This document shows positions 1-64,000 of a stretch of 64,000 bases of DNA, piece by piece. The stretch's first letter is position 1; each line of letters starts with the position of its first letter. The notes under the pieces were generated by a model, which was not told the origin of the DNA, did no database searches, and saw only the letters and a program-made list of their open reading frames with translations. Origin of the DNA: Raillietiella orientalis (Eukaryota). A program made the position numbers and the translations under genes. The DNA lies in the NCBI GenBank assembly GCA_036172245.1, contig JAYWIR010000055.1, positions 434,001-498,000 of the forward strand. The letters are read 5' to 3'.

Positions 1-559
1 GCCATGAGATTCAAGAGTTATAATTTTCGTTATTCTTATCAGTACGTTGTGATTGAAAATTAAGAGGCTGTGGCGGTTAGCCGTGCCGAGTGGAATCTCA
101 GACCTCGGCTGTGCTCAAGTGTTTTGGTCGGTACGTTGGGTTGTTGTGTACATCTCACGAGAGAATCTTTGTGGAATGTCCCTCGTACGGTTTGCTTTGC
201 TGCTGTGTCCAATTTCAACCAAAAGTTCCGGTTTAAGTCCTGTGAATATGATAAACCAAGGATTCAAAAAAATATTCATTACTCTCTGTTCAGAACCAGC
301 CATTTATAATAAGATGTTCGGCATGTGCACGAAAATTTTGGGAATTTTGTAAAATAGGAAAACGAAATTATTTTCCCCGAAAATCAGTGATGAATTCTTA
401 CATTATTTCATTGCTTACTATAGGGTTTTGTTTTCATGCCATCCCGTGCTCTATCCATGTGACATTGAGCAAACCGTATTTCTGGAATTTTATGGATAAC
501 TTAACTCAAAAATCACACAACGGGTACAGTTTTTAGTACAGTTCCTCAGTTGAGTGAAG

Positions 560-1560
560 TATACGATTGACAGCGGAATTGACAAAAAATCCAAGTTTTC
601 TGGCAGTTGTTTTCAAATCATATAAAAAGTATTCCTTATGTTCATGAACTAATGATTTGCTTTAAGGCAGTTTTGTAGGATTTTCCCTTGCTTCAAGGAG
701 GTTTTTTGTATCAGTTATTACATACAACTTTTGATGTTTTTTTAGAGCAGTTCACTGATTCTTTATCACAACTGTTGCTTGTCAGTTTGTCAATGTGTGT
801 GTGCATTTTTTTCTTGTTACTTCACAGACTTCCATTAATGAACAAGAATGATTCAGTTATATCTGAACCATTGAAATACTAAGTGTGATAGCTAATTATG
901 AGTGCACAATCCTTGCTTTCTACCCTTTGTGCTTTTGTAAAGTTTTTTACATCTTGGTTGTATACAAGAAGAAAAATATTCTTCATTCTGCCTCATTGAG
1001 GCAGGTAATTTGAGACCAGTACATTGCTTAAAAAAATTCACAAAAATACAGTGAAAACTCGAAGGCTTTCGAAAGCAGTTGCCAATATGAATTGTTCACC
1101 TTTGTGTAATGGTGGTAAGAGGAACTAAATACCACTTTGACAATCAAAACATGTTGATTGTGCTATTGGTTATGGTTATCAAAGTTAACTCCATGATGTC
1201 TGCAAATTTTAGGGTGCTTTAGACAGAACTGTAAATGATAAAACCAATAATTCAAAAAAAAAAAAGAAAACTTTCTTCGATAATTTTCGAGTGCTTATTG
1301 CAGACCTACTATTGATTTAGGACAAAGTGGTACACATTTTTCACATGAAATCACTGTTTCATGCACAATTAAGAAATGTCTTATGAGGAAACAAAATTTC
1401 ACAAATGCTTGCATTTTTGAACAAAGAAATATAAAAGGGGAGAATATCCACAAGAAATGATACACCACTAAAGTACAATATAGGCATGTCATGAATCCCT
1501 GACACCGGCAGGTATAAAACAGGACTACCAAATTATCATTGCTTAGAACATCATGAAAAC
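560..1560 (-). mobile_element. Heavily degraded DNA transposase relic, possibly Sola-like
   Basis: Interrupted minus-strand translation with SCEKC, CFDCQSGI*FLLPPLHKGEQFIL and NIFLLVYNQD, in the order of remembered Sola-type motifs (DTCxxC, FDxQxxLPLP...FY, YxYxE). Many stops. Confidence 0.3.
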
Positions 1561-2473
1561 AAGAAATACAAGAACACATCGAGTTGGAGAAATTTAGATT
1601 AAAGCATCAAACTACATGTGATGCATCAAGAGTGATTTGAGGTTTTGCATGGAATTTTAGTCTTAAAATAAGATGGATATTTGCAAGCAAAGGACTGCAA
1701 CCTAAATGGAATAAGTCCACATTGTAAAGTGAATCGTTTCCTCAAATTGCAATACAAAGCAACAAGTACAAGCAGAAATAAAAATGAATTTGACAAGCTA
1801 CATGCTAAGAATTCAGTTATAAAAATGCACAGCCTTGACTTCATTTTTGCTATTTGTAGGTGGAAATTAGAAATTACATTAGAAAATTAGAAATTACATT
1901 TTCTTAAATATTAACATCAAGGTACTGGAGGCAACAAAGTAACAATCGTTAGCTAAGCTGAGAAGTTGCAATGCTTATGATGTTTCTCAACACAGCCAAA
2001 GATCAGATGGTGAACTTCATGCAGGTAATGCCTAAGATTCTTATGGAGTGTTGTTGCTTTAAGGCTGCTTAAAACATGGCATGGAAGCAATATGAAAAAT
2101 AACTGAGCTTTGTACACAAAAATGTAAAAACGTGGAAAAAATTAAAACCAAGCATTTGTGAAGTTTTTACAAATACAAACTAAAACAAACATGATGACAA
2201 GGAAACACGTATGCCCAAGAAAGTATCTCTTGGCTGCTGTTTTAAAAGTTCATTTTGTATCTGGCAAGAGAGGAAATCCATCTCCCCAAATGCATCTTAA
2301 TAAAGAGAACTTGGAAAGTCTTTCCAAATTTAAGATAAGTTTTGTTTTCTTTCTTTCTTTCTTTTTCACGATCTTGGTTTCCTAAAATTGCTCCTAATAT
2401 CACCAAATTTCATGTTCTTAGTATTTTCTGAGATGACAAAGCACCTGATATCTGATACGAAATTTTTAAAAAA

Positions 2474-2523
2474 AATACCAGTTTTGATCTGCATACTAAG
2501 GTATGCAGACCAAAACTGGTATT
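2474..2523. repeat. Inverted repeat / hairpin with 23-bp arms and a 4-nt loop
   Basis: aataccagttttgatctgcatac-taag-gtatgcagaccaaaactggtatt. The single arm mismatch becomes a G-U pair on the minus-strand RNA. Confidence 0.85.
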
Positions 2524-2701
2524 CATTTTAACAATGAAAATATTAAACTCTAGTTATGAAATCTCTGCATAAAACAAAGACTTTTTTTGTTTTGTTTTTT
2601 GAAAAAGGGGGGGGGGGAACTTCAATGGTCTACAGTGAAATATAAACCCAACTTGAATACAGGAAAACATTTCCATATTACATGAACTACAAATGACATT
2701 T

Positions 2702-2707
2702 TTTATT
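2702..2707 (-). promoter_or_regulatory. Candidate polyadenylation signal of synaptogyrin
   Basis: AATAAA on the minus strand ~240 nt downstream of the stop codon. Confidence 0.4.
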
Positions 2708-2948
2708 TCAACAACATTTACCATAATGTTTGCTGCTAAACAAAAACTAACAGACTTTAGGCCTCATACACTAAACATTAGCATCACATGCAAAAACACT
2801 GCAGGCCATTTCAAACCGATATGGAGACAGTACAAATATACAGCCACTGATACATAAATCTTGACTAGTATAGGGGATAAGAACCTGCCAAACATATACG
2901 AGTTAAACAACTGAAGTGGTTCACAAGAACCTACTCTGGACCTATATG

Positions 2949-4420
2949 TTAATTCCCAAGTTTAGTGGGTGCAAACGGTGGATCCTGGTAACCTCCAATA
3001 GGATCTGGTCCACCAGGATAGGAGAAATTTGAATCTCTGACATTAGTTGGGTCAGGTTCATAATCTGGAGCAAATGCTTGACTGGCACCTTGACGATACT
3101 TCAGAAATGCTAAGAAAGCTATGCTACCCTAAACAATGATACAATGTACTACTTCAGTTTATTATTCCAAGTTTCCCAATTTAAAATATAAATATCTTTC
3201 ATGCAACAATTGCTAAAAACTAAAGATTAAGCACAAATACTTTATTTTTATCATGCTGTTTTTAATGTCATTCAGAATACAAACGCTGAATGTAAAACTC
3301 ACCCATGAAAATATGGAGAAAAAACTAAACGCAATCGCAGCTCTTGCATTATTTGCTCCAAAGTCTGGTGAGGTGCTACGTTTTGCCCACTTGTTTGTTA
3401 AATAACAAAAACTAATAAAATACAGGAATGAAAAAAAACCTAGAATAAGCAACATTGAAAATACAAAAGTTTAAAAAACAAATTACAGTGTAGTTCTATT
3501 CAACAGACAACACTGCATGTATAAATTTGGGTGATAATTAACTAATATGCTAGGATTATTGCAAAATATTTCCCTATGAACTGAAAATGTTGAGTTTGGA
3601 AAATTCAGCCATTTATTTATGGTTACATTTGTAATCGAAAGCGTAAGACTATATTAAGTCATCAAGCATCAAAAATTTGCTCTTTTTTTTTTTTTTTAAA
3701 TGTAACGCTGATTTTTCAACATTTGATTAACCATAATTATAACACCTTACTAAAAGCAACACTTTTTTAAGAGGAAAAAAATTTACGTATGAGATATAAT
3801 CACGGTACAGTTTGTATCAAATTTTTTCTTCTGCAAAATTACCTGATGATGCCAGGTCATACATGACATAGCGCCTTCTAGTTTTAGCACTGGAAAACTG
3901 TGCAAACATAGCATCACCAATTAAAAATACAATTGATGTCAAGAACGCAAGAACACTTATAGTGACAGCATAGCTGCATGCATTTGAATCGTCGTTGTAT
4001 ATGCATTTTTCTGAATTGTTATCAGCAATCCATCCTTGAGAAGAAATGCATCCAAATACTACAACTGCAAAAAGCTAACAAAATATTAAAATCAGATCCA
4101 CATATCTTTCAACATTTAAAACATCTTTTTTTTTTCTTCTGACACCTTAAACTGAATCAAACCATTCTGATACACCGAATACTTTACAGCAAATATGCAC
4201 CTTTTTGTGCTTAACATTGCCAACACACTTATGCGTATTTTTACATTTTCGGAAATACATTATGTTCCATATACATTATTCTATATAGAGCAGACACCAA
4301 TAAAAATAACAATACATATACCCAGGATAATAATCTCAGAAGGGTTTGTGGTTTTCCTATAAATGCAACCGGATCAAATGGAGTTCCTGCTTTACCAGCA
4401 CCATACACACTTCCATCCAT
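2949..4420 (-). CDS. Syngr: Synaptogyrin (MARVEL-domain tetraspan vesicle protein), 4 coding exons, 215 aa
   Basis: Exons 4322-4420 (MDGSVYGAGKAGTPFDPVAFIGKPQTLLRLLSW), 3843-4074 (LFAVVVFGCISSQGW...DLASSG), 3303-3439 (FFSFLYFISFCYLTNKW...NNARAAIAFSFFSIFSW) and 2949-3128 (GSIAFLAFLKYRQG...PPFAPTKLGN*). All introns are GT-AG, phases match, total 648 nt. YGAGKAG..FDP and AAIAFSFFSIFSW are synaptogyrin hallmarks. Confidence 0.93.
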
Positions 4421-4861
4421 CGTACTTAAGTAAAATTGTACTAAAGGATTCAAAAATCTAAAATATGATGATGTATTAAACACTCGAAAGGAATGGAATC
4501 ACTTGTGTATCACCAACTGTTCGCAGAACCCGTACAATACACTTGCGATAACACTACAGTTTAGACAGGCAAGAAAGCAAACATCCCTTTTTCAGCTGAT
4601 TGAAAACAAAGCGTTGCCATGTGATATTTTCAATTACAGGTTTTATGTGATTTTTGGAAATGGACTTGAAGCAAAACAGTAATTAATGGCTCAGAAGTCA
4701 TGTTCCGTCATCAAAATATCCTTAAATATTCAGGAAAAGTGATTCCGCCCATTTGGTAATTCGGTTCTTTGCACTCTTTTTCTTCTTTCCTTGTAAGTAG
4801 TTGAGCAAAAGTATATCGACAGATCCCGATCCTAAGCAAGGAAAATGAGCGTGTATTATTA

Positions 4862-5164
4862 CAGGGTGCATCAGAGCTTCTCAAAGAGAAACTCTAGTAA
4901 CTTCGTGCTGTATCTTCGTGCATTCTACTCAAGTGTTTTCCGGGTTTTCGCTTTCACATAATCGAGTATTCTTAGGGTCGTTCGTTTCTTTGACTGCTCT
5001 CTATTGAATCCATATTCAAGTTTGTAAACACGAGAAATGAGGAGTGTTCTTGGCTTCTTTTCTGCGAATTTCATGCCTCGTATCGTTTTTCGATCGGTAG
5101 GCTCATATTAGTTTCATTTTATATATTAAATCATATCGTGCTGTGGTTTACAGAATGCACCCTG
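4862..5164. mobile_element. Tc1/mariner-type MITE (~303 bp)
   Basis: Terminal inverted repeats CAGGGTGCAT...ATGCACCCTG, preceded by TA and followed by TG (mutated TA target duplication). Non-coding interior. Confidence 0.55.
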
Positions 5165-5282
5165 TGATTTCAGGATCATTACTCCACCAAAGTTTTTCAG
5201 TTTGCAATATTGTCTCATGAACTTGAATTTTTAGCACTTTGAATTCTTATTTCCCCCTCCTTATCACGTACAGTTTATCATT

Positions 5283-7015
5283 TCACAGTTCACGAATAGT
5301 TTGTAATAAAATGGGACGGAATGTAATTTGAGCATTTCTTCCAATTAAAACTGTCAACTGCATGCTATGATTTCGGACTGAGCCGTCACTCGCGTTCTCT
5401 AAGTAATTTCGAGTGCACACATCCTTCAAAGTTTCTAATTTTTTCTCTTTTTGTCTGCAGATCCTGAGATTTACCGAAGTAGCAGACACTGTCTCAGGTA
5501 CTTAGATAAATTCATTTATTACAGAGCTTGTTCTGCTTGTCGTTTTTTTTTTTAAGGAAAAAAAAAGAAAAGAAAAATCTGATGAAGTGTGAAATTACGT
5601 TTAAGACTTTTTTGCAAATGGCTTGGATTCCTTGATTGTCTTTGTAGACATTTTGAATTCAAAACAGCAATCTATGAGTCGAGATACATCGTTTCAAACT
5701 TTTGTTACTCATCCGGTTTCCACTTGAAAAGCTTTTCATAAGAGCTCTCATTCTCTTCACGTAAACACGAAGCAAATGAGAGATCTCTTTGAACAGCTTT
5801 ATCAAAATCACGAAAAAAACAGATTCAAGATTTCAATTTTGCCTTCAGAAATTAACGCAATGCGTGTTAGAATTTTCCAAAGATTATCTGCTGCAGGCAA
5901 AATGCATTTCTTTGTGTTTAGAGCATGCTAGAGTTCACGTCTGGAAAATGCAAGGCCGTTGAAGAATATCAAATACATCATCATAAAATAAGCTGTCATT
6001 TTTGAGTTTACAGCGCTCCTCCTTGTATCGACTTTATCAAATTTATGAAACTCCTCAGAAATCCGGTGTAAAGTCTGTATTTAACCTTTAGACATACAGT
6101 GTGCAGACAATCTATATGTTAGCACGTGTTACTTGTACAGGGCGTTTTTATTTGTTCTCCAGATGAGTCATCATCTTGAAGTGATTAATACAAAGAATTT
6201 GTAGACGTTTAGTCGGCAGCTGATGCGTGACCATTATGTGCGCTTCTGTGACCATTACGTGTGCTATTTCACAATGGAGAATTTTTCCAAAGGTGCTTTC
6301 TAACTGTCGAGTGCTCAAAGACATTCTGGACACTGTTTGTGCACGCTGACTTACAGCTTGCATGTTGTGGGGTCACTTTGCCTGCTATGCCGCTTGTACT
6401 GATCGTTCGTACATCGGTTAAATATGATGACGTCTTTCAACGAGTATTCCACTTTTTTCCACCGAGTCCGTTTCTACGTGGAGAAACGCAGGTTGAGCCC
6501 TGCGGAAGCGGAAGTGGAGTCACGTGCCATCGGAAGAACAAAAAAGAAAAAACGTTGCATTTGGCAGATAGGAGGAACATCTCCAGCAAACCTTTGCAAT
6601 AGGTGGCTTCGGAAATTGGCTGCACCAATCGTGGGGGCACGCCTTGGCTGGAAGTATTTGAAAGCGAGGAATAGGTAGGAAACGAGCCGGAAACGAAACG
6701 GGAGAAGAACGGGAAGGGATTGGCCGAAAGGATGGTGCTAAGACGGCTGCCTACGGGTGCGCTCTGCTGTGCTCCGAAATCAGGGACAGAACCGTCCCGG
6801 AACTCGGGAAGGAAATTGGGAGAGTGAAATGAAAGCGAGCGAAGGCCTACTTTGCGGGATAACACAAATTTGCGTCTCTGTAGAAAGTTTGCAGGGTGGC
6901 GATTATTTGAACAACCGCTTAAGAGTTTACTGCCGTGGATCACATCATAAATGTTGGAGCAGCACCCGGGTCCAGCTGCATTTCCACCCTGAAATGGAAT
7001 CGGGACTGTCGTCAC
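5283..7015 (-). mobile_element. Degraded hAT (Charlie/ZBED5/FAM200-like) transposase relic
   Basis: Colinear remnants of remembered hAT motifs: CCSNIYDVIHGSKLLSGCSNNRHP (CxxC...MKPSKLKRHLETKH), RLSTILSAN (IPLSxNT), QPISEATYCKG (QLDESTDVSG), FLFF (FLFC), KRPVQ (KTRP), HALNTK (LNELNTK), QTKREKIRN (C-terminal dimerisation region). Stops and frameshifts throughout. Confidence 0.5.
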
Positions 7016-7375
7016 GGGAAGGCGGGCGGAGAAGAGACTTCCTGTTTTCTGTGCACGTTCAGAACGATCAGGGAAAATCCGCCGAGCAGACGGATGATCG
7101 GGGTCGTTGCCGCCAAGGAAGATTCTGAAAGACTAAGGACGTCCTTCTTCGGGAATGGTGACGCGAGCTTTCCCGAAGAAGCGTTCCTCAGGGTGTTCTC
7201 AAAATAAATTTCTATTTGAAGGTTGATAAGCAATAATTTAAACATGGTTTTCGTGTAGAATCGAGCTGCGTGATCAGGAGAGGTTTCTTCCTCTTGTCGT
7301 GGCGCTTAGATGCGAGTTCGTCCGAGTGCAATGCTTCCTGAGAGGGTTTCCCGAAGTTGCGAAACTGCATCCATC

Positions 7376-7441
7376 CTAGTTTTTGTTGAGGTAATGGATG
7401 ACGTAGTGAAGGACGACATCGTAGCAGTATTTGTACTCCGT
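7376..7441 (-). CDS. Ptp36E: Ptp36E-like last coding exon (TEYKYCYDVVLHYVIHYLNKN*)
   Basis: cag acceptor; TAG stop at 7376-7378. Confidence 0.92.
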   Translation of the reverse strand, partial: TEYKYCYDVVLHYVIHYLNKN

Positions 7442-8103
7442 CTGCAAGCAGAAACTGCGACGATAGATGGAAGCGTTCCCTGCTCTTACAACCATGTTGT
7501 CCACAAGCTGTGGCCGGTTCTTTCGGATCGTCTTCACCGCCTGGAACACGTCGACTTCCTCGTGCTGTATCACCTGCTCTATGCAAGCGTTCGCGGCGCA
7601 GTAAACGCCTGCTCGCGACCTCCCATCCCTAAATCAGAAAGCCACAATGGACCACATCCCCTCATCCGTCCTTTCGTACAGGGATACGACGACCACCGGT
7701 CCGTATCCAGTCTTCTGTCTCCACCTCTCGACCATGTTCATGAGCTCGACGAAGGAGTTGGTCGATGTCGGCACTTTGTGGCCGACAGGCCAGCAGGAAA
7801 GCTGGAAGAGTTGGCATGTCTTGCTCTCTGCTTTCACTCCGGCCATCAGCTCAGTCAGGGAGACGATCTGAAACATCGGTGACCGCGGCTGTCCTTCCGA
7901 AAGGCGGGCAAGGAGGCGGCGGATAAGCGAGGGTGGTGCAAGATCCGGACCCTTAGCCGAATCCCAGTCGCCTCGGATCGTCGAGGCGCTCTCGGTGGGA
8001 AGACGGCACCGTGGCAGAAGGCATCCGCAACGGCGCGCTTCGCGGCCCGTGGTTCACGGTGACGCGGAGGAGCAACCCGCTCGGTAGTGAAAGCTGCGCG
8101 TCT

Positions 8104-8134
<31 letters not shown>

Positions 8135-11100
8135 CGTCGCTGCGGGGACTGCGCAAAGTCGACGGCGGGTGCGCGTGCGCTGCGCGCGCTTCCCGGAAAC
8201 GACCCGAGGGCAGCAACCGGAAGCCGCCGCAGAATTCGATCTTCCTCGCAGTGCAGGAAGCAGCGGGCGGCAACTTTCGAATTCGATCAGCGGGCTGGAA
8301 ACGCGCCGGACTCACCTTCTTGTCTATTCGAAACACCCAACTTTTGATGTTTGGATATTCCTGCTTGGAGATCTGCGTCACGGTGAACACCGGGCCGTAT
8401 TTCCGGAAACGGGAGCTGTCGGGCCAGAAATGCGGGAATTGCTACCGGAAAGAGAAGATGTTCGTGAGGGGGGTCGTGAGGCAGGGCGCCCGCGGCTCGC
8501 TTCGCTTGCAGGCATCCGACGACGGACGGTGGACGCTCGCGCACACCCCCACCCACGGGATGTGCAAACCTCAGCGGCGCGCGCGGAGGGGTCGGGAACG
8601 CCCGCTTGCAGCTTTTCAGGACTGTCCAGATGAAGGGACCGATCCGCTGAGCAGTTCGAACCGCCCAAGGCAGCCCCGTTTTTGAAACGAGGCGGGAACG
8701 AGCAGCCGCCCTTGCAACTTCCGTGACATGCACGCACGGGCGTGTATGTTCCTTCGAGTACGCCGCACACGCCCGCATTTTTGGAATGGCATGCATAGAA
8801 TGCACATCCGTGTGCGTGCGTGTGCCGAGCAGCAGAGATCACACAATGCGTGGTAAGAAGGAAGAAGAAAAAAAAAAAAAAAAACAGAATCTTCGGCATT
8901 TTTTTCTCCTCCTGGTTTTGCCTTGTCTTTTCGTGAATTTTCTGAGGGTGAGCTTCTCGGGTGAGCTCTCGTTGACAATTTTCCATGGCCATCGACTCAC
9001 CGCTGCAGGCACCTTCTCTGCAGAGTGCCGAAGAGTGCTTACTTCTCGGGAAGAGGTTCTGCAGAGCTTGCAGATTGCTCCAGGGTGCGGATCGACGAAC
9101 TCTTTGAACTGGCAGAGCTGCGGTGCACGCGGTGCAGAAACTCCCGCAGACTGTTTGCTGGGACGCGGAGGCACTCGGGGGCTTCTTCACGGCTCGAGCC
9201 GGCCACGGAACCTTGGCCCTCCCCGCCTCCCAGGTGGAACCCTTGAGCGGCTGCTCGCCCCCGGCGCGTGAAGGCCGGGTCTTTGGTTCCAGCTCGCAGG
9301 CCCGGGAGTCACAGAGTCCACAAAAGCACTTTGGTCTTGGTGGTGACGATGGAGATGGTCGGGTGACCCCCACTCAAGGTAGCTCGTAGGAACCACCGTT
9401 TCCCTTTGCTGGTGGATGAAGTGCGGGTGGCCGGGGGCGAAGTTGGCGAGGTGAACTGAATTTCGCGAGGGAATTCGGTTGTCGTTTCTCGTTCGTAGTC
9501 TCCGTGGAGACGACAGGCTTTCATCGGGGAAACCACTGCGTGTGCGGTGGAAAATGGTGTGCTTTGGCGCCGTTGCTTTGTTGAGAGGCGGCTGCATGGA
9601 AGAGGAATCCTTCCGGATCACTCGCAGAGGCTGTCATCCCGCTGCTGCCCTTCAGCAGCTACTCTCCAGCGAAAGAGCTTCGATTCCTCCTCACGAAGGT
9701 GACCACCTACGATCTCCGAACGCCAGCAGTCGGCATCCTGAGATCTGTACCCGGGTTGATGGAGGATACATATCCCCGCTTCCAGGTAGCATGCGGCTGA
9801 TCCAGTGGTCCCCTTTCCTGCCTCACCAGGCCTGCAGTCGGCCTGGGAGAGGCCCCGAGGGAGACCCAACGCCGGCCGTGAGAGCATCTCTTCGGAGTCT
9901 CCTCCGCTGCCGGTCGCGTGCTCCTCTTCCCGGGAAGATGGGTTTCCTCTCGCGCCCTAGGCGCCTTTGGCCGGAAGCTCCCCCGCTGTGTGAAGGTGAG
10001 TGGGCGCAGGCAGAAAGCCCGTCCCCCTGAGCCACCGCACAAGCATGAGCAGTGCCCAGCTGCGGCTGACTGGAAGCGCCCTCTCCCTCGCTTTTCTGGC
10101 GTTCCGAGTCCTCGCACAACGGCGCGCCATGGTCCTCTCGACCTTCCTCCGGCAATCCCTCTGGAGCAAAAGTCCTCCCCCAAGGATCAAGATCCCTGCA
10201 ACAGTCTCTCGGCAGTCTTCCTGGGTGCACGGGAAGGAGGATGGGGATGGAAGAGCCTGGAACATGGACTGGCCGCCTCAAGAAAGAGCGGCTCCCGGGT
10301 CCTCCGGTACAAGATCGCTTCCCTCCCCATCTGCAGAGGACACGTCGGCGGTTTCTACCCTCGATGCGGGGGTCGGAAGATGCGCCACACTGTGGTCAGG
10401 CACGGCGTCAAACCATCTCAAATCGGCCACGCGCCTGCACACAGGGTGGCGGCAGCAGACCCAGTTGCGGCCTTCCGAGCACGCCGAACGGCAGATCGGA
10501 AGCGCAGGTTTTGCGAAGGGTAACGGGGGAGGTCGCGAGGCGCGCGGGGACAGGAGCACCGAGGTGGAGCGTCCACGGGCGAGCCACGGAGGCGGCGTGC
10601 GGGAGGGTAGGGCAGCGCGCGCGCCATTCTTGAGATGAAGCGGGCGGTTTGCTCACCGATGCGGGCACCTTGTCGCACAACACGACGACCGAGTTGCAGT
10701 TGTGGTCGTAGACCAGCGACCAGAAGTCGGAGATGGTGTTGTGCAGCGGCCACTCCGTCACGATGTACTCCTTGGGGTAGGTGTACCCCTATCGAATAGG
10801 TCGTCTGATTAGCACACCAGGCAGCTCCCTCTGCATCGGGAGTGGGGGTAGGGTTGGGATTTTCTTCTTGCTCCTCGAAAAATGGGGTGGTCGGGTGACG
10901 GGACGCGAGCAGGGACCTCCGAGACTCCGGGCAGCTGGGGGCACGTTTTGCAGTGGCCGGAGGGTGCAGCGATTCTTGCTGCCCACGGACGGCCGGAGAC
11001 ACCCTTGCAGGCGTGGGGAACTCCGTGTGGCGCCAACGGGGTGGTGAACTGCACCTCCCGAATTTCGCACCTGCGAGGCAGTCGCGAAGTTGGGGAGGGT

Positions 11101-14100
11101 GCCGACCCGAGGGAGGTTCTTTCTGGGGCGGCCAACTTCCCCACAGACCCACGACACCGGCCTGCGATGATGGGGGGGGAAGGGAGAGGGAGAGGGGGGA
11201 GGGAAGGTTATACTCACATCTATGAACACGGCATTTATGTAGTCGGTGCAGTTGTTGCCTTGAAAGGAGCTCAGGTACGGCCTGGCGTTGTCGGCTGAAA
11301 CAGCAGCAGCAGCAAGTCACTCGGGTGGTCGTAGGCAGCGGCCTCTTCCCACGGCCTCTATACGCACCCCTCATGCTGCCCTCTAGCGCTGCCTCCGCCT
11401 CCCCGCTAGAGGTGGCGACCCCGGAGGCTTCGAGGCGTCAGCGGCACCAAGGAGGAGGGGGAACGGGGCCATCGGATAGCGGAGTCTCGAGGTCGGGTGC
11501 CCCGGACGCGCCTCCACGAGCCAGCGCCCACCTCACAGATTCCGAGCGGGAACTGGCGGCGGGGAATCCCGCCCTCTCCCCGATGGCTCCAGAACTAATC
11601 GAAAACACGCGACCCCTCGTAACGCGCGCGACGGCGGAGGCTCGGTACGAAGACGTGACGCCACCGGCCACGAGCGAAGACCCAGGTCTGCTGCCCCCCT
11701 GGTCTCGGCAGCCATCTTACTCGTCTTCGTCGCCCTTCAGCTTGCGACCTCGTCGGAAACCGCGAGAGAAGCGCGCCGAAATGTCTGACCGAGCCGTCCC
11801 GTGACCAGCGTCTTCTCGGCACCCGCTGAGGCCTGTAGGGAGCACTGAATGTCCGAGTGGCCAGAGGTCACGCACTTGTCAGGGAGCCCGGTTCCATCCC
11901 GTCAACGGTCGCCTCTGGACACCCTTTTGCCTCCTCTTGCGGTCTCCCTCCGCCCGCCGTGCCCGCCCTCCTTGCGCGCTGCCCCTGAGGCAACCGGAGA
12001 GTCGAGGCTTTCTTGATGCCGATCCTTCGAGGGGTCTTCCTTCCCGTCGCCTCCTCCGAAGCCCCTGTGAGGTTCTTCCCTCCCGCAGCCGGGAAGGGGA
12101 GAAGCCGCCCTCACCCTCGGGAGCCTCGAAGTCCACGCCTCCTCCCGGGAGCCTTCCCCCAGGGGCCGGAAGAGCTCCTCTCGAGAGGGGTTGCCGCGGA
12201 CCACCAGCACCATCCGCGGGCCACCAGCATGCCCGGGACGCGCAGCTCCGGGGCAGCTCACGAAGCTTATGCGCCTGAGTGTTGGACCATCCTCGCACCT
12301 CCCCAGCTGAGCTTCTCTGTGCGTGCCCCCCTCCTCCCCCGAGTAATTGCCCCCCGGGGAAGGCGAGCCCGTGATCCTCGACGAGCCACCCCCAGGCCAA
12401 GACCGTGGCGCATCCCCGGCGATGAAGTCGTGCCGCGGTCTCCCCAGTCTTCCAAGCGTAACCCCGGGGCAGCTGCCCCCTTGCTGACCACCTCCAGAGG
12501 TCTTCTCTGAGGACACCGACCCATCGTCTCTATCGGGAAAGGCGGAAGACGAGTCGCGGGAAAGTTCCGCAAGAGTCGTCCCTTCCACCGTGGCCACTCC
12601 AGGCTAAGAGCGGAGGCAAAGGTCCGCACCTGGGGTCGAGGATGCACTCAGAGGAGCGACCTTGCCTTCACGGATATGGCTGCCGATCGCTGCACATGAT
12701 GTCGGCCGACCGATAGGGGATTCGGGGAGTAGCCATCTTGCGCACCGGTCTCCCCTCCCGCCTGGAGAAAGAAGGTGGGACTTACGCGGGACCGTGACGA
12801 CGTCTCTGTTCTTCTCCCTGTTCTCGGGAAGATGTCCTCCGGCGCAGTCGCCGATAGAGAACTTGGGGGTCAGCTTCGATATTTGCTGAAACACACGCGG
12901 GAGGATCGGGGTCAGTCAGGGCGGAATGGCGGACGCGGCCAAACCCGTCGCTCGGTACAGAACGCAGTGGCAGTGGGAAGCGTCCGTCCGTGGGTTCATT
13001 CCCACGTGGGGGCGCCCCCCTGCCGACAGCGGCCCTCGCAGCAGCAGCAGGCAGACCCACGGGGCGGCGCGCGGGCGGAGTCGTGTCCTCGGACTCTCCG
13101 GCTGCTGCTCCCGGGAGCGGCCTTTCCGGGAAGCGCCGACCTACCTCGAACTCCTTCTGGTACTGATTGACCTTGGTGACGGAGTCCCTGGCGGACTTGA
13201 ACCTCAGCTGCTTCTGCAGGTCGGACACGGGGAACCACGTGGTGCCGCAGATGACGTGCTCCTCGAGGATCTCGTAGACGAATCTCAGCTGCTCCTGCGG
13301 CATGGAGACGCGGTCAGGTAGGGGGCTGGGCGGCAGGGGTCGGGGCGCACGCACCACGTTCTCGATGGCCCCCTTCCTGGCCGAGCGGATCCTCGCGAAG
13401 AAGGGAAAGACACTGAAGAGTCCATCCTCCTCGCCCAGCTCGAGGTTGGCATCGACGACCACGAAGACGCCGGACCTGCCGCCGCCGTCGCTGCAACGTA
13501 AACGCTCGCTTTAGCGTGCACGGCGCAGAGGGTCTGGGGCCGCTTCTGCCCTGCAGGGTGCTGAGGAAACGCACGGGTCCACTGAGGATGGCTTTTGGGT
13601 CCCCCCAACGACAGCAGCGTGGGGCACGCGAGACTAGGAGTCACCGTAGGCAGAAGAGCTGCCCTCGCAAGAATGCAGGCGACGGCGTCCGAGTTCTGGG
13701 GCACCCTTCCAAGGAGGGAGGGACGGCAGACGCGTCTTATTCCGGGACAGGGAATCGGGGTGGGGGATGTAGCGGTCCTGGAAGCTAGCGAAACCCGAGG
13801 GAGAGGGAGAGGAGGGTTGTGGGAAGGTGGACCGACCCTACTCTTTTCTGCCTTCCTCGAGGCAAAAGGGAGTCTCGGGAGCGACTCCCAGGCTGAGCCT
13901 GGAGGGTCCCTCAGGAGCACCAAGCCCGGCCTTTCTCCTTTCTTTCCGGCCACCACGCTGCTTCCTTCCTCCTGTTCTTCCTGTAGCCCGCCCTCCGGCC
14001 TTCACCGAGAACGTCCAGGAAAGGGAGCAAGGGCAGGGTGGAACACCTCCCAGGGTTCTGAGGACCCACCCTCCGAAGGCAGACACGAGGAAAAGGAGGA

Positions 14101-17100
14101 GAAGAGGAGATGCAAGCGCGAGTTGATCTCTGCTCCGCCCGCCCGAGGGTGGCTGAACGCCCCCTTCCTCTCCCCGGCTTAAAGAATAGCGATGAGGGGG
14201 AAGGGAAGAAAGAGACGCACCTGCAGTGAACGACGATGGGACCACAGAGCTCCGCGTCGACCTTGGTGGTCAGGTACTTCCGGATGCGCCTGCGGAACTC
14301 GAGCAGGGCGCTGGAGAAGGGGCAGCTATGGCACGGCCACTCGGTGTAGTGGAACTGCAAAATGGTCCGCCGCGCCTGCAGAGAGACCACTAGGGTGAAG
14401 TCCTGTGGGAGCGATGATCACCTGAGGGGCAAGGGGTGGGGAACAGGATAGAAGGGAACTCCGTCTCCCTCTTCCCATCTGCCTCCTTCTTCTTCCCGCC
14501 TTATTTCTCCCTTCCTTTCCCTTCGCCTTCAAGATAAGGTGGTGACTACGCGAGGGTGCCTTCACGAAGCCCCCCCTCTGTCTCTTCTTTGTCCGCACGA
14601 TATATCGCAAAGACGCCGCCTGGCAGGAAGCCGTTCGGGCGGAGCGCAGGGAGGTGGCAGAAGGACCCTTCTCCTCCTAACGGGTGGACTGCGAGCACCG
14701 AGGGCGATTCCCCATCCCCCCTCCACCAGAGAAGGAAACTCTTTTCCGCTTCCCACACCGTCTGCGACGACCTTCCGGATCATTGTTGAGCTACCTGCGC
14801 GCTTTCCGGCTTTCAAGAGCTTGCAACAATGGAAGACTCCCCAAGCAATCGTTGCAGCGTTCACCCAGGCATTGTTGTGGCGCTGCTGCAGTTAGCCCAG
14901 CTCCGCCCAGGCCCCGTCATGCAGCACGGCTGCCGGTGAGGAAGGAACCAGAGGGGATGGCCCTCATTGGATGGTCCGCGAAAGCGGAGTTCTGCGGAAA
15001 AAAAAGGAAGCGAAGAGATCGGTCCTAACCCCCTCTCCCCCTTCCAAGGTGCGGTCACCGGATGCCTCGCTGGCGGAGGACAGACCCACGCACCCACCAT
15101 CCTGAAAAGTTTGTACAGTCGGAAATGTGGGCCCACGCGCAACCCAGCTGGAGAGGTCCCCCCTGCCGAGGAAATCTCGTACGCCCCAGAAAACGCTCCT
15201 GGCCCTTGCCGGAGGCCATTCGATCGAAAAACTAGAGGCGCCTGAAGTGAGAGGAGCACGCTGCGACCCGAGACTTCTCGATTCCTCCCTTGCACACGCA
15301 GGGGGACTCCTGGTGCAATGAGAGTCCTCCTGACTCCCTGCCCCTTCTTGTTCCTGCTCGTACCCCGCTCGTGACCTGCCCAGCTGGTCGTCGGCAGTGA
15401 GGGACGTTAAGATCAAATCCAGAAATCCGCTCGTGCTGGCTGACCTTGTCGGACGCCCAGCGGAAGTCGTGCACTCCCAGCTTCGTCCGGGGCTGCACAC
15501 CGTTCCCCTCGCGGCGCCTCCTACGAACGGCGCCGGTCGATGCCTGTCCCCTGCTTCCCGGGCACGCCAGCACCTCCCCCTCTTCCTCTCTCTCCTTGCA
15601 GCTGCACCGGCTCTCCCCATTCGGGGTCCTTATGGGCGCACCTTCCCCACCTGGAACTACCACAGTCCGTGGAATGCCGTGGGTCGCTCGCTTACGAACT
15701 CCCGGACCCGCCACCGAGGTGGCTCAAATCCCGGCACTCGGCGCAGAGGCAGGAAGAGGCAGAAGGAACCTGCGCTTTCCGGCTCGAGGGAAGGTCCGGA
15801 GCAGGGATGCGAGGGGCGACAGGTGCCGCCGGTGGGACGACTTTTGCGGATTCCCTCCCTGGAACGCCGCCCTTGCCGCCGGCTGCGCTTCCGATCAGCC
15901 CCGTCCACTCTTCCCGCGCCTGCTTCTACGACAGACGCGCCAATGAAGCTCCCGTTGCGAGCTACTCTTCGCGAGGATGACCTCCATTTAAAGAGCTGGA
16001 TATGCTCCTTCCTCCCTGCCATCATCCCGAACGGGTGGGACTCCCCACATCGTCGGTAGACGGGAGCTGCCTCATCCGATGGGAAAATCCCTGCCTGCTG
16101 CGAGTGCTTGAGGAGCTCCGGTTCCCATGTCCTCCTCGACGCCGCCACGGGGTGCCAAGACTACAGCAGGGGCACTACCGCCACGAGGGACTGCAGCACC
16201 CTCGTGGAGAGGAGAAGGTGCTGCCAACCGCCGTGTGTTGGGAGGAAGCGACTTCCATGGCAACGGTGTTTGCTCGGATAGGGAAGAGAGAAAGGCAGCG
16301 CCGTGCCTCCTGGCTCTTCTTCCGTCGGCCGTGGCTCTGTGGGGATCGTCCGCTCTCTTCTCGGAGGTCCCTGCCCTCACATCTTCCCTCTCCGATCATC
16401 CTCCTCAGTGGAGCAGCCGTCTTTTCGCTCGGGGCAGACCAGATAGCCGCCGTGGGCAAACTGTCCACTCTGGAGCATGAAAATGCGCCCGACGCGCGCG
16501 GTCCCGGTCGTTCCCGAGCAAGCAGCGAGAGGTCCCCTCGAGGTTCCGTGGAGCCCTTAGAGGACTGCGCACATCGCGTCCCCTCGAGCCCCGAAACTGG
16601 CCTCACCGCCAGAGGTGACCAGCTCGAGGTCATCCGCGCGCGGAATCGAGAGGATGGGCACGCGCTCTCCGGGGCATTCCGGCCAGCGCAAGCACCTCCC
16701 TCTTCGTCATGACTTTCCTCCTCCCCCCTTCCTTCTCCCCTTCCCTGTGCAGGTCGACCAGCGCGCGCGAGAGAGAAGGAGAAAGCTAAGCCGCGCGAGG
16801 GCGACAGGTGGATGGGGAGGCTCACCATCCTCTTGGGGAGGGGGGAGGGGAGAGGCTCACCGGCGGCAACACTCACGTTTCCTTTCGACATCTGGATTGT
16901 CCTGATGATGAAATTGGTGAGCTGCTCCTCTTGGACCACGGTCACTCCGATGCCACCGTAGAACTCCTCGTGCTTTTTTGTCGAGGGCCAGTACTGAGAG
17001 CACATCACCTAAGAGATGGGCTGCAACTTCCAGTCCTTCGAACTCCCCAGCGGGAGGACGGATCCGTTCCGCGGCAGCGGGAGGCTGCCGGGAGGTGACC

Positions 17101-20100
17101 CGCATCCCAATGCTTCCGCCTGCCATTGCCGCTGTTACCTTGATGAAGTCGAATGTCTTCGTCAGCATCACGATGCAGGGGCTTTTCTCCTGCCAGACCA
17201 TCCTCCACAGATCCGCTATAGTCCTCTCGTTTGGTCCCTGCGTCACGATGTACGCTTTCGGTTTGATGAGGCTCTAGAAAGAAGGGAGCAGTTGCTGGAG
17301 TCGGGCATCCACGCAAGCACCACATGGGTGCAGGAAGGAAGAGAGAATTCACGGCGGTCGAACGGATCGGAGACCCACGAGGAGGCCGGGCGGAGGCACG
17401 GGCACAGGCATGGGTGACCCTGAGGCAATGGCCAAACTCGATGCTTCACTGAGACCCCTGAACACGGGCTAATCCGTCCCGATTCAAGCTTCCCCGACAG
17501 GAGGCAAAGGCGGACGAACCCAGGGTCAGGAAGAGAAAAAGGCCGGTCGGACAGCAGGACGTTGGACCACGCCGCGGCTCCGCGAAAGACCCTTGTCTCG
17601 GCCGACGTCCTTCCGCTTCGGAATGTCTTTCGGAGTGGCCGCTGGAGACACCTCGAAGGAGGCGTAGAAGAGCCGCGATGGTGACGAAAGGGGGCGCATC
17701 CAGGGGCCAAATCCTGGAGGTCGCTGCGGGGGGTTCCCGTCTGCGACCGGGTTCTCCACGCCTCTCGGCTACAAAGGAGGAGTTTCCGGAAGACGAAGGG
17801 GGAGGGAGGTCCAGGACGTGGAAGGACCTCTCTTGCCGCCTTCTCGCCGCGGTGATCTGGGGCTTCGCACCAGCAGTTCGGTGCAAAATGGTCGGCTCCA
17901 GAGTTCGCCAAAGGCGATACAATCCGAGGGTGATCCAAGGAAAGAAGACGTGGGTCGTGGTGAGGTAGAGTCCTGGGGAGGGACAGAGCTGCTCACTTGC
18001 GGCGCGGATCAAAAGGAAGAAGAGCAGGGGGAGACGCAGGTGATCGCATGGGACCCGCAGCGAGTAGCGTCTGTGGAGATGGGAACCTCAGCTGCTCCTG
18101 CGACCTGGAGACGCGCGGTCGGGTAGGCGCGCACGCACCCACGCTATCGATCGCCCCCTTCCTGGCTGAGAGGACCCTCGTAAGGAAGGGGAGGGGTTTC
18201 GTACGGCAGCCAGAGGGTGTCCCCGCCCTCTTCCGAAGAAAAAGGCCGCTGGCGAGGGACCGGGAAGAAACGCATCCGGTTCTGGGGAATCCGACTGGGT
18301 GCACGGAGAGGACTTCCTGGTTCTCCTTGAAGCGTCGACGAGTAGCTTCGCAGACCTTTCCAAGCGTCCCGGGAGTCTCCCCACGGCATCGAAGAGGGTG
18401 CCACCTCCGAGATGCTCGCAAAGAGTCGTGCGTGCTCCCTCGGCGCCGCAGGGAGGACCGACCCGCCCGCATTATCAGCCCGATGGGTTCGATGCAGAGG
18501 TTGTCGTGGCTACCGCTTGGAGCGCAGGGTCCCTCGTCTTCCTCACATACTCCGCGGACTCGGAAAGCAAGAAACGCGTTGTTTATTTGTTCTTGGGCGA
18601 GCTCCCCTGTGCCGTCTGCCTCTGCAGAAGCACGGGAAACACGGTGCGTCACGGGCGCATGTGTTTCCCGTGCGTTTTGCGCCCAAACACAAACATTCGC
18701 TGCGAGCGCTGCATCCCAACGTGACCCCAGCGTGCACTCGCTCTGCGCCGATAGTGCGACGCTCAGCAAACGCTCCGGCTGGCCTACTTCGCCGCCATTT
18801 TCGTCAACTCCTCTTCCCCACTTGAGCGCGCACGAAGTCACGAATCGCTCCGTTCCTCTCGTCTTCCCGGTTTGGCGCGCTGCCGGCCTAGTGGTCAGCG
18901 AGCAGTTCAGCAGCGGGTCCGGAGATCCCACGCAAGCACGTACTCCTGCCCGAGACGCGCGCACACCATCACGCACTCCGGGACCGCAGCACAGCCGGTG
19001 GACGGATGTTGCGACAGCGGAGAGATGTCTAGGGACGTGCCAGGCCCGGTAGAGGAACGCCCAAGGCCGCGCAACCCTGGACCCACGACCCCGCGGCACG
19101 GATAGCGGTCCTGCGACACGTGGGGTTCGCGCGTCTGGGTGGACCCCGGCGGCTGGCACGACAGCACTCCAACTGGCTGAATTGACGCGGCGCGGTTCCG
19201 AGTTTGCGATGGGCGTGCAGCCCTAAGGTTGATGTGTGTGACAGCGGGATATGTGAAAGCACTGGAGACCTGTTGCAACCAGAGGAAGCGATTTGCAGGT
19301 GGGACGGAAAGACCGGCGGCGACCACCGGGCGCCAACCATCGCTGCTTCACTTTCGACGCGTCCAGCCATCTTGATTTCCAGCATGTGTACAGCCGAAGC
19401 GTGTACGCATGATAAGCCACCTTGACCCGCGCGCGAAGACCGGAGCGTCACATTGCTCCGGGAAAGGTCCGCCAACCGGTTCCTGTCGTTTGTGTGCAAA
19501 TACACTTTTGTACACTTCGTGCACGCAGGGGTGCACGTGTGCCACCTCGCTCGTGCTCATGTAAGGAGCGCTTGTTTACTCGTTAGCGCACAAGTGCTGG
19601 TGTTCCGCGCGTACATGACTGCATGGATTCATTGCAACGGGAGGGGGAGGGGACGGGCCTTCCAGGACGGAAGTCCCCGTGAGGAAGGCGCTGCGAGCGG
19701 GTCAGCGATGCGTGCGTCTTCTTCGGTGGTGGCCACGCTACTTGGAACACCGTGCTCATGAGGTGTCGAAGAGGGGGGGGATTAATTCGGCCGGCGGAAT
19801 GAACGGGGGAGGGGGAAAGAGTTTCGGAATGCACGTCCCCTATTTTGCACCATCTTCGCCCGTTTGCGTTCGAGGTGCCAGCCAGCCACCCGCTATTTAA
19901 CAACAACCACGCGTTCATCGTGAGGGAGGAGGTTGCTGCTGCCGCCGCCGATAGGGTGGGACCTCTGCCACTCCGTGTGCCCTCGCCTCCCTTTGCAGTC
20001 GGCAGCATCCCGGTCGGGACAGCCACTGCTACCCTCTACCTGCGGAGTGCGCATCCTTCTTCACACGTATTATGAACAGCGCCTACAAGAAGCGTTCCAG

Positions 20101-23100
20101 CGAACCGTTTTATCTCTTCCGACTCGGAGAGGGAGCAGTTGCTCGGCAGCATCTGGATGCTCCTCTGAGCGTGGGGGACAATTCTTCTTCACAGAAGGAT
20201 TGTCCTCCCACGAATGGTTGAACGGTCCAAAATCGTGGATGCGCATCCATTCATAGCCAGCAGTGACACTGCTGAATTGAACTGAAAAGCAGTTTTTTCT
20301 CGTTGCCATAGCGCACGCCTCGACCGCGGGCTCCTATCGACGCAAGCTGTTTATCTTTCTCTCCCGAAGTGGGAAGGGAAACATCGTTTTAGGATGTGGG
20401 TCCCTGCTCCCAAAAGGCGCAGCGAGCTCCGAGGAGCGCAGGATTGCAAGCGCACGACACGGATCTGCATCTCGCATTCTTCTTCATCAATACAGCTTCA
20501 CAGATGGGCAGAATCGCAGGACCACAAGTGGGGTTCATGGCCGATCGACCTCCAGCCGTGCTCCCAGCGCTCGCCGCGTTCGGAGGGGAGCAGCATCATT
20601 CCTTTCTGGAGACCCTTCGTCACTCGGCAGACACGCCCTCTCTTCCCCGATGCTTTCATGGGTCCCGATTTCGCTCACGCGCCTGCGGGAACCTCCCCGG
20701 AACGCGAGGAGCTCCCGGGAAAGGCGCCGTCGACCTGCTGCTTCGTTTCGCTCTCGGGTTTGCCTGCAGCATCGCAACAACAAAATCTTGCGCTCCTAAC
20801 GCAGCAGCATCCCCCTTCCGGACCGACCGAAACCTCAAGCATTTTCGACCGTCCACCATCGACTCCTGCAGCAGCGTACGTCCACCAGAGCCTTTCATAT
20901 CCAGGCTCAAACTGCAACAGTGGCTCGTGAGCAAGAAAGCGCTGCTTGCATATGGCCAGGTGCCGAGTGGTACGAGTGGAAAACCTCCAGGGAGGGTCGG
21001 ACTGTCGCTTCGAGTATACCCAAGAATTGCTGCTTGAGAGAAGGAGACCTTTCTTTAGGCAAGCGGAGGGTCCCTTGTTCGAGCTGAAAGGGCTCCTCTT
21101 GTGTGGGATTGCTTTCCGGTTAGACTTATCCGCCTCTCGAACGGAAAAGAAAACAGGGATGCCAAAAGTCCAGATCGTCTCAAATGTCAGCTTGCGTTAG
21201 ACGCTGCCATTCCATGCCAACGTTTCTTCCCTCCCACAGGTTTGCCAGGAACTCCTTCCTCCTTCCTCTGCTGTTGACGGGTCCGAAAAGACGCGCTCTG
21301 GTCCATCTCGCACGTCCAGACCGGAATCCTCTTCCTTCCTCCTGCAAGATTCTTGGAAGAGGGACACCAACTGGCACTTGGTCCCCCTCTCGGACTGATG
21401 CTCTCAATTCGAAGGGCGATCGAAAGGGATGATGCGGAACATCCCTTCTATCTTCAGCTTTGGTGAGGTGCGGCATCCGACTGCTGTGTGCAGGACAGAC
21501 TGAGGAGAGTCACTGATGGTACTGAATGCGACGTAAGAATGGACCGTGGTTTGTGGGGGGGGGGGAGAGGAAAAGCTGGTGGTGTCGGGGTAATTCCCGA
21601 GTTTACAAGGAGGAGGATCGAATGACTGAGATGCTGGCTTGGGTGAAAGTTACGCTCAAGCCAAAGCCTTACGTTCAGCAAAGAAGAAACTGCTTAACAG
21701 AAGGCGCCTAAAGGTGATGCGGCTGTAAGCCGTGAGAAGAGTTCGCGAGATGCGTCGCGAGAATAGGATTCTGAAACTCTGCACCAACTTTTAGAAACCG
21801 GAAGACTTGCAATCCGCTGCGGATCCATAATAATCGTTTACGATCTGGACAGGATTGTGAGTCTAGAATGGATGACTTCAGAACGAAGGGAGCGCTCGGT
21901 GGAAGGCTTTAAAGTGGATGCCCCAAAAGAATGCTATCAGGAAGGTTCCCAAGTCAGTGCAAAGGAAAAGAATTCTACAGACCTTGTCTCCGGAGCGATC
22001 GATGAATCCTCCGTCGGACGGGAGGAAAATCTTCTCAAAAAGAGGAGAGAGGTGACACGACACGAACAGGAGTTTTACTTGCGGGTTCCAACAAGGGAGA
22101 AGGTTTAGAAATTGCCCCTTGAAGCTGATCTGCGATTTAAGCATGCTGCTCGAGGACGGGCTTATAGGCGCAGAAAACAACTCTACGCAGCTCCCGAAGC
22201 CTGTGGGCAGGGCAGACCACGGAGGGTGGCTCCTCTGCACGATGCGATCGATCCAAGAAAGGTCACTCAGCGTCGTCAGTCACCCGACTTCCGGTAGGCA
22301 GTTGATTCGACTGCATTTGCATTTCTTTGGAAGCGGGGAACGTTTCGAAATTTCCTTCGGAACCAAGGTTCCTTCCTTTCCCGCCCACCCCCGACAGGGC
22401 CTTTCGGCTTCCCGATTCTTTCGGTGAATGCGGGACGTCCTGGGGAGACCCGCAGGAAGCAATGAATGCAGGCAACACGTGAGACACGCAGCGTTTACAG
22501 GATGAAGTTTCATAGCTTGAGGAAAAATTCACGTGCAACATTTGTCGCCAGCGGCGGAGTTTCCCTTCACTAATAGTAGAAATGTTTGAGGATCCTTACG
22601 TCTATGTAGGATGCATTAATGTAATCGGAATCTGGCACTTCTGGCAAACTTTCCAGAACCACACGGTTGTAATCATCTGAAAAGACAGGGCACATGAGGA
22701 AACATCTCTTCCGACAGTCCTGGATGAAAGTGAGTCAGAGGGCAACAGAGAACGGAAAGGATCAGGGATGAAAAGGGGTGCGATCGGAAGCACGCGGGAC
22801 AGACGTGAGAGGGGCTGAAAAGAGAGGTTGGAGGGCGAAGCAGAAACGTGGGGACGCCACGTTTCCGGTTTAAGAGCACAGCAACTCTGGGCAAGCGCTG
22901 ACGCACCCGTGCTGCACTTACATGGAATGATGGAGCTGTTCTGGTTCTTTGGCTGGTTGTTGGGCTTCGTAGCGTGCTTAGTAGAATGACTTTCCACTCG
23001 GCAGCCATTCTGGAAATCCACAGATCGACTATTGGGGGAGACAGCACGAAAGACTTACCCGAAATTCTATCTTAAGAAGGAACGGGTATTTCCTGTGGAG

Positions 23101-23174
23101 CTCGACATATTTACGGAAGTGCTGCAATTCAACAGGTTTGGTTGTTAAAGCTTCTACAACTTTATTCTCTTCAG
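7376..23174 (-). CDS. Ptp36E: Ptp36E-like protein tyrosine phosphatase with tandem D1+D2 PTP domains (15 core exons; N-terminal exon(s) lie further upstream)
   Basis: Exons in transcript order: 23059-23174, 22922-23009, 22600-22676, 17139-17273, 16877-17008, 14221-14375, 13355-13490, 13145-13294, 12786-12885, 11218-11294, 10657-10788, 8316-8441, 7680-7867, 7493-7628, 7376-7441. All GT-AG with matching phases, 1814 nt. Motifs PYDYNRVVL, DYINASYID, YIVTQGP, WRMVWQE, QYWP, FHYTEWPCH, HCSDGGGRSG, DYINAVFID, VDVFQAVK, EYKYCYD. The C-terminal IVSLTELMAGVKAE...KVPTSTNS matches remembered arthropod Ptp36E. Confidence 0.92.
7493..7628 (-). CDS. Ptp36E: Ptp36E-like exon (DGRSRAGVYC...QLVDNM)
   Basis: tag acceptor; tandem donors GTTGTAAG. 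Confidence 0.9.
7680..7867 (-). CDS. Ptp36E: Ptp36E-like exon (IVSLTELMAG...GPVVVVS)
   Basis: cag acceptor, gtacga donor; D2 WP loop. Confidence 0.92.
8316..8441 (-). CDS. Ptp36E: Ptp36E-like exon (QFPHFWP...FRIDKK)
   Basis: FWP motif; tag acceptor, gtgagt donor. Confidence 0.9.
8930..9260 (+). mobile_element. RTE-like LINE 3' relic
   Basis: Frameshifted remnants SREEVLQ, IDELFELAELRCT and ETPADCLLGR, resembling SNEEVLRR...QLRWxGHVxRMPxDRLPR. Confidence 0.35.
10657..10788 (-). CDS. Ptp36E: Ptp36E-like exon (GYTYPKEYIVTEWPL...VPAS)
   Basis: TISDFWSLVYD motif; tag acceptor, gtgagc donor. Confidence 0.92.
11218..11294 (-). CDS. Ptp36E: Ptp36E-like exon (PDNARPYL...DYINAVFID)
   Basis: DYINA motif; cag acceptor, gtgagt donor. 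Confidence 0.92.
12786..12885 (-). CDS. Ptp36E: Ptp36E-like exon (QISKLTPKF...NREKNRDVVTVP)
   Basis: D2 NxxKNR motif; cag acceptor, gtaag donor. Confidence 0.92.
13145..13294 (-). CDS. Ptp36E: Ptp36E-like exon (EQLRFVYE...QKEFE)
   Basis: End of D1 and interdomain linker; cag acceptor, gtagg donor. Confidence 0.92.
13355..13490 (-). CDS. Ptp36E: Ptp36E-like exon (SDGGGRSG...GAIENV)
   Basis: Completes HCSDGGGRSG; cag acceptor, gtgcgt donor. Confidence 0.92.
14221..14375 (-). CDS. Ptp36E: Ptp36E-like exon (ARRTILQFHYTEWPCH...PIVVHC)
   Basis: WPD-loop equivalent and start of the P-loop; cag acceptor, gtgcgt donor. Confidence 0.92.
16877..17008 (-). CDS. Ptp36E: Ptp36E-like exon (VMCSQYWP...MSKGN)
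   Basis: CxQYWP motif; tag acceptor, gtgagt donor. Confidence 0.92.
17139..17273 (-). CDS. Ptp36E: Ptp36E-like exon (SLIKPKAYIVTQGP...FDFIK)
   Basis: TQGP and WRMVWQE motifs; tag acceptor, gtaac donor. Confidence 0.92.
18084..18191 (-). pseudogene. Decayed intragenic duplicate of the PTP exon/intron/exon segment 13281-13406
   Basis: aacctcagctgctcctgcgacctggagacgcgcggtcgggtagg...gcacgcacccacgctatcgatcgcccccttcctggctgagaggaccctcg aligns with aatctcagctgctcctgcggcatggagacgcggtcaggtagg...gcacgcaccacgttctcgatggcccccttcctggccgagcggatcctcg. Translates as SARKGAIDSV...QEQLRF versus SARKGAIENV...QEQLRF. Confidence 0.85.
20050..20900 (-). mobile_element. RTE-like LINE reverse transcriptase relic
   Basis: SVRKGDAAALGAQDFVVAM (cf. 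GVRQGxxLSPxLFxxxM), then NHSWEDNPSVKK...KTVRW (cf. ISWxDRVSN...RLRW). Confidence 0.4.
22600..22676 (-). CDS. Ptp36E: Ptp36E-like exon (YDYNRVVL...DYINASYID)
   Basis: Canonical PTP motifs; cag acceptor, gtaagg donor. Confidence 0.92.
22922..23009 (-). CDS. Ptp36E: Ptp36E-like exon (NGCRVESH...KNQNSSIIP)
   Basis: cag acceptor, gtaagt donor; position of the KNRY-equivalent loop. Confidence 0.88.
23059..23174 (-). CDS. Ptp36E: Ptp36E-like exon (EENKVVEALTTKPVELQHF...KIEFR)
   Basis: aag acceptor, gtaagt donor, phase 1 to 0. Confidence 0.85.
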
Positions 23175-23487
23175 CTTTGAAATTCAAAATGCATGAGAAA
23201 ATTCGCCTGTACACTCGAATAATTATTGATGTTTCTCTTTACTAAAAGATGAAAGAATTTACAATTCCATGCGCAAATCCTTTAATCGCGGACAACCGAA
23301 CGCCACCGAGGCGCCGAAACTTCGGGACGTTCCTTCTGCGACATGGGGATCGACGTTTTCCCGACCTCATGAAGGAAGTTTCCGTTCGAAAAATGAAAAA
23401 CAAACCGGGAAAGAGCAACCAGTGGCACTCGGGACCACTGCCCAGTTGACCAGCAAGTGGAAGCAGTCGACAAGCCCTCCCCCACAC

Positions 23488-23540
23488 CTTCGAAGAAATA
23501 GAAAAGCTGTGAGTAATGCGCGCTGTAGGTCCAGTAAGAC
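23488..23540 (-). CDS. Possible 53-nt linker exon (SYWTYSAHYSQLFYFFE)
   Basis: cttgtcag acceptor and G|gtgtgg donor. Phase 2 to 1 would join the TM exon to exon 23059-23174 in frame. No homology support. Confidence 0.25.
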
Positions 23541-23627
23541 CTGACAAGAGTCTACGTAGCCTCATACGTCAAGGTCGCAGTGACATGACTGAAAAGGACG
23601 TTTCTTCAAAAAAAAGACGTCGAGCTA

Positions 23628-24717
23628 TTGGCTGGGGCGCATAAGGAAGAAGGGCGCACGCACAGGGGCAGCATCTCTCAACCCTCAAGACAGGGTGACG
23701 AAGGCAGGGGAAGGGGGATGGAAGGGGGTGCGAATCGCGGCTTCGGCAACTCCCTCGAGACAGAACGCCAGGCCGCACGCAAGCGCAACAGCACGGGACG
23801 ATGGTCACCGACTCTTCCGACCCACCCCCCGGCGCCGACCGACGCGCGCCGCCACACCAACCACGAAGACGCGCGTCCTCCCCACGCACCTCACCGCAAG
23901 CTACCCTCCTGCCCCCCTCCCCCTTCCGCGACAGCCACCTCGGACAGTCCAGCGCACTTGCGCGCCGGACGCTTCCGCCGCCCATCCTGGCGATCCGTCC
24001 CAGGCGATCGCCTGACCCGACCCGCCCAGCCAGCACGCACGTCCACTTTGCCCGCTTCCGGCTAGCAGGGACGAGAGTGGGCTTCCCACCGTCTGCTAAG
24101 GGTGGGGGACAACGGCGATGCCGTTCGGCTTTGCTGCTTCCCTCTGCGCACCCGTCCGAGACCCCCGCAGGAGCGGCCGTAACGGGGGCGCACTGAGCCC
24201 GTTGAGGAGGCCGCTCCGGCTTGTCCCCGCACAGCCCACGCCCCGGCAGCCGCGGCCCCGCTTGCCAAGCGATCGTCGGCACGCGACGGGCCCCAAAGCC
24301 CGGACACCAACGCGCACCTTTGCTCCCTGGCTGCCGACGCCGCCCGAGCGCCAACGACGCACCAGCACTTCGCGCTTCCGCAGGCTCGCCAACCGACCGA
24401 CCCGCCGCCGCCCGGCTCCGACGTGGCAGAGACGCGGACGACGCCGCTCCGGAAGGAAGCGCGCACTGCTTTGGGTGGCTGCCGCCGCGAGCGCCCACCC
24501 TTCCCGCCTGCTCCCCTTTCCGACGCCCGCCCCTCGCAACGCTCCCTCCCCATCCTCCGTTCGCCCGGAATCCGCCCGCCCCCTCCTCGGGAGGGGTCGC
24601 GCCGCGCCCGTCGGGATCGACCGGAATGGCGCCGCTCGGCCAGCCAGCTGCCTTGGGTTGCACCGGGAAGGCAGGGGAACCCGGGAAGACGAGGCGAGGC
24701 GGGGCAGCCGCCGGCGC
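23628..24717. repeat. Interspersed 1.09-kb very GC-rich repeat, copy 1
   Basis: Direct repeat of 43785-44874 (offset 20157). ORF-track translations of both copies are identical through the core; only two mismatches seen, near the ends. Confidence 0.95.
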
Positions 24718-24799
24718 GGGTCAGCTCCTGCCGGACGGCGATGGCGTCAACCTCCTGGACGAAGAACTTTTTCCGTATTCAGGCTGTTGTTTGTTTTTT

Positions 24800-25480
24800 T
24801 CTTTTCCTCTTTTTTTTGTTGAGTACCGAAGCAAATCTCTTAGTTATCATTGTCCTGCAACTGAAGAAACTTTCCCGGAAGATTGTGTTGAAAGATTTGT
24901 TTATGCAGCCAACATGCTAAGGCGATCAAGGGCTTCCAGTGGCTTCTTTGTCCATCCGAGTTGCTGCTTCTTGCTGTCTCCCGGATACAGGGGTGGTTCT
25001 TTTCGTGAAGTGCTTTGAGAAATGCTCGGCGTGGTTTTGTTAACGACATCCTGCGACTCATGCCTTTGGTTGCCAGGTGCCTGATGTGCTCCCATTAGGA
25101 GCCTCAGCGGGTTTCCTTCTCCGATGAGACACCAAATTCTCAAGGCCCGATTTCTTGATTCCTTTGAGCTCCACTTGTTCGTTCGTCTACGTGTGACTCC
25201 TGACAAGGGAAAGTGGATGGCTTGCTAAGAAAGAGTCCCAGATGAAGAAGAGCCTGAAGTCATAATCTTGGTCTTGTGACCACGCTAGTCTGCGCTTGGT
25301 TGCCCGGAGCATGTCCGGACTGTGCTGGACACCATTAGCTTGCTGAGCTCGCTCGTGCACCTTCTTGGAATTTCCAGCTCTTTCAGGGCACAGTCGTTTA
25401 AGGTGTCTCAGGATTCCGACGAGCCCTTCTCTTTTTTCGCGTGCCTTCTTCAAGGGTTGCTGACGCTCTCTCGAATAGGC
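24800..25480 (-). mobile_element. I/jockey-like LINE RT relic with A-rich tail
   Basis: SKKVHERAQQANGVQH, SGVTRRRTNKWSSKESRNRALR (cf. LGVTLDRKLTWxxHIxxxRNKA) and LRLLMGA (cf. LRxITGA). A-rich 3' end at ~24790-24820. Confidence 0.4.
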
Positions 25481-25789
25481 ATTATGGAAGTGAACCACGC
25501 GTGGACTGCGAAGAGGCCGCCAGTGCTTTCCTCCTACTTCTCCCAGTAGGGGAGAGGGAATGCCGCCGCCCCGAAAGGTGTGGTGGAGAGCGCGCTCAGC
25601 TCCGCAGAACTCCAAGGGATTGAAGTGGATGGAAAGCGCATTGTCCCAACCAATTATAAGTTCCCGGAATCCGCCACTAAGGTATGTCCGATGGATGTTT
25701 CATCCAACGGTGACGCCAATTACTCAAGTGCCGCTCTCGATTTTTTAGAGAATTCATATAAACAGAGTTCTCAAGACGAGGAAGAATAA

Positions 25790-26250
25790 ATAGATCGAGG
25801 AAATCAATGATCTTGGGGATGAGATCACGTTTCAGGGTCTTGACGGTGGTCTCTAGTAGCGTGCTGGCATCACTACGAGCCCTAGAAAGTGTTGAAGGAA
25901 GGGGATCACGTCGACCCAGATGAGTGTTGGGAAGAAACGTGCCAGTGCTCGTGAAGGCACGTTCCTGCGATGGAAAGGTGCCAGTGTCGATGAATGACGC
26001 TGGCGACGTCAAATAGTAGGCGGCACCTGTGGGCAGGACGCAGTGCAAGTGGACACGGACGGAGCCGTGGCGCATCGGCAGATGGAGGAGTTAACCCGTT
26101 GACCCCTAGCAGGGATCAGATAGGCATGTTCGCAGTAGCTGCTGTTGTTGTTCGCCAACAGAGAATATTAGGTTTCCTGGACCATGCACCAGTGATCGGC
26201 AGCTCCGGAAAGGCTGCCTGCCAAACCCCGCAGCTTACAACGTGAGCGTT
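25790..26250 (-). mobile_element. CR1/L2-like LINE 3' end relic
   Basis: Ends in TTVKTLKRDLIPKIIDFLD, resembling the RTxRxKNSFIPxAIRLLN ORF2 terminus. Confidence 0.3.
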
Positions 26251-26479
26251 TTCAGGGAAGTAGGCGAAAGGGCAGTGCCTGGTAGTTTTATCGGGATCAG
26301 GCTGCTCCCATTCCCGTAGGGAAGAGAGGGCACCTTCGAGGGTGGGGGACGATCCCGGTTCTAGAAAGGACGGAATGGGATGGGAGGAGATCCTCTCTGA
26401 GGAACGGGAACGAGGTCCTTAGTGACTACCTTGAATGTGTCTTCCGAACAGCATTCTTGAAACCGAACCCACGCCTGCC

Positions 26480-27200
26480 TGCTCTGTGAGAGAGTCCTCC
26501 GCAGCTATCAGACGGTTTTGCTCTTCTTCCTTCGAACCGAAACGCTCTTCCCTGAGTCCGGATGGGCGATCATTCCTCGCCTTAGGTTCATGTCCCCTGT
26601 GTTTGGCCCACTTGTGTGGGGCCGTCTTCTGAAATTTGAAACTGAAGCAGTTGGTTCCCATCTTTCGCCTGGTCTAATAGTAGTTGCTATTATTAATTCT
26701 TCGCTGTTTTCATCTGTTTTTTTTGCTTTGTTTTGTTTTGAGAGAGCGCCGTGCTAAAATTTATCGCAGAAGCGTTTGCTCGGAAAATCAGGACGTACCC
26801 CCATCCAAATCCTTGTCTTCTGTACGCCTATGCGTACAGAAGACATGCAAAAAGGCTAAATGGAAAAAATCGGAACAGATCCACCATGATATTTTTCATT
26901 TACTTGCTGACGCGGATGTCGATGGACCACGATGACTGACCGAAGACTATTTCTCCCTCAGTCCTTCATGGAGAGAGAGGCAAAAGTCCTTCTGTGCAAT
27001 CGCAACGTCCGAGTGAGGACACCGGAAGCACCGGTCGAGGTGCTCACGGGCGCACAACCGTAAATGCCTCGTCCGAATGTGGAGCACAGGCGCCATCGCC
27101 GCCCTTGTACTTTTGCTTGTACCTTTTCTGGTTCTTGCTGGCACGGGTGCTTCCTCCTGCACACTCTTCGCGCTGCCTCTCACACTGCAATAGAGTCCCA
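26480..27200 (-). mobile_element. RTE-like LINE relic
   Basis: LFACLLYAYRRTEDKDLD...FSEQTLLR*IL (cf. PVLLYGCETWTLTK...FERKILRRI) and KWAKHRGHEPKARNDR (cf. RWAGHVxRxxxDR). Shares nucleotide similarity with 28335-28450. Confidence 0.45.
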
Positions 27201-28099
27201 TTTTTCACCTTGCCCTCGCCAGATCTTTAACTTATAAGCAGACAGCATCCTAAGCGATGGACCCAAAGCAAAGTACTAAATCATCCAGTTGAAATGCAGA
27301 TTCCGATGCCATTTAATTTATGTCTCACAAAATCTAAGGAACAGTAGGGCGGCCCCTCCAACGATCGCTTGACGCGATCCTGACGTCTACCGAAAAGTCA
27401 TCAAAGTCGGCTGGCAGAACCGTCTTTTCGTAGCAACGCGCAACATTTGGAAGAAGACGTTAGCTTCGAGGTTCTTCTTTATCTGTAGCTTTCCTGATCA
27501 GTTTTCCGCGTGGAAGAAACCGGGAAAGATATCTCTGAGTTCCTCGTTGAGACGCTTCGCAGAAATGAGCGACTTTGCAGGATCATGCGCTGGTTGCCTC
27601 TAAGCTGGGGGCAAAAGTCAGCTGCGATTGCAACGGTAGAATTTCGAGCCAGCTACTCGTGCTGGCCACGTGTTGGAACACAGAGGCCCTGGGTTTCGGA
27701 AAGCAATCAGAAGCGTTCCAAGAGGGGGCAGGAAAAACAAACAAGCAAACAAACGCAGTGAGAAAAACCTGCGCTCGAGGCCAGAGTCAGCCCCTCGGTC
27801 TAGGTCTCGGGCACCTTTCCGCGTTATGACAAAATTCTTCCCGCCACCTCGACTGGAGACACAAAAAGGTTTCGCAGTTTTGTGGAATCCGGTGGTTTGA
27901 TTCGTCTGGCGTACTTCTTGTGTGTGCGAAGTTCCGAACTCATCAGCACCAGAGAGATGCTGAACTGACTGGAGACGTGGTTTCCTTAATAAGATTGCTA
28001 AACCTTTGAACACGGCAACCGCGTTCGAAACATCGCCTTACTACAGAGCACAAGCAGACGCAGTGGTTGCGGGGAGCGTCAGCTCTTGCCACCTCCTGC

Positions 28100-28640
28100 T
28101 GGTCAGTGTCCCACATGCCCCGAGGTCAGCAGAGTGCGCAGGAGGAAGGGAAGCGTGGCGGCTCGAGCATCTGGAAGTCTGCGACTCGCACGTCGAAGGA
28201 ACCGTTCGTCTCGTGCGCAACGGACCCCGCAGGCCGCCAACGAGGTTGGGGTTGGGGAAAGTCGTTTCCAGGAATGCCGACCCCGTGCTGTGTGGTGTGT
28301 GAAGCGTGGAAGGAGTGACCGCGACGCCCTAGTCAGGACCCGGTCGAGGTGCGCGCGAGTGGGAAGGGCGGTGGGTACAGGCGCCCTAGAGCTGTGGAGA
28401 CGGTGGACTTCTCCATCGCCGTCCTCGTACTTTTGCGCCATTTCCCTTTTCGACACTTTCGAAGGCACAGATGCCGGCAGGACGTTTCACTGGAAGAATC
28501 GCCTCGCGAATACCTCCCTGCGCCCAACTGTCGCGCAAGCGACATCAACGCCGACGATGCTCGGGATGCCAAAACCGGAAGAGGCTACATCTCGCCCCGG
28601 GGAGCGTGCGCCCACAGTTATCCACAAGAGCCTTAGTTTC
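28100..28640 (-). mobile_element. RTE-like LINE relic related to 26480-27200
   Basis: ccatcgccgtcctcgtacttttgc versus ccatcgccgcccttgtacttttgc, and ccggtcgaggtgc shared with the ~27.0-27.1 kb copy. Confidence 0.35.
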
Positions 28641-30519
28641 CCATCCGTGTGATCCTGCCGCAGGGCAGCACCGTGCAAACGTTACTCGACAGTACTGAAA
28701 TGCCCGTGCTGTTCGCAGGAACGTCGAGTGCGAAAAGTTTTTCACAACAGATAGGAATGGGCCTTCGCACCATTACTTCGAACGTGCTGATAACTCACCA
28801 ACCTGAAACAGACTGCAAGGATGAAATTTCCCAGATCATTTGGAGAATTCTGCGCTCCGGCTTCCAGGCGCGTCCGGCGTTTGCTTGCCGTGGTGAGCCC
28901 CGTGAATGATTGAGGCGGGGCTAAAGTGCAGCACGTGCGTCATGCGCGTCTCAGCATCATTCATCTCAAGACTTATGAGCGGCAATTCCTGGATCGCACG
29001 AAAGTCATACGCTGCGCCAGTCAGGAACGCTCTCTCTCTCTCGATGCCTGGATCATCCCGGCAGGGAAGAAAAGGCGAGTAGGGAGGACGTCGCCACGGA
29101 GGTGCTCCGTGCGTGAACCGGGAGCACCAAGATGTGGGCTTCGGAGAAGCCATCGAGTGCAAGCAGCAGCACGTGACATCAGCGTTTGCTTTTCCACACA
29201 AACGGCGCACAAATAGCTCCATTCTCTCTGCCGAACCGAATCCTCGGACAGAGCGAGCATTACCATGCACTTGAACCTTATTCTTCTTCTGCTTCCGAAG
29301 TGCACTTCCGGTTCCCGCATGATAAACGCGTCAGTGCCACTTTTCCAGGCTGGACTCCCCTCCCGGATCCAGCCCATGCGCGCAAGGCGACTGGGAACTC
29401 GGTGGTTGGTTAGGCAAGCTGGAGCATCCGGAAGAATACCCTTCGCGGTGATGACGAATCATTTATGATGATGTATGTCGATCCTTGATTGCTTCATTGT
29501 GGCGTACGTGACCCGTGTGATTGGCATCAGCTGACATCGGAATCATTTTATATTTTATAAGGTGTCATTTTGGACGGCAGTCATTTTTTCGAGCAGCGGG
29601 TTTCCTGAGTCCAGGGAGAAAGTCCAACTCCTATTCTGGTCTTCTTACACCTTTGCCAGCGCGCTTCAAAAAGAAGTTTTTGCATGCCTCCAGCAGGAAT
29701 GAGATGGAAGACAACCGAGCTTTCTTCCTTAGCAGGGCAGCACGTTCCCACCGCTTCGTCGTCATGGCAACTCTGTTCCGTCGCCGTGGAAGGAAAAGAC
29801 TTTCGAAATCGCTCATGCGACCGCTCCAAAGCATTCCGCCTGCCTGTTGTTGCTCTGGATGGGCAGCTTTAGAGGGAACCTGCAGCAGGACGAGTTCTGA
29901 ACCGGCGAACGTCCCAACCCTGGGAGTGCTTCCCCCTTCCTGATCGCAGATCCCACCGTTTCGTCATCCCCACAAACGGGGCCGTGCTTGGTTGCATGTC
30001 GCCTGAGTATCCGTTGTAAGGGCCTGTGAATTTTGTCTCGGCCACGGGCGGTTCCAAAGTTCCGAAGAAGATTCAAACGTCCGTCTCGAACTCGGATTTG
30101 GTGAAAGCAGGAAGAGCGAAGGTGGTGATGGCGAAGGAAGAAGGCACGAGACACCGTAACGAAGCGAGGCATTCGGCTTTTCCCGATAGGAACATCATGG
30201 GAAACCCAACGGGACGGACGACCTCCCTTCGAAGAAGCGGCGGCGCCGCCGTGCGATCTCTGGAGACGAGTGGTTAGGGCGCTCCGGATGCAGCAGCCAC
30301 TCGCGCTGACGGAAAGAGAAGCTCGTCGGAAGCCCGCAGCGTCACTACGAGCATTTTCATCCTATTTTGTTTTTGTTTTCCGGCGGATCGTAGGATCCCC
30401 CGTTCCCCCCTCCCCCCCACTCGGGAAATCTGGTTCTGGACGAAGTTGCGCACATGTTCCCATCGTCAGGACGAGGGGCAGCCCACCCTTTGCTGAAGCA
30501 CGTGTTTTCCGAGTTGCCA

Positions 30520-31130
30520 AAAAGAATCGAATGACTTCCGAATGGAGTGCGAAAGGAATTTCAAGATGTGGACTCGGTCCTGTGTTTCCCAGGAACGAGA
30601 TGCAGCAGCATCTTCCGGCAAGCGTGGCGGAGTCAGATGCGCGCACCAGGAGGATCACAAGAAAGGTGATCCGTCCCGGTGGAAGGTGGAAAGCAGCAAG
30701 TGGACTCCTGGATCCGACAGCAAGATTTTTCCCAGATTTCCCAGCGGCGTCCCGGATCTCTTTGGGTCTCGCGCGCGAGCGCTTGAAGCCCTCGTCCCGA
30801 TGGCTCGGTGTCCCCCGACGCGAAGTCCCTAACGCATTACGGGAGAGCGCCAACGCACGTCCGACGGGGGAAAGATCTCGAGTGAAGCACAGGGACTCTG
30901 CGCGGGGCTCCGCGGCAGGAACGGATGGTTTAAAAAAAGAGCGTGCCCTCACCGGGCCGTGGGAACGCACAAGAGTCTGTCTTTTTCGGGCTTCCCCCAG
31001 TGATCTCCCGTGATGAACAGCGCATGCCGCGGGCGAATGGTGCGAATGTTCTCGCAGTGCACGTGGAGTCTCACTCTTTGGACGCATTTCACAGTGCAAG
31101 GCAAGCGCTCCGTCGCTGCCTCCGTATCTC
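30520..31130 (-). mobile_element. hAT (SPIN/GTF2IRD2-like) transposase relic
   Basis: ACAVHHGRSL (HCIIHQEAL), VRARS+LNH (IRARxLNHRQF), SHRDEGFKRSRARPKEIRDAAGKSGK (LSRGKVLKRFFELRKEIxxFxEKKGK) and ITFLVILL (LAFLVD), in colinear order. Confidence 0.5.
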
Positions 31131-31859
31131 AAGGAGCCTCGGAACGAAACAAATCAAAGTACCCTCAGCATGCGATTACAAAGAGTCATCTATTTATAAC
31201 TGCTTTCCTTCCAGTCTGGTTTGCGCCTCCCGGTGCTCATCCTCTGTGTACACTCAAAGAGATCTAAAAAAAAAAAAAAAAAAAGACATCCACGCTCTTC
31301 GGCGCAAATCGAGGATGGCAATGGCAGATCCCATTCGGAACAGCCGTTCCTCCCTGACGGAAGTCGAGGAAAGAAAGTACCGGACGCAGAGGAAGGAAGA
31401 AAAAAAGCTCAGTTGGAACGCGAAGACGACCCGGAGGACCGAGAGGAGAGCGTTCGTAGGAGATGGAAAGGATGAGCTGGAGATCAGCCTGCCGTCTTTT
31501 TCCTTTGCCATCTGAATCATCCAATCGTCCTGAACGTTTCCTTCTTGCCCTCGGGGCTGGAGAGCTTTCAGGCGGAAGAGAGATGCCGCTGGCGAGCGCG
31601 TCCCGCCCTCCTCCCTTCCTAAAGCGCACGGAAGCCAGAAGTGAAAAGAAAAACGACCTCCGGAGCGATTCCAAAACACGCCCCCAAGTCAAGAAGCCTC
31701 GATCCAGGAGAAAAGGACAAAGAATTTCGTGCTGCTTGCGTACTGAAAGGAATATTCCTTCTGGCTGTCTTCAACTGGAAACGCATCCGCTGACGGAGGA
31801 GCTCTTTGACTTTATCGAATGCTCGCACCGCATACGGTAGCGATTCCTCCGCGACTTTG

Positions 31860-32300
31860 GAAGCGGACCAAAAAACGACGGGTTGTTGAGTCTTTGATTA
31901 AGGACCGACTCCGGGAGGCTGGAGAGGACGCGGCTAGGAGCTGGGAAAACGATCGAGCCTGCGAGCCGATTCTGTCACTCCTGGCCGCGAGTTTTATTCC
32001 GCATCTCTCCTCGGAGATCGCCGCATCTTCTCCGGCAGCGGGACGGCGAGGGACTCGTTCCAGGCCTGATCAGCCCTTGCGGCTGGACCCTTTTGCCGGA
32101 CGCGGGAAAGAGCTCCGGTCCGACCCGGAAGGGTCCGCGCTGCTTTCCCGCCCTCCCTCGCTCCTCCGTGCGTTCCAAGAAGCAAAAGCGAAAATCCTCC
32201 GCCGTGCCAACTCCTGGCTGCTAACGAACGGTGCCACCACAGAACGGATGACGTCACTCAACGGAAATCGGTTGCGGAGAGTTGCGAGGGGCGCAGCCCA
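31860..32300 (+). mobile_element. hAT (Charlie/ZBED5-like) transposase relic
   Basis: VVESLIKDRL (IGETLIKP), EPILS (IPLS), DPFAGRGKELRSDPEGSALL (PFAIQLDESTDxxGxAQLL) and LLTNGATTE (LxTxTTGE). Confidence 0.4.
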
Positions 32301-32972
32301 CGGAGCGCACTTTCGCGCTCCGCGTGATTGATGCCTTCATCCCGCTATCGGCACACGATGCGACAGGGAGCACCAGGGGAACACTTCGAGCACTTCCGGG
32401 AGGATCCCCGCGACTCTCCTCCTTTCGGCAGACACGATCCACACCGCCTGCACCTTGCCCTCGGATTCCCGGGTCCCGCAGCGGCGGATGCGATCCATCT
32501 GCACCGCACGGGGTCCACATCCCCCAGGAATTTCACACCCGTGGATGCGCCGCGCGTCTTCCGGTTTTCCATCCGGAGAGTGTATCTACCCGTCGATTCG
32601 AGAGGCTATTCTAGGATGCGTAAAATTCCCACCCCCGTGGGGGGACTCGTAAAAATAAACCGCGGAGGGAAGAATCAACGTCCGACTCCCGAGCGCCTGA
32701 CAACTTATCCCGCAGCGTCGTCAAGAAGACGGCGAAGCCCCCGTCGCCGAGGCGGCATCCCTGCGAGCGGAACGGGCGGATCGGGAAGGGCATCGGCCAC
32801 CCCGGGGCAACCGAGCCGTGCGGAAATCCCGTTGCTGCGAACGCAGCCTCCCCGTTCCAGGATGCACGGGGGGAGGTCCGAGCGCCGTCATTTCGTTTAC
32901 GAGCACGCGGGGCATGCGCGGAGGGGGGAGGGGGGACCCTTCCTTCAACCTGGATGGGAATTCGAATCCCCC

Positions 32973-32998
32973 CCACCACCACCACCACCACCACCACC
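32973..32998. repeat. (CCA)n microsatellite
   Basis: ccaccaccaccaccaccaccaccacc. Confidence 0.9.
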
Positions 32999-33439
32999 GC
33001 CCCCTTCCCGAGGCCCCGTTTCCGGTTCCTGAAAACAGTGCAGTCCAGGTGATGCAGCAAGCAGCAAATCCGTGCACTTTTAAAATGGGTTCACGTGCGC
33101 GCGTGGTACACATGCGTGTAGGCATGTGCACGTCAGTATGACACCCAGTGAAGTGGCATGCCTTCACGCGCAGAAGACTTTCTATGAGGAGCACATGCAC
33201 AAAAATATCACACACACGCGCGCGCGCGCGCGTGGATCTACGCATACGAGGAGGACGCGTGGGGGGGGGGGGCGTAGGCATATACTGTTTCCATTATCAT
33301 GTTCATGCACGCACACTCCAGGTACGCAGGAGGAAAAAAAAAAAGGGGGGGGGGGAAAGGAAGAAGAATTATGGGAAACCTAAACACGTGTGCAGCGGGG
33401 ATGGGTTTTTCCAGAAGCCATGAACGAGAAGAAGCTTAC

Positions 33440-33608
33440 CTAACGACTGGGGAAGGAGACCACTGTTGATCATGGACAGCTGTATTCTTCCCGGCAGGGC
33501 TGCCAGCGTTTCGCCAGCAAGGTCGAGATACACGTTGTCATGACTCGTGATTTCGGACTGATTGCCAATTTTCTTCGAACGGTGCCGGCGTGTGCGTCGT
33601 TTATGCAT
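33440..33608 (-). CDS. Candidate alternative first coding exon of the PTP gene (MHKRRTRRHRSKK...SMINSGLLPQSL)
   Basis: Strong G|gtaagc donor in phase 1, matching the acceptor phase at 23174. Open frame from the ATG at 33608; would give a 660-aa protein. Lies in an AT-richer island with GA-rich tracts and a TCAGT initiator-like motif (~33943-33947, minus strand). Confidence 0.55.
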
Positions 33609-35749
33609 GTGATGTGTGCCCGGTTCACAAGTCACAGAGGGGATTTCACCGAACAGCGTTCCAGCATCGTCACCATGGCAAAGGAGCGCACCTTCCGCCG
33701 CACTTTCGGTTTTGCAAGCTTCCGAGTGGTTTATTTTGGCTTAACGTTCGCAAAAAAGGAAAGCAAACACACACACACGGCTTTTTCCTTCATGACGTAC
33801 CTATTTGTTCAGATCGCAGTTTTGCCGAGTGCAAACAGGATGCGAATCTTGGAATTTTTACAGAATCTTATCTTTCTTTCCTCTCCCTCCCTCTCTCGCT
33901 CTCTCTCTTTCAGTATGCTACCAATCCTCGATCCGTAGGCTGACTGAAGCCATTGAAATATTTTCCTCCATTACAAATGCGCCGCAAAAGTGTAGTGCCG
34001 AATGTATTTTTAGATGCGTGTTGCGTGTACAGTCGAACCCTGCCGCCGCGAGACTGAGGGCCTCAAAATGAGTGCGCTCAATTTTTGACTCCCGAAACCG
34101 AACCGGGAAAGTGCAAGGCGTGGACCGCCCTTCCTGCTTGCAAGGGCGCCTCCGAGGTCTCCGGACCGATCCTCGCTCGCGGCCCTCCGCTAGGAGGCGG
34201 CGACCCTCCGCCGCTCCTCTGCCCCTCACGCCCGCGAGAGGAAGAATGCTGAAGACTTTTGCTGCTCTTCATCTCCGAGTCTTCCTCCCTCCCCTTTTGC
34301 AGGTGTGGGGCTCAACCCGCCCGGCCCTACGCTTTCTTTACAATGTTTACGAGTGCAAGCAGCAGCAGCGGCGAAAAAGGAAGAAGAGAAAAGAGGAAGG
34401 AAAGCAGTGCCTCCCCCTTTTGGGGGCGTCCCTCGCACCCGAACGCCTCGGCGCGACAAACACTTTGCAAGCAAAAAAAGCAGGAAGGATCGCAAAAGTG
34501 CCTTACCATCAGATGCGTGATTCACCGTTTGATGGGAATGGGATGATTTCCTTCTTTGGCTAATGAGAGGAGAAAGGAAAAAAAAATCTGAGTCATTCGC
34601 AAATGAGATCATCAGTCTTCATTCGAATCTCTCACGCACATCTTCCCGGTGGGGAGGACTCCATGGAATCGCGCTGCGCCGGGGACGTCCACCGCGTGAG
34701 GTCGGAATGCGGTGGCACCCCTGTACGGCAGCCATCACTTCCGGGAGCAAAGGGTTAAGCGCCGCATGTTCGCGAGCCGCCGTCATATTCCGTTACCGAG
34801 ATGCGCGTTTCGCAGCAACGGAAGCGAAAGCTCCGGGGGAGCGAAAGCGAGGCGTGCAAGATGAGACCGACCTCATCCGAACGGGGGGGAGGGAACGCTT
34901 CCGGCGTTTCCCCGAGCAACGGCGCCGCAACAATGGAACCGGTCGCTCGGGCCGGACGTGCAGGGCGGCCGCGCCGGAAGAGCCTCGCCGAGGCGTGCTT
35001 CCCGTTGCCAGTATCACAACTGCATCTGCCGTTTAAATGCTCCCGCAATTCCGCAGGCGAGCGTTCACGGAAACTCCGCGATTCATTTCACAAGGATGAT
35101 TCGGCGCTGCGGAAGAAGAAAGTGGCGATGCCGAGATTTCATTCATATGATCCAAGTGTGCACATCAAGCGACATGCTACGCATCATGCTTGGTGTTGGT
35201 CGTAAAGCTTACAATTGGCGGGAAAAACGAGAAGGAATTTCTTTGGCCAAATTGCTCGATTTAAGCGGAGGAAAAGCAAAAAAGGAAAAATCATTATCGA
35301 GCGTCGCAGATGATGTATTCATTTTTTTGAATAATCGTTTGTTTGCTTTCATTTTGCTTCGTGAAATGAAATCAGGACTTGGACACGCTGATCAAGGAGG
35401 GAAGCCAAGTGCTCGCACGCAGCGGGTGCTGCTCCGTTCCTTCAGAGCAGTGCCTTTGCAGCGACGGGCAACGAGACGACGTCTGAAGCGAACCAAAGGT
35501 CTTCTTGACCGACTTGGCTTCTCGCACATTCCCTTTTTTTCAGTTCCGTTAGGAGGAATCGCTTTGGTCAGCAGCCACGGCCCATTTCTTTCTTTCTTTC
35601 TTTCCCCCTCGTTTTGCTTGGAAGTTGTGCGCTCGACTTATTGATAGGCGGCTGTCGGCCGCGATATAAAAGAAGCTTGGAGAGGCGGTTCAGGTAGGTT
35701 CTCTTTGCGAAGAGACTGCTCCGGAGTCCCGCACAAGGTGGTCGATATA

Positions 35750-36400
35750 GAGACTCAGGTCGCTGGATCCCGAGTTCAAAGTACAAGTTTTGCGTCCTGA
35801 TGACTCTTCGCTCTCCTCCATTCTTTTTTCACCTTTGTGTGCCACGCGAACTTGGTGGTAGATTTGTGGTGGTCGTCTCTATATGGCTGCCGCGTGTTCG
35901 AGTCCCCTTCGGTTACCTTGGGTCAATCACTGAGACCTGCTCTCAGTTCCCAAGGACTGGTATTGTCCTTCCTTCCGAAAGTCTGTCTCCTGCTCACTCT
36001 TGTGAGAGCGGCGTCGTTTCCGAGAAAGGCAATGTTCCCGCGGTGCTGCAGAGAGGCACGGGTGCTGCTCTCTCTGGGGAAGACTGTCGTGCACGGTGAA
36101 CAAGCATCCCCGCCCGACTCCACGGAAGAGAGGAATTTGTCAGGACCGGATCCAAGTTCCTTCCGAAAGGTCTTCAGTCGCCTCAGAGTGACTGGAGACG
36201 CCTCCAAGTCGAGACAGGTGCTCTTCTGGCAAGCTGCTCCGTCCCTCTGTGCGGCTTGGTTGTACGCGGCCGCCATCTGGGGCGGAACCGCACGGCAGAA
36301 ACCCTCTCATCAGCGGAGTTCTTGAACACAGAGGATCCCCCCAGGAAAAAAAATCCCAGCCACAGATCTCTTCTCCTTGAGCTGCTGACTTCGATGTCAG
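35750..36400 (-). mobile_element. RTE-like LINE 3' relic
   Basis: RRQTFGRKDNTSPWELR (RRIFGPxxENGxWRIR) and KFAWHTKVKKNGGERRV (RLxWxGHVKRMGEER). Confidence 0.4.
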
Positions 36401-39400
36401 ATCCGAAACGGCTTCTCCGTGCGTCCTCAGTCCGACTCCCCGGCACGATCGCGAGCGTGCAACGGGAGCACCGCGTTCTGAAGCGGCTCACGAACCTGCT
36501 GATGTTTACAAGATGCGCTTTCTCTTTCGCACGAAATTTTGGAGCCGTGCCGGTGGATCCCAGATGTGGTTTTCCTTTTCAAGTTTTTTTTTTTTTGCAC
36601 AAAGAAATTAAAAAAAAAAATATGGCTTTTCGACTTGTCTCCATTGGGAACCATTTCGTTACAGGACACAGTCAGTCCCATTCAGCTATAGGCCATAGAT
36701 AAGCGTTACTTCCCCACTCCTCGGTGCGTGTCGCTCTCACACCACATTCGTTTCTCTAGGTGTGTGTAGGTGTAGGTCGGGAGATTCTCCCGCAAAGAGC
36801 CCGTGAGCAGCACGCCGGATTCAAGATCATCCTCCCGCCGTGTGGCCATCGTACCCGTTGACGGTCTCAAATTGGTCTCGAGAGATCCTCCTGCAAGCGC
36901 GGACGGCTGCCCGAACGGAAGTGGTAGTTGGGGAGCTCACCCGTTTATGAAATGAGGGTGTCCTTCTTTCGCCTGGAGCTCCCAGAAACACTCCCGGAAC
37001 GCCCAGCTGAATGCTGAGGTCCGGACAGGTGCAGCGACGCTCCCACGCCAGTGAGTGTCCTGACTCCCACTGGAGGAGCACAAGCGTCCGACGTGCCCAT
37101 TCTTGACTCTGGAAACATCTGAGGCTCGGACGCCCTTCGGCTTCGAGCTCCGTCCGTCTTCGTGCACGTGGCGCCTCTTGTGCTTCCAGGCACTCCAGGC
37201 TTCCCTCCCCTCGCGCCGACTGCAGAAGCCTCTGGCGGAAGAGATCTCATCCAGACCGCCTGTCACACCGTGGACGGCAAATTTTTTTTTTTTGACCCGC
37301 ACGACGACACCAATCCACCACACGTGGCAGAGCAGCGCCTTCCGGCCGACACCCGTCCAGCACCCCGGCATCCACTGGGACGGATGGGGGAGTTTTCTCC
37401 TCATCTTTGAGGTCGGCTTACTGCAGGAGATACCTCACGACCTTACGGCGCCCTTGCATTTCGAATTTCCGTTGCAGCCGCTGACGAGGTCACCGCAATT
37501 CAACGTCTCGGTAGCATCAAACGTGCCTGAGGCCCGTTTCGGATAGGCCGCCAAGGAAAGAGTCGGGAGAGTCCTTCTTCTTCCCAGCCTCCAAGATAGA
37601 AACTCGAAAAGTGGCTGTGAGCTGGAGGACCACAGAATTCGGCGACACGCGCGACGGCGATCGAGAAAGAGGTGCTGGGAGCAACTGCTCTCTCCCCTCC
37701 CCCTTCCGTGAGCACAGCTCTCTTTCGGACCCCCTGCGGGAATAAAACTTTCAAGAGGGATCCCCCCGCTCGCCGGAAAGAACTCGAACCGCCAGCCGCC
37801 GTTCCCGGGACCTTGCCCTCCTGCAGAAGTGGTCCGCTCTCCGCGCGTGCGGCGCACACACCTCCTCTCTCTCCTCCATCCCCGCTCTGAGGATGGGAGC
37901 ACGGACGGCGCTGATGCGAAGGGAGGGAGGGGAACGTGGGCCCGGAAGTGAAGGAGGGCGTCCTCTGAGGCTCCGTGGCCGAGACAGGACGGCGCACGCG
38001 TATCTCCCGCCTCAGGCGCCAACGGAGAGGACAGCAGCTGAAACGGTCGGCACGAACGCGCGGATGCCTCTGAGACCGAAAGGGTAGCGGGCCGCCGGAT
38101 CTTCCAGAGTCTGGATCAATCGAGAAGCACTTGCGTTCCTCCGCCATCGAGCAGGACGTGCCAGTCAGGTCGTGGAGTTTCCATGGAGAGAACAGACTCT
38201 TCCAAGCGAGCGGCGGGGAGAAACTCGAGACGGCTGCCGTTCCAGAGGCAGGACCACCCCCAGGGGAAGACTTTTGGCGGAGGACCCAGGGGGCAGGCCT
38301 TTTCCAGAAAGAAACTGCGCGCCCTTCCCGATGTTGGTTTCTAGGGAAGCGGTCCGCATCCCAAGCGGTGGGTACTCGGGACCGTCCTTCGTGAGGGAGG
38401 AGTGCAGAAGAAGTTGAGTGACGATTCAAAACCGAGGCATCCAATAGAAGAGGTGCCCTCACCCCCCTCTGGTAGCCGAGCTGCTCCGAGGGAAGGATGA
38501 GAGCAGCTCCGCATTCCTTCGGCCGCCTCTCAAGGGTCCACCAACGCCGTCGAGGCGTCCCATCGAGGCGCAGGGCGCGCCGCTGGCCCAGGTTAAGGCG
38601 GGCCGATAGCAGGATTTCGAGTGGACATCATCATCGGATGTGCTCTTGACGTCATCGGCGGATCTCGGACGCAGCTCCCCGGAGGAGTGCCGAGCCGCTT
38701 GGGTTGGGCCATCCCCAAGTCGCTCGACTCGCTGCGCGCGCGAAGGAGAAGAAGGGAGGAAGCGCGCAGGCAGCGGGTCCAAGGCAAGCCTGGAAACAGA
38801 ACTGGTTGAGAGGGTGCCTCAGGATGAGGAGGTCGGGAAAGCGGAAAGGGCAACTATGGAAGGCAGGAGGGCCTGTACGACGGGCTGAGGACTGTCGATT
38901 CGAATCAGAGCTGCCCCCGCGGTGCTGAAGAGGAGACTGAAACGCAGCAGGAGCGGCGACCAGAGTCCGTAACGCAACGAGGGTTCCCTGTGTAGGGGAG
39001 TCCCACAGGTCCAAATCTTCTTCTGTGCGCAAAACGACGACGTGATGGGATATAAATAGATGCTTCTCCGACTGCGTCATCTGCTCGACCCCTCCTGTTC
39101 CTCCCATGACGTGCGGAGAACCCGTCGCGCGTGCCCGATGTGCGTCCCGGGAGTGCGGGGCGTCCGAGCACGCCATCCCTTCCCCAAGGTGCCCCTTCCG
39201 ATTTTCAGTTCTCCCAACATCCCGTCGCTTCCCGGGCCCACAGGCACCGGGGACCCTGCAGCAGGGGCTTCTCTTGGGGGTGGGTTACACGGTGGGAGGG
39301 CGCCGACGCCCTCGTTCTCCGCTTCGCCTCCAGTGGAATGCCCGAGACAGAAGGGGTGTTTGCTGTAGAAGCCCTGGGATCATCGGGATCCGGGAAATGC

Positions 39401-42400
39401 CACCCTCCCACTCCCGATCTCCATTCTCCGTCGAAAGGACCACCACCCTTGAGGAAGGATTGATATGCCACATGCCTTGCAGCCTCTTGGACGATCGCGG
39501 CGTATCGCCTGTGTATACAGGCAGTACGTTCCAGCACGCGTGCGCCTGCTGCACTCCATCTTAGGAGGGGGTTAAGGGCGAAACGCAGAGACGATAGGAC
39601 GCAGCCCTCGTCGTCGGCACGTCGTCCGTGGCGCGCGACGCGTCATCGTGCGGTCATTTCGAGAAGCACACTGGTACGGCAGTCATCCGCGACCTGGCGG
39701 TCGTAGCGTTCCCGACCCTCCTCCCGGTAGGGAGAGCTGCGGCCCCTTTTCGTCCTGACCGGAGCTGCCCTCGGGGAAGCTGCGAGTCCGACCCGACGAA
39801 GCGCGCGGACTTCGTAGGAGCGTGAAAGAAAGGAGGCAATCGTTTGGCGCGGTGTGGTCCACCGGCTGGGGCATCGAGAGATGCTTCCAAGGTTCCCAGC
39901 GCCGTCCGGAATCCGAGCTCCGTATGGCCACACTCCTTCTGGAAACGAACGGATGGCAGGGCTCTCTCTAGGAAAGATCAGCCGGGGCCTTCGGCTACGA
40001 GATGATGACGACACGATGGGCAAACCCAGCCGGGGAAGGGGAGGAGGGCGAGGTTTTTCAATTGAGCCCCCGCATTGAGAAGACGAAGCAGGGAGGGGCT
40101 CAAGTGAGCTAGAACTCCTGCATCGTCTGTGCCACGCGAAACCTCCAGCGGACCAATCAGCTGCCCGTTCGCTTCAAGCTGAGACCCTTCCCCCAACTAC
40201 TCGTCGTCCAAGATGGACAGAAACGCGAATGCAAGACCCCTGACCTACTTCACTTCTGTACACCCCACCCCCACCCCTCGAAAAAAATGAAAAACGCATT
40301 GAATTTCCACATGCGCAAGTGAATACACCCGTGTGTACGCATGCATAAATGTCAAGCGTATGTACGCACGTACAAGCAGATGTACACGTGTGCACACGTA
40401 TCTTCGGATCCGTTGGAGGTACGGGCTTTGAGAAAGCGGGAGTCGGAGGGCGTCACTCCGGTTCCCCCGTTCCAGGCGGGGGAGAGTCTATTTCTAGCTG
40501 CTTCCCATGTGACCGTAAGCGCGCCCGCTTTGCAAGAACTCTTGCACGCGGAATGCAGCTGTCATTTCAGCAGGCGCGCCCCTGCGCCCGTGCCGAGCGC
40601 CCGCGCTTTCGCATGCGGATCCCTCCTGTCGGAGGAGCTCCTCTCGACGTTTGCCGGGCGTTTGCAGGGCGGTGCGATGGACGTCGTCAAGGCGCCCCGC
40701 CAGGAAGGAACTCGCGTTCACCACCCTCCCGCACGATCCCAGGAAGCGCACGCATCCTCGCGGATGCGCGGCCAGGAGGGACCACCCTTCCGTCCTTTCT
40801 GCGGCCGCTGGTGTGCATGGCGACAAACTCGGCGGGGCAGCCAGGAGGAGGAGGAGGAGGGCAAGAAAGACGACGGGAACGGGGCGACCCTCGGCACTTC
40901 CTCTTTTGACTGACGTTTCTGGGCGCGCAGGAGGAGAGGGCTCTCCATGGAGAAGGTCACTCGCCTGGTGCCCAGCACCCAAATGCTCCCCCCCTCCTCT
41001 CGCGGAAGAGGCTCCCGAAGAACGTGCGCTTAAAAAATGCGTGGGCGGACGAAGCCGCTCCTGGTTCACCTGCAGCCGCGTTCGTTCCGCGACCAGCGGG
41101 TCGGAATAGGTCAGCCCTCTCTTCATACTCAGGGGGAACCCCACGCGACCCCCTTTGGCCTCTTCCCGCTTCAAGGATGTGGCTCCGCTCCACTAGCAGA
41201 CGGTGGCGAATTCAAACGCCTTCTAGAAAAACGGGAACCCCGCGGGCCTGCCGTTGGGAATCCACGGAGACGGTGCGGACAGACGGCGCGGCGGAGGAAC
41301 TTGTTGCCTCCAGCGCTGCGGGTCAGTTCCCAGATCGACCTCCGTTTCCTCCCAGGCAAAGCCTGAGCGCCAACCTCGACCTGACTGCCACGGCCAAGCG
41401 AGCAAAAAGAAAGCGGAGGACCGGCGGTGAGTTGGAAGATCCCGCGCACCGTTGCCCGTTTTCGGAGATCCGGCAGGCAAGCACCGGAAATGGGGATGGA
41501 GGCTCAGGCACCCCAAGTGCAGGGTTCCGGTGGTCAAAGACTCGCCCGCGGGCAGCTCGGGGGTCATCCTTCCGCGTGACCCAGCTCGCGAAAAGGAAAC
41601 GCGCGCTCCCGAGCTCCCTTTCGGTGGGAGGGAGTGCAGAAAAAAAACTCCGGGGAGGGCGCCGAGCGCTCACGAACTCCGCGGGCAGTCTGAGAATGGA
41701 CAGGACCCGTTGAGCTGAGCAACGGCAAGATGTTCGACCCTCCTAGCCGCCGGTACTCCGAGACTGCAGTGGTGGCGCAGCTGGAAATGCGTCTGGGGAC
41801 GTCTACGAGACACCGTCCATTGGCACCCTCCTCCCCCAACCACCCAGTCTTCTGGGTGGCCCACAACCTGCTGCCACTCCGGTGCCCGAGACGATGTCTC
41901 CCGAGGAAGAAAGCGAAGGGACCGCGTTTCCTGCGAACGGGTCCACCACTTCACCCACCTCGGGCATCTTCGGCATTCTTGGGGATCAACACGAGCAGAG
42001 GGAGGCCGAGCAGAGCGCGCCCTTAGCGCGGGAAGATTTTTCCGGAGCGCCGATCTCACGCTGGAGGACGCGTGGCCGCGCGCGCCCACGACGGAGTGAA
42101 GGATGCAGCGCAGGTTGCGAATTTTACCGACAGATGGCGCGGCAACTTCAGACTGCGGGTATATGCTGGCGAGACGCGCCCCTTTGACTAGCCAGGACCC
42201 GGGACTGCTCCCGCCCTGCTCCATGCGCGCTCTGGGTGCGTGCCAGCGGAAACCCCTATGTGGCGGCGACGTTGCCGAACCTCTCGCTCCGATGCCTTGA
42301 GGGCGCGAAACAGAGGTCCTCGAGTACCTGATGAGTGAAAAACACACACAAAAACACGGAGGTATGTGGAAAGCCGCATAAATGCATCGCGGGATTCGAC

Positions 42401-43784
42401 CACGTTGTCATGTCATCTTCCCAGTCTAAGGATGCCCAAGGGCATCCGTAGTCGCCAATTCCTGAGCCACAGTTCCTACAGGCGGCGATCTTCTAATGGC
42501 TCGATGCAAGGTCCGCGTACGCGCCACCGATTGTTGTGGCTCGACTGCAACTCGCGTGGCTGCTCGGGGCGAAAGTGGGCGGTCTATTAGGTGATGGCAG
42601 CACGGCGGCGTTCCCCGGAGATGGGAAAGGGACGTCCACGAACACGGGAGTCGGAGGGAGGGCGGAGATTCGTGTTCCCTTAGCAAAAAAAAGGGCTGCG
42701 CTGGGGATCCCTCCAGCGGGGGACGTGCGAAACGAAGGCTGCCCAACGCTCCTTGGCGATCAACAGGGCGCCAGCAGAGTGGCTTTGCAATGATTCAGCT
42801 GCCATCCGAGTGGCAGCGCGCCTCCCAGGAAGCTCCCTTGGAGGAATTGGTCACCCCTCGCCCCATCAGCGAGCGCTGGTGGGGCGAGGGTGGAAAGAAT
42901 CCTGCAGCCGGCCCACTACGAATCCCCCCGCCAGGTGGACGGAGTCCTGCACAGGCACAAGGAAGCGGGCGAGTTCCAGCCAGCTTCCCCGCCCAGAAGA
43001 ATCGGGACTTGCTGAGTATCCATGGAAGCTCCATCTGCGGCGGCACCAATGAGAGGCAGAGGAAGGATCAGGGATGGTCTCTGCAGCGGGGAGTTCCGGA
43101 GTAGGGTCTTTTTTCGTACCCCACTAAACCAGCCGGCATCGGAAGGTCCGTTCGGAGGGCGTAAGCGCTTCCTTCGTTCCGTGGTGTCCAACGGCCATGC
43201 AGGCCCTCAGCTGTTTCAGGAAGCGTGTGGTGGCGCATGCGCTTCCGGTCTGCGCTCCGCTTTCGCAGGGGTCTCACGGGGCCTTCCAAGGCTCCTCCTC
43301 CGTTCGTTTCAGGAGCCACTCAAAATCCGACCAGCACCTGCCTAGAAGACCTCGACTAAAGGTGGGTTCTTTTTTCTTTCTCCTCTCCACGGGGGCCTGC
43401 AATGCGTCCATCGCGTTTCGCCTTCGCTTGCGCGGAAAACCCGGAGCACGGAGCATAAGAAGTTCTGGGACCCCTCTTCTTCCCCCCCCCCTCACTCGAC
43501 ACTCCGCACCCAGCCCGCCTGCACGCGGCAAAACTCCTGAGCCGATCTCATGGAACCCGAAACCGACCGATTGCTGAGGAGAGGAACGCTGGACCCACCG
43601 GAACAAAGAGAAGGTGTACCCAGCACAAGAGCATCGGAATTTTGCAAGCAGTCACGGGTCAATCAACATCGCACGTGGTCAATGTAAAGAATCCGACTCC
43701 TCGTTGAAACTTCTAAAAGCACGAAGCTGCGGAGAAGCAGAGGATCTATGGAGGTGGCATGTCCTCGGGCAGGAACCAGCAACT

Positions 43785-44874
43785 TTGGCTGGGACGCATA
43801 AGGAAGAAGGGCGCACGCACAGGGGCAGCATCTCTCAACCCTCAAGACAGGGTGACGAAGGCAGGGGAAGGGGGATGGAAGGGGGTGCGAATCGCGGCTT
43901 CGGCAACTCCCTCGAGACAGAACGCCAGGCCGCACGCAAGCGCAACAGCACGGGACGATGGTCACCGACTCTTCCGACCCACCCCCCGGCGCCGACCGAC
44001 GCGCGCCGCCACACCAACCACGAAGACGCGCGTCCTCCCCACGCACCTCACCGCAAGCTACCCTCCTGCCCCCCTCCCCCTTCCGCGACAGCCACCTCGG
44101 ACAGTCCAGCGCACTTGCGCGCCGGACGCTTCCGCCGCCCATCCTGGCGATCCGTCCCAGGCGATCGCCTGACCCGACCCGCCCAGCCAGCACGCACGTC
44201 CACTTTGCCCGCTTCCGGCTAGCAGGGACGAGAGTGGGCTTCCCACCGTCTGCTAAGGGTGGGGGACAACGGCGATGCCGTTCGGCTTTGCTGCTTCCCT
44301 CTGCGCACCCGTCCGAGACCCCCGCAGGAGCGGCCGTAACGGGGGCGCACTGAGCCCGTTGAGGAGGCCGCTCCGGCTTGTCCCCGCACAGCCCACGCCC
44401 CGGCAGCCGCGGCCCCGCTTGCCAAGCGATCGTCGGCACGCGACGGGCCCCAAAGCCCGGACACCAACGCGCACCTTTGCTCCCTGGCTGCCGACGCCGC
44501 CCGAGCGCCAACGACGCACCAGCACTTCGCGCTTCCGCAGGCTCGCCAACCGACCGACCCGCCGCCGCCCGGCTCCGACGTGGCAGAGACGCGGACGACG
44601 CCGCTCCGGAAGGAAGCGCGCACTGCTTTGGGTGGCTGCCGCCGCGAGCGCCCACCCTTCCCGCCTGCTCCCCTTTCCGACGCCCGCCCCTCGCAACGCT
44701 CCCTCCCCATCCTCCGTTCGCCCGGAATCCGCCCGCCCCCTCCTCGGGAGGGGTCGCGCCGCGCCCGTCGGGATCGACCGGAATGGCGCCGCTCGGCCAG
44801 CCAGCTGCCTTGGGTTGCACCGGGAAGGCAGGGGAACCCGGGAAGACGAGGCGAGGCGGGGCAGCTGCCGGCGC
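43785..44874. repeat. Interspersed 1.09-kb very GC-rich repeat, copy 2
   Basis: Near-identical to 23628-24717, same orientation, different flanks. Confidence 0.95.
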
Positions 44875-46899
44875 ATGCGCCGGCGCGGATCGTCTCTCGC
44901 CGGGTGAGGGGAGGTGCCCTCCTTGAAATGCGGGGTTGGTTCTCAGGTGCGGTGGGCAGGTGTTGGTTCCACGTGGGGCGAGGTCGCGCCGCCCTTCCCC
45001 GAGGAGGTTTGCGGGAAGGAAAGCTCGCTGCTTCTCTTTCCTCAGGGGGGACAGGTCCCCGAGGGACAGCTCTTGTGGGCCGCGCCGATGTCCAGCCGGC
45101 TCCTCTGAATTCGGAGTCCCGCCCCATCCCGTCCTCTATCCCGGATCTCCTTCGCTTCTGTGGGGAGGATTTCTCGGTGGTTCCTGTCTCCGAGTCGCTC
45201 TCAGGTCGACTGGCTGAGACCCCAGCGAGACAGCAGCTACTCGCACTTCGTGGGGAGGGGGAAAACCTGGATGCTCACGGCAGTCCTTTCTGAGGATTCT
45301 TGGAGACGCTCGCAGGGTCACATTTGCCCGCTCGCTCGCGCCCGGGCTGCTGCTGGCGCGTCGGCAAGCCCTCGGGGTCCAAACGCGCGTGACGCAGAGA
45401 ACCAAGGAGAGCTCGTGTCTGGCAGGTCGGGCGAAAGGAAAGTCTCCCCTCTTCCTCCGAGGGAAGAGGAGCTCGATGGTCCCCAAAGGTGCAGTCAGGA
45501 CGGACGACGAGAGAATCGAAGCCGAACAGGAAGAATGGAAGGATGGGACCCACGGAGAACGGGCCGTAGGAGGTCTGAGGGGACTGAAAAATTCAGACTC
45601 AGGACAAAGGGGAGGATAGGCTGGGCGGCGAGGGGAGATGCAGGCGCGCTAGTGAGAGGAGGGGGAGAAACCACAACTTTGGGGCAGGAACGCAGCAGCA
45701 GAGTTGCCGTTGCTGACGACACGCCGAAGAGCAGCTGCTCGAAAACAGCGCATCCCTCGGCGGCCCGGCAGCTACTCCGGGCTCCTCTTTGCTCCAGAAC
45801 CGCATGACGGCTGTAGGCGAGGAGTGGGTGGGCAACAACTTGAAGGGCAGCACCCGGGAGGGGAGGATGGAGAGCGGGCAGGGGTCAAGAACCCGCCAGG
45901 GATGGGCATGGGGGAGGGGAAGAAGCGTGACTGGAGACCGACACGTGGCGCCTCCGAGCGGACCAAAGGAGAGTCGCAACCACAGGCACCCCCTGCGGTA
46001 GAACGGGGTAGTACTGGCTGCCTTCGGCGCCGGGCGGCACTGTTCGGGCTTTCGGCACTCAATAAAAGCCCTCCGGCGCAGCCGAAAGAGACGCGCGTCC
46101 TCCCTCGGGAACGGCGAGGAGCAGTCGCGCGCGACCCACGAACCACGAAACGCTTCAGAGGGTGCCCGAACGCCCGGGAGAGAAGGTCGAGTTCGCCTGC
46201 CTCCCGGGTGCGCAACTCGGAAGGGAATGTGCTAGCGCACCAGAGGACACCCCAGGCTGCTGGGAAAGCACACCACGCCGCTCCCGTCCCGCCAGCGCCT
46301 CTTGGGAAGGAAACCAGGAGCTCGAGGTCAGCACGAGCTTGCGACTAGCCAGGTCACACGGCGACCCGCACCCAATTCTTCGCGAGGTGCTCTTTCGCCG
46401 TGGCGGGCCTCACACCGGCGCTTGTGGGCCGCGCCGTCCGTCCAACCGGTGGCCCTCAACGCTGCCCATCGCTGGAACCGAGCCACCTCCTCACACCGAT
46501 GCGAGCTGATCGACGCGAGATGTGACCATCCTTTCCTGAGGCGGTTGGCGCCATCGTGAACCGGGCTTTGAGCGTGGCACGACAACGTGCAGTTGCGCCA
46601 GCAGCCACTATGCAGACTCCGAGCACCCCTCTTCGTCGGGAACATCGACAGACGGGTGAGCGCAGGTGCACCCGCAGATGTACGGGGAGATACGTGATCA
46701 CGACATTCACTCGTTCGCCTAACTTCGATGCTCACGGGCGAACTGTCCAAAAGACATCAAGACGCCTTTGGAGTCACTCGCTGCCTACGAGGGTGGCAGC
46801 AGCAAGTCCACAGGATGGCCTGCTGGTGCATCGGAGCTTGGCAGATGCACACGTGGCAAGTAGAAAGCATCGCTTTCAAATGACGAGGTGAAGTTCCAG

Positions 46900-47900
46900 A
46901 TATTTCCAGATTTGAGTATTCGAGAGCTCTAAATTTCGCATGGATTTTCGGTAGAAAGCTGTTGGAGAAAGCCGTGATTTTGCTGACACCTTGGAGGACC
47001 CGGCAGCCTTTCGAAAACGACCGTGATGATGTAAGATTGAAAGCGCGCATTCTTATTGGTTAATGAGAATGACGTAAGGACCGAAGTCGCGGCGCTCCGC
47101 ACGCATCCACGCAAGGGACACTTTGTAAGTGTGTCAAATGAGTGCGGGTCGGTTGCGGCAAAACCGAAATTGCTCTCCGCTGCTTTCGATGAAAGGTCGC
47201 AGCGCCTTCGGCCGTCGGGCAGGCGTCCAGAAAATCCCTCCCCTGGATCGTCGAGGGAGAGCTAGCGACGTGCGGGAAGCACTCGTGCTTCGCCCGGTGC
47301 CAACGCACGGGGTGCCTCGTGGCCAATGGTTTCTACGCATTCGAGATGTCAGGAGGATCGAAGGAAGACAACGCAGCCCGAGGCGGCGGCAGCAGCAAAC
47401 CACGGCTGCTCCCGGAAGCGCAACGCGGAAAAGTCGAATCCGCCAACGAAGACACCGTCCAGCTTCCGGAGGCTGCTTCGTCCCAGCTCTTCGCTCCCGG
47501 CACTCCGCAGGTGCTCGGGGCGAAAGAGTCCACACGCCAATGGGGCACTGAATCCGCTCTCGTCCGTGTGCGCAAGCAATTCCTCCACTTCCTGGGATCG
47601 GCATGTTTCGTCCGTGGTCGGCGTGGCCGACTATGCGTTTCTCCCTGTCTAGCATTTTTCGACGATCCCACCGTCAGCAAATCCTGGTACAGCGCTGGGG
47701 GAAGATGTCCCAGGAGGAAGGAATACATCGCGGGTGCAGAGTGTGCAGGAACTACCAAGGAGAGAGCTGCAAGGGTGAAGACGGACTCGTGCGGGCCTTG
47801 GGTGGCAGACAAAAAGCAGCCGAACCCCGCGGGACGAGCTCGTAGGAAGACGTAGTGGGGACGCTGAGGTGGCTCCACCAAGCGCTGGCGAGAGACAATT
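46900..47900 (+). mobile_element. RTE-like LINE RT relic
   Basis: DFADTLED (DFADD), SGGSKEDNAAR (DGGSxxDIxAR), QVLGAKESTRQWGTES and WDRHVSSVVGVADY, in RTE ORF order. Confidence 0.45.
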
Positions 47901-48099
47901 GCCCAAGAAGCCGAACAGCAGCAGAATCTCTGAGGGTTCTCGCCTATCCGGCACAGAGCAGGAAGGAGGCGACTCAGGACGGACCCGGGGAAGAGTCCGG
48001 AAGGTTAAAAGAGGATCCCGGAATGGGGGCAAAGAAGGCTCCGGAAGAGTCTTGAAAATCGCCCTCGGACGTGCTGGCAAATTTCAACTTCCCTTCCTC

Positions 48100-48480
48100 T
48101 CAAGCAACCGTCTCTTCAGGGCCCGGCTTGCTGGGTCTGGCGGGAGGCTCCGCGGGCAAGAACTAGATGGAGCTGGCGGCTCCAAAAGCACCGCGGGTTC
48201 GAATCGTCGTCGACTGCAGCGCGCTTCGACTTGGCCGCTGGTTTCTGCTCGTCAGAAGTAGGGGGAGGGGGTCGCGGGGCCGTCCCACTCCGAGCGAGAT
48301 CGTGTGGCTACGATCGCAGGAGGATCGAGGAAAGATGACGAAGCAGCCCTCAACGCTTGCTGTTCCTGTGACCCGGGAAGAATCACCAGGAACGGCAAGA
48401 GGGGACGACATCCCACCTCGAGGCATCCGTAAAGTCGAAGACACCCCAGACGGACGCAAAAGTCTCCTTCGAGACGGAAT
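48100..48480 (+). mobile_element. RTE-like LINE 3' relic (sister of 53480-53900)
   Basis: gggtcgcggggccgtcccactccgagcgagatcgtgtggctacgatcgca (~48268-48318) is nearly identical to ~53702-53751. Confidence 0.45.
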
Positions 48481-50799
48481 GAAGGAGATCGGCATTAACG
48501 TTGCGTCCAACAGAAAAACGAAAGTGACCGGTTGATCCGTGTCTGTGTGTTTTAAAGGTTTTAAAGGCCCCACGATTTCGGGGGATCTGCGGACAGCGGA
48601 GTGATCCGAGGGGCGCGGTCCGGCGTTTGGACCGGACGTTCCTGGAAACGAAAAAAGGGGAACAGTTCTTTCGCACGGGAATGTCTGCCACCAAGCGGAA
48701 GCAGGCGGAAGCAGCGGACCGGTTCCTCTTGGCGGCGGCTCAGTTCACGCCTCCGAGAAGACGGCGGAGGCAGGAGAAGAGGGCCCGCCCGCACTTTCTT
48801 TCGGACGGCGAATTCGAAGCCGAGAACGAAAAGAAGGGGGAAAAGTCGAAGGCGCGGCTCGCCTCCAAGGAAACGGCCTGACGGGAAGCCAAGGAGACTG
48901 CGTGAGCGCGCGCGCGCGGGGGGGCCGAGCCTTCGGAGGAAAATCACTTTCTACTTTCATCGGGGATTCACTTATTGGGCCCAGGTGGGCAATGACATTT
49001 CCTCGTCCGAGGCGCGCTGCGTCCTCTGTGCACCTTTCCAGCCCGCTTTCCTTTTTCGTGTTTACTTTTAGCGTCTTTCAAAGTGGGGTGGTGCGCCCGT
49101 CGCCGCGCCCGGTCCGGGGGGAGGTGAAAGGTGCCGTCGCCGCTTCCGGGAGTGCCATCCCGTCAAAGGCTGACAGGCCGGGAAACTTCACTTATCGCAC
49201 GCACTCCCTCTCGCATCCCGGTGGGATTGAGAAGGGGCAAAAGGATGTTTGCGAATTCGGAAACGTGCGAGCATTACATTTCAGCACGCATCGCACGGAA
49301 GCATTAGGATGTAACGAGGGCAAAGCTCTGTGCCGAGAGGAAGGAACGGCATTTGTCTTCCTTTATGAGGTCCTCAGGCAGGACTCTGCCCTCAACAGGG
49401 AAACGGGAGTGCTGGGATTCGACTTTGTATCACGGAAACAAAACAGAAAGAGAGTTAATTAATTTGCGGTCCCTACAGAGACACACACATGCTTGCCAGA
49501 CTTTCTTCGACAAGTGCTAAAAATACTTGCAGCCGTTTCGAAAAACCAAGGTCATTTCTTCCAGGAAGAGGAGATTCCCTCCGAGGAAGCACAGAGCAGC
49601 ACGAAAAGATGCACACGTCCTCTCGTGCCTGCTCCTCGCCTCCATCCCTTATTTGCCTCAGCGTGCACTGAGCCACCGTAGCCGCCGCCATGCTGATTGC
49701 GATCGCTCGATTGGCGTCCCACGTGTGCACGGAAGGGCAAACACCATCTTTCGAAACGTGTCCGTTCACGTCTGCGTGCAGGCCTTGGGGTTTCGAATCT
49801 TCTTCGTCGCCGCATATTATGAGGGGGGAGGGGAAGCTGGGAACCGGGGGCGACGGCGACGCCGCCCGAGCTCTTGGATTGTCCAATCCAAGACTCACCG
49901 AAGGCTGCTCCCTCCATAACGAAAGGAAAGGCCAGGATTTGCCTGACAGGATCGCCGCCAGTGTCCACGCTTGGCTCCGAGTCAAGCACGCGCCAACAGC
50001 GAGTTTTCATTTTCCCCGGAAGCCGACGGTTAACACGTGTCGACGGTTTCCAAGCGCGACGTCACCGTCATCATCAAAACCGCGAGAGTGAGGCAATCCG
50101 CACGTGGAGGTTCCGGGGGAGGGAGGGACGTAGGATTTCCGGTTGCCTCGTGCCACGTGTGCAAAACGTTGCCTCGCGTCCCGTGCCACCGTCGGGAGCG
50201 AACCACTCCGCCCGCTAACGGGAACCCGTGGGACCACGCTGTGGTTTTCATGGAGAACCGGGTGGAGGAGACCGGAAGGAAGACGCCAGCCGGGGCTGAG
50301 AGCGCCCCTCCGCCTCGGACGGCGAGTGTTTCGAGACGCGGTGTTTAAACAGCAAGCCGTCCCGGCAGGTCGGGACCAGGAGCGAAGGACACCTCCTGCA
50401 GGATATTTTTAGGTCTTCTCGCGCGCGGAAACTTCGCCGCGGCGGCGACGACGAGGCGTTCGGACTCGTCGTCTCCGCCTGGATCCGATACGTTCACTTC
50501 CAGCGGGGCTTGAACCTCCCAGCCTCCCCCGTGGCTCGCGAGTGCACGTGGGGGGAGGACTCACGAAGGAGAGTTCGAAAAGTCTCCAGGGTGACGACGT
50601 GGCGTTCCAAGTTCAAGAAGGAAAGGGAAAGAAAGAACGCTGAGGTTCCCCTTGGAAGAGGGGGAGCTTCCAGAAAAGCGCTTCGGAGCTTTTCGGGGCG
50701 CGCGGACGCGCCCTTGTAAACCACGCAGTCCATTTGTCAAGGGATCAGAGGTCTCGACCGAGGCTCTGCTTACCACTTCCCTTTTCCTTCCCCCCCACC

Positions 50800-51650
50800 C
50801 CCACCCGCCGATTACAAGGGAGCGCCACAGAAAAATCAAAGTGTCATCTTCGGCGGGAAGTTGCAATCGCGCATCCAAATCGGCAAAGAGTTCCATTTGG
50901 AGGATGGACCTCTGGACCGCTCGGGAAAGAGAAGGACTCTGCATTGCATCCGGTCCTTTGACAGCGGCCTCCCCCTTGCTGTGGTCCTTCTTTCTTCACA
51001 CTCTGTACAAGTCATCATCAGTCCACCGGCTCCATGGGACGCGATGGAGGAGGTCCCCCCGAGCGGAGAAGGCGGCTCCATTTGCACGACCGGAGGGGAA
51101 TTCCGAAGAGCTTGACTCCTGGAAGAACCCCGGAGGGTCACCTTCCAATTCCGGCCACTCGACGGGGGCATCCGGTGGTGCCTGGCTGCAGAGAACCGTT
51201 CGCACGTGGGCGGGGACTCAGCCAAGCGCAGAACAGGGACGACGTTTCCTGTACGCGCGCAAGAAAACTGCACGCTCTGGGAGATCCTGGAGGATCCCGT
51301 GAAGAGTGCGTGGGCAGGAGCAACAACCTCCGTTGCCGCAGCGCTGCCCACTCCAAGGGAACACATGGACAGCAGCCTTACGGCTAGATGGGAGGTTAGT
51401 GTGGAAAGTCTCCGGAAGGAGAAAAGGACTGGGCGAGTGGAAAACGGGCCAGCTCACCGACGCTGCGACCCCGAATGCCCCGCCTCGAGGACTTTTGTGC
51501 TGGGGAGTGCTACTGGGTATTCCGGAGGAAGACCTGCAGCGGCTCTCGGTGCTCATGAACACCCACACTCTCTCTTTGATGTGGCAGGAGTCGGCGTTCA
51601 TACTGATGCTCTGGGACCTCTCGAGCAACGCCTGCTGGCATCATTGAACA
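50800..51650 (+). mobile_element. RTE-like LINE relic
   Basis: EDGPLDRSGKRR (DGSLDREVxRR), YKSSSVHRLHG (YxAxVxPxLLYG) and RVENG...PNAPPRG. Confidence 0.35.
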
Positions 51651-52224
51651 CGGGGGGGAGAGGGGGACTCAAGCTGTGCAACGTGCGAGGGGCAGGAATT
51701 CCTGTCCCACATCTCCTAGTTCACTGTGTTGCCCTCCGACTCCTTCGGGGGCGGTTTGTCGCAACCCTTGGAACCCCGGCGGCAACGCCAGAGACGTTTG
51801 AAAGCGACTCTTCCTCGGCCACGCCCTCACACCGGCCGCATTCCCAGCAGCACTTTGCTGCCCACAAGGCGGGACCGTAGCTGCGTGAAGCAACGCCAAA
51901 GGAGGCCACAACGACAGGGACGCCGGCTACTTTGCCGTCCTCTTCATGAGAACAGCGTCAAGATGGCCCTATCTGGGAGTTTTGGAACAGGAACTTGCCG
52001 GCATTCTTACAAGGATGCAGAGGACCTCCCAGCGCACAGTGATCCCTTCCGGAATCCCTTCCCATTTTTTTGACTGTATCTCTTTGTTTTATTCATTTCC
52101 GTTTGTTTGTCTCTCCTTACCCTGTGCTGCCGAGGCGAACCCCGCTGGCTTGTGTGCCAGATCTCGGCAGGTTTCCTCTCGTATTCATAAGTAACATGAG
52201 AGGATCGAAAGTCTTGCCACAGAC

Positions 52225-52450
52225 GTGTGTGTTTATTTTTTACAAATGAACGCTCTGGGTGTCAACCAGTGTCGCACCCGAGTACAGGACAACCAGCGCC
52301 ATCTTGCCAAGGGATTTCAAACTCGCAACGCAACCGTTTCTCGGTGTCGATCCTCCCCCGGGTGGGATTCGAACCCGCCAACGCTCGGTGCCACGCGCGA
52401 AGACAGCCGCACGGCCGACAGCGCGGGAGATACCACTGGCACGGGGAGCG
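52225..52450 (-). mobile_element. tRNA-derived SINE
   Basis: Minus strand shows an A-box-like GTGCCAGTGG, an intact B-box GGGTTCGAATCCCACC, an unrelated body and an A-rich/(CA)n tail (aaaaaataaacacacac). Confidence 0.6.
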
Positions 52451-53479
52451 CGCACTTCCGTCCCACCGCCATGGGTTGGATTGATGGCAGGCGGACAGAA
52501 GATCACAGAAGCTGAAGAGGATGCTCGCCTCTTGCCTACTTGACAGAGCGCGCTCTGACCTACAGCAGCATCCGAAAGAGCTGGAGGAGGACCCACCCGG
52601 TTAGTGTGAAGCGATGGGGTCCCCACAAGTAAGGTCTGGGTTGTGGGGGAGGATTGACGTCGGGTCTGGGTCAGCTAGATTTTCGTACCTCCCTGTCTTC
52701 CGCCGGCGCTCGCGTTGCCAAGATACCCATGCCGCCAGGAACAATCCCGGGGACCCCTCCCCCTGCAGGAGGGGAAACTCCCGTGCTCTCCCTGCCTGCT
52801 GCTTCCACTCGGACATTCACCAGGCGGAGGGTCCGTCCCTCTGCCTGGCGGCGCCTGCAGCCTACCGCGGGGAACGCCTTCGCTTTCTGCACTTCGAAAG
52901 GATTGATGGCGACGATGATTTGGGCCTCAGGACGATTGGGGCGGGATCATTCCCCCGCCCCCGCACTCGCACGCCATCGAGTGAGGCACGTCCACTCTTC
53001 AGCTTCGCGAATTAAGCAGGGCCGCCGCTCTTGCGATGGGATGCGTTCTGGCGGACCCGCGGCATGGCGCGATCGGATGCGCCATCGCCACAGCGAAAAA
53101 CAGCTCAAGAGGGCGGCGAGGGAAACTCCCACTTGCTCCCTAACGACTCTGCACGGAGATGTGCAGATCCCACTCCTCTGCGACCCTCCAGCGGTCACGG
53201 ATCACGCCCGCTCCAAGAAAGCGCGTCTCCAATTGGCTGATGCTCCCGGTCGTCGGTCACTTGCGCTCTCTCGCTAAGCACGGAGGGTGCCCCGCCGACG
53301 AGATGATCCCTGTCCGTGAAGCGTGTGGGAGACGGGGCAGACAGAGGTATCCTCGGCCTGAAGGCGTCCCTATCCTGCCCTCCCTCCTTCGCCCATCGAA
53401 GCGAAACTATGCACGCAAGTCCTAGCAACCAGGATGGGGGCCGCACACGCAGACCGTTCTGTAAGGCGCCACACAAGAT

Positions 53480-53900
53480 GGAAGTTAACGTGAGCAGGGC
53501 GTGGTCACTAACGGGTAGGGGATCCGCCTGCCGCTGCGGACGCACCGGGCACGCGCAGGGCAACGCTGAGGCGGAGACAGCCCCGACGTATCGCTCTCTT
53601 CAGGTGCAGACGAACAGACAGCTTCGCGGTCCGCCCCTCTTCCTGCTGCGAGCCGGCTGGACCGGGGAGTCAAGCTCGGGAACCTGGAAGCGGAAGGGTG
53701 AGGGTCGCGGGGCCGTCCCACTCAGAGCAAGATCGTGTCGCTACGATCGCATGCGAAAGGCTGAGAAGCGACTGGAGGATGGCAATGGAGGCGCAGCGGA
53801 AGAGCGGAACGGACGTCTGCGCAGAGTGAGGGGCCACCCCAAGACTAAGCTCGCGATGCACGATATTCATGGGGACGGCCAGACAGGCCGAACCGGGCTG
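53480..53900 (+). mobile_element. RTE-like LINE 3' relic
   Basis: LRARSCRYDRMRKAEKRL...RRVRGHPKTKL (cf. RxRRLRWYGHVRR...RRxRGRPKTRW). Confidence 0.5.
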
Positions 53901-55955
53901 CAGGACCAGGCCTGCATCGCCTGGATGTTCCGCGGGAGTTGCACACACAGAGAAGCCGAAAACACTCTTCTTCTGCCCGCATTGAGAGTCTCGCGGGACG
54001 CGCGTGGCGTGAAGGATGCGGCGTCGTGGGTTTCCAATCCCCTGGAAAGATGGCGCGGCAACAACTCCAGGCTTCAGGTGTGCATTGGGGAGATGCGCTC
54101 GCCAATGCACCCCCGTTGACTAGAGCGAGGAGTGGTCTCTTCGGGCTCCCCAGCACCCGTCTCACGCAGCTCGCCTTGAGTGAGTGAGACGGGACGACTC
54201 ACAGACCGCGAGCGAACTCGGCCGGCGACCGAGGGACAGTCAGCGCGGAGTCCCCCCGTTGTGACGTGACTTTGTCCCTGGAAAGACCAGCGTTTGCCCC
54301 TGGAAAAAGGGGAGCGTGGCTGCTCCGTCTTGGAGGGCACAACCGCAGGCTCTTTCCTCTTCCGCCGGAACTTCTCTGGACTCGAAAGGGATGCTGACCT
54401 AACCGTGGAAAGGCAGCTGGTCACAACCTCTGCCTCGTTCCCATGCCATCCTCGAGCAAGAGCAGGGGCCGGAAGCAAAGCAAGAGAGGTGGGTCTTCCG
54501 CGAGGAGGCGCCGAGTTCTCGGAGCTCTAACACGGTAGGGCAAGTTCGAAGGACCTGGTCAAGTCGGCGAGCATCGGCGGGAGAGCCGGAAAGAAATTTC
54601 CAGACTTTTCTGGAGTCCGAACGGGGGAAGGGGGGAAGCATGGAAGAGAGCGAAAACTCCGCCCTGAGAGGATGCTGACTTCGAAGGAGAACAGCAGCGT
54701 GCAAGGGATGGCTGTCCATTTTATGGCGAGCGGGCCTTTCGAGGCCGGCGTGTCGAGATCCCATCTTCTCTCCTTCCCCTTGGCACTATCGATGAGTGGT
54801 GGCTTTTCTTTCTTCTTTCCCTTGGGAGCGGCAGCATCCCTGGAGCACTTGCCCTTCTCTCTCTCGTCGACCCCTGCAACAGATCTCCTCCCGCGTCTTC
54901 TAAAAGTCGGCCTCTCTCGCTTCGCCACGACGAATGAGCAGCTGCGCGCGAGGGGGCCACTGGAGTGGCCAGGAGCGGATGGAAAGCTGACCAGGAGTAG
55001 ACCGAGAGGTTTGGCTGGAATGGGGCACACGAAGGCTTCCGCGGGGCTGCCCTGTCCTGGCTCCGCTGCTCTCAAAGGCCGCCCGGAGTAGGCGAGAAGG
55101 TTCTACCGCGGGATGTGAACCCGCGGCCTCGTGCTCGGACAGTGTGGGCTTTGCGTGCCTATCCGAGCGTCGCGCGGACCTGGGGGTTGATCCCGGTTCT
55201 CGGCCCTGCTCGGCTGCGTAGGTTCACACTGGGTCGGTCGGTCGCAGGGATTGCAGGCACTATGACAAGACCAGCCAGGGGGGAAGAAAGGGTCGGCGAC
55301 CGAGGAATGCCCTCGCTGCTATGAGGGGGAAACTTCCTGGAGGTCCCTGCAAGCAGCGCTCTTTCCAGTGTGTGGAAGGTGTCCCTCCACGCGCCTCCTC
55401 CGCTACTCCACCTAGCGCGCGAAGACTCGAGAAGGAGTAGTGGGGCGAAGAGGAATCTCGACTTGCCCCTTGGCGTGAGCTTTTTTGACGATCGCTGGCG
55501 ACACCCCCCGAGCCCGCGGTGCCTCCGGGCTTGCTCCTATGCATCGCGAAGTGCCTCTCCTCTTGTCTGCTCCCGTCCGTAGGGAAGGCTCTCCGGACAG
55601 CATGGGGCTTGCCTCACCTGTGACGGCGCCGCGAGCCCTACCTTCCGCCGCATCCCGGCGAGGTGGCGAGCCACCTCGGATAGATAGAGGATCCCCCTGC
55701 CGCGGAGGGAGCAGACGAAGGACACTCCCTATCTTCGCAGGTGCGCCAACTTGCCTGGTGGCGGGCGGCTGCTGCTCGGAATGTCCATTCATAGGCGAGG
55801 AGAGCTCCAACCTCCCCCGGGACTCCTCGGCTCCTGTGGCCTGCCGGCTCCAGAGCTCCTCCTGTGACGAGCAAGAGGGAGGGGCCTCGGGCTCCAACCC
55901 CAGGTCTGACGGAAGTGCACCCACGCACCCCTGGGACGACCCAGACCGCTCGAGG

Positions 55956-56141
55956 ACTGGCAACCACCCCCCATTATATACCTTATCGCATTAATAATCG
56001 TTCTAATGTTATGCTTCCTTGGTCGTCCCATTACCCCTTGCGCAACACGTGGCTCCAAAAGTGCCCATTCCTTATCACTTTACCTCCTATTTTTTTACCT
56101 CATTGTACTCTCTTTTCCTCATTTCTTTTCAAGAGAGGTTC
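55956..56141 (-). mobile_element. IS5-family insertion sequence, left end and truncated transposase N-terminus
   Basis: SDKEWALLEPRVAQGVMGRPRKHNIRTIINAIRYIMGGGCQ matches the IS5 N-terminal pattern (SDxEWxxxEP...GRPR...INAIxYxxRxGCQW). Truncated at the expected W, with in-frame stops upstream. Putative IR start GAACCTCTCTTGAAAAG follows TAA. Confidence 0.8.
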
Positions 56142-56347
56142 TTAAACGACTTATAAGCGCGTTTGAGCTTCTATAGGTAAAAAGCCTTTTATTTAAATTC
56201 TATACAGACATACGGTGCACACAGTACGAAAAATGGAACATCAGACTTCAAATGCGCTGATTTTTTTTGTCGTTTGATCTGCACAGACCGAAGACAAATC
56301 ATAGCTTCGATACTATGATGATGGGGTTGAAAGAATTTGTCAAGTGG
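56142..56347. repeat. Wolbachia-type intergenic repeat element
   Basis: ttataagcgcgtttgagctt...agacatacggtgcac...tctgcacaga...tttgtcaagt resembles a dispersed non-coding repeat I recall from Wolbachia genomes. Recollection only; needs BLASTN. Confidence 0.55.
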
Positions 56348-56596
56348 TATTTGTGATATTTGATAACTCCTCCTTTGATGGTATTTTTCTCATACTTTAT
56401 CATACCATTACATTCCGGGGCCGTGCGAATTTCTGTATGATTTGTTAATGCAGTTGACAATCAAGAAATATTGTACACAATTTCTATATCCATATTTAGG
56501 AACTGAGCATAATCTCGCCAAATAAATGTGTCTTGTAGGCGAGTTAGTATACGGTTCATGTATTGTGTTATTGGTATAATATATCTTGGGTATCCT

Positions 56597-56674
56597 ATGG
56601 AAGGTGTTAGTGCGTCAGGTGGTGTTAGTTATCGAGTTGTTATAAGCGAAGAAACTGTGGAAAGAATGGGATGA
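56597..56674 (+). pseudogene. Truncated 5' end of a bacterial hypothetical gene ([25 protein letters not shown])
   Basis: ATG preceded by a TATAAT box (56575-56580). The frame stops just before the junction with the dnaJ fragment. VSYRVVISE resembles a remembered Wolbachia hypothetical protein N-terminus. Confidence 0.4.
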
Positions 56675-56681
56675 TTTGAAT

Positions 56682-57111
56682 TTTGCATTTGTAACGTAAT
56701 GTAAAGGCGCTCGCATTCCTTCAAATGCGTCTTCGAAGTCAATTTCGAGATCATAACGCAAGTCCGCCCCGGGCACTCCCCTCGGTGTGCTTTCCATCTA
56801 CTCGATCCCCCGAATCCTCCGCCAAAAAAGTCATTCAATACGTCAGTAAAATCTCCCGCAGCCTGGCTAAAATCAAATCCACCAAAACCACCACCTCCAC
56901 GTCCGTAACCATCACAACCTGCCTTTTTCTCGGCATCAGACGGAACTTCGTACGCAGCCGTTGCTTCTTTGAATTTTTCCTCTGCTTCTCTATCACCGGG
57001 ATTTCTATCTGCATGATACTTTAACGCTAATTTCTTATATGCTTTTTTTATCTCATCACCACGAGCGTTTCTGCCTCCTTCCAGCAGTTCGTAGCACTCT
57101 TTTGTGCTCAT
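56682..57111 (-). pseudogene. dnaJ: Bacterial dnaJ pseudogene fragment (J-domain, G/F-rich linker, start of C-terminal domain), Wolbachia-like
   Basis: [56 protein letters not shown]...DFFGGGFGG, frameshift at ~56800, then [33 protein letters not shown]. The essential HPD is mutated to HAD; truncated before the zinc finger; no introns. Confidence 0.9.
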
Positions 57112-60100
57112 ATACAATCGTTCGGTATTTAACCTTTAAAATAGGTATTTCACAATTTCAAGTGCGGCCTCTGTTTTCTGTGTGGACTAAAAACCCAGTC
57201 AGCCCGGAAGAAGTGCCTGTCCGTCCCCAAGAAGGGAGGCAGTCACCCCCAGTCGAAAATGACCCCGACCACCACTACCGCCCGCACTCCCTTCCTCAGG
57301 AAAGCCAAGAGTGGGGGGCGCATCCCGGCGCTAACAGATGGGGAGCCACCTCCCCACGGAAGCCGAGAGCAGCGTGCCCGTGCATCGCCTTCTCCCATCA
57401 CCCAACTCAGAGGGAGACCCTCATGGGTGATCCCCCGTGACGGCCCTTTCGGTTCCCTCCTCTCTGGACGAGACCGCCGGCGAAAAAAGCCAAGGCGCTG
57501 CTGGGTGGATCTCCTCCCCCCTCCCCCCCGAAGTAGCAGCGTAGAAGACAAAAAGGCGTGAATCTCTGGGGAGCCTTCGAGACCACCCCAAAGGGAGGCA
57601 TCGGACCGACCCCCACCAGCCAACGGGTTCATGGGAGCACCCGGAAAAAAACCTTCCTGCTCCGAAGAGCGCGTAACCACAGGAACGGGAGCTCCCCTGC
57701 CCCACCACCCCTGATGGTCCGAAGAGCGACACTCCCGTCCCTATCGGAGGACCAGGTTCCTCCTCCAGGTCCAGCTCCAGGAGAAGACAGAAGTCGGAAA
57801 TCACTTCATCTTGGACGTGACAGATGCCCTCGCCGCGATCAAAGTCGACGGTTGGTCAGCGCGGAAGGGGCAATAGGGAAGGAATGTCTGGGTGGACACA
57901 ACCCAGGAGCCCGGGGCGCCCCAAAGGCGGGAACGAAGGAACCGCGCTCCTGCGGTCCTAGTCTGCGATCCCTCAGTCCCATTCGCTCGGGAGATCCCAT
58001 GAAGTGTCCCGCAGGTCGTCGGGACGCGCAGCCCGAAGGCGCGAATGCCTGTCACGGGCTAGCTGACAGTAGGTCAGCGTTTCCAGAGGAGGGTCGGGGG
58101 CACGGCGAACACTCGGGAGGCTCCCTGTCCCGAGGGGGCATGCCGTAACACGGTGGCTGCCTTTCCGGGAAGAGATCCCCAGCAGCGTGCGGCTGGAGCG
58201 AGGTTTCCAATGGCGACCGCTTTGCGATCGTCGAGGACTCCGGGGATGGGCGAGTTGGACGGGGGAGCCGGGGCGCACGTCTGGCGGCGGCGCGTAGCAA
58301 CGGAACCCGGCGGTCTTTGCTGGAGGAGAAGAAGAGGGTCCTTGGAGCTCCAGGGATCCGACGACCACGGGAGAGCGCCCGAACAGCCCGGATCGAAAAG
58401 CAGGGAGGTGAGTTGGAATGCTGGGACGGAGCAGCTCCGGAGCGCAGGGAAGGCCCGAGAAGGGAGCTCCTGAGGTGTCCCTCTCGGTGCGGCCCCGCGA
58501 CCTGTCTTCCATCTTCGGTGGGAGGTGGTCGTCCAGCGCGCCACGCGCTTCGGGCTGGTGGCTGCCCCGTCCGAAAAGACGAGATGGCGCTCGCGCGGCG
58601 GCTTCGTGGGCTGAGCCCGAGGCAGGGACAGCCGCCTCGGTTGCGAGTGACCTCGCCGGCTGCGCCCCGCATGCCCTCGGAGAAAGCAGTCGCCCACGGG
58701 CCTTTGGTTGAAGGGGCAGGGCCAGCACGAAGCGGGTGGACGCCGTCCTTGGAGCGGAGGCGATTGCCCCTTTCCGCCGCAGCGGGCAGGGCGAGGCGGA
58801 GTGGGGCCGCCCTCCGGCAAGCGTCGACACCGGCACCTTCGCTGCAGAAGAGGGAGAGCTCGTCCGGCGCGGTTCCTCCGGTGGACCCTAGACGGGACAA
58901 AAGTCGCGCGTTTGCTTCTCGGTCGCCAGGGACAACTCCTGCCCTCTCCCTCACTCTTCCACCCGCTGGATGTAGTCCCAGGAGGAAATCCGAAAGAGGT
59001 CCTGTGTCGCTCGAGGAGGAAGCGGGCGGACAGAGCGTCGCGGTTAGGGGAGCAGAGTGGACGAGAGGGTAGCTAGCTCACTTCCTCTTCCTCGTAGTGG
59101 AGCCGGCGCTCCAGAGGGAGCCAGGCTTGGACCCTCGGAGCCCTTCTGAGAACCCAAGGAGGTGTGGGGAGAACAGTCTGTGGCGACCTTCCTCGCAATC
59201 GCGAAAAGCCACGGTCGACTGGGGAGATGCAGTCTGCTCGGTCCGCACAATACGTAATCTTCAGGTCATGGAGGGCGAAGGATAAACGTGACGCTGCGAC
59301 GCGGCATCATTCATCTTCTCACCTCCCGGTAAAAGAAAGTCAGCACTTCAGCTGAGGAATTGTCCGCTCCCTTCTGGAGTGGCGGGACCAAGTCATCTCC
59401 CGGTCCAACGAACTGACTGCACAGGGGTGGTTGTTGCTGCCCACCTGGCGGCAGTGTCCCCTTCTGCAGCACCTTCCGGGAAGTCCCATCGGCTACACGC
59501 GACCCAGTAGAAGCAGAACACCCTCCGAATAGAAGGTTCCCCCTTCCTCTTTCAGGACGATGGCTGCTTCCAGAGGAGGCGCCCCCATCCTCTCTGTCTT
59601 GGCCAGCGGACAGCCAGATTTTTTCGAGCGGTACCCGGCGGGAGGCGCACGAACCTGTCCGCGGGCACCGGGTCTCAAGAATTGGCGGTGGGTCGTTCAT
59701 TCGATGCTCTGACAGCCTCGGTCGCCGAGTCGCAGAGTACCCCGCCCGACGTTTGCCCCGAGGGCAGATGAGGTGGGACCGCAGGCCGAGCGCGCGGGAA
59801 AAGGGCTGCCTCCCTTTCGCACTGCCGACCTTCGAAGAAGGAAGAAGAGGAGGCACGCGTTGCGCGGCGGCGCCTACGTCGTCGACCGGACGTGCTTTCG
59901 TGCAAATTACTCTTCCTTCGATCCCCGGGGCACAACCGACGAATTCGGAGAAGCAGCGTTGGGGGCCGCTGCACCCCCCGCCCCAGTTCCCTCTGCGTTC
60001 TCGGGCGCGGCTTCCTCAGGCGTGTCTCCCTGGCACAGGCAGGGCGGTTCGCGTACTCGTTCGGAACACCTACACGCGAGTCCCCAGCGGCGCTTCGAGT

Positions 60101-60129
60101 CAGACAAGGATCAAGGAACAGCACTTTAC

Positions 60130-60247
60130 CACATCCCTGTCAGGTACTTGTAGCTGACGTATCCTAGTAGCGTGACCGTGACCAGGACCAGTGCCAGCCA
60201 GGTCCACATGGACTCGCTGATGCTGCAGCAGCCGTCGAGGTGATCAT
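60130..60247 (-). CDS. Exon encoding a transmembrane/signal-anchor helix (MWTWLALVLVTVTLLGYVSYKYLTGM), probably an N-terminal exon of the PTP gene
   Basis: ctag acceptor at 60247, TG|gtaaag donor at 60130, ATG at 60209. Hydrophobic helix followed by YKY. Resembles my recollection of membrane-anchored N-termini of insect Ptp36E isoforms (MWxxxVxxxSxxGYxxYxFL). Confidence 0.6.
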
Positions 60248-63200
60248 CTAGAATGCCAACCACTGAGTTGAAGGACAACGTGGCGCGGATCTCCAACTCC
60301 AAAGCCAGCCCACGGGTCCGGGACGCCACCGAGCAGCGCGAAAATTCGCCGGAAGATGTCCCGCCACCGAGTTTCCGAGAGATGCGAGGAATGGGAGCAG
60401 CTCCCAGGGAGGTACCATTCCTTGGAGTAAGAGGACCAAGCGGTCCAGACTCCGTTTCGTTCCAGGAAGGGCAACCGAAATGCGCGCAGGTATTTGACCT
60501 CAACAGGTCCATCTCGGTAAGAGGGACGTGACGCGGAGCAGGGGCACGGTCTGCCTGGCAGCCTAGCAGACAGTCGCGCTCCCGAGGGGAAGAAACAGGG
60601 GAGAAGAGAAGAGGGGATGGAGGGGGGGGGGGGAGGGGAGGGAAGCAGACGACAGGGGTTCCTTCTCCCCTGCTTCCTGGAACGAATACGCTAATCCCCG
60701 GGCTCGAAGCAATGAGCACGTTCACGGAGGCCGGACCTCGCTTGGCACGCCAGCGGGGCGGGCAGGGCCGCAGGAGAGGGGCACGACGATGGCCGGACGA
60801 AGGGGGCAGCGAGGCAGTTGCGTCACGCGCCCCAGGCATCGCTCCGCAATCAGGGAAAAATCGTGCGGGATCCCCCCTGCGCCAACTTGAGAAACGGTCG
60901 GTCTCCACGGAACAACCTCGCCCTGCAGCTCGGCCAGCAGGCTTCTCACCACACGAGGTTTGAGGGGGCAGCGCATGGCCCGCCCAGCCTATGGTGGGAG
61001 GAAGGGGAAGGCTGGAGGAGCCGGAAGGAGAACACGGGGGGGGGGGGAAGAGGGTGCCAGGAGACAGATCTGCGCCTGTATAAACACCTGGCGTTTGCAC
61101 CGGTCCGTCGTCCCTGCTTGGCGCCGTAAGCAGCACGTGTGACCTTGCGCCATATTGTAGTGTAGCGTTCTTCCCAGTGAAACCTTGGCTCGTCCTAGGG
61201 TCCCCTTCTTCCCCTTCCCATGTTGCTTGGAAGGGCGAGGGGCACCGAGCACGGCGCGAGCCACTGCCCGAGACGGGAATATAAAGTTCAGCACTCACAA
61301 GTCGGGTCTTCCAGGTCCTCCAACGAAGCCCTCCTCCGCGGGACCCGCCCGCGCAACGGACAGTGGCGGATCCTCTTCCCGGAGGAGAGGCTGTCTCGAG
61401 TTCTGGGAGGCCTCCGCTCCAGCGCAGCTTCCAGGAGGAGTGACCTGGGTGTCGTCGTCACCCCCTTCCATGCGCCGCCGCAGGAAGGCTCCCCTGCTTG
61501 CCGCGGGAGGCGAATCGGGCTGGCAGATGGCGGTCCCCCTACCCACCCCCGGAGCTGCCAGATTGCGCGGGCGTTTCTTCCCCCCACCCCTTTGAGAGGG
61601 AATGCGCGCGCAGCCGCCCCACCTGCTGTTCCGTTGGAGCCCGCGACGGGCAGCTGGAGGCGATCCCGCTGGAGCTGGGCAGCGGCGACGTCCTTCCTCC
61701 GAGCGTGGGGCCCTTCGGGCTTGGCGATGTCGGCGTTCCGGCCCTTCGCCCTCCTGCTGTGCTTCTTCCTGTGGCCCATGCGGCCGCCCCTAGGAGGGCA
61801 CACGAGAAGGGGATAACGACGCTGGGTCGAGGACCTCCGGGTCGAGGACTAGCGTCCGCCCCCACACATCGCAAGTCCCTCGCACCAACCCAGACTTACC
61901 CTCCGCTGGTTCTGCCACGTGTCCTTGCCCCATCCACCCACCCCTGTATCCGGGGGTCGGAGGGCCCTCCCATCGGGGGCGGCTGACCCAGCGGGGCCCT
62001 CCCACTCCGATCCCAAGCCGCACCCCGAGCGCTGGCAGTCCGGCTGGCCCCCTCGACCCCGGACTTACGGTGGGACGCAGCTGCTGGTGCCGCCGCCGCC
62101 GCCGCCGCACCCTGGCGCCTTTGCGCCACCCATCCCGCTCCGGGAAGCCACCGCGCCCACGTTACCCCGCGGTTCCCAGCGGTGCGGGGCGTGTCCGACC
62201 GCTGCGGAGCGCCGGCGTCGACTCGACCCCCCCCCCTTCCGGTGTGGAGCAGCGACGCTCTCCCTCCGCCCACCTTCCGCCCGTAGGAAGAGCGGGGCCG
62301 CCGCCGCATGCATCCCGGAGGAACGCAGACTCCCCGAAAGGGGGATGAAGAGGAAGGAAGCGGGGATCCTCCCACGCGCTCCGCCGCCTCCGCTCGGGAC
62401 TTCCGCTTCCAGCAGGACTCGCGGGCGCCGGGCGCGAGCGGAGGGGGGGATGGGCAAAGAGAAGGTTGCCTGCACGGGGAAGACGAAAAAGAGACCACGC
62501 GCGCTCCCCCTCTCCCCCTCCGACCGTCGCCGGAAGACCACCCCTGGGCGCGAATCTCACAGCGGTGGCGGCCGGCACCGCCCCGCCTCGGAGCGGTGAC
62601 GTCACACGCAGTGCTGCTCCCCCGCAGCCGCCGTCGACAGCGCCTGCATCCGCCAACGCGGTGGAAGACGGGCGCCTGGCCGCCGCCCGCCTTCCACTGC
62701 GCGCCTGCTGGGAACGCGCCGACTCCCCTTGCAACCCACGGAGAGAAGAATGGGCGCTCCCACCAGCTCTCTTCGGGCAGCCAGCGGAGCAGTGCAGGCC
62801 CTCGAATGTCCAGCCCCCATCCCCACATGATACCCCTCGTTCCCTTTTTTTTCATTTCGACAGAGTCCACGTTCGCAGCTTCTGCATTCGCGAGCTCCTC
62901 TCAGAGCGAGTCGTCCTGGAAACGCCCCTCTCACGGCACGGGAACCCGAACCGTGCTTCTTCCCTTCCTCCTCCTCCTCCCTCTTTCTTTCCTCCTCTCT
63001 CTCCTGGCCGTTGGGTTCCGAAAGTGCAGGTGGAACAGCCGCACGTGACGTGGCGTGAGAGCCGGGTCGGTCCACCCCGGAAGGCCCTGCCTCCACGGGC
63101 GGAAAGTCGGACGACGAATCGGGTCAGCGATGCACCCCACAGTGGCAACGCGCCCATCTGGGGCGGGCCACAGAGTCGCTTTCCCCGCTCTTCCGCTCCC

Positions 63201-64000
63201 CCACAGAGGAAATTCAGCTCTTCGCCCCGAGGGCGTTTTCCGCAATGGGAAAGTCGAGTTCTCCCTCGCGAGAGAGTGCTCGCAGCTTCTTCCATGGAGC
63301 GCATCGTCAAGCGGGCGGCATCCCCCCCCCTCCCCTTCCGCCCTCCCCTTCCCAACTACACGAGCGGACCGGAGAGGCCTCGGTTGCCATGGAGCTGCGC
63401 CGATGGCCCAAAGTTGAGCAAGCTGACGACGTCGGCCAGCGTTGCTGCCAGCACGCGGGTGACCTTGAAAAGGGTTGACAGCATGGAGAGCATCAGCGGC
63501 AGCCCGCGCCCATCCATTGGTTCTCACGAGCCCGTGAGGGAAGGGGTGATGGCTGAAGAACGGACGGAAGAGCAGCTGTCCACCTCTTGCGGGGAGGGGG
63601 AGGGGAGGGCCTGAAACCGAAGCACCACCGTATCCCGGCAACAGAATGCGAGCATTGCTGAACGACGGAAAAGGAAAGCGGCGCACAGAAACGACCGCGT
63701 CCATCGAGGTCAGCTGAGTGCGAATCAACCGGAGAGGTCCTCTCCGACCCACCAATCAGCAGCGGCGCCACCTGCACAAAGAGGTCCTCCGCAGGCGGGC
63801 ACGGAACGTCCCTGCCGTCCCCGCATCCCAGCGAACGGGAACGGCGGCAGAACCCACCCGGAACACGTTCGTTCGGTCCGCCTCTCCTCTGCTCGTCCCT
63901 TTTTTCACCTTTCTCCCCTTTCCGGTCCCCTTCGCTCTTTCGGTTTCGGCGGCGGCCAACACCCTCCCCCCCCCCCCCTCCCTTTTCGCCGTTCCCCGGG

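Follow-up and report, generated by a model that had tools for sequence, protein, structure and literature searches.

A 1239-bp block at positions 55956–57194 of the 64-kb window (the whole stretch of DNA that was analysed) is a genuine nuclear Wolbachia transfer (nuwt), a genomic fossil without function whose value is that of a record. Our main reading, to which we assign a probability of roughly 0.8, is that two dead fragments of supergroup F Wolbachia DNA were end-joined here and that they record a heritable infection in a likely pentastomid lineage. By sequence similarity, all 1239 bases come from supergroup F Wolbachia. Nuwts are common, and the transfer itself is of the ordinary kind.

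Extent and origin of the insert

The block, to which as a whole no strand is assigned, has a GC content of 40.4%, against 65.5% and 63.8% in its 1-kb flanks of single-copy, GC-rich host DNA. A preliminary description of the window had noted an AT-rich, abruptly bounded block of about 1.2 kb in GC-rich host DNA; this holds, as does the left edge at 55956, whereas the right edge belongs at 57194 and not at 57165, since Wolbachia homology extends 29 bases further. In the donor clade a tRNA-Arg gene comes next, and the homology ends a few bases before it.

The proposed Wolbachia origin is borne out by protein and nucleotide comparisons. BLAST matches were found in all 60 Wolbachia genomes searched (best E 2e-172, far beyond chance), and the 12 best DnaJ protein matches comprise 10 named Wolbachia proteins and two unnamed ones. 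Eukaryotic and organellar DnaJ proteins, which had been named as the contrary result, are absent from the 75 DnaJ matches. Rfam yielded no meaningful match for the insert or for the repeat it contains (piece B below), the one match being weak and due to chance; one of 50,697 records in a phage collection matched, a WO phage sharing 94 bases of that repeat.

Placement of the donor

A dnaJ phylogeny, suggested earlier as a way to place the donor supergroup, joins the insert to a clade of nine genomes (support 99/93) that includes the named Penenirmus, Mansonella and Menacanthus proteins (support 98/96). The Wolbachia of these three hosts are listed as supergroup F in the portion of PMC12693587 available to us. 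The seven closest of 30 aligned genomes are 85–88% identical to the insert dnaJ, versus 79–82% for non-F genomes, and pieces B and D likewise match F-clade genomes. Judged by the gene tree of dnaJ alone, the donor is a supergroup F strain. The insert dnaJ is sister to the sampled F genomes and not nested within them, a position that a long branch could explain.

A dnaJ fragment evolving without constraint

Piece E, on the minus strand, comprises a dnaJ pseudogene fragment (56680–57111) that covers the J domain and the G/F region and breaks off where the zinc finger begins, followed by non-coding DNA (57112–57194) that aligns with the Wolbachia intergenic DNA between tRNA-Arg and dnaJ. In both of the two F genomes checked, tRNA-Arg follows the dnaJ intergenic DNA. 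The fragment had been described as the intronless 5' part of dnaJ with a frameshift and a change of HPD to HAD, and each of these features is present: the Pfam DnaJ domain matches with E 7.7e-19, a 7-base deletion lies at 56785/56786, and the HPD to HAD change is at 57012.

Changes private to this dnaJ are distributed over the codon positions as 14/16/16 and comprise 34 nonsynonymous and 12 synonymous ones (expected nonsynonymous share 0.71, p = 0.75), against 31 synonymous and 25 nonsynonymous on control Wolbachia branches over seven F genomes. A/T to G/C changes occurred at 39 of 306 sites and G/C to A/T changes at 5 of 177 (p = 1e-4). These counts show a dnaJ piece free of constraint, whose changes lean strongly from A/T to G/C, towards host GC. 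Across seven polarised inserts, GC skew tends to rise with local host GC (rho 0.75, p = 0.05; p = 0.31 without this insert; two of nine pieces were dropped for having too few orthologues), a trend that is no more than suggestive. Nuwts with a known ancestral state can serve as neutral probes of regional substitution bias in the host.

Integration into host DNA

Both flanks are unique, and in the assembly the insert lies in the middle of a 950-kb contig that carries a spliced arthropod gene. Two Wolbachia probes gave 10 and 21 short, scattered matches elsewhere in the assembly at 65–98% identity, none of them complete, and Wolbachia fragments of differing divergence are spread over many contigs. 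Bacterial 16S is absent among the three SSU matches in the assembly. With neutral decay, GC drift towards the host and single-copy flanks, this upholds the earlier view of an old, dead and integrated transfer.

In run X1, which covers 8 of 30 bins, one contig of 261 bases matches the insert without a difference; its depth is 2.7, against 2.6 and 3 for neighbouring host pieces. Two internal joins are bridged in this run, and no read or contig in it crosses either host junction. No contigs of a live Wolbachia turned up in it either, an absence that carries no weight at so low a coverage of the window. Run X1 may itself be the source sample. A search for an empty site returned each flank as matching itself alone, with no insert-free copy. 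A degenerate 14-base direct repeat occurs at both junctions (11 of 14 bases) and is matched by 27 of 2000 random pairs; being out of register by 2–3 bases, it was not relied on as a target-site duplication.

The lack of junction-spanning reads would suit a chimeric assembly, in which host sequence was wrongly joined to DNA from a live symbiont or from an infected prey or intermediate host. The neutral decay and host-ward GC drift of dnaJ argue against such a mis-join, since the gene of a live symbiont would show neither of these, nor the frameshift and the loss of HPD, and the mid-contig position, the unique flanks and the divergent fragments on many contigs likewise speak against it. We thus regard a chimera as highly improbable.

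Mobile-element ends, a repeat and a broken gene start

Piece A (55956–56141, minus strand) is the left end of an IS5-family element with its first ~40 transposase codons, the element being broken inside the transposase gene at the host junction. It matches Pfam DUF4096 with E 4.8e-8 and 33.6 bits, just below the cut-off of 34.3, which the intact relative in Wolbachia genome G002 passes. An IS5-type transposase start had been reported here; the N-terminal piece is indeed present, but its own start codon has been lost in a deletion. Dozens of IS copies in G002 are 73–74% identical to piece A, and host contig C47 carries a complete copy with 86% identity. Transposition of IS5 within the host genome was considered and set aside: the 12 matches are mostly internal fragments, and an IS end abutting host-like DNA occurs on C47 alone. 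The IS5 family is marked by an IS4/5-type transposase N-terminus, a terminal inverted repeat and a TNA target, and the IS5 terminus of piece A directly adjoins TTA, with which piece B starts.

Piece B (56142–56344, minus strand) is the non-coding repeat noticed previously and can be identified, from F-clade matches, as part of a dispersed Wolbachia repeat. It has at least 40 matches in each of five F-clade genomes (5 of 5), at up to 82% identity, and carries a decayed, promoter-like end (TTGACA, 17 bp, −10). The same IS5 lies inside or adjoining this repeat at several sites in G002.

Piece C (approximately 56345–56427, minus strand), which the preliminary description overlooked, comes from an rve-type insertion sequence and comprises its left end and the opening few codons of its transposase. 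This stretch is 83–85% identical to Wolbachia copies upstream of rve transposases of ~317 aa and stops exactly on the element terminus at its junction with piece D. The IS481 family combines an rve/DDE transposase of ~320 aa with a terminal motif of its own, and the element of piece C, whose Wolbachia copies encode a 317-aa rve protein, is putatively IS481-like.

Piece D (56428–56679, plus strand), the truncated plus-strand ORF of the earlier inventory, holds the upstream region and the broken start, fewer than 30 codons, of a Wolbachia MavL-family macrodomain gene. It aligns, with gaps, at 76% identity to contig C36 of Wolbachia genome G037, whose protein matches PF24754 (MavL) over residues 1–325 of 325 (E 1.8e-105), an assignment that an atlas search supports. 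The body of a mavL-like gene was found in one of 60 Wolbachia genomes, and a second, longer copy of the piece D gene is present on host contig C47.

Assembly of the mosaic

The A-B join falls on the IS5 end plus TTA and the C-D join on the terminus of the other element; the B-C join is not on a clean terminus of C, and the D-E join lies mid-gene with no clear microhomology. Two joins coincide with insertion-sequence termini and probably arose in the bacterium itself, so that the insert likely consists of two fragments and not five, and, on this reading of the join sequences, much of the mosaic was probably built there by the bacterium's own mobile elements. The mosaic insertion first described is thus a mosaic of five pieces, but much of its assembly probably preceded transfer.

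We propose that a chromosome broke in the germ line of an ancestor that carried the infection, and that end-joining repair sealed two bacterial fragments into the break. The first (A-B-C-D, 724 bp) would have brought mobile-element ends already stacked upstream of the bacterial mavL-like gene, and the second (E, 515 bp) would have supplied dnaJ, joined mid-gene. As the A-B-C-D order is absent from every Wolbachia genome examined and the B-C join is not clean, we infer rather than observe that these four pieces travelled as one fragment.

The same absence, together with the different DNA upstream of D in G037, would fit a patchwork of five shards, each from a separate Wolbachia locus and stitched together in the host during repair. 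Random shearing, however, would rarely place two of four internal joins on element termini, one of them with a TTA target, and the recurrent association of this IS5 with repeat B in G002 also counts against five separate origins, which we consider unlikely if still worth weighing. Alternatively, the D-E join might have arisen by deletion or inversion within one larger contiguous Wolbachia segment that was later shortened in the host, where several small deletions in the insert show that later deletion was active. This is distinctly improbable given that the mavL-like gene (C36) and dnaJ (C115) of G037 lie on different contigs with different neighbours and that the flanks hold no other Wolbachia remnant. 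We accordingly prefer two fragments, end-joined in the host.

Position relative to a host phosphatase gene

A host gene for a dual-domain protein tyrosine phosphatase (7370–33620, minus strand) was mapped by Pfam Y_phosphatase and by tblastn with arthropod relatives, and three of its exons are the sole Pfam matches among 147 long ORFs of the window. The exons placed by homology reach as far as 33.6 kb, with an alternative first exon at approximately 33450–33620. Further upstream, a candidate transmembrane-coding exon (60130–60398, minus strand) is phase-compatible and stop-free on paper, and joining it to the AG at 23207 would give a 36.9-kb intron containing the insert. Pairwise BLAST of this exon against related isoforms gave E values of 32 and 0.16, which are not significant, and an atlas search returned no match to it. 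A position within an intron of the phosphatase gene is no more than plausible.

The probable pentastomid host

Tongue worms (Pentastomida) are parasitic crustaceans of vertebrate airways, a subclass of obligate vertebrate endoparasites of which some infect people. COI, ND5, mitochondrial composition and gene order, and 18S primer sites together indicate that the host is very probably a pentastomid. The top four of 120 listed COI matches include three pentastomids, at 75–77% identity versus at most 74% for the other 117, and of the 26 diagnostic columns that could be decided, 18 agree with pentastomids. A COI tree without other crustaceans, in which long-branch attraction was flagged, groups the sequence with pentastomids (support 100/99). 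Linguatula gives the best ND5 match among 1.84 billion representatives (307 bits versus 269). COI and ND5 share one mitochondrial compositional skew. The mitochondrial GC skew of −0.62 is within the published pentastomid range, and both Pent629 18S primers match exactly, with a 430-bp product as expected.

In the mitochondrial gene order, cox1 is followed by trnL2, and the interval from cox2 to trnD lacks trnK; trnL2 between cox1 and cox2 characterizes Pancrustacea, and absence of trnK from the cox2–trnD interval is expected of pentastomids (PMC1590035, PMC12202648). A pentastomid would also be expected to have trnK placed between trnR and trnN, and trnQ between trnC and trnY. Here the tRNA cluster is rearranged, in an order unlike that of Armillifer: trnR and trnK are predicted adjacent after nad3, trnN lies elsewhere, so far as short mitochondrial tRNAs, which are predicted poorly, can be placed; trnQ has no reliable call, and no trnK was seen in the expected position. 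Old numts at 79% and 94% identity link this mitochondrion to nuclear contigs, and the nuclear phosphatase weakly favours a barnacle over Hemiptera (354 versus 318–337 identities).

The modest COI identity to pentastomids, the long-branch warning and the tRNA order would also be expected if the nuwt were real but the host another long-branched arthropod, for example a branchiuran, with skewed mtDNA mimicking that of pentastomids. No branchiuran, however, is among the 120 listed COI matches or the eight named of the 10 ND5 matches examined, the ND5 margin is 38 bits and the 18S amplicon size fits pentastomids, and we judge this alternative unlikely.

Implications and comparison with known systems

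With the host most likely a pentastomid, the insert records a heritable supergroup F infection in that lineage. The literature searched, which leaves out most subscription journals, yielded no report of Wolbachia in pentastomids, and on balance we lean towards a past heritable infection of a pentastomid that is unreported in print. An F strain may have persisted in the pentastomid germ line for so long that the fragments it left are of many different ages. That a Wolbachia symbiont still lives in the lineage seems doubtful; such a strain could possibly be a nutritional partner of a blood-feeding parasite, by analogy with bed bugs. A pentastomid host would extend the Wolbachia host range to obligate vertebrate endoparasites, some infecting people, and a live and needed symbiont would raise for these parasites the question of treatment known from filarial worms.

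With a pentastomid host, the insert would also bear, as a further case, on the way in which supergroup F passes among insects, nematodes and other parasites. According to the available portions of the sources, some pentastomids pass through cockroaches (PMC4982189), and cockroaches carry supergroup F Wolbachia (PMC10118093). The insert dnaJ groups with the F Wolbachia that the accessible parts of three papers report from bed bugs, lice, termites, cockroaches and Mansonella (PMC4824920, PMC10118093, PMC12693587); those same parts name no pentastomid among supergroup F hosts. No exact donor is among the sampled F strains, the best reaching 88%.

Nuwts are known as genomic fossils in filarial nematodes and the lungworm Dictyocaulus viviparus, and the insert resembles these, as far as the consulted portion of PMC12693587 describes them, in consisting of short, neutrally decaying fragments from a supergroup F donor in an assembly without a live symbiont. 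Dictyocaulus, like the probable host here, lives as a parasite in airways and has fossils from supergroup F while no infection of it is known (PMC12693587, same portion). Unlike the nematode nuwts in that portion, the insert is found in an arthropod, probably a pentastomid crustacean, drifts strongly towards G/C, keeps bacterial insertion-sequence junctions and holds a gene known from one of 60 Wolbachia genomes.

Donor of the insert

Sequence comparison defined a span homologous to Wolbachia from 55956 to 57194 of the window (G000:C55:434001-498000, from a host assembly of 210 Mb in 491 contigs), with a GC content of 40.4% against 65.5% and 63.8% in the flanks. The preliminary description had bounded this block at 55956..57165; its left edge stands, whereas homology on the right continues for 29 further bases, ending just short of the tRNA-Arg gene that comes next in the donor clade.

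Matches to the block occur in 60 of 60 Wolbachia genomes, seven of which stand out: in an alignment of the best 30 of the 60 genomes, the dnaJ piece is 85-88% identical to these and 79-82% identical to genomes outside their clade. In a dnaJ tree, the insert joins the clade of the seven (99/93 support) as sister on a long branch. The best DnaJ protein matches are from the Wolbachia of Penenirmus and Mansonella, and a protein tree places named proteins from Penenirmus, Mansonella and Menacanthus Wolbachia within the same clade (98/96 support); an excerpt of PMC12693587 assigns these strains to supergroup F. The Wolbachia origin first proposed from the sequence is thus upheld, with dnaJ phylogeny placing the donor in supergroup F.

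Composition of the mosaic

Five pieces, A to E from left to right, tile the block fully and leave no unexplained gaps. The left end of an IS5 element makes up piece A (55956-56141); it shares 73-74% identity with many copies in the Wolbachia genome G002 and 86% with a complete IS5 copy on host contig C47, and its transposase start codon has been lost by deletion. Piece B (56142-56344) derives from a dispersed Wolbachia repeat that matches at least 40 places per genome in five of five F-clade genomes; one end is promoter-like (sigma70-like) but decayed, and Rfam gives no family for the repeat. The same IS5 lies inside or beside repeat B at several sites in G002, and the repeat recurs at seven other host places. 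Piece C (~56345-56427) comes from an rve-type insertion sequence, probably IS481-like, of which it represents the left end. Piece D (56428-56679) covers the broken beginning, with the DNA upstream of it, of a gene for a MavL-family macrodomain protein, the body of which is present in 1 of 60 Wolbachia genomes and a longer copy of which lies on C47. Piece E (56680-57194) contains the 5' part of dnaJ and its upstream DNA. Pfam, run on 13 ORFs with meaningful matches in two, detected the DnaJ domain and IS4/5 transposase N-terminus anticipated by the preliminary description, and alignment showed that the dnaJ frameshift and HPD>HAD change are both real.

The A|B join falls exactly where the IS5 ends, with TTA next to it, and the C|D join coincides exactly with the terminus of piece C's element. 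From these joins, and from the placement of IS5 copies at the repeat in G002, we infer that A-D already formed a single stretch in the donor; this order occurs in none of the Wolbachia genomes examined. At D|E, two genes in opposite orientation are fused mid-frame with no clear microhomology, and this join therefore most likely arose during the insertion or later.

Of 60 Wolbachia genomes, one (G037:C36) has an intact gene of the MavL macrodomain family. The host keeps two broken pieces of this gene together with its upstream neighbour region (C38:1002617-1002984), and so this rare gene was present in the lost donor. A separate 2.8-kb Wolbachia block (G000:C47:1254423-1257201) holds a complete IS5 whose left end meets host-like DNA at TTA, followed by more Wolbachia-like DNA, 1.1 kb of the broken mavL-like gene (87% identity with G037) and the left end of a second IS5.

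Decay and base-composition drift

Polarisation at 483 sites where at least six of the seven F genomes agree revealed 52 private changes in the insert's dnaJ piece. The 46 coding changes are spread over the three codon positions (14, 16 and 16) and divide into 34 nonsynonymous and 12 synonymous, fitting a neutral expectation of 0.71 (p = 0.75). A/T>G/C changes outnumber the reverse by 39 to 5 (p = 1e-4), compared with 32 to 31 on the seven F branches, and piece E now has 44.5% GC against 36.9% in the comparison genome G040. This skew exceeds that of six other polarised inserts pooled (35:5 versus 69:38, p = 0.008). Across the seven inserts, skew tends to be greater where the surrounding host DNA is GC-richer (rho = 0.75, p = 0.05), a trend that is not significant when the window insert is removed (p = 0.31). 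In an unpolarised comparison with G037, the C47 block lacks such a skew (49:51) although its flanks are GC-rich.

Integration into the host genome

Both flanks of the insert are single-copy in the assembly. Two Wolbachia sequences used as probes, 2.4 and 5 kb long, gave 10 and 21 matches there, all short fragments of 65-98% identity scattered over many contigs, and an SSU rRNA search with a stricter first pass found no bacterial copy (three of three matches eukaryotic). In one public sequencing run, which may not be independent of the assembly, a 261-base contig is identical to 56203-56463, bridging B|C and C|D at a depth of 2.7 (host pieces beside it, 2.6 and 3); nothing in this run spans the host junctions. 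In all respects apart from read confirmation the block has the properties of a nuclear Wolbachia transfer, and it is a real, old and dead one of supergroup F.

Relation to the phosphatase gene

The preliminary description placed the insert probably within an intron of the phosphatase gene. This dual-domain gene lies on the minus strand; its exons are at ~7.4-23.2 kb, and an alternative first exon lies at ~33.5 kb. Two relatives carry a hydrophobic N-terminal segment; one of this kind is also encoded by a candidate upstream exon at 60.1-60.4 kb, whose phase-2 donor would join the AG at 23207 without introducing stops. Its pairwise likeness is not significant. On balance we lean towards the intronic placement.

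At 61299-61779, a 160-codon minus-strand ORF whose N-terminus is basic runs up to a strong phase-1 donor, which would likewise be compatible with the phosphatase acceptor at 23175; the ORF is possibly another alternative first exon. GC domains are sharply bounded, at ~33% over window positions 1-6400, 55-70% over ~79 kb (to G000:C55 ~519000) and 32-47% thereafter. The boundary near 6.4 kb coincides with the phosphatase gene's 3' end; within an intron, a stretch at about 22.6-23.5 kb is richer in AT.

Identity of the host

We put the probability that the host is a pentastomid at roughly 0.85. For the intact COI on contig C282, Armillifer armillatus, A. agkistrodontis and Linguatula arctica rank 1, 2 and 4 among the best 120 matches, and a COI tree that leaves out other crustaceans and warrants caution over long-branch attraction groups the host with pentastomids at 100/99. 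Diagnostic COI columns agree with pentastomids in 18 of 26 decided cases, with a third state in eight more. Among 1.84 billion representatives, ND5 matches Linguatula serrata best, at 307 bits against 269 for the next, names having been looked up for 10 of 150 matches. The partial mitochondrial contig has 64.5% A+T and a GC skew of -0.62, both fitting pentastomid values in an excerpt of PMC12202648. Both Pent629 primers (from an excerpt of PMC3204775), whose specificity for pentastomids is only presumed, match the host 18S exactly and predict a 430-bp product, the size stated in an excerpt of PMC4982189.

In the host, cox1 is followed by trnL2 and cox2 by trnD, without trnK. Armillifer has the same trnL2 and trnD placement and no trnK there, as far as excerpts of PMC12202648, PMC1590035 and PMC10355681 go, but the rest of its tRNA cluster is ordered differently. 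C282 and C285, two near-identical (99.5-99.8%) partial mitochondrial contigs, have trnC-trnY-trnW upstream of cox1, nad3 after a reshuffled tRNA cluster and a ~490-base insert between trnL2 and cox2 that contains a partial trnL2 repeat. Large nuclear contigs contain old mitochondrial copies (79% and 94% identity), one of them flanked by GC-rich DNA like that of the window. With COX1 matches at 54 places across the assembly, numts are abundant.

Comparison with known transfers

A literature search found at least five papers that mention both Wolbachia and pentastomids, and none of these five describes Wolbachia in a pentastomid; most subscription journals lay outside its reach, and absence from print is therefore not established. 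As an object the insert belongs to a known kind and is notable for its probable host; its nearest parallel, in the excerpted part of PMC12693587, is the set of supergroup F-derived fossils of the lungworm Dictyocaulus.

Follow-up and report, generated by a model that had tools for sequence, protein, structure and literature searches.

The window, by which we mean the whole stretch of 64,000 nucleotides of Raillietiella orientalis DNA analysed here, contains a 515-base fragment of Wolbachia DNA at positions 56680-57194. The fragment lies on the minus strand and consists of 83 bases from upstream of dnaJ followed by the first ~144 codons of the gene. It is part of a patchwork of Wolbachia pieces, about 1.05 kb in total, within host DNA of 62-66% GC. 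The features of this island and of its two flanks are listed in Table 1.

Table 1. Features of the Wolbachia-derived island and of the host DNA on both sides (positions in the window).
Feature	Position	Strand	Remarks
Left host flank	54000-56059		GC 0.623, CpG observed/expected 0.84; no Wolbachia match
AT-rich 80 bases, left edge of the island	56060-56139		GC 0.36, no CpG; no Wolbachia match in 5 genomes
Copy of a ~210-base repeat, highly multi-copy in Wolbachia	56140-56370		at least 40 matches in each of 5/5 genomes, 70-82% identity
Short multi-copy Wolbachia repeat, ~60 bases	56363-56422		matches of 78-100% identity, most 81-91% and full-length, many copies
Start of another Wolbachia gene (first ~47 codons) with its upstream region (piece c)	56428-56667	+	joined to the broken end of dnaJ; the two genes converge on opposite strands
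Wolbachia dnaJ pseudogene fragment	56680-57111	-	codons 1 to ~144 of ~370; J-domain and Gly/Phe-rich region retained
Wolbachia intergenic DNA upstream of dnaJ	57112-57194	-	83 bases, small deletions; matches of 78-88% in 5/5 genomes
Right host flank	57195-59200		GC 0.656, CpG observed/expected 0.85; no Wolbachia match past 57194

The Wolbachia origin of the fragment is clear. By blastn and alignment, positions 7-521 of the reverse-complemented segment 56600-57200 matched Wolbachia, and matches to the dnaJ fragment were found in 58 of 60 Wolbachia genomes, with a highest DNA identity of 86%. Thirty of the 58 were aligned; the identity is 81-86% to nine of them and 76-78% to the 21 others. Among 5.8 billion database sequences the best proteins are Wolbachia DnaJ, 81% and 76% identical. 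In a phylogenetic tree the insert is placed beside the clade of the nine genomes (support 79 for this clade, 96 for the remaining genomes), on a branch of 0.135 substitutions per site.

The gene is no longer functional. Translation of the minus strand of 56680-57111 gives a DnaJ J-domain (Pfam PF00226, E=6.9e-19) and then a Gly/Phe-rich stretch, which is followed by a frameshift. The deletion responsible, near 56790, is seen as a gap of 10 columns in the alignment, and it splits the coding sequence over two ORF frames. Homology to Wolbachia stops at 56680, before the zinc-finger domain. PF00226 is the only Pfam domain of the fragment, and the zinc-finger (PF00684) and C-terminal (PF01556) domains are absent; the full-length relatives, 369-375 amino acids long, contain all three. 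Further, the HPD motif reads HAD in the insert, the result of a C>G change at 57012, while HPD is found in all five aligned relatives. With a broken HPD motif and without PF00684 and PF01556, the fragment does not qualify as a functional type I DnaJ/Hsp40 chaperone.

The changes private to the dnaJ insert fall almost evenly on the three codon positions (11/15/14), and 10 of them are synonymous and 30 non-synonymous. The corresponding ratio in living Wolbachia is 112:126, which differs significantly from that of the insert (p=0.0098). The even spread over codon positions and the 10 to 30 ratio indicate that the private changes arose without selection, after the death of the gene. Given its origin, its loss of function and its neutral evolution, the fragment is most probably a nuclear Wolbachia transfer (nuwt) pseudogene. 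As in other known nuwts, a broken and non-functional piece of Wolbachia would here lie in a chromosome of the host, next to the other Wolbachia shards to which it is joined.

Of these other shards, piece c has a single DNA match above background in the 60 Wolbachia genomes searched (G037:C36:8261-8467, 76% identity over 241 columns). In this relative an ORF of 495 amino acids, with a Pfam MavL domain (E=2e-105), starts at the matched place. A 331-base query spanning 56360-56690 found some match in 35 of the 60 genomes, mostly within the part occupied by the ~60-base repeat. The AT-rich stretch at the left edge may be a further Wolbachia shard or host DNA. In general the composition changes in a step: GC is 0.36-0.45 within the island but 0.62-0.66 on either side of it. 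On the right, homology to Wolbachia ends at about 57194 and GC-rich host DNA begins there.

The rest of the window was searched against five Wolbachia genomes. No match was found in 1-20000 or in 20001-40000 (0/5 genomes each), only the repeat at 56140-56370 matched in 40001-56700, and only the first 95 bases matched in 57100-64000. Hence there is no second independent Wolbachia insert within the window. Pfam families were not found in 16 of the 17 long flanking ORFs examined, and the remaining one had a protein-tyrosine-phosphatase match below the cut-off. Weak exons of animal genes are seen elsewhere in the window, for instance a synaptogyrin-like exon at 4241-4483. Tandem repeats were not detected, nor were direct or inverted repeats in 50000-64000, and an Rfam scan of 55900-57400 gave no match. 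Sequencing reads from one low-coverage run, which contained a 0.11 share of the words, yielded a single 261-base contig over 56203-56463 with zero variants; the junctions lie outside its span.

The host DNA around the island belongs to a domain with 56-66% GC over more than 50 kb. Here the observed/expected ratio is 0.33-0.39 for TpA and 0.88-0.96 for CpG, against 0.66 and 0.58, respectively, in the AT-rich first 6 kb. A CpG ratio near 1 suggests that the GC-rich domain is not methylated in the germline.

Direction of change in the insert

To polarise the changes we used a rule of agreement among relatives, the nine nearest and 21 further Wolbachia genomes, and not a model-based reconstruction. 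In a relaxed set, where at least eight of the nine nearest relatives agree, 38 changes from A or T to G or C (weak to strong, W>S) are found together with 3 S>W, 7 S>S and 1 W>W, at 301 W and 167 S sites. Of these changes six, namely 4 W>S and 2 S>W, seem to have arisen on the stem of the relatives. In a strict set, where all nine nearest and at least 60% of the 21 outgroups agree, the numbers are 28 W>S, 1 S>W, 5 S>S and 1 W>W at 238 W and 105 S sites. Finally, if only columns at least 8 positions from an indel are used, there are 28 W>S, 1 S>W, 6 S<>S and 1 W<>W changes at 243 W and 132 S sites. The rates per site in this last set are 0.115 for W>S and 0.008 for S>W, and over the dnaJ piece the ratio between the two rates is 7-15.

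As a control the same count was made on 30 living Wolbachia, where 143 W>S and 128 S>W changes were found. The insert, with 32:1, differs strongly from this (Fisher p=1e-7). Together with the rate ratio of 7-15, this shows that the W>S excess is far beyond chance and beyond what an AT-rich start alone would give. The GC of the dnaJ insert was about 37% on arrival and is 44.5% now, while the same segment has 33-38.5% GC in 14 relatives. The equilibrium GC implied by the dnaJ piece is 0.88-0.94, with a lower 95% bound of 0.67-0.76, and is thus no lower than the 0.62-0.66 of the flanks. Equilibrium values of 0.33, 0.50 and 0.62 are all rejected (p=2e-7, 3e-4 and 0.009, respectively).

Not one G:C>A:T transition is seen at the 132 S sites of the dnaJ piece, against six C<>G changes at those same sites. 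In spontaneous mutation spectra, as known from mutation-accumulation work, C>T is far commoner than C>G. The lack of G:C>A:T next to six C<>G therefore points to a bias in fixation or repair over plain mutation. The 6 S<>S against 1 S>W changes at the 132 sites are in line with what biased conversion predicts, namely that changes without an effect on GC are not suppressed. Only one W<>W change is seen in 243 sites, and it should be kept in mind that these numbers are small.

The ~210-base repeat was aligned with 20 copies from Wolbachia. It shows a weaker bias, with 16-21 W>S against 4-10 S>W changes and an implied equilibrium GC of ~0.45-0.6, and its spectrum differs from that of the dnaJ piece (p=0.0016). 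We assume that this reflects uncertainty over which copy was the source, as well as neutral divergence of the donor prior to the transfer. If the two pieces are pooled for every W>S and S>W class, the equilibrium GC is ~0.7-0.8, a value that averages over two pieces that differ. For piece c, where there is a single relative and the changes are unpolarised, the counts are 15 and 6, likewise a weaker bias than in the dnaJ piece. In total, the analysis covers one locus with 36 polarised changes, or 60 if the repeat piece is included.

The first-pass annotation of this locus had compared the insert with a remembered DnaJ consensus and proposed that most replacements at conserved sites are A/T>G/C changes. 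With real Wolbachia relatives aligned, this dominance is indeed found among the private dnaJ changes (28:1). Nine of the eleven replacements that it gave as examples are private A/T>G/C changes, namely Y>C, V>G, S>R, N>D, K>R, L>P, a further Y>C, H>R and the V>A in NVK. For EVT>EAT only the T>C change is safely private, and the starting residue is less certain, since the motif reads EIT in the nearest relatives and EVT in the more distant ones. In the example KKDYY>TKECY the K>T replacement is wrong: all nine nearest relatives read MSTKDYY and so already have the T. The D>E of this motif is a C>G change and not one from A/T to G/C. The premise of the annotation, an AT-ward decay of neutral DNA, cannot be taken as a rule for the GC-rich domains of genomes in which biased conversion is strong. 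For pseudogenes decay is usually assumed to run towards AT, whereas here it runs towards GC.

Transitions, neighbouring bases and CpG

The bias is confined to transitions. When the dnaJ and repeat pieces are pooled, 36 W>S and 2 S>W transitions are found, that is 0.099 and 0.011 per site (p=3e-5). For transversions the numbers are 8 and 4, which correspond to 0.022 per site in both directions (p=1). The per-site ratios are thus 9 and 1, and the contrast between transitions and transversions is significant (p=0.024).

Further, the transitions show a clear dependency on the neighbouring base. Table 2 gives the frequency of T>C for each 3' neighbour, with the two strands collapsed for the dnaJ piece. 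In the strict set the difference between purine and pyrimidine neighbours has p=5e-6. For the three pieces pooled, T followed by a purine has changed at 41 of 247 sites and T followed by a pyrimidine at 6 of 254 (p=2e-8). In living Wolbachia the corresponding counts are 48 of 3538 and 78 of 4140.

Table 2. T>C changes by 3' neighbour (changed/available sites; rates per site in brackets).
Piece	G	A	C	T
dnaJ, strand-collapsed	11/44 (0.25)	10/65 (0.154)	2/44 (0.045)	1/89 (0.011)
dnaJ, strict set	11/40 (0.275)	9/67 (0.134)	1/40 (0.025)	1/88 (0.011)
Repeat piece	3/23	8/35	0/15	1/46
Piece c	2/26	7/54	1/15	1/45
Three pieces pooled	(0.172)	(0.162)	(0.041)	(0.017)

A new CpG was created by 14 of the 36 changes, and 7 of 8 older CpGs have been retained. 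Sites where a transition creates CpG have changed in 11 of 44 cases, against 13 of 198 elsewhere (p=0.0009). The dinucleotide make-up of the host flanks, poor in TpA and rich in CpG, is consistent with long action of the same A/T>G/C process.

Mutagenesis by polymerase eta has the motif WA, and it is ruled out here, since A preceded by A is the least-changed context.

The order of the neighbours resembles that of two known glycosylases. According to the parts of PMC10552547 that concern sequence context, TDG acts on G.T mismatches in the order CpG:T >> TpG:T > GpG:T > ApG:T, which equals a 3' neighbour order of G > A > C > T, and MBD4 follows the same order more weakly. The T>C order of the insert matches these enzymes loosely, in rank only and not in magnitude: in the same source TDG has a roughly ninefold preference for a G neighbour, while in the pooled pieces G and A are about equal.

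Candidate processes and known systems

We favour, as the probable though by no means certain explanation, that the insert is a nuclear Wolbachia fossil that lies without function in a GC-rich, unmethylated-looking domain of an arthropod-like genome, and that this domain is under strong GC-biased gene conversion of the type known from the honeybee. If so, a host process would since the insertion have driven A:T>G:C transitions to fixation at about ten times the per-site rate of G:C>A:T ones, mainly at T with a 3' G or A, and would have left transversions roughly symmetric. Such conversion, specific to transitions and dependent on neighbours as in the honeybee, would turn G.T mismatches in the recombination heteroduplex into G.C, plausibly by way of a G.T-mismatch glycosylase (TDG/MBD4-like base excision repair). 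We infer that the bias acts on fixation rather than on mutation, that recombination is involved and that a glycosylase is the agent.

The comparison with the honeybee is based on results of Wallberg et al. 2015 (PMC4406589). There, B is 6.47 for transitions and 0.03 for transversions, and it is above 15 where GC exceeds 0.55. Both in these results and in the insert A:T>G:C transitions are strongly driven, transversions show little or no bias, and changes that create CpG are preferred. In the honeybee the conversion is strongest in GC-rich DNA, and base excision repair of G.T mismatches is discussed in PMC4406589 as a possible agent. GC-rich, CpG-rich DNA next to genes that are AT-rich and methylation-depleted is also described in that work, as it is seen here. 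There are differences too. The honeybee evidence in PMC4406589 was obtained with a recombination map and ~3 million SNPs, whose allele-frequency spectra were used, whereas ours comes from fixed substitutions in one dead insert whose starting state is known. The GC-rich domain studied here (56-66% GC, more than 50 kb) is richer and longer than those given in PMC4406589, and the full order of four neighbours, G, A, C and T, is present here but does not appear in the honeybee results of PMC4406589 that we could compare.

A bolder form of this explanation is possible, if doubtful: the GC-rich domains may be under construction now by a very strong conversion or repair drive that acts on transitions only (B roughly 4-6 or more), and the neighbour order may be a kinetic fingerprint of a G.T glycosylase.

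Rather unlikely, in our view, is a GC-biased mutational or repair process that does without recombination. A mismatch-specific thymine glycosylase would then remove the correct T opposite a damaged or mis-inserted base, which would turn TpG/CpA (and TpA) into CpG/CpA, while C>T would stay rare in the unmethylated domain owing to efficient uracil and thymine glycosylases. The neighbour order, in agreement with the kinetics of TDG, and the CpG ratio near 1, with the lack of germline methylation that it suggests, both speak for such a process. Bypass of abasic sites can yield C>G changes, and the relatively frequent C>G of the insert (6 of 132 S sites) could stem from it. However, the process must account for the complete absence of G:C>A:T transitions at the same 132 sites, which replication errors should still produce. 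It also needs a mutation spectrum with an equilibrium GC near 0.9, and we know of no animal with such a spectrum.

The enrichment of TpG>CpG and CpA>CpG (11/44 vs 13/198) is what Talhaoui et al. 2014 (PMC4041421) propose for mammalian CpG islands, where aberrant repair by thymine glycosylase is described as the cause of a bias from TpG/CpA to CpG. On the other hand, in the honeybee mutation is AT-biased and fixation GC-biased, and the transition-specific, CpG-favouring pattern sits in fixation, as far as the analyses given in PMC4406589 go. The systems treated in PMC4041421 and PMC10552547 share with the insert a concentration of T>C at TpG, the 3' rank of G > A > C > T and an unmethylated, CpG-rich setting. 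They differ in that the data we draw on from these sources are on mammalian enzymes in vitro and on unpolarised human SNP counts, and in that TpA is as active as TpG in the pooled pieces here. The first-pass annotation had offered two possible causes, strong GC-biased gene conversion and an unusual bias in mutation or repair, and had seen in the insert a polarised measure of the one at work. This proposal is supported, and the present data do not separate the two mechanisms.

It is very improbable that the donor, a Wolbachia lineage outside our sample and somewhat richer in GC, already carried the derived bases, so that the spectrum would reflect bacterial evolution. The insert is on a long branch outside its nine nearest genomes, and part of this branch was thus spent in a bacterium; further, the K>T replacement is already found in relatives, and the six changes of the relaxed set noted above look like changes on the relatives' side. 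Against this, the 30 living lineages are balanced (143:128) and show no preference for T followed by a purine, and the GC of the segment is low in 14 relatives, as given above. Among the private changes no codon position is favoured, 75% are non-synonymous, and invariant residues of the J-domain have been destroyed, HPD among them. A donor that carries the derived residues, which would have spoken against the first-pass proposal, was not found in the search of 5.8 billion sequences, where the best protein is 81% identical, and no private residue is shared by any of the six aligned relatives.

An artefact is just as improbable, whether it came from misalignment near indels, wrong polarisation, errors of assembly or sequencing, or contamination mis-assembled onto host DNA. 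Five changes do cluster at the frameshifting deletion (56779-56787), the junctions are outside the independent read contig, and the polarisation is not model-based. However, the ratio of 28:1 persists when all columns within 8 of an indel are removed, and it is the same in the strict set, where there is agreement on both sides of the insert's branch. Random error would be neither directional nor neighbour-dependent, and a contaminating live bacterium would show neither a frameshift nor a truncation, nor would it be joined to other shards or have diverged by 14-19%.

Least credible of all is adenosine deamination of RNA or DNA (ADAR-like editing of a transcript that was then retro-copied) or some other strand-specific editing: A>G, with 13 of 36, outnumbers every other single change, but A>G and T>C on the same strand are equal (13 and 11) without strand asymmetry, transversions and C>G changes also occur, and no poly(A) or other retro-copy features are seen. 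ADAR favours U and A as the 5' neighbour and disfavours G; here the 5' neighbours of the A sites that changed rank as C ~ T > G > A, so the fit is poor.

For GC-rich domains of animal genomes it is usually difficult to tell whether they result from the arrival of GC-rich sequences, such as transposons, or from an ongoing bias. With gains of G or C at 28 sites and a loss at one, the insert directly indicates, in polarised form, that an A/T-to-G/C process is active in such a domain. Its spectrum, confined to transitions and ordered by the 3' neighbour, also bears on the long-running question of which repair pathway causes biased gene conversion. If the bolder form of the explanation given above is true, the insert would provide evidence at the level of substitutions that base excision repair, and not mismatch repair, causes it in an animal. 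The Wolbachia inserts of this genome would then be neutral, AT-rich probes with a known starting sequence, with which the drive could be mapped across compartments. In addition, raw divergence would overstate the age of inserts in GC-rich domains several-fold, as the commonest class of change would be sped up about six-fold.

In our searches of the literature for Wolbachia combined with biased gene conversion, no paper among those listed was on the use of such an insert to read a GC-biased process of the host. A related idea is the amelioration of horizontally acquired DNA, which, as reportedly described by Lawrence and Ochman, takes place between bacteria and is driven by mutation bias towards the composition of the recipient. 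As in amelioration, the foreign DNA here drifts to the composition of its new genome from a start that is known from the donor. Unlike in the classic case, the DNA has been received by an animal nucleus, under a drive that is restricted to a GC-rich domain and that probably works on fixation.

The dnaJ fragment and its setting

In a Wolbachia patchwork of about 1.05 kb lies the insert, a piece of dnaJ that encodes a J-domain and then a Gly/Phe-rich stretch, with PF00226 (E=6.9e-19) as its sole Pfam domain. Its reading frame breaks and resumes in a second frame. Among species-representative prokaryote genomes the top two matches are Wolbachia, at 73% and 69% protein identity, and all others are at or below 64%. 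When 5.8 billion proteins are searched the best match is a Wolbachia DnaJ cluster (81% identity) whose source label is a louse symbiont, followed by DnaJ of the Mansonella perstans symbiont (76%); the insert's private residues are absent from all six aligned relatives. At the DNA level 58 of 60 Wolbachia genomes match the insert: seven at 84-86% identity, two at 81-82% and the rest at or below 78%. A maximum-likelihood tree of the insert and 30 Wolbachia loci (31 sequences) attaches the insert between a nine-genome clade (support 79) and the 21 remaining ones (support 96), on a terminal branch of 0.135 substitutions per site.

Features of the window (o/e, observed over expected)
Feature	Position	Strand	Remark
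AT-rich first 6 kb	1-6000		TpA o/e 0.66; CpG o/e 0.58; CpA/TpG o/e 1.30
GC-rich domain	8000-56000		TpA o/e 0.39, CpG o/e about 0.96; GC-rich domain overall: TpA o/e 0.33-0.39; CpG o/e 0.88-0.96; CpA/TpG o/e 0.93-0.97
Probable host exons	3213-3455, 4241-4483, 7376-7573, 16175-17008	-	
AT-rich island	~56060-57194		
AT-rich, CpG-free 80 b	56060-56139		no match to anything
Repeat piece, ~210-base repeat copy	56140-56370		at least 40 scored copies per genome, in five Wolbachia genomes
Short multi-copy Wolbachia repeat	56363-56422		DNA match
Piece c, gene upstream region and first codons	56428-56667	+	DNA match in 1 of 60 Wolbachia genomes
dnaJ homology (blastn, 30 Wolbachia loci)	56680-57194	-	83 b upstream of dnaJ, 432 b coding
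J-domain and Gly/Phe-rich stretch	56629-57117	-	
Resumed second frame	56615-56797	-	

Judged by its sequence, the insert is a dead fragment. The frameshift near 56790 is a 10-column alignment gap, net seven bases against the longest relatives, the upstream part carries small deletions, and the HPD motif of the J-domain reads HAD. The homology stops abruptly at 56680, about codon 144 of about 370, ahead of the zinc-finger domain. At the opposite limit of the homology, upstream of dnaJ at 57194, the adjoining DNA of the Wolbachia relatives (L089-L097) resembles, by the look of the alignment, the 3' part of a tRNA gene, so that the right junction of the insert would fall just outside a putative tRNA gene.

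The broken end of the fragment, at 56680, adjoins piece c, whose only detected full-length relative has 495 aa (locus L147, 1568-3055) and includes a macrodomain effector domain, MavL (Pfam E=2e-105). The ~210-base element terminates in a T run, also has a shorter form of ~163 bases in related Wolbachia genomes, and has no Rfam match. The 80 b that separate the host flank from the leftmost piece identifiable as Wolbachia may be a further shard or filler. Against five Wolbachia genomes, no Wolbachia-like DNA was found in the rest of the 64-kb window, and one public sequencing run covered 261 b of the island (56203-56463) with zero variants and reached neither junction.

The first 6 kb of the window have 34% GC, and beyond about 7 kb the value is 56-70%; the switch from the AT-rich to the GC-rich compartment falls near 6-7 kb, and the island breaks the GC-rich part. 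The CpG and CpA/TpG values of the first 6 kb resemble a methylation scar. One probable host exon is a MARVEL-domain piece (E=4.5e-5, under the Pfam cut-off), and the adjoining ORF is synaptogyrin-like by eye. There are also two protein-tyrosine-phosphatase-like pieces, one with a Pfam E of 5.6e-4, again under the cut-off; the phosphatase gene, if real, spans the AT-rich and the GC-rich compartment.

Direction of substitution

Changes were polarised as private differences, that is, columns where the insert departs from the base on which its relatives agree. Agreement means at least eight of the nine nearest relatives in the relaxed set, and all nine plus at least 60% of 21 outgroups in the strict set; the indel-free set additionally lies at least eight columns away from any indel.

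Polarised differences (W, A/T; S, G/C)
Set	W>S	S>W	S<>S	W<>W	W sites	S sites
dnaJ piece, relaxed	38	3	7	1	301	167
dnaJ piece, strict	28	1	5	1	238	105
dnaJ piece, indel-free	28	1	6	1	243	132
30 living Wolbachia sequences, summed	143	128	11	14		
Repeat piece, columns at least 90% agreed	19	10	2	3		
Repeat piece, unanimous columns	16	4	1	1		
Repeat piece, away from indels	16	5	2	1	119	51

The first-pass annotation had proposed AT-to-GC substitution pressure from a list of amino acid replacements. Alignment of Wolbachia relatives and counting in both directions bears this out, with 28:1 in the strict set, and nine of the eleven listed replacements are private A/T>G/C changes. EVT>EAT is half right, as the nearest relatives read EIT, while K>T is wrong: MSTKDYY already stands in the nine nearest relatives. 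Six relaxed-set differences (four W>S, two S>W) are common to most outgroups and probably arose on the relatives' stem.

The indel-free changes are 13 A>G, 11 T>C, 2 A>C, 2 T>G, 5 C>G, 1 G>C, 1 C>A and 1 A>T, which gives 0.115 per W site vs 0.008 per S site. The implied equilibrium GC is about 0.9, with a lower 95% bound of 0.67-0.76; equilibria of 0.33 (p=2e-7), 0.50 (p=3e-4) and 0.62 (p=0.009) are rejected. At present the segment has 44.5% GC, and 14 relatives have 33-38.5%. The insert was AT-rich on arrival and is moving to GC, indicating an active process in this domain at least.

Counts in living Wolbachia are balanced, so the private-difference method produces no W>S excess by itself; under the same counting rule the insert has 32:1 (Fisher p=1e-7). 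Further, the changes of the insert are spread over codon positions 1/2/3 as 11/15/14, with 10 synonymous and 30 non-synonymous, while living Wolbachia have 71/63/104 and 112:126 (p=0.0098). The even spread and the mostly non-synonymous changes indicate that most arose free of purifying selection, after the death of the gene, which speaks against the derived bases having been present in the donor.

The repeat piece was compared with 20 of the many family copies (L127-L146). Its bias per site is weak or absent, unlike that of the dnaJ piece (p=0.0016). It is trusted less, since its source copy is not known and non-coding repeats are free to change in the donor before transfer; nonetheless it still speaks against a simple uniform 28:1. 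In piece c, compared unpolarised with a single relative, the insert has G/C against A/T at 15 sites and the reverse at 6, and its GC is 0.342 vs 0.295. Both neighbouring pieces show a weaker bias than the dnaJ piece.

Read on the sense strand of dnaJ (56836-57097), five of the six S<>S changes go from C to G, three of these five following T. The class reaches 0.045 per site, equal to many transition classes, which is unusual.

Transitions and the 3' neighbour

The bias is one of transitions. In the pooled dnaJ and repeat pieces, W>S and S>W transitions occur at 0.099 vs 0.011 per site (p=3e-5) and transversions at 0.022 vs 0.022 (p=1); the contrast between the two classes has p=0.024. With this split much of the disagreement between the dnaJ and the repeat piece disappears.

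Transitions (ts), transversions (tv), and T>C changes over sites by the base 3' of T
Piece	W>S ts	S>W ts	W>S tv	S>W tv	3' G	3' A	3' C	3' T
dnaJ	24	0	4	1	11/44	10/65	2/44	1/89
dnaJ, strict set					11/40	9/67	1/40	1/88
Repeat piece	12	2	4	3	3/23	8/35	0/15	1/46
Piece c					2/26	7/54	1/15	1/45
dnaJ + repeat	36	2	8	4				

With strands collapsed, so that each A:T>G:C transition is written T>C, the rate depends on the 3' base. A purine (TpR) exceeds a pyrimidine (TpY) with p=1e-5 in the dnaJ piece and p=5e-6 in its strict set, and counts pooled over the dnaJ piece, the repeat piece and piece c are 41/247 vs 6/254 (p=2e-8); the 5' neighbour has a small effect. Living Wolbachia are without this preference, both in dnaJ (48/3538 vs 78/4140) and in the repeat copies (11/1200 vs 30/1469). 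CpG is created by 14 of 36 changes, and seven of the eight CpGs common to the relatives are kept. A long-acting drive of this kind predicts host GC-rich DNA that is poor in TpA and undepleted in CpG; the dinucleotide values are consistent with this, although widespread TpA depletion keeps it from being a strong test.

Fixation, repair and known systems

On three points biased fixation or biased mismatch repair is preferred to plain mutation bias. In mutation-accumulation spectra G:C pairs normally mutate by C>T far more often than in any other way, yet G:C>A:T transitions number 0 at 132 S sites where six C<>G changes occurred. The other two points are the restriction of the bias to transitions, the class giving G.T mismatches in heteroduplex, and the ranking of the neighbours, G > A > C > T. 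For the glycosylase TDG acting on G.T mismatches, PMC10552547 gives a kmax of 0.067, 0.0073, 0.0016 and 0.00025 per minute with 3' G, A, C and T, and for MBD4 an identical but less steep ranking. The order in the insert is that of TDG, as a rank order only.

The main rival is a recombination-independent route in which glycosylases excise T opposite damaged adenine and turn TpG/CpA into CpG, as proposed for mammalian CpG islands in PMC4041421. It predicts the same neighbour context, but alone it leaves the missing C>T unexplained. With GC-biased gene conversion (gBGC), strengths (B) of 4-6.5 would fix favoured changes at 4-6.5 times the neutral rate and disfavoured ones at 0.07-0.01 of it, which would square 24:0 with ordinary AT-biased mutation input. 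If so, the insert would be several-fold younger than its branch length suggests, as far as these small numbers go. The frequency of S<>S changes, mostly C>G, is unaccounted for by the conversion model.

Nuclear Wolbachia inserts, gBGC and its honeybee variant are already well known. A falcon genome paper reportedly mentions numts and gBGC together. Among the papers matched by full-text searches that combined Wolbachia or numts with gBGC, none dealt with reading a host GC drive, in polarised form, from a Wolbachia insert. For the honeybee, PMC4406589 reports B=6.47 for transitions vs 0.03 for transversions, favour for changes that create CpG, and B above 15 where GC exceeds 0.55, and it considers that base excision repair may be the cause. 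These same three traits were obtained there from allele frequencies, whereas here they come from fixed substitutions in a bacterial fossil. The insert reads as a clean single-locus case of a honeybee-like, transition-specific and neighbour-dependent GC drive, at one locus and from a few dozen changes.
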